A stretch of DNA of 32,000 bases from Chloroflexota bacterium (GTDB lineage Bacteria; Chloroflexota; Dehalococcoidia; Lucifugimonadales; JADFKI01): contig JACZVF010000001.1 of assembly GCA_022572805.1 (NCBI GenBank), positions 22,314-54,313 of the forward strand, in the 5' to 3' direction. The position numbers and the translations under genes were made by a program. Position 1 is the stretch's first letter. Each line of letters opens with the position of its first letter. The notes beneath the pieces were generated by a model that saw only the letters and a list, made by a program, of their open reading frames with translations, was not told the origin of the DNA and did no database searches. Shown here one piece after another: positions 1 through 32,000 of this stretch.

Positions 1-982
1 CCAGGCGAACGTTCTGGCCCTCTTTGCCAATGGCCAACGACAACTGACGCTCGGGAACCACGGCCGTCGCGGTCTGGTCATCAACATTCAGCTCCACCTT
101 CATGACCTGAGCGGGGCTAAGCGCGTTGGCCAGGAATATGGCGGCCTCCTTATTCCACTCGACCACGTCAATCTTCTCGCCGTGAAGTTCGTTGACGATA
201 TTCTGTATTCGCACGCCGCGCAGTCCCACACATGAGCCCACGGGGTCAACGCCATCTTGCGTGGCTCTAACGGCGACCTTGCTGCGAGAACCCGGCTCGC
301 GCGCGATGGAGTCGATCTCCACCGCACCGCTGAATATCTCCGGCACTTCCATCTCGAACAGCCGCCTGAGTAGCAGAGTATCCGCCCTGGAAACTATAAG
401 CTCGGGGCCCTTGCTGGACCGCTCCACGGTCTTGAGCAACACCTTCATCTTGTTCCCGCTGCGATAACGCTCTATAGGCACCTGCTCACTTATCGGGAGC
501 ACGGCCTCGGCGCGGCCAAGAGCGACGATGACCTGCTTCGGCTCCACCCGTTGGATGTTTACCGAGAAGACCTCGCCCTCCTTGTCCTCGTACTCCATGA
601 ATACGATCTCGCGCTCAGCCTCCCGCAGCCTTTGCATGACGACCTGCTTGGCCGTCTGGGCAGCGATGCGTCCTGCTGTGTGCGGCATGCTTTCCGTGAC
701 TACAGTGCCGTCCATCTCAACTTCTGGATTGAATTTCTTGGCATCCTTCAGCGTGATCTCAGTCTGCTCATCGGTGACCTCTTCCACGACCGTTTTCAGG
801 ATATTGACGGTTACGTCACCGGTGCCGGGATCCAGCTTTACGGATACATTCTGATTAGCTGTTATGCTGTCCTTGCGATAGGCCGACACCAGCGCGGCCT
901 CAATGGCTGATAGCACAATTTCCCTAGGAAGCCCGCGTTCGGCTGCCAACTGAGTTAGGGCGACGATGAAATCGCTCTTCAT
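1..982 (-). CDS. nusA: Transcription termination/antitermination factor NusA, N-terminal ~327 codons; the 3' end runs off the left edge of the window
   Basis: Not in the ORF track because it is open to the window edge. The reverse-complement translation from ATG (980-982 on +) reads MKSDFIVALTQLAAERGLPREIVLSAIEAALVSAYRK...GRIAAQTAKQVVMQRLREAEREIVF...IVSRADTLLLRRLFEMEVPEI...VAVRATQDGVDPVGSCVGLRGVRIQNIVNELHGEKIDVV. This is the typical NusA N-terminal, S1 and KH domain sequence. AAGGAGG lies 8 nt upstream of the ATG. Confidence 0.93.
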   Translation of the reverse strand, partial: MKSDFIVALTQLAAERGLPREIVLSAIEAALVSAYRKDSITANQNVSVKLDPGTGDVTVNILKTVVEEVTDEQTEITLKDAKKFNPEVEMDGTVVTESMPHTAGRIAAQTAKQVVMQRLREAEREIVFMEYEDKEGEVFSVNIQRVEPKQVIVALGRAEAVLPISEQVPIERYRSGNKMKVLLKTVERSSKGPELIVSRADTLLLRRLFEMEVPEIFSGAVEIDSIAREPGSRSKVAVRATQDGVDPVGSCVGLRGVRIQNIVNELHGEKIDVVEWNKEAAIFLANALSPAQVMKVELNVDDQTATAVVPERQLSLAIGKEGQNVRL

Positions 983-1015
983 ACCTTCAGCCTCCTTGTG
1001 CTGTAGCCAAAACCC

Positions 1016-1050
1016 TTATTAAAAAAGAAAGTGGGGACACCCCACTCTCA
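1016..1050 (-). terminator. Intrinsic terminator hairpin inside the nusA 5' leader (candidate attenuator)
   Basis: Minus strand reads GAGAGUGGGG-UGU-CCCCACUUUC followed by UUUUUUAAU. This is a GC-rich ~10-bp stem with a U-tract. It lies between the predicted nusA promoter (1075-1104) and the nusA ATG (982). Confidence 0.7.
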
Positions 1051-1074
1051 AACAAAAGGACATAATCTCGCTTG

Positions 1075-1104
1075 ATTATAGCATTTAATCCTACCGCTGT
1101 TCAA
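1075..1104 (-). promoter_or_regulatory. Sigma-70-like promoter for nusA: TTGAAC, 18-nt spacer, TGcTATAAT (extended -10)
   Basis: Minus strand reads cTTGAACagcggtaggattaaaTGcTATAATcaag. The -35 is at 1104..1099 and the -10 at 1080..1075. Confidence 0.55.
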
Positions 1105-1335
1105 GCTGGATTGGCTTCAAAATCTGGTCCCACAGCAGATTTAGCCGCAACGCGCACCTTGCGGGAAATTTAAGGCATAGCGGCATATAATATCTTACTT
1201 GCCCGCACGTGGTAGAGTTGAGCGCCGCGGTGCAAAGACAGACACATATCGGAGCCACACCTCGTAGCGAATAAGGGCAACGAATTTGGGAGAGCGAAGG
1301 TAGTACGACTTTTGGGACATGCCCTGAGGCAAACA

Positions 1336-2109
1336 ATGGGGGCGAATTTATTACTGATCGCCTTGCTGTTCCCCATGTTTATTAGCGCCGGGTGCGGCGC
1401 GGGCGATAAAGATGTCCTGGTGTTTTCGGCCACCAGCCTTACTGACGCATTGGACGAGGTTATCTCTGAATTCGAGGCGACGGGCGGCGGCGAGGTGCTG
1501 GTGAGCTACGGCGGCTCCCAGACGCTGGCGCAGCAGATTGCCAACGGCGCGCCTGCTGATATCTTCATTTCTGCCGGCCGGTTTCCCGTTGATTTTCTAG
1601 ACGACCGCGAGGTTGAATCGCAAAAGAGGGAGGACCTTCTGTCCAACCGGCTGGTGCTGGTGGTCGGCCGAAGCAGGCCGGAAATAATGGACTTGGCGGA
1701 GCTCGCGTCGGACGACGTAGGCCGAGTGGCATTAGCGGCTCCGGACCTGGCCCCGGCCGGCGGCTACGCCAAAGAATCACTGGTCAGCTTGGGCCTGTGG
1801 GATGCACTCCAGCGCAAGATGGTGTTTGGCGCAGACGTGCGCGCCACAATGGCGTATGTCGAGTCCGGCAACGCTGACGTGGCGTTTGTGTACCGGACCG
1901 ACGCCGCCATCGCCGGAGGTCTGGAGGTAATTGATGTGGTGCCCGTCGATTCCTACCCCCAAATCGTCTACCCTGCCTTGCTGATGAACGGCGCCTCAAA
2001 TACCGCAGCAGAGTTTTTTAGATTCTTGAGCGGCGAAAGGGCGTCAGCTATATTTGACGCTCGCGGATTTATCGTATTGGATGAGGGGCCGGAAGATGAA
2101 CGAAATTAG
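1336..2109 (+). CDS. modA: Molybdate ABC transporter substrate-binding protein, probable lipoprotein
   Basis: The ORF is 1312..2109. The likely start is ATG 1336, with GAGG 7 nt upstream. A signal peptide ends in ISAGC (lipobox-like). The mature part (VFSATSLTDALDEV...VSYGGSQTLAQQIANGAPADIFISA...APAGGYAKESL) is ModA-like. It is followed by modB and modC. Confidence 0.85.
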   Translation: MGANLLLIALLFPMFISAGCGAGDKDVLVFSATSLTDALDEVISEFEATGGGEVLVSYGGSQTLAQQIANGAPADIFISAGRFPVDFLDDREVESQKREDLLSNRLVLVVGRSRPEIMDLAELASDDVGRVALAAPDLAPAGGYAKESLVSLGLWDALQRKMVFGADVRATMAYVESGNADVAFVYRTDAAIAGGLEVIDVVPVDSYPQIVYPALLMNGASNTAAEFFRFLSGERASAIFDARGFIVLDEGPEDERN

Positions 2110-2130
2110 CAGCGAGGCCGGCAGCTTCTA

Positions 2131-2808
2131 ATGGAAGTCCTGCCAATCATAGCCCTGACTCTGCAAATAGCCCTGGTGGCCACGGTCATCGATGTGCCCT
2201 TCGCCATCGGACTCAGCTGGCTAATAATCAAGAAGCGAGTGCCGGGAAGCTTCGTCCTGGACATACTGGCGTCCCTGCCACTGGCGGTGCCCCCCGTGGT
2301 TGTGGGCTACCTTCTGCTCATCCTGCTGGGCAGAAACGGGCCCGTCGGCGGCATTATTCAGAGTCTATTCGGTACCGACATCGTATTCACCTGGCTGGCC
2401 GCGGCAATGGCCGCTTCCATAGTGTCGTTCCCCCTGATGGCCCGCACGATCATGGTGTCCATGAGAGGCGTGGACGAGGGTCTGGAGCGCTCCGCCAGAA
2501 GCCTTGGGGCAAGCGCCTGGAGGGTGCTTTTCACCATCACAATTCCCCTCGCATACCGGGGCATACTGGCGGGCGTCCTCCTCGGCTTCGTTCGAGCCAT
2601 GAGCGAGTTCGGGGCCACGATTGTCGTTGCAGGCAACATTCCCGGCCGAACCCAAACGCTGCCGCTGGCCATTTTCTCCAGGGTACAGCTTGGCGACAAC
2701 GAAGTGGCGCTGCGTCTGGTGGCCGTATCCATTGGGCTGGCCGTAATCACGCTGGCCCTGCACAACTGGCTTTTGGAGCGCTCCCAGGCCGGTCCCGAGG
2801 TCACGTAG
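2131..2808 (+). CDS. modB: Molybdate ABC transporter permease
   Basis: 225-aa multi-pass membrane protein. It carries the ABC permease EAA-like loop (SARSLGASAWRVLFTITIPLAYRGILAG) and lies between modA and modC. Confidence 0.85.
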   Translation: MEVLPIIALTLQIALVATVIDVPFAIGLSWLIIKKRVPGSFVLDILASLPLAVPPVVVGYLLLILLGRNGPVGGIIQSLFGTDIVFTWLAAAMAASIVSFPLMARTIMVSMRGVDEGLERSARSLGASAWRVLFTITIPLAYRGILAGVLLGFVRAMSEFGATIVVAGNIPGRTQTLPLAIFSRVQLGDNEVALRLVAVSIGLAVITLALHNWLLERSQAGPEVT

Positions 2809-2821
2809 AGCATATCTGATT

Positions 2822-3922
2822 ATGATCAGCCCCATTGTAGATTTCCACATCGTCAAGAAATATCCAAATTTTACGTTGGACTGTCGGGCGTCATTCGAGT
2901 CAGGTGTCACGGCCGTATTCGGAGCTTCCGGCAGCGGCAAATCGACTCTCCTTAATTGCATCGCCGGCACGGTCCACCCGGATGAGGGTCACATTAATTT
3001 CCGGGGCCGACGGTTCTTTTCTTCCGAGAGCGGCGAGCAGTTGCCGCCGGATAAACGCCGTTTCGGGTACGTCTTTCAGCACCCGGCGCTGTTTCCGCAC
3101 ATGAACGTCAAAAGCAACATTATGTACGGGTTCAAGCTGACGCCTGAATCACAGCGAAAAATACGCATTGAGCAGGTGGTCGATCTTTTTCAGTTGTCCG
3201 ACCTGATGGGACGACGGACAGACAACCTATCTGGGGGAGAGAAGCAGAGGGTGGCGCTGGCCAGGGCCCTGGCCACGTCTCCGGACCTTCTGCTTTTGGA
3301 TGAGCCGCTGGCTTCGCTGGACGGCGCGTTTCGCGGGGTGATTATCGAGTACCTGAAGCGTGTACGCCGTGAGCTGGGCACGCCAATGATCTACGTCTCG
3401 CACTCGATATCGGAGGTGATGGCGCTGGCCGACCGTATGCTGGTGCTAAGGAATGGCCGGCCTGTGACATACGGCAACGTGTCGAGCGCCCTGGTCCACC
3501 CCGGCCTGGCCGACATAGCCGATTACACCACGCTCGAAAACCTGCTGGAGGCGGAGGTAATGGCGGTAGGGGGAAGCGGAGGACTGGCCGAACTCAGAGT
3601 CGGAGATGCGACGTTAGTCGCGCCCAAGACCCATCGCGAACCGGGAGAAAAGGTGATGGTGTCCATCCGCGCCGGCGACATTATTTTGGCCGGAGAGATA
3701 CCGGCACGAATAAGCGCGCGCAACACAATAAGGTCCACCATCCGCGAAATACACATCCTGGACTCCAGCGTGCTGATCTACGCCGACATCGGTGTCCGGG
3801 TAATCGTGGAGATTACTCAGGCATCTCTGACTGAGCTTGACCTGAAGGTAGGCGAGGACATCTTCCTGATAATCAAGACCAACAGCGTGGTTGTGCTGGA
3901 CGCCCCCGGTAGCTCATCATAA
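2822..3922 (+). CDS. modC: Molybdate ABC transporter ATP-binding protein with C-terminal TOBE/Mop-like domain
   Basis: Walker A GASGSGKST, signature LSGGEKQRV, Walker B LLLLDEP, and a ~130-aa C-terminal extension typical of ModC. Confidence 0.85.
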   Translation: MISPIVDFHIVKKYPNFTLDCRASFESGVTAVFGASGSGKSTLLNCIAGTVHPDEGHINFRGRRFFSSESGEQLPPDKRRFGYVFQHPALFPHMNVKSNIMYGFKLTPESQRKIRIEQVVDLFQLSDLMGRRTDNLSGGEKQRVALARALATSPDLLLLDEPLASLDGAFRGVIIEYLKRVRRELGTPMIYVSHSISEVMALADRMLVLRNGRPVTYGNVSSALVHPGLADIADYTTLENLLEAEVMAVGGSGGLAELRVGDATLVAPKTHREPGEKVMVSIRAGDIILAGEIPARISARNTIRSTIREIHILDSSVLIYADIGVRVIVEITQASLTELDLKVGEDIFLIIKTNSVVVLDAPGSSS

Positions 3923-3940
3923 CCGGCGGCCCTCGGGTCG

Positions 3941-4669
3941 TTATGTGGGCGATGGGGCAACGGCGGCCTGTCCCGTTGGGCAGACATCAAGTAAGCAACA
4001 GCCAGAGCACACCGGCCTCTTTTGGCAGGTCTCCCGGCCGTGACGAACGATGAGCGCGTGATACTCCGAATACATGTCCCTGTCCTCCGCAAGATGTCTG
4101 ATGAACAGGTTTTGGTACAGGGCATAAGACCCGGCCTCCGGCGCGAGTCCCAGGCGATGAAGCAAACGTCTGGCGTATGTGTCTATGACGAAGACCGGCT
4201 TACCCAGTGGATAGAGCAGGATATCATCGGCCGTCTCCTCGCCGATGCCGTACACCTGCAGAAGCTGCGCCCTCATTATGCCGGTCTCGACATGCGCCAT
4301 CGAGCCTATGTCGTCGTCGAACTTCGCTCCGATGAACTCGGCCAGCGCCTTCAGCTTGCGGGCCTTGGCGTTGTAGTAGCCGCTGGGGTAGACGAGCCGC
4401 GCCAGATCGTCGTCACCAAGCTCCCGTAATGCCTTCGGAGACAAAGCGTTGACGCCCTTCAAGTTGGCTATGGCCTTCTCCACGTTGGTCCAGGAGGCAG
4501 CCTGTGTCAGCACCGCGCCAACCATCATCTCGAAAGGCGAATCGCCGGGCCACCAGTCCTGCGGCCCGTAACGGCGCAGCAGTGCCTTGTAGACGGTAGT
4601 AAGCTTGTCGCCAATGGGCGTTTCGTCAACGCTCCCGTCGCGCGTCCTGTCAACGCATTCGTTAGCCAA
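3941..4669 (-). CDS. Endonuclease III-related HhH-GPD family protein with a 4-Cys cluster motif
   Basis: 242 aa. Contains WWPGDSPFEMMVGAVLTQAASWTNVEKA and a helix-hairpin-helix region GIGEETADDILLY. The C-terminal C-x6-C-x2-C-x5-C motif (CQKRPVCSGCCLLDVC) resembles the EndoIII [4Fe-4S] loop. The start overlaps the sfsA stop by 8 nt. Confidence 0.8.
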   Translation of the reverse strand: MANECVDRTRDGSVDETPIGDKLTTVYKALLRRYGPQDWWPGDSPFEMMVGAVLTQAASWTNVEKAIANLKGVNALSPKALRELGDDDLARLVYPSGYYNAKARKLKALAEFIGAKFDDDIGSMAHVETGIMRAQLLQVYGIGEETADDILLYPLGKPVFVIDTYARRLLHRLGLAPEAGSYALYQNLFIRHLAEDRDMYSEYHALIVRHGRETCQKRPVCSGCCLLDVCPTGQAAVAPSPT

Positions 4670-5534
4670 GGCCGTCCAGCCTCACGGGAATGCGGTCGGT
4701 TATGGCGACCTCCTTCAGGCTCACCCGGCACCTGTAAGCGTAAATCTCAACGCCGTGGACGTTGGCCTCCACCAGCGCCTCGTAAAAGTCCGGGTCTGAG
4801 GCCACGTTAGGCACCAGAACGTCGGCGTCCGGCCTCTGCACTACAAACACCACGGCAGCCCGATACCCCTCCTTAACAGCGTTGCACAGGTTTAGCACGT
4901 GCTTCCGGCCCCGGCTGGTAGGCGCGTCTGGGAACAGGGCCACTCTTTCCCCACGCTCGTCACCTACGGGGTTTACCAGCGTTACCGACTTCGCCTCGAC
5001 CAGGCAGGTGGAACTCCCACCAGTCAAAAGCAGGTCCAGGCGGCTGTCGCCGTGCGTCACCTCGCTCCGCACCTGGTCGAATCCGGCGAATTCAGGAAGC
5101 CGTCCGGACTCTATGGCCTCGCGCAGCAGGTGGTTGGGCAGTCGGGCGTCGGCGGACACCAGCACACCCTCGACATCCACAAGCCGCAGGTCGTGGGTCG
5201 TCTTGCGCTTCGTGGCCTTGGGATTCGTGGGAAGGGGAGCCGCCGAAAGCCAGAGCGTGTTCGCCGGCGAGAGCAGCTCCCGCAACCTGCCGGAGTTGGC
5301 CACGTGGCAGAGCACCCGCCGGCCATTTACATCGGCGAGCATGGCGAAGCGGTTTAGCCTTTCCACGAAGGCCGCCTTGACCATGTTTTCCGGCAACCTC
5401 AAGTCCGCTTTACCTCTCTGGATGTTTGAATGCAACGATTGGGCCTGATTCCAGCGGCGCCGGCGCACATCGGCCATTGAAAGGGCCGCGATTTCCAAAT
5501 TGTCGCACAGCGCCTGGCCCTTGCCCCTGTCCAA
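4662..5534 (-). CDS. sfsA: SfsA family protein (sugar fermentation stimulation protein homolog; DNA-binding, nuclease-fold)
   Basis: FVERLNRFAMLADVNGRRVLCHVANSGRLRELL..., DLLL...CLVEAKSVTL and SRGRKHV are SfsA-like. Coordinates give the maximal ORF (TTG at 5534). The homologous region starts near residue 45, so ATG 5477 is a more likely start. The start is uncertain. Confidence 0.8.
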   Translation of the reverse strand: MDRGKGQALCDNLEIAALSMADVRRRRWNQAQSLHSNIQRGKADLRLPENMVKAAFVERLNRFAMLADVNGRRVLCHVANSGRLRELLSPANTLWLSAAPLPTNPKATKRKTTHDLRLVDVEGVLVSADARLPNHLLREAIESGRLPEFAGFDQVRSEVTHGDSRLDLLLTGGSSTCLVEAKSVTLVNPVGDERGERVALFPDAPTSRGRKHVLNLCNAVKEGYRAAVVFVVQRPDADVLVPNVASDPDFYEALVEANVHGVEIYAYRCRVSLKEVAITDRIPVRLDGLG

Positions 5535-5605
5535 GAAGCAGACTAAACTGAATCTACAGGTTCAGGGGCCAACGTCCCCGGCCAAACCAGAAGGGAAGCC
5601 CGGCA

Positions 5606-6442
5606 TTGAATCCGTTTCTACAACGCCTCCGGAACGCCTGCGACGCCACCGGCAGCCTGGTAAGCATTGGGCTGGACCCCGACCAGGAGCGCATGCCAAT
5701 AGACGTCCTCGACTTCAACAAAGAGATAATCGACGCCACCAGGGACCTGGTCTGCACCTACAAGCCCAACGTCGCATTTTACGAGGCGCTGGGCATGCCC
5801 GGTCTGGAGGCGCTCCGCAAGACCATTGAGCACATAAGGGATGTGGCCCCTCAGGTGATTATACTGGGCGACGCGAAACGGGGTGACATCGCCTCCACTA
5901 ACGCCGCATATGCCAAGGCCCTGTTCGATGTGTGGGGATTCGACGCCATTACCGTGAACGGGTTCGCAGGCGGCGAGTCATTGGAGCCTTTCTTCAAATA
6001 CGAGGAGAAAGGGGTGTTCGTGTGGTGCCGGTCGTCCAACCCGGGCTCACAAGAATTTCAGGACCTGCGAGTCAGCGCCAACGGACAGCAGCCCCTGTTT
6101 TACGAGTGGATGGCCGAGCGGTCCATGGACTGGAACACCCGGGGAAACGTCTGTCTGGTGGTTGGAGCAACCTACCCCGACCAGCTTGGCGAAGTGAGGG
6201 CCCGCTGCCCGGGCATGCCGATGCTCATCCCGGCGGTAGGGGCCCAGGGCGGAGATCTGGAAAGCTCCGTAAAGTATGGTATAGACTCCGAATACCCGAA
6301 TATTATTATAAACTCTTCCAGAAGCATCATATATGCAAAACCAGGTAGGGACGACTTCGCACAGGCCGCCAGAACGGCTGCCCAGAATCTGCGGGACAAG
6401 ATCAATCGTATCGTCAAGGAAGTAGGTATGGAGTGGCCATAG
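5606..6442 (+). CDS. pyrF: Orotidine 5'-phosphate decarboxylase, type 2
   Basis: 278 aa with a TTG start. Contains SLVSIGLDPD, TYKPNVAFYEALG and ILGDAKRGDIASTNAAYA (catalytic DxKxxD region), which fit a long-form PyrF. Confidence 0.88.
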   Translation: MNPFLQRLRNACDATGSLVSIGLDPDQERMPIDVLDFNKEIIDATRDLVCTYKPNVAFYEALGMPGLEALRKTIEHIRDVAPQVIILGDAKRGDIASTNAAYAKALFDVWGFDAITVNGFAGGESLEPFFKYEEKGVFVWCRSSNPGSQEFQDLRVSANGQQPLFYEWMAERSMDWNTRGNVCLVVGATYPDQLGEVRARCPGMPMLIPAVGAQGGDLESSVKYGIDSEYPNIIINSSRSIIYAKPGRDDFAQAARTAAQNLRDKINRIVKEVGMEWP

Positions 6443-6633
6443 AGCTGCACATGGGCGACTCTGTGCGGCTAAAAAAGGTACACCCCTGCGGGTCCTACGA
6501 GTGGGAGGTGGTGCGCCTTGGTGCGGACATAGGCATACGCTGCCGAAGCTGCAAGCGCAAAGTGATGATGTCAAGGTCGGATCTCGCAAAAAGGATGAAA
6601 GGAAGCCCTTGGAAGACACGTCCGCAAGTTTGA
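6433..6633 (+). CDS. DUF951 family small protein
   Basis: GDSVRLKKVHPCGSYEWEVVRLGADIGIRCRSCKRKVMMSRSDLAKRMK matches the DUF951 pattern as I recall it (KK-HPCG...W...R-GaDi...C..C). The start is either GTG 6433 (overlapping the pyrF end) or ATG 6451. Confidence 0.75.
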   Translation: MAIELHMGDSVRLKKVHPCGSYEWEVVRLGADIGIRCRSCKRKVMMSRSDLAKRMKGSPWKTRPQV

Positions 6634-6764
6634 TGCCGTGCCGGATATGTTTATCCGTGAACTGTGGGTTAAACGGTTGTTTGAAGGGTAACAGACTGGT
6701 GGTTCGGATTCGGAAATAGCTGCCGTTGCAGAGCGATTTAGACGCCGCCGAGCCGTCAATCCCG

Positions 6765-6793
6765 TTGACACCGTATTTGCCACTACTTAGAAT
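6765..6793 (+). promoter_or_regulatory. Sigma-70-like promoter: TTGACA, 17-nt spacer, TAGAAT
   Basis: TTGACA is at 6765-6770, followed by a 17-nt spacer and TAGAAT at 6788-6793. It sits ~110 nt upstream of the BFN-family gene. Confidence 0.6.
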
Positions 6794-6904
6794 GAATTGG
6801 CGTTTCTCAGGGGAACCGATGCCGTCGAGCCCGAAAGCCCCGAAGATTTCCCGATTAGGATTCGCCGGGATTGCCCTGGGTTCCTATGAAGAAGGAGTGG
6901 GTCA

Positions 6905-7450
6905 ATGCTGGAACTGGTCATTGACAGTATTAGAGTAAGCCTGATGAACTACCAGAGGGTTGTCATCCTCCGGGTCAAGGATTCAGACAAGTACCTGCCG
7001 ATATGGATCGGCCCCTCGGAGGCGGACGCGATCGCCCTCAAACTCCAGGACGTCTCCGTGCCCAGGCCGCTAACCCACGACCTGCTGCGTTCCATCATCA
7101 CCTCGCTGGGCGCAACCGTGGACCACATCGTTGTATCCGACCTGAGCAACGACACCTTTTTCGCCAAGATCGTGATCCAGCACAACGGCGACAAGATGGA
7201 GATAGACTCCCGCCCAAGTGACGCAATTGCGCTGGCAGTGCGAACGCATGCCCCCATATTCGCGGATGACAGCGTGGTGGAGAAGGCCGGCGTCCAGATG
7301 GACATGGAAACCGGCAAGCCCATTGTCGAAGAAGGCGACGACGGCAAGCCGCGCCCGCTCCGCGAGGAGGAACTGAAAAGCCTGTCGGCTTTCCAGGACT
7401 TCATAGGCACGTTGGACCTGGAAGACCTGGGAAAAACGGACAAGAGCTAA
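6905..7450 (+). CDS. Bifunctional nuclease family protein (BFN/DUF151 domain)
   Basis: 181 aa. VVILRVKDSDKYLPIWIGPSEADAIALKLQDVSVPRPLTHDLL...DTFFAKIVI...IDSRPSDAIALAVRTHAPIF is the characteristic BFN-domain sequence. Confidence 0.82.
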   Translation: MLELVIDSIRVSLMNYQRVVILRVKDSDKYLPIWIGPSEADAIALKLQDVSVPRPLTHDLLRSIITSLGATVDHIVVSDLSNDTFFAKIVIQHNGDKMEIDSRPSDAIALAVRTHAPIFADDSVVEKAGVQMDMETGKPIVEEGDDGKPRPLREEELKSLSAFQDFIGTLDLEDLGKTDKS

Positions 7451-7503
7451 GCCACACAAACACTGCGCCCCGAGCGGGCCATAAATGCCACTTGAATAGT
7501 ACC

Positions 7504-7540
7504 GTGCGCCCCGTCGTCACCTACAGGGCGCACTTTGTTT
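7504..7540 (+). terminator. Rho-independent terminator after the BFN-family gene
   Basis: Stem GTGCGCCC (7504-7511) pairs with GGGCGCAC (7526-7533), followed by TTTGTTT. Confidence 0.7.
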
Positions 7541-7559
7541 GAGACGCACGCGATTTCAA

Positions 7560-7600
7560 TTGACCCTCCGAAAAAGCTTGTGATATACTACACAAGCTTT
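7560..7600 (+). promoter_or_regulatory. ATP synthase operon promoter (TTGACC, 18-nt spacer, TATACT) overlapped by a Rex-operator-like palindrome
   Basis: The -35 TTGACC is at 7560-7565 and the -10 TATACT at 7584-7589. A perfect 10-bp inverted repeat, AAAGCTTGTG (7573-7582) and CACAAGCTTT (7591-7600), flanks the -10. Its core TTGTGATATACTACACAA (7578-7595) matches the Rex consensus TTGTGAA-N4-TTCACAA at 12 of 14 specified positions. Confidence 0.6.
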
Positions 7601-7628
7601 CGCGGAGGCCCCCTATGAACGCCAGCCT

Positions 7629-7874
7629 ATGAACGCCACAAGGATGGGAACCGTACTCCAGCTTGTAGGCATTGGCTGGTACGTAGGAATCTGCATCGCC
7701 GGGGGCAGCTTTGGCGGCCTTTGGCTGGATAGGAAATTCGACACGGGGCCGCTGCTCACGCTTCTCGGTCTTGCCGCAGGAATTGCCATTGCTTTGGTAG
7801 GCATGTTCAGGATGCTCATGGCCGTGTTGTCCGACGACGCAGGACCAGACAATTCGCGCGGCTCACCGGCATAA
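7629..7874 (+). CDS. atpZ: AtpZ/AtpI-type small membrane protein of the F1Fo operon
   Basis: 81 aa with two hydrophobic helices (LQLVGIGWYVGICIAGG; LLTLLGLAAGIAIALVGMF). It is the first gene of the atp operon. The start is ambiguous between ATG 7629 and ATG 7644. Confidence 0.7.
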   Translation: MNATRMGTVLQLVGIGWYVGICIAGGSFGGLWLDRKFDTGPLLTLLGLAAGIAIALVGMFRMLMAVLSDDAGPDNSRGSPA

Positions 7875-7954
7875 GTTTGTCGATTCAGCCCGGTGTGAAA
7901 TCTTTGCGACAAGGGGCCCGCGTGAAAGTTTTTGATACAGGAAGGTAGGAGATA

Positions 7955-9013
7955 GTGTCAGGACTCCTGGGGAATCCGAAGATGCTTGCCATACTGATTA
8001 TCGTGGGCATCGTTTTTCTCATCAGTCTGGCCGGCGGGGCGCTTGGCAATGCCTTTGGATTCGGTTTCCTGAGCACCCCCATCGCGGCTATCCAAATTCC
8101 TGCAGAACCCTTCCTCCCCGGCGAACTGTTCCCTGGCTTTACCGTAATGAATACGATGGTCACGGCATGGATATCTATTATCGTTCTGGTCATCATCTCC
8201 TACTTTGCCACCCGCCGCATCAGCGAAGTGCCTCGCGGAATGCAAAACCTCATCGAAGTCTTCATCGAGTTTTTTCTGAACCTCTCGGAGAGCATCGCTG
8301 GCCCAGAGCGGGCGAGACGATTTTTCCCGCTGGTCATGACCATTTTCCTGTACATCATGATCTCCAACTGGACTGGCATCCTGCCTGGCTTTGGCACGAT
8401 TGGCTGGATTGAGTCGGCCGACGATGTCATACACCACCGCGAGGTGGCCGAAGGAGGCCAAGCGAACCTGGACGAGATTAACCTGCAGGTGTTCGAAGGG
8501 GACAGTGGATTCGCTTACCTGGCGTTCGGCTCCCTGAACAGCCAGATTACTGCGGAGCAGTTCGAGCACGACGGCGCGGGCGAGGGCAAGACGGCCGGCG
8601 TTCTGATACCGTTCCTGCGCAGCGCCAACACCGATATCAATACTACGCTGGCTATCGCGCTGGTGGCGATGTTCATGGTGCACTTCTGGGGCTTCTCAGC
8701 CCTGGGGTTCCTTGGCCACGCCGGCAAATTTATCAACTTCAAAGAAGGGCCCATTGGATTCTTCGTAGGCATTCTGGAAATCATCAGCGAGCTAGCCCGG
8801 ATAATCAGCTTCACGTTCCGTCTTTTCGGCAACATATTCGCCGGCGAGGTCCTGCTGGTTGCCATGGCGTTCCTGCTTCCGTTAATCGGTATCATACCGT
8901 TCCTGGGGCTGGAGCTTTTCGTCGGAATCATCCAGGCATTCATCTTTGCAATGCTAACCCTGGTATTCGCCGTCATGGCCACCACCCGCCATGGCGGCGA
9001 GGAACATCAATAA
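7955..9013 (+). CDS. atpB: F0F1 ATP synthase subunit a, unusually long at 352 aa
   Basis: Contains ISNWTGILPG, LRSANTDINTTLAIALV and the essential Arg motif FTFRLFGNIFAGEVLL. GTG start. It is followed by atpE. Confidence 0.9.
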   Translation: MSGLLGNPKMLAILIIVGIVFLISLAGGALGNAFGFGFLSTPIAAIQIPAEPFLPGELFPGFTVMNTMVTAWISIIVLVIISYFATRRISEVPRGMQNLIEVFIEFFLNLSESIAGPERARRFFPLVMTIFLYIMISNWTGILPGFGTIGWIESADDVIHHREVAEGGQANLDEINLQVFEGDSGFAYLAFGSLNSQITAEQFEHDGAGEGKTAGVLIPFLRSANTDINTTLAIALVAMFMVHFWGFSALGFLGHAGKFINFKEGPIGFFVGILEIISELARIISFTFRLFGNIFAGEVLLVAMAFLLPLIGIIPFLGLELFVGIIQAFIFAMLTLVFAVMATTRHGGEEHQ

Positions 9014-9025
9014 CGTCTCGTAATG

Positions 9026-9054
9026 GGCAGCCCCCCATAGAGAGAGCGGCTGCC
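9026..9054 (+). other. Intercistronic hairpin between atpB and atpE
   Basis: GGCAGCC (9026-9032) pairs with GGCTGCC (9048-9054) around a 15-nt loop, followed by TTATAAAT. It may be an mRNA stability or processing element. There is no clear U-tract. Confidence 0.3.
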
Positions 9055-9090
9055 TTATAAATCTACGCAACTGAATGAATGAAGGAGTGA

Positions 9091-9321
<231 letters not shown>

Positions 9322-9390
9322 CTGGCGCCTAATCCCGGCACACGAACGCAGCCGAATAGCAAATGAGGCCTGCGTAAAAAAGGAGAAGGC

Positions 9391-9894
9391 ATGGAAGCCT
9401 TGGGAATCAATTTACCTGGCCTGATTACTCAGTTAGTCAGTTTCGCAATACTATTCGCCATCCTATACAAGCTGCTTTACAAGCCAATATTGGGAATGCT
9501 GGAGCAACGCACCAACCGTATCCAGGAGAGCCTGGAAACGGCGGAACGCGTTTCGCGGGAGGCCGCATCACAGCAGGAGCAAATGCAGCAGCAGATTGAA
9601 GCGGCGCGCAGCGAAGGCCAGCAGCTAATCGCCCAGGCCCGGGAGGTTGCCGAAAGGTTCCGCGAAGAGGAGCTTGCCAAGGCCCGTCAGGACATCGAAG
9701 GCGAGCGCACCAGGGCCACGGCGAACATCCAGCGCGAACGGGACGCGGCGATTGAGGACCTGCGGCGCGAGTTCGCGGGGCTAGCTATCACCGCGGCCGA
9801 GAGGGTGATCGAGAGGTCACTGGATGAGTCAGCGCATCAGGACATTATTAACCGGGTGCTTGAAGAGGGCCGGTCGCAAGCCAGCCTCAACTAA
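9391..9894 (+). CDS. atpF: F0F1 ATP synthase subunit b
   Basis: 167 aa with a single N-terminal TM helix followed by a long charged coiled-coil. AAGGAG RBS. Its operon position fits atpF. Confidence 0.88.
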   Translation: MEALGINLPGLITQLVSFAILFAILYKLLYKPILGMLEQRTNRIQESLETAERVSREAASQQEQMQQQIEAARSEGQQLIAQAREVAERFREEELAKARQDIEGERTRATANIQRERDAAIEDLRREFAGLAITAAERVIERSLDESAHQDIINRVLEEGRSQASLN

Positions 9895-9958
9895 GCAGCA
9901 GATTTGCAGGCACGGCGCGAATCACGCGCCGACCTTAATCGATAGAAAGAGAAATTAG

Positions 9959-10498
9959 ATGCCGAAGGGTGCGTCAGCCCGCAGATATGCCCAGGCCGCA
10001 TTCGAGATAGCCCTGGAGAACGACGAATTCGACGCGTGGCTCGAAGACCTGGGCTACCTTGCTGCCGCGTTGCAAAGCGATGAGTTTTCAGGGTTTCTAG
10101 ACGCCCCGCAGGTCGCGGTCAGGCGGAAGATCAGCCTGATTGATGAGACTGTTGCCGGCACGATAAGCCCGCTGAGCCGCAATCTCCTGGCCCTGCTTGC
10201 GAGCCGCAACTCGGCACATTTGGTGCCCAGCATAACGGGGGCTTATCAGGAGATGCTTGACGCCCACCGCGGCATCGAGCGTGCGGAGATCGTGTCGGCG
10301 GTCCCGCTATCGGACGAGCAGCAAAGCAGGGTATCCAATATGCTAAAAGATATGGTGGGCAAGGAGATAGCCCTCACTGTGCGGGTCGACCCGCAAATCC
10401 TTGGCGGCATCGTGGCCCGCGTAGGCGACAGCCTGATTGACGGAAGCACCCGAACCAAGCTGGAGGGTCTCCGGCGAGAGCTTTTACAGCAGGCATAA
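9959..10498 (+). CDS. atpH: F0F1 ATP synthase subunit delta (OSCP)
   Basis: 179 aa. YAQAAFEIALEN... and ...ILGGIVARVGDSLIDGSTRTKLEGLRREL are typical of delta. Confidence 0.88.
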   Translation: MPKGASARRYAQAAFEIALENDEFDAWLEDLGYLAAALQSDEFSGFLDAPQVAVRRKISLIDETVAGTISPLSRNLLALLASRNSAHLVPSITGAYQEMLDAHRGIERAEIVSAVPLSDEQQSRVSNMLKDMVGKEIALTVRVDPQILGGIVARVGDSLIDGSTRTKLEGLRRELLQQA

Positions 10499-10532
10499 AC
10501 TAATTAAATCCGCATAATCCACGGAGGCTGGA

Positions 10533-12044
10533 ATGGCAGTCAGAGGACAGGACATTGCGTCGGTAATCAAGCGGCAAATCGAAGGATTTGGCCAAGAGCT
10601 TGGCATGGTAGACGTGGGCACCGTGATAGAAGTCGGTGACGGCATCGCGCAGATTCACGGGCTTTCCGGCGTAGCATACGGCGAGCTGCTGTCCTTCGTG
10701 GGAGGCGTTATGGGAATGGCGCTAAACCTCGAGGAGGACAGCGTCGGTGCGGTCATCATGGGTGATCCCCTGGGCATAAAAGAGGGCAGCGAGGTCCGCA
10801 GCACCGGACGAGTAGTTGTCGTGCCCGTAGGCGACGCACTGTTGGGGCGCGTCGTGGATGCCCTGGGTCAGCCCATCGACGGCAAGGGGCCGATCAACAC
10901 CAGCAACACACGCGAGGTAGAGATCGTAGCGCCTGGCGTAGCCATACGCAGCCCGGTAAACACACCGGTGCAGACGGGCATCAAGGCAATCGACTCCATG
11001 ATACCGGTGGGCCGCGGACAGCGAGAGCTGATCATCGGTGACCGTTCCACAGGCAAGACCGCCATCGCAATCGACGCGATCATCAACCAGAAGGGTGGCG
11101 ACCTGGTCTGCATCTACGTGGCCATTGGCCAGAAGGCCAGCAAGGTGGCGCAGGTGGTAGGCCTCCTGGAGGAGCGCGGCGCACTGGACCATACGATCAT
11201 CGTTGCCGCCAACGCCTCCGACCCGGCCCCAATGCAGTACATTGCCCCATACGCCGGGTGCGCCATGGCTGAGGAGTTCATGTGGCAGGGCAAGGACGCC
11301 CTCATTATTTACGACGACCTCTCCAAGCACGCGTGGGCATACAGGCAGATGTCCCTGCTGCTGAAACGGCCTCCCGGACGCGAGGCCTACCCGGGCGACG
11401 TCTTCTACCTGCACAGCCGACTTCTGGAGCGCGCGGCCAAGCTTGATGATGCCCACGGCGGAGGTTCGATAACGGCGTTGCCGATCATCGAGACGCTGGC
11501 CGGCGACGTGTCGGCGTACGTGCCCACCAATGTTATCTCCATAACCGACGGCCAAATTTACCTGGAGCCGGAGCTGTTCAACGCCGGCATCAGGCCTGCC
11601 GTCAACGCTGGTCTGTCCGTGTCCCGGGTGGGCAGCGCCGCGCAAACAAAGGCAATGAGGGGAGTCGCCGGACGGCTGCGGTTGGACCTGGCCCAGTATC
11701 GAGAGCTGGTTACCTTCGCCCAGTTCGGTACCGCAGACCTGGACGCGGCCACCAGACAGCAGTTGGAGCGAGGGCAGAGAGCCACTGAGGTGCTGAAACA
11801 AGGCCAGAACTCTCCGTTGCCAGTGGAGCAGCAGGTGGCAATCCTGTTCGCGCTTAACAACGGGCATCTGGACGACGTAGATATCCCGCGAGTCACTGCG
11901 TTTGAGGCCGGATTCCACAGCTACATGACCTCCAGTCAGAAGGAACTTCTCGGCAAGATCGCCGAAGCGGGAGATATTGACGACGACACTGCCGAGGCGC
12001 TGACGGCGGCAATAACCGAATTCAAGGCCAGCGTGCCTTACTAA
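10533..12044 (+). CDS. atpA: F0F1 ATP synthase subunit alpha
   Basis: 503 aa with Walker A GDRSTGKT, plus [21 protein letters not shown] and ITDGQIYLE. Confidence 0.97.
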
Positions 12045-12059
12045 CAGGGCCAAGCACAT

Positions 12060-14349
<2,290 letters not shown>

Positions 14350-14392
14350 ACCGAATAGCCCAAAAACACCAAGATCCGCAAAGGGATTACGA

Positions 14393-14818
14393 ATGGCCCC
14401 CATGAAATTGGAAATAGTAACCGCCGAGCGGTTGGTCTACTCCGAAGACGTAGACATGCTGGTTGCGCCGGGCATCGACGGTGAGCTGGGCATATTGCCC
14501 CGACACGCGCCGCTGCTGACCGTCCTGAAACCTGGCGAAATCCGTGTAACCAGAGACGGCGACGTGAGCTACCTGGCCGTAAGCGGAGGCTTCCTCGAGG
14601 TGATGTCCGACACCGTAACTATCTTGGCGGACACGGCAGAACAGGCTGAAGAGATCAACGCCGAGCGGGCCGAGGCTGCCTTGGCCAGAGCGCAGGAGCG
14701 CATCGAATCTTCGGCATCCGACATGGACTTGCAGATGGCTATGGCATCGATGAGGCGGTCGCAGGCGCGCCTTGCAGTCGCGACGCGGCGGCGGCGCAGG
14801 CAGCAGCCACCTTCGTAA
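14393..14818 (+). CDS. atpC: F0F1 ATP synthase subunit epsilon
   Basis: 141 aa. KLEIVTAERLVYSEDVDMLVAPGIDGELGILPRHAPLLT is typical of epsilon. It is the last gene of the operon. Confidence 0.92.
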   Translation: MAPMKLEIVTAERLVYSEDVDMLVAPGIDGELGILPRHAPLLTVLKPGEIRVTRDGDVSYLAVSGGFLEVMSDTVTILADTAEQAEEINAERAEAALARAQERIESSASDMDLQMAMASMRRSQARLAVATRRRRRQQPPS

Positions 14819-14848
14819 CAAGCTCAATTCCCGAGAACCCGATTCCAG

Positions 14849-14892
14849 CAAAAAGGCCGGTGATTTTGAACCCCGGCCTTTTTGCTTCTTTA
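14849..14892. terminator. Probable bidirectional terminator between convergent atpC and rex
   Basis: The sequence reads AAAAAGGCCGG-tgattttgaacc-CCGGCCTTTTTGCTTCTTT. The stem is flanked by an A-tract upstream and a T-tract downstream. Confidence 0.7.
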
Positions 14893-14919
14893 CATCGGAC
14901 CTGAAAAAACGCCGCGAGG

Positions 14920-15540
14920 CTACCTTAGGTAGAAGGTCATCGACTGCAGGGACAGCACAGGATCGATATTGCGAATTACCGTGTTCATCGGCACCTGAGG
15001 CGCAACAGGGGCATAGTTCAGTATGCCCTTGACGTTGTTTTCGATAAGGTTCTCGATGACTCCCTGCGCCTCCGACGCCGGAACAGCCACGATTCCGATA
15101 GATATCTTCATCTCTTTGACAGTCTCGGCGAGGTCGGACATGGGTCTAACGGTGAAGCCGCCAATCTGGGTGCCAACCTGTTTCGGGTCGCCATCGAAGG
15201 CCGCTACAATCTTGAAGCCCTCAGGCGAGAAGCCGGGGTAGTTGATGATGGCGTGCCCCAGGCGCCCGACGCCAATTAGGCAGGCCCTCCATTCGCGGTC
15301 AAGTCCCAGGATCTCCCGGAGCTCCCGCAGCAGAAATCGTACGTTGTAGCCCCGTCCCTGCTTGCCGAACCTCCCAAAGTAGCTAAGGTCCTTCCTTATC
15401 TGCGCCGGCGTCATCTGCAATAGACTGCCAAGCTGCTGTGAACTGACCACGTCGGTCCCGCCATCCCTGAGCTGGCTGAGCGCCCTTACGTACAGTGGGA
15501 GCCGAAGGACCACGACCTCTGGGACTTCAAATGAGTCCAT
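14920..15540 (-). CDS. rex: Redox-sensing transcriptional repressor Rex
   Basis: LRLPLYVRALSQL...ISSQQLG...AQIRKDLSYFGRFGKQGRGYNV is the winged-helix part. A Rossmann-type LIGVGRLGHAI motif follows. The ORF opens at GTG 15558, but ATG 15540 with an AGGAAGG RBS is the likely start. Confidence 0.92.
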   Translation of the reverse strand: MDSFEVPEVVVLRLPLYVRALSQLRDGGTDVVSSQQLGSLLQMTPAQIRKDLSYFGRFGKQGRGYNVRFLLRELREILGLDREWRACLIGVGRLGHAIINYPGFSPEGFKIVAAFDGDPKQVGTQIGGFTVRPMSDLAETVKEMKISIGIVAVPASEAQGVIENLIENNVKGILNYAPVAPQVPMNTVIRNIDPVLSLQSMTFYLR

Positions 15541-15643
15541 ACACCTTCCTAGTTTCACAGAATTTCATAGGGGCGCAAGATTTGAAGCCGGCGAATCAAA
15601 GACGCCGTTCACACCAAGCGAAACAACACTACCGAACGCCGCT

Positions 15644-15695
15644 ATTCTATTAATACCCCAATAGTTCGTCAATTAGTTTGTGAATGGAATCACTA
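15644..15695 (-). promoter_or_regulatory. rex promoter (TTGACG, 17-nt spacer, TAGAAT) with an adjacent Rex-like box
   Basis: On the minus strand the -35 is at 15672..15667 and the -10 at 15649..15644. Immediately upstream, at 15678-15695, the + strand reads TTGTGAATGGAATCACTA. The left half-site is perfect and the whole matches TTGTGAA-N4-TTCACAA at 12 of 14 positions. Confidence 0.5.
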
Positions 15696-15842
15696 CCAAC
15701 ATCCTGATGAACGCTCCCATGTTACTGGAATAGATACCCGCCTTTGGACCCTGATAACAATGACCTCGGCACCCAAACAGTTTGAGGCCCTGCACGCGGT
15801 ATTTGACTGCTCTACGGGACATTCAGAACCGATTAACGATTC

Positions 15843-15871
15843 TTGACACCAAATATACTGAATGCTAGAAT
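15843..15871 (+). promoter_or_regulatory. Sigma-70-like promoter for citrate synthase: TTGACA, 17-nt spacer, TAGAAT
   Basis: TTGACA is at 15843-15848 and TAGAAT at 15866-15871, ~80 nt upstream of ATG 15951. Confidence 0.6.
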
Positions 15872-15950
15872 TGGCTTGCCCTCGCGGGCGAAGGCACCCA
15901 CTGCGAGAGTTCGTTCGCCGTCAGTCGAACATTTCCCTGGAGGATTTGGC

Positions 15951-17090
15951 ATGGCATCTGAAGAGAAGGTCGAGCTCAAAAGAGGCCTTCGTGATGTTTA
16001 CATAGATCGGACCAAGTCCAGCTTCATCGACGGCAAAGTCGGAAAGCTGCTTTACCGGGGCATCAATATCGACGACTTGGCCCAGAAATCCACGTTTGAG
16101 GAGACCATATACCTCCTTCTTTACACCGAGCTTCCCACCGAGAGCCAACTGAAGGCCTTTCAAGCCGAGTTGATCGCCAATAGGGCGCTGCCGGAAGACA
16201 TTCTCTCCATTATTGAGATCGTTAAAGACTCGCACCCCATGGACGTGCTTCGAACAGGCGTGTCGGCGCTTTCGGCCTTCGATCCCGAGACGGAAGACAT
16301 CTCCACGGAAGCGACCATTCGGAAGGGGGTTCGCCTCACAGCACAGGCGCCGACCATAGTGGCGGCCCACGCGCGCATCCGGAAAGGCAAGGACCCAATC
16401 GCGCCAAGCACCAGCCTTAACCAGGCCGCTAACTTCCTGTACATGCTTTTCGGTGAAGAGCCCGATCCGCGGGACGCCCGTCTTATAGATAAGGACTTCA
16501 TTCTGCACGCGGAACACGGCATAAACGCCTCCTCGTTTGGCGCCAGGGTGACCGCCTCCACTCAGGCAGACCTGCACTGCGCCGTCACCACGGGCATCGG
16601 CGTACTCAAAGGGCCCGCCCATGGCGGGGCGGCCGAAGAGGTCATGAAGATGGCCCTGGACATCGGCGATGAGGATAAGGCCGAGGACTACGTTCGAAAC
16701 TTGCTGAAAGATGGCGGGCGCGTGATGGGCTTCGGCCATCGGGTATACCGCGCCACCGACCCACGCGCATTCCACTTGAAGGATGATGCCAAAGAGTTGG
16801 GTGAGCGTAAGGGCCAACCCAAGTGGTTTTCAATTCTGGAATCCGTGACCAAAGTGATGGAGCCATATACCAGGCGGGGCATCTGCCAAAACGTAGACTT
16901 CTTCTCCGGCGCGATTTACTATCTACTGGGAATACCGGACGACCTGTTCATCTCCATATTCGCGATGGGTAGAATCCCTGGCTGGACGGTTCAGGTCGTG
17001 GAGCAGTTCGAAAACAATATTCTGCTCCGGCCCCGGTTGCAGTACGTGGGTGAAATGGACGTGCCGTACGTGCCCATAGAGGACCGCTAA
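15951..17090 (+). CDS. gltA: Citrate synthase (short ~380-aa type; citrate/2-methylcitrate synthase family)
   Basis: LRDVYIDRTKSSFIDGKVGKLLYRGINIDDL, HAEHGINASSF and GFGHRVYRATDPRA are catalytic His motifs. The track ORF starts at TTG 15843, which is the promoter -35. ATG 15951 with a GGAGG RBS is the likely start. Confidence 0.9.
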   Translation: MASEEKVELKRGLRDVYIDRTKSSFIDGKVGKLLYRGINIDDLAQKSTFEETIYLLLYTELPTESQLKAFQAELIANRALPEDILSIIEIVKDSHPMDVLRTGVSALSAFDPETEDISTEATIRKGVRLTAQAPTIVAAHARIRKGKDPIAPSTSLNQAANFLYMLFGEEPDPRDARLIDKDFILHAEHGINASSFGARVTASTQADLHCAVTTGIGVLKGPAHGGAAEEVMKMALDIGDEDKAEDYVRNLLKDGGRVMGFGHRVYRATDPRAFHLKDDAKELGERKGQPKWFSILESVTKVMEPYTRRGICQNVDFFSGAIYYLLGIPDDLFISIFAMGRIPGWTVQVVEQFENNILLRPRLQYVGEMDVPYVPIEDR

Positions 17091-17156
17091 GAAAAATTCA
17101 ACACTCTCCGGAAACCGCGGGGAACACATCTGGGGTGAGCATGGAAGGATTGGACT

Positions 17157-17354
17157 GTGACTGAAGAGGAGCAACCAGCAGAATCGGAATGCCAGCATTA
17201 CTGGCTTATCGAGAGTCCCAACGGCCCGGTCAGTATTGGCGTGTGCAAGCACTGTGGGGAGAAATCGGAGTTCAAGAACTCTATTCAGGGGTCCGGTTGG
17301 GACAGAGAGAACCCACAGGGCAGGCGAGCGAAACAGGCAAAAACGACCACCTAG
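17157..17354 (+). CDS. Hypothetical small protein with CxH...CxxC (possible zinc ribbon)
   Basis: 65 aa with a GTG start and a GGAAGGA RBS ~10 nt upstream. The sequence includes ECQHYWLIESPNGPVSIGVCKHCGEKSEFKNS and a basic tail. A strong terminator follows directly. Confidence 0.5.
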   Translation: MTEEEQPAESECQHYWLIESPNGPVSIGVCKHCGEKSEFKNSIQGSGWDRENPQGRRAKQAKTTT

Positions 17355-17379
17355 CTCTGCCGACACATCATGAAGTCCG

Positions 17380-17414
17380 GGGAGGCATCTGCGAGGATGC
17401 CTCCCTTTTTGTTT
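17380..17414 (+). terminator. Rho-independent terminator
   Basis: GGGAGGCATC-tgcgag-GATGCCTCCC followed by TTTTTGTTT. Confidence 0.85.
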
Positions 17415-17425
17415 AGGCCCATGCC

Positions 17426-18658
17426 ATGAGTGACAGCGGTCCGGAGCCCATAAAGGAGATAAGGCGCAGGATAGCGAGGGATGGCAGGATCACCTTCGAG
17501 GCGTTCATGCGGCTGGCGCTGTACCACAGCGATGGCGGGTATTACTCAACGCCGGCGCCCTTCGGGGAGTCTGGCGACTACTACACGGGCCCTGCCGTCC
17601 ACCCTGCGTTTGGCGCGTGCATCGCCAATCAGCTTCACCGCATGTGGGAGCTGCTGGACCGGCCAAGTCCCTTCCACGCCGTCGAGCTTGGGGCCGGCGC
17701 CGGCATCCTCAGCCGCGACGTTTTCGCCTACGCCGCCAACCTTCCGGACGACTTCCAAACGGCCGTCCGGTACATCACGCTGGACAGGTACAAGGGCCCC
17801 GCCGGCCCTGGCTCCGGACAAAGGGTCCTTACCGAAAGTGTGCCGCTGCGAGGTATCACAGGATGCCTGTTTTCCAACGAGCTGCCCGACGCATTCCCCG
17901 TACACAGGTTTCGCATGGAGGCCGGCCGCCTGCGCGAGATATACGTCTCTGTTGACGCAAGCGGCAACATGATTGAGGTGACAGGGGAGCTATCAACTCC
18001 CGACATCGAAGGGCGTCTTGCCGGGTTGGACTGGGGGTGGCCGGACGGCTACGAGGGCGAGGTCAATCTTCAGGCGGGACCCTGGATGAGAGAGCTGGCG
18101 TCTTCGCTGGATCAGGGGTTCGTCATCACCATCGACTACGGCTACCTGGCCGAAGAGCTTTACTCGCCGGCCAGGACCAGGGGGACGCTCCAGACCTACT
18201 ACAGACACGTGGATGGCTCCAGTCCGTACCAGCGCATCGGTAGGCAGGACCTTACGGCGCACGTCGACTTCTCAATGCTGATGTCTGAGGGAGAATCGGC
18301 CGGCCTGAAGCAGGTCGCATACCTGACCCAGGGCGTTTACCTGCGGCGACTGGGGTTGGATTCCATGATGGAAGGCCTGCGACGGCTGGAACTTCCCCTG
18401 CGCGAACGGACGGCCAACCTGAGAGCAATGCGCGAATTGGCGGATTCCGACGGCTTCGGAGAGTTCAAAGTCCTGGTGCAGTCCAAGGGCGTTGCAGGCG
18501 TAAAGGCCGAGGACATCTTTCCCACCAAAGAATTTCTGATTGACGCGACGCCACCGCTGAAGACCGACCATCACATGCCGGCGACCGAGTCCACGTACCC
18601 GCGGTCCAACTTTACGCTGGACGTGCTGTGGCCGATTGACGGCGGAAAAGACAGCTAA
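17426..18658 (+). CDS. Class I SAM-dependent methyltransferase, MidA/NDUFAF7 (DUF185) family
   Basis: 410 aa. ITFEAFMRLALYHSDGGYY...FGESGDYYTGPAVHPAFG...VELGAGAGILSRDV...ELPDAFPVHRF is typical of the MidA family. Confidence 0.82.
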   Translation: MSDSGPEPIKEIRRRIARDGRITFEAFMRLALYHSDGGYYSTPAPFGESGDYYTGPAVHPAFGACIANQLHRMWELLDRPSPFHAVELGAGAGILSRDVFAYAANLPDDFQTAVRYITLDRYKGPAGPGSGQRVLTESVPLRGITGCLFSNELPDAFPVHRFRMEAGRLREIYVSVDASGNMIEVTGELSTPDIEGRLAGLDWGWPDGYEGEVNLQAGPWMRELASSLDQGFVITIDYGYLAEELYSPARTRGTLQTYYRHVDGSSPYQRIGRQDLTAHVDFSMLMSEGESAGLKQVAYLTQGVYLRRLGLDSMMEGLRRLELPLRERTANLRAMRELADSDGFGEFKVLVQSKGVAGVKAEDIFPTKEFLIDATPPLKTDHHMPATESTYPRSNFTLDVLWPIDGGKDS

Positions 18659-19506
18659 ATTGCTGCGTCGCTCTCTTCAGTCTCGTCCTTCGACACGGAT
18701 GTGTTGGGTCGTGGCGCGCACCGGCGGGCGGTTGTGATGAAGCCCGTGTGCCCGACCATTCTGTGGGATGGCCTGACGCTGCGACCGCTCACGGACCACG
18801 GCCTCATGAGGATCTCGAAGGTCTCGATCATCTCGAACGTGCGTTGGCTTCGCAGGGCTTTGGTCAACTCGTGAAATTGCAGCACGGTTGGAAGGAAGCT
18901 GACGAACATACCGCCGCGAACCAGCTTATCCGAGGCGTGCGGCACAACTTGCCACGGCTCCGGAAGGTCCAGGACAATGCGGTCCAACTCATATTCGTCG
19001 ATGCCCTCGTACACATCCGCCTGCTTGAATTCGACGTTGGGGACTTCGCCCAGCATGGACCTGACGTTAGTGCCCGCCCTGTCCAGCATGTCCTCTCGCA
19101 CGTCGTATGAGTACACCTGTCCACGCTCTCCCACAGCCCGAATCAGGTTCATGGTCAATGCGCCTGAGCCGCAGCCGGCCTCCAGCACCCGAGCGCCCGA
19201 AAATATGTCGCCATACACCAGAATAGCGCCCACGTCCTTGGGGTAGATAACAGTCGCGATACGCGGCATCTCCAGGGTGTAGTCTGCCATGGTGGGTTTC
19301 ACCGCGAACAGAACATGCCCCTTATTGGTGGTCACCCACGTCCCGTCCTCCTGGCCAATAAGGTCCTCGTGTGGGAAGGCCCCGATGTGCGACTCGAATT
19401 TTTTGGATGGGGTCAGCGTAATCAGGTAATGCCTGCCCTTTTTGTCCTGCATAAGGACGTTGTCACCCTGGCCAAAAAGCCGAGAGGGCGCCTTTGTGTC
19501 CACCAT
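18655..19506 (-). CDS. trmI: tRNA (adenine-N1)-methyltransferase, TrmI/GCD14 family
   Basis: 283 aa. KGRHYLITLTPSKKFESHIGAFPHEDLIG..., PRIATVIYPKDVGAIL, VLEAGCGSGALT and VLDLPEPW match the family. Its stop codon overlaps the convergent MidA-family stop codon. Confidence 0.85.
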   Translation of the reverse strand: MVDTKAPSRLFGQGDNVLMQDKKGRHYLITLTPSKKFESHIGAFPHEDLIGQEDGTWVTTNKGHVLFAVKPTMADYTLEMPRIATVIYPKDVGAILVYGDIFSGARVLEAGCGSGALTMNLIRAVGERGQVYSYDVREDMLDRAGTNVRSMLGEVPNVEFKQADVYEGIDEYELDRIVLDLPEPWQVVPHASDKLVRGGMFVSFLPTVLQFHELTKALRSQRTFEMIETFEILMRPWSVSGRSVRPSHRMVGHTGFITTARRCAPRPNTSVSKDETEESDAAI

Positions 19507-19557
19507 AGTGCTGCTCCATGAGTTACCCTAATACCGGCATGGCAACCCAACTAATTT

Positions 19558-19603
19558 GGAGAATGAGAGAGGGCCGGTCTGCAACGCTATCCAGCCGGCC
19601 CTC
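19558..19603 (-). terminator. Hairpin between the peroxiredoxin gene and trmI (weak terminator candidate)
   Basis: Minus strand reads GAGGGCCGG-17 nt-CCGGCCCUC followed by UCUCAUUCUCC. The stem is good but the U-tract is poor. Confidence 0.35.
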
Positions 19604-19628
19604 AATACCTGTATTTGCCCGCGGACCC

Positions 19629-20087
19629 TTACAGCTTGTCAATCTCCGCCAGGATATCTTTGGGGTCCAGGTCGGCCGAGCTGTCGTAAACCCGCTTGAA
19701 GCGGATAACGCCTTCCTTATCGATAACGAAGACAGCACGACTGGCCGCGCCGCGCTGCTCGTTCCATATCCCGTAGGCGTGCGTCACCTGTCCCTTGGGA
19801 TGGAAATCCGACAGAATCGGGTAGGGAATGGTGCCTAGAGACATTGAGTAGGCGGTCTGAGTGGGCCTGGCGTCGTTGCTAATACCCAGAACCTGGGTAT
19901 CCTTCTCCTCGAACAGCGCGTTTGACCTGCGGAACAAGGAGACCTGGTCCGTTCAACCGCCTGTGAACGAGAAAATGTGGAAGGAGAGAACGACGTTCTT
20001 CTTTCCCTTGTAGCCGCTGAGCGTAACCGTGCTCAGGTCTTGCGCCGGCAGGGAAAAATCCGGCGCCTGCTGTCCTACATCTACCAT
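19629..20087 (-). CDS. AhpE/Bcp-like 1-Cys-type peroxiredoxin with an in-frame TGA (19953-19955) at the peroxidatic Cys position. It is either a candidate selenoprotein (Sec45) or a pseudogene.
   Basis: The track shows only the C-terminal 102 codons. The same frame continues upstream through TGA to ATG 20087, which has AGGAG 7 nt upstream. The full reading is MVDVGQQAPDFSLPAQDLSTVTLSGYKGKKNVVLSFHIFSFTGG-U-TDQVSLFRRSNALFEEKDTQVLGISNDARPTQ...PYPILSDFHPKGQVTHAYGIW...RAVFVIDKEGVIRF. Both halves are peroxiredoxin-like, and the TGA replaces the Cys of the FTxxC motif. Confidence 0.7.
19905..19955 (-). promoter_or_regulatory. Candidate bacterial SECIS element downstream of the in-frame UGA
   Basis: The mRNA reads UGA-ACGGACCAGGU-CUCCUUG-UUC-CGC-AGGUCAAAC-GCG-CUGUU-CGAGGAG. 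A 7-bp outer stem starts 11 nt after the UGA. Inside are an internal loop, a 3-bp inner stem and a 9-nt apical loop containing GGUC. Confidence 0.5.
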
Positions 20088-20144
20088 GCCTAACTCCTGG
20101 TTCAGAGTGGTCCTGGATTTACGCTCCGCTGAGACAGACGGAGA

Positions 20145-21665
20145 TTAAGCCCGCCGCCTCCAACGTAGGTCGGGTTGACGGGCCGCCCTGGCCTCGTCCA
20201 GTCGTGTATTTGGGCTATCATGGGGCGCGTCATGTAGAAGGCTGGGCTCCTCCCGGGCTTCCCGCGCTATAGTCTTCATCACCTCAATGAAATAGTCAAG
20301 CGTCTCCTTGGATTCGGTCTCCGTGGGCTCGACCATAAGGGCCTCCTCAACGATGAGGGGGAAGTACATGGTCGGCGGGTGAATACCGTAATCAATGAGG
20401 CGTTTGGCCACGTCAAGCGCGCTGACGCCGTGTTGTCGTTTCAAGGTGGCCGCCGAAAGTACGACCTCGTGCATGCAGACTCTGTCGTAGGGCAGGTCAA
20501 AGTCATTCTTTAGCTGGCTTTGCAGGTAGTTGGCGTTCAGCACCGCGTCATTGCTTATGGCGGCGATGCCGTCCTTGCCGAGGCTGCTTATGTAGGCATG
20601 CGCTCTCACAAGCGCGCCGAAGTTTCCGTGGAAGGCAGCCATGCGTCCTATGCTCTTCTCCGGCGTCGTGAAGCCAAAGGTCTCCTTTTTCTTGCCATCC
20701 GGGGCACTATTTGGGCCGCCGTCTACCTGCCGCGTCACCCAGGGCGTTGGCAGGTACGGCAGGAGCCTGGGGCCGACAAGAACAGGGCCGGAGCCGGGGC
20801 CGCCTCCGCCATGTGGTTGGGTGAAGGTCTTGTGCAGATTGGAGTGCATCACGTCGAAGCCCAGGTCGCCCATTCGCACCCGGCCCAGCAGCGCGTTCAA
20901 GTTGGCGCCGTCGCCGTAAACTATGCCTCCCGCGTCTCGGACAATCTTCACCACCTGTTCGATGTTGCTGTCGAAGAGACCGAGGGTGCTGGGCAGGGTA
21001 ATCATCAGACCGGCGAGATCGTCGCCGGCACTCTCGCGCAACGCGTCCAGGTCCGTGTCTCCCCGCGCATCCGATGGCAGAGTGACCACCTCGAATCCAG
21101 ACATTGTGGCGGTGGCGGGATTGGTGCCGTGGGCGCTATCCGGAATCAGCACCTTGGTCCGCTGGGTGTCCCCCCGGTCCAGGTGATAGGCCCGCGCCAT
21201 GAGCATACCGGCCAGCTCGCCGTCGGCGCCGGCCATAGGCGCCAGGGATACGCCGGGCATTCCGGTTATCGCCGCCAGGTACTCCTGAAGCTCCCACATG
21301 AGCTTTAGAGCGCCCTGCACAGTGGACTCCGGTTGCAGCGGATGGATCTCAGTGAAGCCCCGCATGGCGGCGACCTCGTCGTTGACCTTGGGGTTGTACT
21401 TCATGGTGCAGCTGCCCAGCGGGTAAAAATTGTGGTCTATGGAAAAGTTAAGCTGGCTCAACTGGGAAAAGTAGCGGACAATCTCGCCCTCAGTGACCTC
21501 GGGAAAGTCGATCTCGTCCCGCAGCATATCAGATGGCGGCAACGGCCCCTCAGGCACGTCGTTGGGAGGCAGGCTGACGCCCATCCTACCTGGAACGCTA
21601 CGGTCCATTAGCAGCCGGCGGCGACTGTCCTCGTACTTTTGCTGAAGGGAATTCCGCTTCCCCAT
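20145..21665 (-). CDS. gcvPB: Glycine dehydrogenase (aminomethyl-transferring) subunit 2
   Basis: 506 aa. NFYPLGSCTMKYNP and the PLP-lysine region NLHKTFTQPHGGGGPG match GcvPB. The start overlaps the gcvPA stop (TGATG). Confidence 0.95.
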   Translation of the reverse strand: MGKRNSLQQKYEDSRRRLLMDRSVPGRMGVSLPPNDVPEGPLPPSDMLRDEIDFPEVTEGEIVRYFSQLSQLNFSIDHNFYPLGSCTMKYNPKVNDEVAAMRGFTEIHPLQPESTVQGALKLMWELQEYLAAITGMPGVSLAPMAGADGELAGMLMARAYHLDRGDTQRTKVLIPDSAHGTNPATATMSGFEVVTLPSDARGDTDLDALRESAGDDLAGLMITLPSTLGLFDSNIEQVVKIVRDAGGIVYGDGANLNALLGRVRMGDLGFDVMHSNLHKTFTQPHGGGGPGSGPVLVGPRLLPYLPTPWVTRQVDGGPNSAPDGKKKETFGFTTPEKSIGRMAAFHGNFGALVRAHAYISSLGKDGIAAISNDAVLNANYLQSQLKNDFDLPYDRVCMHEVVLSAATLKRQHGVSALDVAKRLIDYGIHPPTMYFPLIVEEALMVEPTETESKETLDYFIEVMKTIAREAREEPSLLHDAPHDSPNTRLDEARAARQPDLRWRRRA

Positions 21666-22990
21666 CAGGCAGCAGCCTCGGCCAACGCCTGCGCGAAGGC
21701 TTCGATCTCTTGCCGGGAGTTAACCTCCGTGGCGCAGACCAGCATGCCGTTGGGCAGGAGATCGCTGATATCCAGGCCGCCAATGATTTTTCGGGCGAGC
21801 AGCTTTTCGTTGATTTCAGAGGGAGAGCCCGGACATTTTACGACGAACTCCTGGAAGAACGTCCCGTCCATGGGCAAGGAGTAGCCAGGTATTTTCTCGA
21901 TGAGCGACGCCAGGTAATGGGCTTTATGATAAGTCAGCTCCGCCATGTGACGCATGCCCTTCTTGCCGTTGGCCGCCATGTACACAGTGGACATAAGCGC
22001 TATCAGAGCTACTGATGTGCATATGTTGGAGGTGGCCCGCTCCCGCCTGATGTGCTGCTCCCGCGTCTGCAACGTGAGGACGTAGGCAAGCTTGCCTTCC
22101 GTGTCCACGGTGCGGCCCACGATGCGGCCGGGCATCTGCCGAATGTACCGCTGCTTGCAGGCGAAGATACCCACGTAGGGGCCTCCGAAGGTCGGCGCGA
22201 CGCCCAGGGCCTGACCCTCCGATGCGACAATGTCCGCGTCATACTCGCCGGGGGGCTTGAACAAGGCCATCGCCAGAGGGTCCGCATATACAACGAACAG
22301 GGCGCCTTGGGCGTGGACCTTTTCGGCCACGGCCTGCATATCCGCCACGTATCCGTAGAAGTCCGGCTGCTGCGCCAGGAGACACGCGGTACCCTCCGCC
22401 AACGTAATGCCGTCGCCGGAGACGATGTCGATATCGATGCCCTGGGACCTGGTGTAAGTTTCCAGCACCTTGAGGTAAGTGGGCGACACGCCGTCCAGCA
22501 CGGCGACACGCCGTCCCCCCTGGATTCGCACGGCCATCAGCGCGGCTTCGGCCAGCGACGTGGCGCCGTCGTACATGCCGGCGTTGGCCACATCCATGCC
22601 CGTCAGTTGAGCGCAAAGAGTTTGAAACTCGAACTCGGTCTGCAGCGTTCCCTGAGACACCTCAGGCTGGTATGGGGTATACGACGTGACGAACTCACTG
22701 CGGCCGGTCAGTTGCCGCACTATGGCCGGTACGTAATGCCTGTATGCGCCCGCGCCAAGAAAACAGGCGTATTCGCCCGGAATGAAATTGGCGGACGCCA
22801 GCTCCTCGGCATATCGAAGGAGCTCCATTTCCGACTTGGGCGGGGGTAAGTCCAGAGGCGGGTTTCGGTAGGCTTCGGGAATGTCTAGAAATAGCTCTTC
22901 GACGGAATCCACGCCGATGGCGTGCAGCATATCTCGTCTGTCGCTATCCGTGTTGGGGCTGTACGGAGACACGAATCCGTGGGAGTCCAT
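21665..22990 (-). CDS. gcvPA: Glycine dehydrogenase (aminomethyl-transferring) subunit 1
   Basis: 441 aa. FLGAGAYRHYVPA, SYTPYQPEVSQGTLQ and LQTREQHIRRERATSNICT are typical of GcvPA. Confidence 0.95.
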   Translation of the reverse strand: MDSHGFVSPYSPNTDSDRRDMLHAIGVDSVEELFLDIPEAYRNPPLDLPPPKSEMELLRYAEELASANFIPGEYACFLGAGAYRHYVPAIVRQLTGRSEFVTSYTPYQPEVSQGTLQTEFEFQTLCAQLTGMDVANAGMYDGATSLAEAALMAVRIQGGRRVAVLDGVSPTYLKVLETYTRSQGIDIDIVSGDGITLAEGTACLLAQQPDFYGYVADMQAVAEKVHAQGALFVVYADPLAMALFKPPGEYDADIVASEGQALGVAPTFGGPYVGIFACKQRYIRQMPGRIVGRTVDTEGKLAYVLTLQTREQHIRRERATSNICTSVALIALMSTVYMAANGKKGMRHMAELTYHKAHYLASLIEKIPGYSLPMDGTFFQEFVVKCPGSPSEINEKLLARKIIGGLDISDLLPNGMLVCATEVNSRQEIEAFAQALAEAAA

Positions 22991-23005
22991 AAGCTTCTCC
23001 CCAGC

Positions 23006-23392
23006 TCAGTCTTGGGAGGCCAGGAAGGACTCGTACTGTTCGGCGGACAGTAGCTTATCCAACTGGGAGGGGTCGCTGAGCTCCACCCGAATCATCCAAC
23101 CGGCCTCGAATGGGGCGTCATTTACGAGTTGCGGATTATCCAAAACCTGCTCGTTGCGCTCGGTGATCTTGCCGCTGACTGGGGAATACAGGTCGGACAC
23201 AGCCTTCACTGATTCGATCTCGCCCATCTTTTCAGCCCGACCGACCTCAGCGCCAACCTCGGGCAGCTCTACAAAGACCACGTCGCCCAGGCTTTCGGCC
23301 GCGAACTCGGTTATTCCCACCAGCACCACCGTGGCCGATTCCACCTGCACCCATTCGTGCTCTTCCGAGTACTTAAGCTCTGTAGGATTCAT
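23006..23392 (-). CDS. gcvH: Glycine cleavage system H protein
   Basis: 128 aa. YSEEHEWV and the lipoyl-lysine motif GEIESVKAVSDLYSPVSG match GcvH. Confidence 0.95.
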   Translation of the reverse strand: MNPTELKYSEEHEWVQVESATVVLVGITEFAAESLGDVVFVELPEVGAEVGRAEKMGEIESVKAVSDLYSPVSGKITERNEQVLDNPQLVNDAPFEAGWMIRVELSDPSQLDKLLSAEQYESFLASQD

Positions 23393-24501
23393 CCGTTTCT
23401 TCTCCGTGAATAAAAGGGCAGTTCCGTTACCTCTGCGTCCACCGGCCTGCCTCGGACGTCAATCCGAATGACGGTGCCCGGCACGGCATATTCGATGCCA
23501 ACGTAGCCCAGTCCGATGCCGGCTTCCAAAGTTGGAGAGTGCCCGCCGCTCGATACCAGCCCGATGTTTTCAGCGCCACTCATTATAGCGTAACCATGCC
23601 GGGGGATGCCTCTGCCGGTAATAGTAAATCCAATCAATTTTCTGGCCAACGCGGCGTCCCTGATTCGTGTCAAGGAAGGGCCGGCTACGTACCCGTCGCG
23701 GTCCGGATCAACGAAGCGGTCCAGCCCCGCCTCGTACGGGTTTATGTTCACATCCATGTCGTTGCCGTGCAAGAGAAGCCCGGCCTCCAGGCGCAGCACG
23801 TCCCGAGCGCCCAGACCGCAGGGCACGGCGCCGGCCGCAATAAGCTTTCGCCATATTTCGACTGCCGCTGAAGCAGGCACGATGATCTCGAAGCCGTCCT
23901 CGCCTGTGTAGCCCGTGCGGGCCAGCCACACTTCGATCGACGCAATAGACACCCTTTTGGTGGCGAAGGGCCTTATCGCCGACACGCCCGCGTCATCCAA
24001 GTCGCATAGACCGTCTACCATTTCCACGGCGTCGGGCCCCTGTACAGCGATCATGGCGTATTCGGATGTCACGTCAACAACGGTCACTTCGGAGCCAGAC
24101 TGGTCCCAGCGCTTCAGCCACTGGAGCACGACGTCGGTGTTGGAGGCATTGGGTACCAGCAGGAACATCTCGTTGGACCGCCGATACACGATGCAGTCGT
24201 CTATGATTCCGCCGGACTCGTCGCAAATGACGTTGTAGCGGGCGCGGCCGAGCCTGAGAGCTGACGCACTTATGCTAAGAACCCCGTCGAGGAGAGACGC
24301 AGCGCCGGGTCCGGATATCTCCAATCGTCCCATGTGCGACACATCGAATATACCGGCGGCAGTGCGGACGGACCGTGCCTCGTCGAGGATGCCGGAATAT
24401 TGCACGGGCATCTCCCAACCAGAGAAGGGCACCAGCCTACCGCCCTGCGCGACGTGGGCCTCGTATAGTGGAGTTCGTTGTAATTGCGCCTTATCGGCCA
24501 T
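23389..24501 (-). CDS. gcvT: Glycine cleavage system aminomethyltransferase T
   Basis: MADKAQLQRTPLYEAHVAQGGRLVPFSGWEMPVQY...FDVSHMGRLEISG... matches GcvT. The track ORF extends to 24582, but the conserved N-terminus and GAGG RBS favour ATG 24501. An ATGA overlap links it to gcvH. Confidence 0.93.
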   Translation of the reverse strand: MADKAQLQRTPLYEAHVAQGGRLVPFSGWEMPVQYSGILDEARSVRTAAGIFDVSHMGRLEISGPGAASLLDGVLSISASALRLGRARYNVICDESGGIIDDCIVYRRSNEMFLLVPNASNTDVVLQWLKRWDQSGSEVTVVDVTSEYAMIAVQGPDAVEMVDGLCDLDDAGVSAIRPFATKRVSIASIEVWLARTGYTGEDGFEIIVPASAAVEIWRKLIAAGAVPCGLGARDVLRLEAGLLLHGNDMDVNINPYEAGLDRFVDPDRDGYVAGPSLTRIRDAALARKLIGFTITGRGIPRHGYAIMSGAENIGLVSSGGHSPTLEAGIGLGYVGIEYAVPGTVIRIDVRGRPVDAEVTELPFYSRRRNG

Positions 24502-24597
24502 GCGTACCTCGCCCCATTTTTGGCGTCCCCATGCCGATTTTTGAAAAATTCTTGCAAGGGAGAGTTGGCCCGCGAGATCCATGCCAGACCCGGCGGA

Positions 24598-24626
24598 ATG
24601 TTATTGGGCCTCGCAAAGGATGTCAA
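24598..24626 (-). promoter_or_regulatory. Candidate gcvT operon promoter: TTGACA, 17-nt spacer, TAACAT
   Basis: Minus strand reads aatgTTGACAtcctttgcgaggcccaaTAACATtcc. It leaves a ~90-nt leader before ATG 24501. Confidence 0.45.
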
Positions 24627-24718
24627 CATTCGACGACCGCCACGGGTTTTTTGTACATCAGCGAAGGAAGACGGCACTTGCGAATCAGGTCGGTGAGCGA
24701 TATTTTCAGGAGTCGTTC

Positions 24719-24727
24719 TGGTATAAT
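24719..24727 (+). promoter_or_regulatory. Candidate extended -10 promoter for ftsH (TGgTATAAT)
   Basis: TG is at 24719-24720 and TATAAT at 24722-24727. There is no good -35. It lies ~100 nt upstream of the ftsH ATG. Confidence 0.4.
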
Positions 24728-24825
24728 ACAAGTAGCGTCGGCTTGCAAGCGCCCATGCCGCCTTAGGCTCGTTTAGCAACCAGCCACGCATTAATCGCGC
24801 ACCGACGGGTGTATAGGAAACCTAA

Positions 24826-26679
24826 ATGAATTCCCGGCTCATGCGGAACAGCTTCATATACCTGCTGATCATAGTAGCTGTGCTCGCCATCTTCTTTACT
24901 TTGTTCTCGGACCCTCTTGGCGGCTCGCGAGAGCTTCCCATCAGCGACATCGTCACCATGGCCGCCAGGGGAGACGTGGACAGGATAGAGGTCAGGGGAG
25001 ACAAGCTGACGGTGTTTACGACGTCGGGCGAGACGGTCACATCCCGCAAGGAGCAGGACTCCTCCATCGTCAAGATTTTGGAGAACGCCGGCATAGACCC
25101 GCTGGCCTCCAATGTGCAGATCGAGGTCAGGGGGTCCAGCGGCCTTGGCAGCCTATTTGGTATTTTGATCAATTTCCTTCCCCTTATCTTTTTTGGGGCC
25201 ATACTGCTGTTCATGATGCGGCAGGCCCAGGGCAACAGCAATCAGACTTTCAGCTTTGGCCGCAGTCGGGCCCGCATGTTCGTGGGCAACAGCCCGTCGG
25301 TCAGCTTCGATGATGTCGCCGGCGTGCAGGAGGCCAAGGAAGAGCTGGAAGAGGTCGTCGAGTTCCTGAAGTTTCCGGAGCGTTTCACCAGCCTGGGCGC
25401 CAAGATTCCCAAGGGCGTGCTGCTGGTGGGCCCTCCAGGAACCGGCAAGACCCTGCTGGCCCGTGCTGTGGCCGGAGAGGCGGAGGTCCCCTTCTTCTCC
25501 ATATCTGGCTCAGAGTTCGTGGAGATGTTCGTGGGCGTGGGCGCGGCCCGAGTACGCGACCTGTTCGACCAGGCCAAACGCAACTCCCCCTGCATCGTTT
25601 TCATTGACGAGATCGACGCCGTGGGAAGGCACCGCGGCGCTGGACTTGGCGGCGGCCACGATGAACGCGAGCAAACACTGAACCAGATCCTCGTGGAGAT
25701 GGACGGATTCGACGTGACCACCAACGTCATCGTCCTGGCGGCTACCAACCGGCCGGATATCCTGGACCCGGCGCTGCTTCGGCCCGGCCGTTTCGACCGG
25801 CGCGTGGTGCTGGACAATCCAGACATTCGCGGCAGGCTTCAGATTCTCGAGGTCCACTCAAAAGGTAAGCCACTGGCCGACGACCTGGATCTGGCGCATG
25901 TCGCCAAGCAGACGGTGGGTTTCAGCGGCGCGGACCTGGCCAATCTTGCCAACGAAGCTGCCATTCTGGCAGCCCGCAGACACCTGACGAAGATCACTAA
26001 CGAGGAGTTCGCGGAGTCAATCGACCGGGTAATTGCGGGTCCGGCCCGTAAGAGCAGGGTGGTGAGCGAACGCGAGAAGCGCATCACCGCATTCCACGAG
26101 GCAGGTCACGCCCTTGTTGGCTTCCTCATTCCAGAGGCGGACAACGTTACGAAGATATCCATTGTCGCCAGGGGGCAAATGGGGGGATACACCAGGTTCT
26201 CCCCTGAGGAAGAGCACAACCTGGTCTCCAAAAAGGAGTTGCAGGCGAAACTGGCCGTGGCCTTGGGAGGACGGACGGCAGAGGAGATCGTGTTCAGTGA
26301 GATTACCACCGGAGCCAGCAACGACCTGGAACAGGCAACCCAGATAGCCCGTGCCATGGTTACCCAGCTCGGCATGAGCGAAAAGATGGGGCCGCGCACC
26401 TTCGGCAAACGGGAGGAGATGGTATTCCTGGGCCGCGAGATTCACGAGCAGGTGGACTACAGCGATCACTTTGCGGAGGAGATCGACGCCGAAGTGCGGC
26501 GTTTCATTCAGGAAGCTCACGACACCGCCACCGAGCGACTTACAGAAAACCGCGAAACCTTGGATAAGGTCGCTGAATACCTGCTGGAATTTGAAACTGC
26601 GGAGGAAAGCGTGCTGGACGAACTTTTCTCCGGCGCAGGCCACGATGACGAGCCTGAGGCCATCTCGGCGGACGATTAG
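24826..26679 (+). CDS. ftsH: ATP-dependent zinc metalloprotease FtsH
   Basis: 617 aa with two N-terminal TM segments, AAA+ Walker A GPPGTGKT, Walker B IVFIDEID, the [11 protein letters not shown] and the zinc motif HEAGHAL. Confidence 0.97.
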
Positions 26680-26709
26680 CTGTCCGTTTACTAATTGACC
26701 TCATTGATG

Positions 26710-26749
26710 AACAGGGCGGCCCTGATTGGACCGCCCTGTTCGCTTTTGG
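26710..26749 (+). terminator. Rho-independent terminator after ftsH
   Basis: AACAGGGCGG-ccctgattgga-CCGCCCTGTT followed by CGCTTTTGG. Confidence 0.75.
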
Positions 26750-26759
26750 AGCCCTGCGG

Positions 26760-27629
26760 TTAGAGGGCGGAAACGATATCCCTCGCGCGTGCTATGGCAT
26801 CAATGTGGGCCTGCGGGGTTTCAAGACCGCTGTTCATTGTGTTGAAGGACAGGTGCGTAGCGCCCATCTCCTTCCAGGCCAAAGCATCCTGAACGCAGTC
26901 CTCGATCGACCGATCGCCGACGGTCACCCAGCCTTCCAGGCCTATCGAGCCCGGGTCCCGCCCGCTCTCAACAGCGGAGGCCCGCATTTTTTCCACCAGC
27001 GCCTTCCTGGAATCGTCCGGGCTACCGGTCAGGATCCATCCGTCGGCGATACGGCCCACCCGCCGCGCCACTGCGTCTACTCCGCCTCCCAGCCAGATTG
27101 GGATCGGCCTCTGCACCGGCAGCGGATTCAGCCCCGCATCGTCAATCTTGTGCCAACGCCCTTCAAAAGTCACAAGAGGCTCGGTCCACAGCCTACGAAG
27201 TACGTCAATCTGCTCCTCCGAGCGCCTGCCCCTGTTTTGGAAGTTCTGTCCCAGCGCTTCGTACTCCACTGGATTCCAGCCCGTGCCTATGCCAAGCCGC
27301 AGCCTGCCTCGTGACAGAACGTCGGCCGCCGCCGCCTGCTTGGCCACGAGAACGGTCTGTCGCTGGGGAAGTATGACGATGCCCGACGCCAGCCCAATCG
27401 TCTCCGTGACGCCTGCCAAGAAGCCGAACAGCACGAAGGGTTCGTGGAACATGTGGGTGTGCCTGTACGGTCCGGTTAGGTCTGGGTGGGTGTCCGGATT
27501 CGCTCCCACTACGTGATCATATGCCAGTATGTGGTCGTACCCCAACGACTCGGCCGCCTGGGCGTAGGCCTTAATGGCGCCGGGGTCATCTCCGATTTCC
27601 GTCTGGGGAAAGGTAACTCCAATTTTCAT
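26760..27629 (-). CDS. Luciferase-like monooxygenase (LLM) family oxidoreductase, probably F420-dependent
   Basis: 289 aa. MKIGVTFPQTEIGDDPGAIKAYAQAAESLGYDHILAYDHV...ILPQRQTVLVAKQAAAADVLSRGRLRLGIGTGWNPVEYEALG...RGRRSEEQIDVLRRLW resembles the Rv2161c-type LLM F420 oxidoreductase clade. This is from memory. The cofactor cannot be proven from sequence. Confidence 0.75.
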   Translation of the reverse strand: MKIGVTFPQTEIGDDPGAIKAYAQAAESLGYDHILAYDHVVGANPDTHPDLTGPYRHTHMFHEPFVLFGFLAGVTETIGLASGIVILPQRQTVLVAKQAAAADVLSRGRLRLGIGTGWNPVEYEALGQNFQNRGRRSEEQIDVLRRLWTEPLVTFEGRWHKIDDAGLNPLPVQRPIPIWLGGGVDAVARRVGRIADGWILTGSPDDSRKALVEKMRASAVESGRDPGSIGLEGWVTVGDRSIEDCVQDALAWKEMGATHLSFNTMNSGLETPQAHIDAIARARDIVSAL

Positions 27630-27783
27630 CAGCGTCCTCCGTGTAGGTGTGCGTTTCCATATTCCTGAGCTGGCTCCCTGAGCCGGGGCGGTCCAAGCCT
27701 CAAGTTAGTGTAATATATATGCTATTCGGCGCGGCGGTGTCCATATTTGACCCCAAGCGCGCCACAGGTGTTGACTTCTTTTT

Positions 27784-29208
27784 ATGGCAAGATTTGATCT
27801 GATTCTGGCCGGGGGCAGGGTGCTGGACCCGGCGAACGCTATGGACGGCGTCGCTGATATCGGCATTAAGTCCGGCAAGATCGAGGCCGTGGCGCCTGAG
27901 CTAGACCCGTTCGACACCGAGAAGACCGTGGACGTGACCGGCAAGTGGGTCATGCCGGGGCAGATAGACACCCACGCCCACGTAGCCGGCCTTTCCAGAA
28001 ACTGGGACCCGGCCATAGGCTACGGCATGCTGGCGAGAGCCGGAACGACCACTGTGCTGGATATGGGTGGCACCGGTCCCAGCCTCATAGACGGCATCAA
28101 GCGCAAGGGAGCGGGCCTCAACGTGGCCGGCCTCTTCGCCATGATACCCGGTTCGACGATACCCGGCAGGGACCCTACAACGGAGCAGTTGCCCGACATC
28201 GTTGCACTTGCCTTGCAGCAGGGGTGCATCGGTGTAAAGATGCTGGGCGGCTACCATCCGTTTACTCCAGAAATCACCGCGGAAATTATCCGAGCATGCA
28301 ACAACCAGATGGCTTACATCGCATTTCATCTGGGCACCAAAGAGTCCGGCAGTCACCTGAACGGCCTGCGGGAGATTCCCGGCCTTGTGGGCAAGGGCCG
28401 TCTTCACGTCTGCCACGTGAACTCCTACTGCCGGGGGGTCATAGAAGCCGCCGACGACGAGTGCGACGAGGCCCTGGACATACTGGAAAACATGCGTGGC
28501 CAGCTCAACTCCGAGGCATACCACGCGGTCCAGAACGGGACCAGCGGCTCCTGCGACAAGGACGGCAACGTGTTGGCCAATGTGCCGCAGAACTGCCTGC
28601 GTATGAGAGGTTACCCGACAACTCGCGACGGCATGCGCCAGGCCATTCTGGACGGCTACGCATCAGTGGTAGGTCAGAAGGGCGGTCAGATAATGTACAT
28701 GCGTGGCCGGGAGGCTCTGGACATTTTTGAGAAGCTCAATACCCAGGTGGGCATGAGCTTCCCGGTAAACCTGCCTTCCTCGGCGTTCAAATTGGCGACC
28801 TCGAAGAACACAAAGGGCGAGTTCATCGTCGACGCAGTCAGCACCGACGGCGGATCACACCCCAGGAACGTGGCCATCCAGAGCACCATGGCCCTGGTGC
28901 AGTTCGGCGCTCTAACGAGGCTGGAGTTGGCGTGCAAGCTTTCGCTGACGCCGGCGCGAATGCTGGGCCTGCACGACAAAGGCCACTTCTCCGAAGGAGC
29001 CGACGCCGATATCACGGTATTGGATCCGGCGCTCAACGAGCCCGTAATGAGCTTCGTGGCCGGCGAGCCAATCATGATAGGCGGCCAGGTCGTCGGCACC
29101 GGGGGACGTCTAATGGTGACTCCGCAGGGAGAGGCAACAGCCAGAGACAGCGGTTTGCCGTATCAGGTGCTTGACCTGTCCCAAAGCAAGCTCTACGCAG
29201 GATATTAG
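27784..29208 (+). CDS. Amidohydrolase-superfamily metallohydrolase (amidohydrolase/deacetylase type), substrate unknown
   Basis: 474 aa. The N-terminus is FDLILAGGRVLDPANAMDGVADIGIKSGKIEAV...VMPGQIDTHAHV, with the HxH metal motif. The C-terminal part, GADADITVLDP...V...MIGGQVV, is typical of the composite beta-sandwich domain. Confidence 0.75.
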   Translation: MARFDLILAGGRVLDPANAMDGVADIGIKSGKIEAVAPELDPFDTEKTVDVTGKWVMPGQIDTHAHVAGLSRNWDPAIGYGMLARAGTTTVLDMGGTGPSLIDGIKRKGAGLNVAGLFAMIPGSTIPGRDPTTEQLPDIVALALQQGCIGVKMLGGYHPFTPEITAEIIRACNNQMAYIAFHLGTKESGSHLNGLREIPGLVGKGRLHVCHVNSYCRGVIEAADDECDEALDILENMRGQLNSEAYHAVQNGTSGSCDKDGNVLANVPQNCLRMRGYPTTRDGMRQAILDGYASVVGQKGGQIMYMRGREALDIFEKLNTQVGMSFPVNLPSSAFKLATSKNTKGEFIVDAVSTDGGSHPRNVAIQSTMALVQFGALTRLELACKLSLTPARMLGLHDKGHFSEGADADITVLDPALNEPVMSFVAGEPIMIGGQVVGTGGRLMVTPQGEATARDSGLPYQVLDLSQSKLYAGY

Positions 29209-29258
29209 TATCGGTCCTAGCTGATTTCGGCCCGCGCCACCGCCCATCCAGTCAAGTA

Positions 29259-29315
29259 TTGACTAAATATATACTAGGCATTAATATTCTTTATCATCAA
29301 CGCGTGATAAAGAAT
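29259..29315 (+). promoter_or_regulatory. phnD-operon promoter (TTGACT, 17-nt spacer, TAATAT) abutted by a perfect 11-bp inverted repeat
   Basis: The -35 is at 29259-29264 and the -10 at 29282-29287. The inverted repeat is ATTCTTTATCA (29286-29296), an 8-nt spacer, then TGATAAAGAAT (29305-29315). Confidence 0.55.
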
Positions 29316-29325
29316 ACGGCCTTAT

Positions 29326-30198
29326 TTGAAAAACTCGAAACCCCTTCTGCTCGCTGTTGGAATCCTGCTGTGCTTGGCGGCGGTGGCGTGCGGCGCCGGT
29401 GCTGACGCGCCTACCCTAAAGATTGCGGGCATTCCAGACCAGAACTCCTCGGAAATTGCCCGCCGTTACGAGGTGCTGACCACGTACCTCAGCAGTGAAT
29501 TGGGCGTTGAGGTCGAGTTCGTGCCAACGGTGAATTACGCCGCGACTGTAATCGGATTCAAGCAGGGCGGGATTCAGTTGGCATGGTTTGGTGGGCTAAC
29601 AGGCGTGCAGGCCCGCAAGGCGGTACCCGGGTCAAAGGCTATAGCGCAGAGGCCACGAGATGCGGAGTTCCACTCCAAGTTTATCGTGGCGGCGGACTCG
29701 GAAGCCGGCGACATTCGCGACCTCAAGGACCTGACCTTTACATTCGGAAGCGAAAGCTCCACATCCGGGCATCTAATGCCGAGGCATTTCCTGCTGAAGA
29801 TCGGCATAGATCCGGACAAAGACTTCCGAGGTCCGCCGAACTACTCCGGCTCCCACGACAAGACCTGGAAGCTGGTGGAAAGCGGCGCGTTTCAGGCGGG
29901 CGCGCTGAACGAAGCTGTGTGGGACCAGGCTGTTTCCGAGGGCAAAGTAGACTTGAAAAAGGTCCGGGAGCTGTGGGTCACGCCGCCATATTACGACTAC
30001 AACTGGACGGTGCGCGGCGACCTGGACGACAAGTTTGGCCAGGGTTTTACCGACCGGGTGCAGGAAGCCTTGCTTGGCATTAACGGCAAGCATGGAGAGA
30101 TTCGCGAGATGTTCCAGACGGATTCCTTTGAGGTGTCCGAAAACGCCAACTATCGGTTTATCGAAGAAATCGCCAGGAACCTGGGCATATTAAATTGA
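29326..30198 (+). CDS. phnD: PhnD-family ABC transporter substrate-binding protein (phosphonate/phosphite-type), probable lipoprotein
   Basis: 290 aa with a TTG start. The signal peptide ends in AAVAC. LKIAGIPDQN, TVNYAATVIGFKQGGIQLAWFGG and FTFGSESSTSGHLMPRHFL match PhnD. Confidence 0.82.
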   Translation: MKNSKPLLLAVGILLCLAAVACGAGADAPTLKIAGIPDQNSSEIARRYEVLTTYLSSELGVEVEFVPTVNYAATVIGFKQGGIQLAWFGGLTGVQARKAVPGSKAIAQRPRDAEFHSKFIVAADSEAGDIRDLKDLTFTFGSESSTSGHLMPRHFLLKIGIDPDKDFRGPPNYSGSHDKTWKLVESGAFQAGALNEAVWDQAVSEGKVDLKKVRELWVTPPYYDYNWTVRGDLDDKFGQGFTDRVQEALLGINGKHGEIREMFQTDSFEVSENANYRFIEEIARNLGILN

Positions 30199-31013
30199 AG
30201 CGCAACGAAGTCGAAACCGCCGTCTTCCTCGCGCTGAATGCAGTGCAGAAGAGCTACAACGGGCAGACTGCGCTGGAACCACTATCACTTTCTGTAAATG
30301 CAGGTGAGTCCATCGCCGTAATCGGGCCCAGCGGCAGCGGAAAGACCACCTTGCTTAACCTGATGGCCGGCGTCATTCAACCAGACTCGGGCGCGATCAT
30401 GCTGGGTGGCAGGGAGCTTTCCGGCCTAAGACCCGGCGGCGAATTGTCCCGCCTTGTAGGCGTTATCCACCAGCAGTTCGACCTGGTGCCGCAACTCAGC
30501 GTTCTCCACAACGTGCTGGCCGGTCGGTTGGGAGATTGGGGCTTGGTCCAGTCCCTGCTGTCTCTGGTCTGGCCCCGTGAGAGGCACGTCGCGTTGCAGG
30601 CGCTGGAGCGCGTAGGCATACAGGAAAAGGCCGCGGAGAGGGCGGCCAGGCTTTCCGGAGGGGAGAAGCAGAGGGTCGCGATAGCCCGCTTGCTGGTGCA
30701 AGACCCGCAGATGATAATCGCCGACGAGCCCGTATCGTCGCTGGACCCCGCTCGGGCCGAGGATATTCTGGACATGCTGACCGGCATAGCAAAGGAGCGC
30801 GGGAAAACGCTTATCGCCAGTATTCACACCCTGGATATCTCGTCCACAGATATCTCATCCAGCTATTTCAGCAGGGTAATCGGTCTGCGCGAAGGTAGGG
30901 TGCAGTTCGACCTGCCCATGCATGAACTGAGTCAACGTCGGCTAACCAGCCTTTACCGGTTGCCCTTGCGAGTCGAGAAAGAGACAAGCGTTGGGGTCCC
31001 GGCTGACTCCTAA
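30195..31013 (+). CDS. phnC: Phosphonate-type ABC transporter ATP-binding protein
   Basis: Walker A GPSGSGKTT, signature LSGGEKQRVAIARLL and Walker B IIADEP. The TTG start overlaps the phnD stop (TTGA). Confidence 0.85.
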   Translation: MKRNEVETAVFLALNAVQKSYNGQTALEPLSLSVNAGESIAVIGPSGSGKTTLLNLMAGVIQPDSGAIMLGGRELSGLRPGGELSRLVGVIHQQFDLVPQLSVLHNVLAGRLGDWGLVQSLLSLVWPRERHVALQALERVGIQEKAAERAARLSGGEKQRVAIARLLVQDPQMIIADEPVSSLDPARAEDILDMLTGIAKERGKTLIASIHTLDISSTDISSSYFSRVIGLREGRVQFDLPMHELSQRRLTSLYRLPLRVEKETSVGVPADS

Positions 31014-31794
31014 CGGCTTTCTCGAAAGTCGGCGGCTCCTGACCTATCTGCTGGTGGCAGCCGTTGCATTGAGCGCGTTGTCAGTGGACTGGCGGGCAGG
31101 GCTGGTCCACCCTGGCGGGGCGGCCTCCGCCGCGCAGATATTCTCGGCGCTCTTCACCCCCAAACTCGCCCCTGACTTTCTTGCCATAGCCTTGTCGGCA
31201 AGCTGGACGACTGTGACCTTCGCGGTGGCGGGCCTTACGCTGGCCATAGCAGTCGGTCTGCCGCTGGGGGTGCTGGGGTCCGGTGTGCTACTGGCGCCTG
31301 GTGTACGCAGAGTAACCACCATCGCCTTCGTAAGAGTGTTGCTGGGTCTCTTGCGGTCCATCCACGAACTGGTGTGGGCATGGCTGTTCGTGGTTGCCAT
31401 TGGGCTCTCGCCCATCGCGGGGATATTCGCCCTGGCGATACCCTACGCGGGAATACTGGGGCGCATCTACTCGGAGATACTGGTGGACGTGCCCGAACAA
31501 CCTCTGAACGCCCTCAGGACAACCGGGGCGTCGGAGTTCAAGGTATTCCTGTACGGACGCCTGCCCATGGCCTTGCCCGACATGCTCAGCTACACATTCT
31601 ATCGGCTGGAGTGTGGCATACGGTCGGCGGCCATCCTTAGCTTCGTCGGCATTGCGGGCTTGGGCTACCAGATTCAGCTATCCCTGGACGACCTGCTCTA
31701 CAACGAGGTATGGACGCTGCTGTTCTTCCTGGTGGGTCTGGTGGCGCTGGTGGACCTGTGGAGCAGCGTAGTTCGAAAGAGCGTGACGCCTTGA
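30991..31794 (+). CDS. phnE: Phosphonate-type ABC transporter permease
   Basis: 267-aa multi-pass protein. RSIHELVWAWLFVVAIGLSPIAGIFALAIPYAGILGRIYSE...ALRTTGASEFKVFLYGRLPMALP matches PhnE. Confidence 0.85.
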   Translation: MGSRLTPNGFLESRRLLTYLLVAAVALSALSVDWRAGLVHPGGAASAAQIFSALFTPKLAPDFLAIALSASWTTVTFAVAGLTLAIAVGLPLGVLGSGVLLAPGVRRVTTIAFVRVLLGLLRSIHELVWAWLFVVAIGLSPIAGIFALAIPYAGILGRIYSEILVDVPEQPLNALRTTGASEFKVFLYGRLPMALPDMLSYTFYRLECGIRSAAILSFVGIAGLGYQIQLSLDDLLYNEVWTLLFFLVGLVALVDLWSSVVRKSVTP

Positions 31795-32000
31795 ATCCTG
31801 GGAGCAGTGGATTCGCGTCACGACCCCGGCAGAGACGTTCTGCCTTCAGACCGGGTGTAGCCCAGGCGTCGCTGGTGGGTTTCCTGCTGTTGGCCGCCAT
31901 TTCATGGGGACACATCATCCTGGGCGACGACAGCGGCATATCAGAGCTGTTCACCCTTCAGACCTGGCAGCGCATCTCCGAATTCCTGGGACAGCTCGCC
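31791..32000 (+). CDS. phnE: Second PhnE-type permease, N-terminal fragment; runs off the right edge of the window
   Basis: The open frame to the window edge reads (M)NPGSSGFASRPRQRRSAFRPGVAQASLVGFLLLAAISWGHIILGDD...WQRISEFLGQLA. A basic N-terminus followed by a TM helix is typical of the second PhnE. The putative TTG start overlaps the preceding TGA. The start is uncertain. Confidence 0.55.
   Translation, partial: MNPGSSGFASRPRQRRSAFRPGVAQASLVGFLLLAAISWGHIILGDDSGISELFTLQTWQRISEFLGQLA

Follow-up and report, generated by a model that had tools for sequence, protein, structure and literature searches.

The minus strand of a 32,000-nucleotide stretch of Chloroflexota DNA, referred to here as the window, very probably encodes a 152-residue single-domain AhpE-type peroxiredoxin whose peroxidatic residue is selenocysteine (Sec) specified by UGA codon 45. 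The initial annotation had proposed a candidate Sec peroxiredoxin at this site, and the proposal is supported by TGA in 80/80 relatives, by RNA structure downstream of the codon, by orthologues with Cys codons, by SelA in relatives, and by published data (PMC13326102). We infer Sec insertion, peroxidase activity, and the type of reductant from sequence. This kind of bacterial selenoprotein is already known, and the gene (designated prx) is a new member of the 'Prx, TxxU' family; the known picture of selenoproteins is unchanged by the finding.

Coding sequence and annotation

All features described below are on the minus strand. The complete coding sequence of the proposed selenoprotein (19629..20087) consists of 44 codons, the UGA codon, 107 codons, and a TAA stop codon (19629..19631), giving 152 residues. 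Translation from 20087 to 19629 reads M-VDVG...FTGG-stop-TDQVSLF...DKL-stop, with the N-terminal peptide VDVGQQAPDFSLPAQDLSTVTLSGYK. UGA codon 45 (19953..19955) falls at the peroxidatic Cys position (FTGG-U-T) according to the translation and the relatives, and is the proposed Sec codon. The ATG start codon (20085..20087) follows an AGGAG ribosome-binding site (20094..20098) located 6 nt 5' of it; the in-frame TGA after 44 sense codons from ATG 20087 with its AGGAG can all be seen in the sequence as first described. ATG occurs at the aligned start in 79/81 family members, and tblastn matches to residues 1–152 stay in one frame at 80 loci.

The mechanical list of open reading frames holds for this gene only a 102-aa fragment (19629..19937), in agreement with the initial annotation. 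ORF finders take as its start a TTG (19935..19937) that is really the codon of internal Leu51. An identical 102-aa fragment is present in the public database as 'redoxin domain-containing protein' (MCH8825416.1 and others), and the exact fragment is found on 21 independent contigs. Exact look-up in the collection indicates that the full-length protein with W at position 45 is absent for both proteins looked up, as is the full-length protein of locus L093 with X or C at this position. The best 120 protein clusters comprise 61 C-terminal fragments, 24 with 'W' at the Sec site, and 35 with Cys; in the one case checked of the 24 such clusters, 'W' corresponds to TGA in the DNA.

The model produced by gene callers, in which translation stops at the UGA and a separate 102-residue C-terminal protein is made from TTG 19937, is exceedingly unlikely: the fragment would have neither the catalytic residue nor any of the active-site loop and strand beta-1 to beta-3, the domain match needs both halves, protein-level conservation extends over the 44 codons before the UGA, and the TTG start is not conserved, with called fragments beginning at differing residues among relatives and no ribosome-binding site noted by eye 5' of the TTG. 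Sec peroxiredoxins of AhpE type occur commonly in Dehalococcoidia and are as a rule wrongly annotated as a fragment of 100 residues. In public databases the present gene and no fewer than half of its relatives are entered either as such a ∼100-residue fragment or with Trp at the active site, and therefore an antioxidant enzyme widespread in Dehalococcoidia/SAR202-type Chloroflexota is systematically misread.

Conservation of the UGA codon and exchange with cysteine codons

The sequences compared are the best 80 of 587 relatives, from 80 species genomes and at 48–89% identity to the window protein. TGA is present at codon 45 in 80/80, and no further stops or frameshifts occur in these TGA-bearing relatives. 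Purifying selection acts on the N-terminal 44 codons, which show normal synonymous variation: G5, F11, F41, and T42 are invariant in 81/81, yet synonymous changes in their codons are as frequent as expected. The Gly codon right before the UGA is GGT in 67/79. These alignments show an intact frame that is selected at the protein level both before and after the UGA. TGA is elsewhere in the window a genuine stop, as noted at the outset, and ends at least four other genes (gcvPA, gcvT, a phosphonate-binding protein gene, and a permease gene); 12/81 family members themselves end in TGA.

The initial annotation had allowed for a pseudogene or sequencing error, that is, a TGC/TGT-to-TGA change or a wrong base call. 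TGA is indeed one base from TGC and TGT, a close relative (L081, 76% identity) does carry TGC, and the public annotation is of the 102-aa fragment. A chance change or miscall is nevertheless left with next to no probability, and we regard it as excluded, by the recurrence of the TGA across all 80 species in otherwise intact frames, the purifying selection on the N-terminal 44 codons, the exact fragment on 21 independent contigs, and the selected downstream RNA structure, which is kept with compensatory changes.

The homologues carry either TGA or Cys at the aligned codon, the two alternatives foreseen for a Sec protein: TGA is found in all of the best 80, and Cys-codon orthologues also exist, with TGC in L081, TGT in L082–L088, and TGC in L089/L090. 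Sec/Cys pairs are recognised by an in-frame UGA that aligns with Cys in homologous proteins, and the present family shows this pattern. The recent Cys convertants L081 and L088 retain hairpin 2 together with the greater part of hairpin 1, the two RNA structures described below; in the old Cys clade (L082–87) both hairpins are lost, and Gln65 is replaced by Lys or Glu where hairpin 2 is lost. The family provides a large, naturally replicated set in which a single enzyme occurs at a single locus in Sec and Cys versions, and it lends itself to the question of why selenium is retained or abandoned.

Protein family and active site

With C put for the stop, a single AhpC/TSA domain (PF00578) is matched across the TGA (E 7.5e-32; 110.3 bits vs a cut-off of 26), covering residues 4–130 and model positions 1–123/124. 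Among PDB sequences, the seven top matches are without exception AhpE or AhpE-like (E 4e-31 to 6e-29), followed by an archaeal peroxiredoxin (6.5e-21) and then a Bcp-annotated chain (1.2e-17). Judged by these matches, the protein is a member of the AhpE subfamily, nearer to AhpE than to the Prx1/AhpC, Prx6, BCP/PrxQ, or Tpx branches; of the original assignment to an 'AhpE/Bcp type' the AhpE part stands (∼1e-30) and the Bcp part (1.2e-17) does not.

The best solved relative is the 1-Cys peroxiredoxin AhpE of M. tuberculosis (Rv2238c; PDB 1XXU, 1XVW, 4X0X, 5C04), which is also ∼153 aa long and is matched over residues 1–133 at E 4e-31 to 6e-29. The two proteins share the FTG-x-C/U loop, LSDF-x-P-x-G, NR-x-x-F-V-I/V-D, and the lack of a resolving Cys; AhpE has Cys and Pro (FFPLAFTGIC), whereas the window protein has FHIFSFTGGU. 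The reductant of AhpE is mycothiol with mycoredoxin-1, a system not expected in Chloroflexota.

The TGA aligns with the AhpE active site and with the Cys codons of orthologues, which confirms its placement at the peroxidatic Cys position. Thr42 (19962..19964), the conserved Thr (-3) of TxxU, aligns with the Thr of FTGIC in AhpE, and Arg117 (19737..19739), the conserved active-site Arg, aligns with the Arg of NRGTFVVD. Both residues are invariant in 81/81, in keeping with their reported retention, and T42, U45, and R117 are accordingly placed in the alignment as the putative active-site Thr, Cys/Sec, and distal Arg. The Pro of PxxxTxxC is missing: the translation and the AhpE alignment place Ile38 (19974..19976) at this site, the equivalent residue is Val in 53/81, and no Pro is present in the remaining sequences inspected, Cys forms included. 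His37, just before Ile38, is kept in 80/81. The Ile-for-Pro substitution noted earlier is therefore real, but it is a trait of the whole subfamily across 81 sequences rather than an oddity of a single copy. The window protein, a single domain of 152 residues, has zero cysteines; Cys is found at position 71 in 61/81 of its relatives. As read from the sequences, the unusual traits of the gene are Ile/Val for the PxxxTxxC proline, the absence of any Cys, and a second hairpin 53–71 nt past the UGA, and the family would represent a 1-Sec peroxiredoxin without the 'invariant' proline.

The 'Prx, pfam00578, TxxU' family, with PrxU of Eubacterium acidaminophilum as founder, shares the AhpC/TSA domain and the Sec in TxxU. 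It is widespread in marine and aquatic metagenomes, and its Cys homologues far outnumber the Sec forms, with 253 Sec vs 7,348 Cys sequences in GOS (PMC2398784); it is also tabulated elsewhere (PMC1794560; PMC13188914). Sec peroxiredoxins are not rare, and the earlier statement that they are is corrected. Unlike PrxU, the window protein scores below the cut-off of the PrxU equivalog NF040737 (67.8 bits vs 270), belongs to the AhpE branch, and has 152 aa and no Cys; and whereas a 2026 review describes the PxxxTxxU motif as 'highly conserved' (PMC13188914), the window family has Ile/Val for the Pro.

RNA structure downstream of the UGA

The first 75 nt past the UGA fold into two hairpins. Hairpin 1 (19904..19942; fold -14.1 kcal/mol, z -2.0) starts 10 nt past the UGA, in the classical position of a bacterial SECIS, and consists of a lower stem UCUCCUUG/CGAGGAGA, a UU/UU internal loop, and a variable upper stem that is weak in the window copy. 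Its apical loop is ∼27 nt past the UGA in the window copy and 17–30 nt past it across 81 sequences; the bipartite hairpin 1 is the MFE fold in nearly all 81 and is weak in L025/L029. Hairpin 2 (19882..19900; -9.5 kcal/mol, z -2.9) is the 8-bp structure AUACCCAG-GUU-CUGGGUAU, located 53–71 nt past the UGA within codons D63-T-Q-V-L-G-I69. It is paired in 98.3% of cells across the 81 sequences and is also the RNAalifold consensus. The low-GC members L025 and L029 have poor versions of both hairpins.

Independent compensatory changes were counted on an NJ tree. In hairpin 1 they occur at pairs 18:48 (6), 19:47 (4), 21:45 (3), 27:39 (3), and 28:38 (4), and in hairpin 2 there are ∼5 independent double changes each at 58:72 and 63:67. 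Compared with synonymous-codon shuffles, codons 46–70 have a mean z of -2.86 with 65/81 sequences below -2; control regions of the same gene give z of -0.4 to -0.6 with 4–5/81 below -2. Pair counts, slide controls, and shuffles also back the RNA structure. Synonymous entropy dips strongly at codons 44, 50–52, 58, and 60–68, with neither such a dip nor compensatory changes in control regions of the gene, and codon use in the hairpin 2 region is restricted: codon 63 is AAT in 42/42, though AAC is preferred elsewhere, GCC is used in 55/60 and CTG in 67/81, and the loop codon is unconstrained. Taken at the sequence level, these comparisons show that the two hairpins downstream of the UGA are under selection as RNA.

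By position and fold, hairpin 1 is a putative SECIS-type stem-loop directly past the UGA. In the E. coli fdhF-type SECIS a SelB-binding hairpin lies right after the UGA, and hairpin 1 is in a similar place; unlike that SECIS, prx has two hairpins, of which the better-conserved one is 53–71 nt past the UGA, and no loop nucleotide is conserved in its hairpin 1. The apex of hairpin 2, A-GGUNC-U, recalls the fdhF loop, A-GGUC-U, but the likeness may be coincidental because the loop GU is also forced by the conserved Val codon. A conserved G in a small apical loop is a criterion for a bacterial SECIS (PMC1088965), the usual place of which is 'immediately 3' of the UGA' (PMC9312934). In hairpin 1, 37/81 sequences have a G at loop position one or two; the loop of hairpin 2 has GGU or GU in 80/81, but at a distance of 60 nt from the UGA and with a GU that belongs to a Val codon.

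It is conceivable, if rather doubtful, that the recoding signal is bipartite, with hairpin 2 as the SelB-binding module or as an obligatory second module. Folded hairpin 1 would then be a spacer, bringing hairpin 2 to ∼13 single-stranded nt from the UGA. A bipartite signal, if true, would be a new bacterial SECIS architecture and could help to explain selenoprotein genes without a 'canonical' SECIS, which make up ∼13% of those catalogued in bacteria (PMC13326102). Hairpin 2 is the most conserved element (98% paired, A-GGUNC-U apex), and its distance from the UGA is far beyond the range of bacterial SECIS predictors. Its RNA-level selection in Sec forms and loss in old Cys forms would fit a bipartite signal, as would the GUUCA-GGU-UGAAC mini-hairpin carried 18 nt past the UGA by L025/L029, the sole Sec forms with a degraded hairpin 2. 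For broadening models of the bacterial SECIS, the two-hairpin signal offers a well-supported test case.

Rfam gave no relevant match at gathering thresholds for the window or at permissive E-values for 19500–20200. Among the loci searched, A-GGU(N)C-U hairpins near an in-frame TGA are essentially only hairpin 2 of prx; two other candidates are implausible, being in apparently non-coding frames (L033 looks antisense). A search of 88 loci for other conserved in-frame TGA codons, for a lineage SECIS consensus, returned only the prx family, the other in-frame TGA clusters being alternative-frame artefacts or adjacent genes.

Selenocysteine machinery and proposed mechanism

All loci were searched by tblastn with E. 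coli SelA, SelB, and SelD sequences as probes. The 32-kb window contains no selA, selB, selD, or tRNA-Sec, nor do the flanks of most loci, and ARAGORN finds no tRNA-Sec in the window or in 1.6 Mb of loci. SelA is encoded 7.3 kb from prx in L032 (confirmed with NCBIfam TIGR00474, 550 bits vs a cut-off of 268) and 4.9 kb from it in L093, and is widespread in Chloroflexota and SAR202. Dehalococcoidia and SAR202-type Chloroflexota are abundant aquatic bacteria. A SelB match in L025 (identical in L029) is TypA/BipA, weaker SelB matches occur in L016 and L023, and SelD was not found in the loci with the E. coli probe. Among the species listed as having the Sec pathway is the organism of L050, Dehalococcoidia bacterium 10f4566d-..., for which 46 selenoprotein genes are given (PMC13326102).

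The lack of visible Sec machinery within the window and the absence of a uniformly conserved loop G in hairpin 1 would also be expected if the UGA were read without Sec, whether through near-cognate insertion of Trp or Cys or through some other programmed read-through promoted by the hairpins, and downstream RNA structures can in general stimulate read-through. Such decoding is very unlikely, since the recoded site is a redox-active Cys that is exchanged only with Cys codons in homologues, which is the signature of Sec/Cys pairs, and since Trp or Gly at position 45 would make a dead peroxidase. In addition, carriers of the gene have SelA and are published as selenoprotein-rich (PMC13326102), and Prx (TxxU) is already recognised as a family of selenoproteins (PMC1794560; PMC2398784).

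For decoding as Sec, the proposed sequence of events is that SelB-GTP-Sec-tRNA(Sec), tethered to the downstream structure, would deliver Sec at UGA45 in competition with RF2; hairpin 1 is in the classical SECIS position, and hairpin 2 may help or be the real binding site. The selenolate of Sec45, activated by Thr42 and Arg117, would attack the peroxide to give a selenenic acid. Because the protein is without any Cys, this acid would depend on an external thiol partner for its reduction, in the manner of a 1-Cys (here '1-Sec') peroxiredoxin.

The genes gcvT-gcvH-gcvPA-gcvPB (20145..24582; NCBIfam equivalog matches) lie directly upstream of prx across a 57-nt spacer, and prx is probably co-transcribed with them. 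Lipoyl-GcvH was considered as the reductant; gcv is upstream in just 17/80 Sec loci, and a functional link between prx and glycine cleavage therefore stays speculation. The gcv-then-prx order is also found in Cys-form loci, with the old Cys clade likewise at a gcv-prx-TrmI locus.

Reading frame and public annotation

The gene for the predicted selenocysteine (Sec) peroxiredoxin, prx, lies on the minus strand, where an AGGAG at 20098-20094 precedes an ATG start codon at 20087-20085 (both read from the sequence), an in-frame TGA follows at 19955-19953, and a TAA stop at 19631-19629 closes the frame 107 codons beyond the TGA. Translation confirmed the claim of the initial annotation that 44 sense codons from ATG 20087 lead to the TGA in the same frame, and the ORF listing indeed contains only a 102-residue fragment starting at TTG (19629..19937), the upstream part having no call. 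With Cys substituted for the stop, the 152-residue product matches a single AhpC/TSA domain spanning the TGA (residues 4-130, 110 bits, E 7.5e-32) and also the Redoxin domain. The exact 102-residue fragment (19629-19937, minus strand) is present on 21 contigs, the longest of 80,098 bp, and is entered in NCBI nr as 'redoxin domain-containing protein [Chloroflexota bacterium]' (MCH8825416.1, MCH8869185.1, MCH9037794.1, MCI0770247.1), indicating that the public annotation of prx stops short at the UGA. The window has a G+C content of 59%. TGA is, as had been stated, a genuine stop within it, ending gcvPA, gcvT, and the genes for a phosphonate-binding protein and a permease, and a scan of the window for further TGA-interrupted frames returned prx as the only one.

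Conservation of the TGA

A protein search was performed with the joined sequence and the 120 best clusters were classified. C-terminal fragments of 87-123 residues starting just past the TGA account for 61 of these, some of them on chromosomes of 1.7-3.3 Mb; 24 (among database proteins P0002-P0035) appear as 'full length' proteins whose active-site residue is Trp, and in 35 that residue is Cys. This mix is the pattern expected of a recoded gene. The Trp-bearing entries are evidently an annotation artefact of a gene caller using a code in which UGA is Trp; in the one case checked at the DNA level (L091:482-940) the codon is TGA.

Scanning one genome per species yielded 587 relatives, the best 80 of which were analyzed. 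These represent 80 different species, share 48-89% identity over residues 1-152, read in a single frame, and derive nearly all from metagenome-assembled genomes of Dehalococcoidia or other Chloroflexota, many of them complete chromosomes; the exceptions are one Entotheonella and one 'Armatimonadetes' contig. In the comparison with homologues proposed initially, all of the best 80 of the 587 carry TGA at exactly codon 45, within FT[GSA]G-TGA, and Cys occupies the site in other homologues. Among the 81 family members (the window gene and these 80), gene size is 150-158 codons, save for two shorter genes and one cut by a contig end; ATG is the start in 79, and no member has an additional stop. 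The same-codon TGA in 80/80 together with the intact frames excludes a sequencing error. Since 12 of the 81 genes terminate in TGA, this codon also serves as a stop inside the family. Residues G5, F11, F41, and T42 are invariant in 81/81 while synonymous codons there vary at the rate of the remainder of the gene, indicating that the N-terminal 44 codons are translated as part of the peroxiredoxin. A pseudogene is accordingly excluded by the conserved TGA, the intact genes, and selection upstream of the TGA, and a separate C-terminal fragment by TGA conservation and the selected N-terminal codons.

RNA hairpins downstream of the UGA

No gap occurs in the alignment of all 81 sequences over the 84 nt that begin with the TGA, a stretch containing two stem-loops. 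Hairpin 1 (19942-19904, minus strand) begins 10 nt past the UGA; in the window its lower stem, UCUCCUUG/CGAGGAGA, leads into a UU/UU internal loop and then into an upper stem that differs among clades in both sequence and register (e.g., CCGGC/GCCGG, CAGGGC/GCCCUG, UUCGGGCC/GGCUCGAA). Nearly all 81 members have hairpin 1 as their minimum-energy fold, with the apical loop 17-30 nt (median 27) past the UGA. Hairpin 2 (19900-19882, minus strand; AUACCCAG-GUU-CUGGGUAU) is the RNAalifold consensus, with 98.3% of cells paired over the 81 sequences. In the window copy the folding energies are -14.1 kcal/mol (z -2.0) for hairpin 1 and -9.5 kcal/mol (z -2.9) for hairpin 2.

Pairing falls from 81% to 34-43% when the 3' partners are shifted by 1-3 columns. 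Compensatory changes were counted by Fitch parsimony as independent double changes on a neighbour-joining tree built from the rest of the gene, giving (by alignment columns) five each for pairs 58:72 and 63:67, two for 57:73, six for 18:48, four each for 19:47 and 28:38, and three each for 21:45 and 27:39. When codons 46-70 were folded against versions with shuffled synonymous codons, the mean z was -2.86, with 65/81 sequences below -2, compared with mean z of -0.4 to -0.6 and 4-5/81 below -2 in three control regions.

Synonymous codon entropy is approximately as expected along the gene but collapses at codons 44, 50-52, 58, 60-61, 63, 64, 65, 67, and 68. Codon 63 is AAT in 42/42, whereas AAC is favoured at every other Asn; codon 64 is GCC in 55/60 and codon 67 CTG in 67/81, while codon 66, in the hairpin 2 loop, is free of constraint. 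The Gly codon directly 5' of the UGA (window 19956-19958, minus strand; alignment column 44) is GGT in 67/79 and the codon after the UGA is ACN in 76/81, so that the context U-UGA-AC is itself conserved; it may tune termination versus Sec insertion.

Hairpin 1 occupies the classical place of a SECIS, the SelB-binding mRNA hairpin, and has a G within the first two loop positions in 37/81, with no conserved loop nucleotide across the 81 sequences. Hairpin 2 is conserved far better and lies about 60 nt from the UGA; its apex reads A-GGUNC-U in 66/81, the GU doubling as a conserved Val codon. Either hairpin may be the one bound by SelB. Two low-GC Sec forms from SAR202 (L025, L029) have weak versions of both hairpins, hairpin 2 being degraded, and carry instead, 18 nt past the UGA (~10150-10165; columns 21-33 counted from the TGA), the perfect mini-hairpin GUUCA-GGU-UGAAC, which is compatible with a GGU-loop determinant able to occupy either position. 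A search of 1.6 Mb of fetched DNA for other selenoprotein genes from which to draw a lineage SECIS consensus gave no credible candidate.

Cysteine forms

An old marine clade (proteins P0032 and P0038, loci L082-L087) has the Cys codon TGT at this site. In L082-L087 the gene occupies the same position in the same order as window prx (ATP synthase, Rex, citrate synthase, Methyltransf_28, TrmI-like methyltransferase, prx, gcvPB-PA-H-T), and these Cys forms are its positional orthologues. Neither hairpin survives in this clade (hairpin 1: 2-3 of 13 pairs), and Lys or Glu replaces the Gln65 that all Sec forms share. A distant Cys form (L089/L090), which has the canonical Pro, also lacks hairpin 1. 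Two other Cys forms, L081 (TGC, 76% identity) and L088 (3001-3417, TGT), retain hairpin 2 as well as the greater part of hairpin 1 and for that reason look like recent convertants. Loss of both hairpins in the old clade, absence of hairpin 1 from the distant form, and retention in the recent convertants indicate that the structure accompanies the UGA. An IS1595 transposase gene lies about 2 kb from the L088 copy, whose contig is a 5x long-read one. The C-terminus of L088 looks frameshifted, which may reflect either decay of the copy or indel errors.

The protein

Of the AhpE/Bcp type named initially, the AhpE assignment is borne out, the best solved relatives being Mycobacterium tuberculosis AhpE structures (E 4e-31 to 6e-29, residues 1-133), with the next family ten orders of magnitude weaker; unlike this closest solved relative, window prx has a UGA (predicted Sec). 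The catalytic positions are held by Thr42, predicted Sec45, and Arg117, so the Thr (-3) and Arg are retained, as reported. The proline position of PxxxTxxC, preceded by a conserved His, is Ile in the window as noted before, yet this is not peculiar to the window copy: Val is found in 53/81, and none of the family sequences inspected, Cys forms included, has Pro there, whereas the distant L089/L090 form does. Peroxide would oxidise Sec45 to a selenenic acid, after which an external thiol would recycle the enzyme as in 1-Cys peroxiredoxins, the external recycling being suggested by the window protein having zero cysteines. At column 71 (window 19875-19877, minus strand) 61/81 Sec forms have Cys in a GIS-C-D motif, judged from the alignment a residue that might be resolving; the window copy has Asn instead.

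Selenocysteine machinery and known selenoproteins

No Sec machinery was found within the 32-kb window and no tRNA-Sec in the flanks of the fetched loci. In one Dehalococcoidia lineage, selA lies downstream of the Sec-prx: in L032 (chromosome OY821663.2; selA at 17748-19100) by 7.3 kb, with a TIGR00474 score of 550 bits (cut-off 268), and in L093 (JAPPHY010000003.1; 10001-11356; PF03841 SelA) by 4.9 kb. The L093 prx also has this TGA, and its gene call reads through the codon to cover all 152 codons. The two SelA proteins are 87% identical, and both loci are ordered prx, TrmI-like methyltransferase, ..., AMP-binding enzyme, HMGL-like enzyme, selA. Homologues named SelA occur commonly among records of Chloroflexota, Dehalococcoidia, and SAR202.

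PrxU of Eubacterium acidaminophilum, the founding Sec peroxiredoxin, has been characterised experimentally. Both it and window prx are of the TxxU type, but window prx falls below the PrxU equivalog cut-off (67.8 bits vs 270), ruling out that assignment. That Sec peroxiredoxins are known, as the initial annotation said, is documented by genome and metagenome surveys: the TxxU peroxiredoxin is a long-established bacterial selenoprotein family, represented by 12 members in the genome survey of 2006 and, as one of the most abundant selenoprotein families of the GOS metagenome, by 253 sequences there (PMC1794560, PMC2398784, PMC13188914). Large selenoproteomes in Dehalococcoidia are likewise published: the organism of relative L050 (Dehalococcoidia bacterium 10f4566d-ab44-49ae-b774-fc9f760c6436), with 46 selenoprotein genes, is listed in the BSepDB paper as one of the ten bacteria richest in such genes, and every species included in that database has the Sec pathway (PMC13326102). 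Window prx is thus a correctly detected further example of a known selenoprotein type.

Genomic context

A gap of 57 nt, in which no promoter-like site was detected, separates gcvPB from prx, the next gene downstream on that strand. The gcvPA stop and gcvPB start overlap as ATGA (21662-21668, minus strand), so that a TGA serves as a genuine stop 1.7 kb ahead of the recoded TGA, with which it probably shares a transcript. Of the best 80 of the 587 loci, 17 have the gcv operon upstream and 34 have a TrmI-like methyltransferase downstream, making the glycine cleavage linkage a lineage feature rather than a family rule. A strong GC-rich hairpin without a U-run, GAGGGCCGG...CCGGCCCUC (19603-19569, minus strand), lies 26 nt past the prx stop in a 74-nt segment of -27.5 kcal/mol and may serve either to terminate transcription or to stabilise mRNA between prx and the TrmI-like gene.

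A 754-residue GTG ORF (10722-12986, minus strand) is not a gene but a high-GC artefact antisense to ATP synthase alpha and gamma. Window 9000-27700 shares its gene order with the distant marine Chloroflexota contigs L082-L087, including ATP synthase alpha (10533-12044), then gamma and beta, and a Rex-like repressor (14920-15558); past gcvPB-PA-H-T, the window continues with FtsH and then an F420-dependent LLM oxidoreductase.
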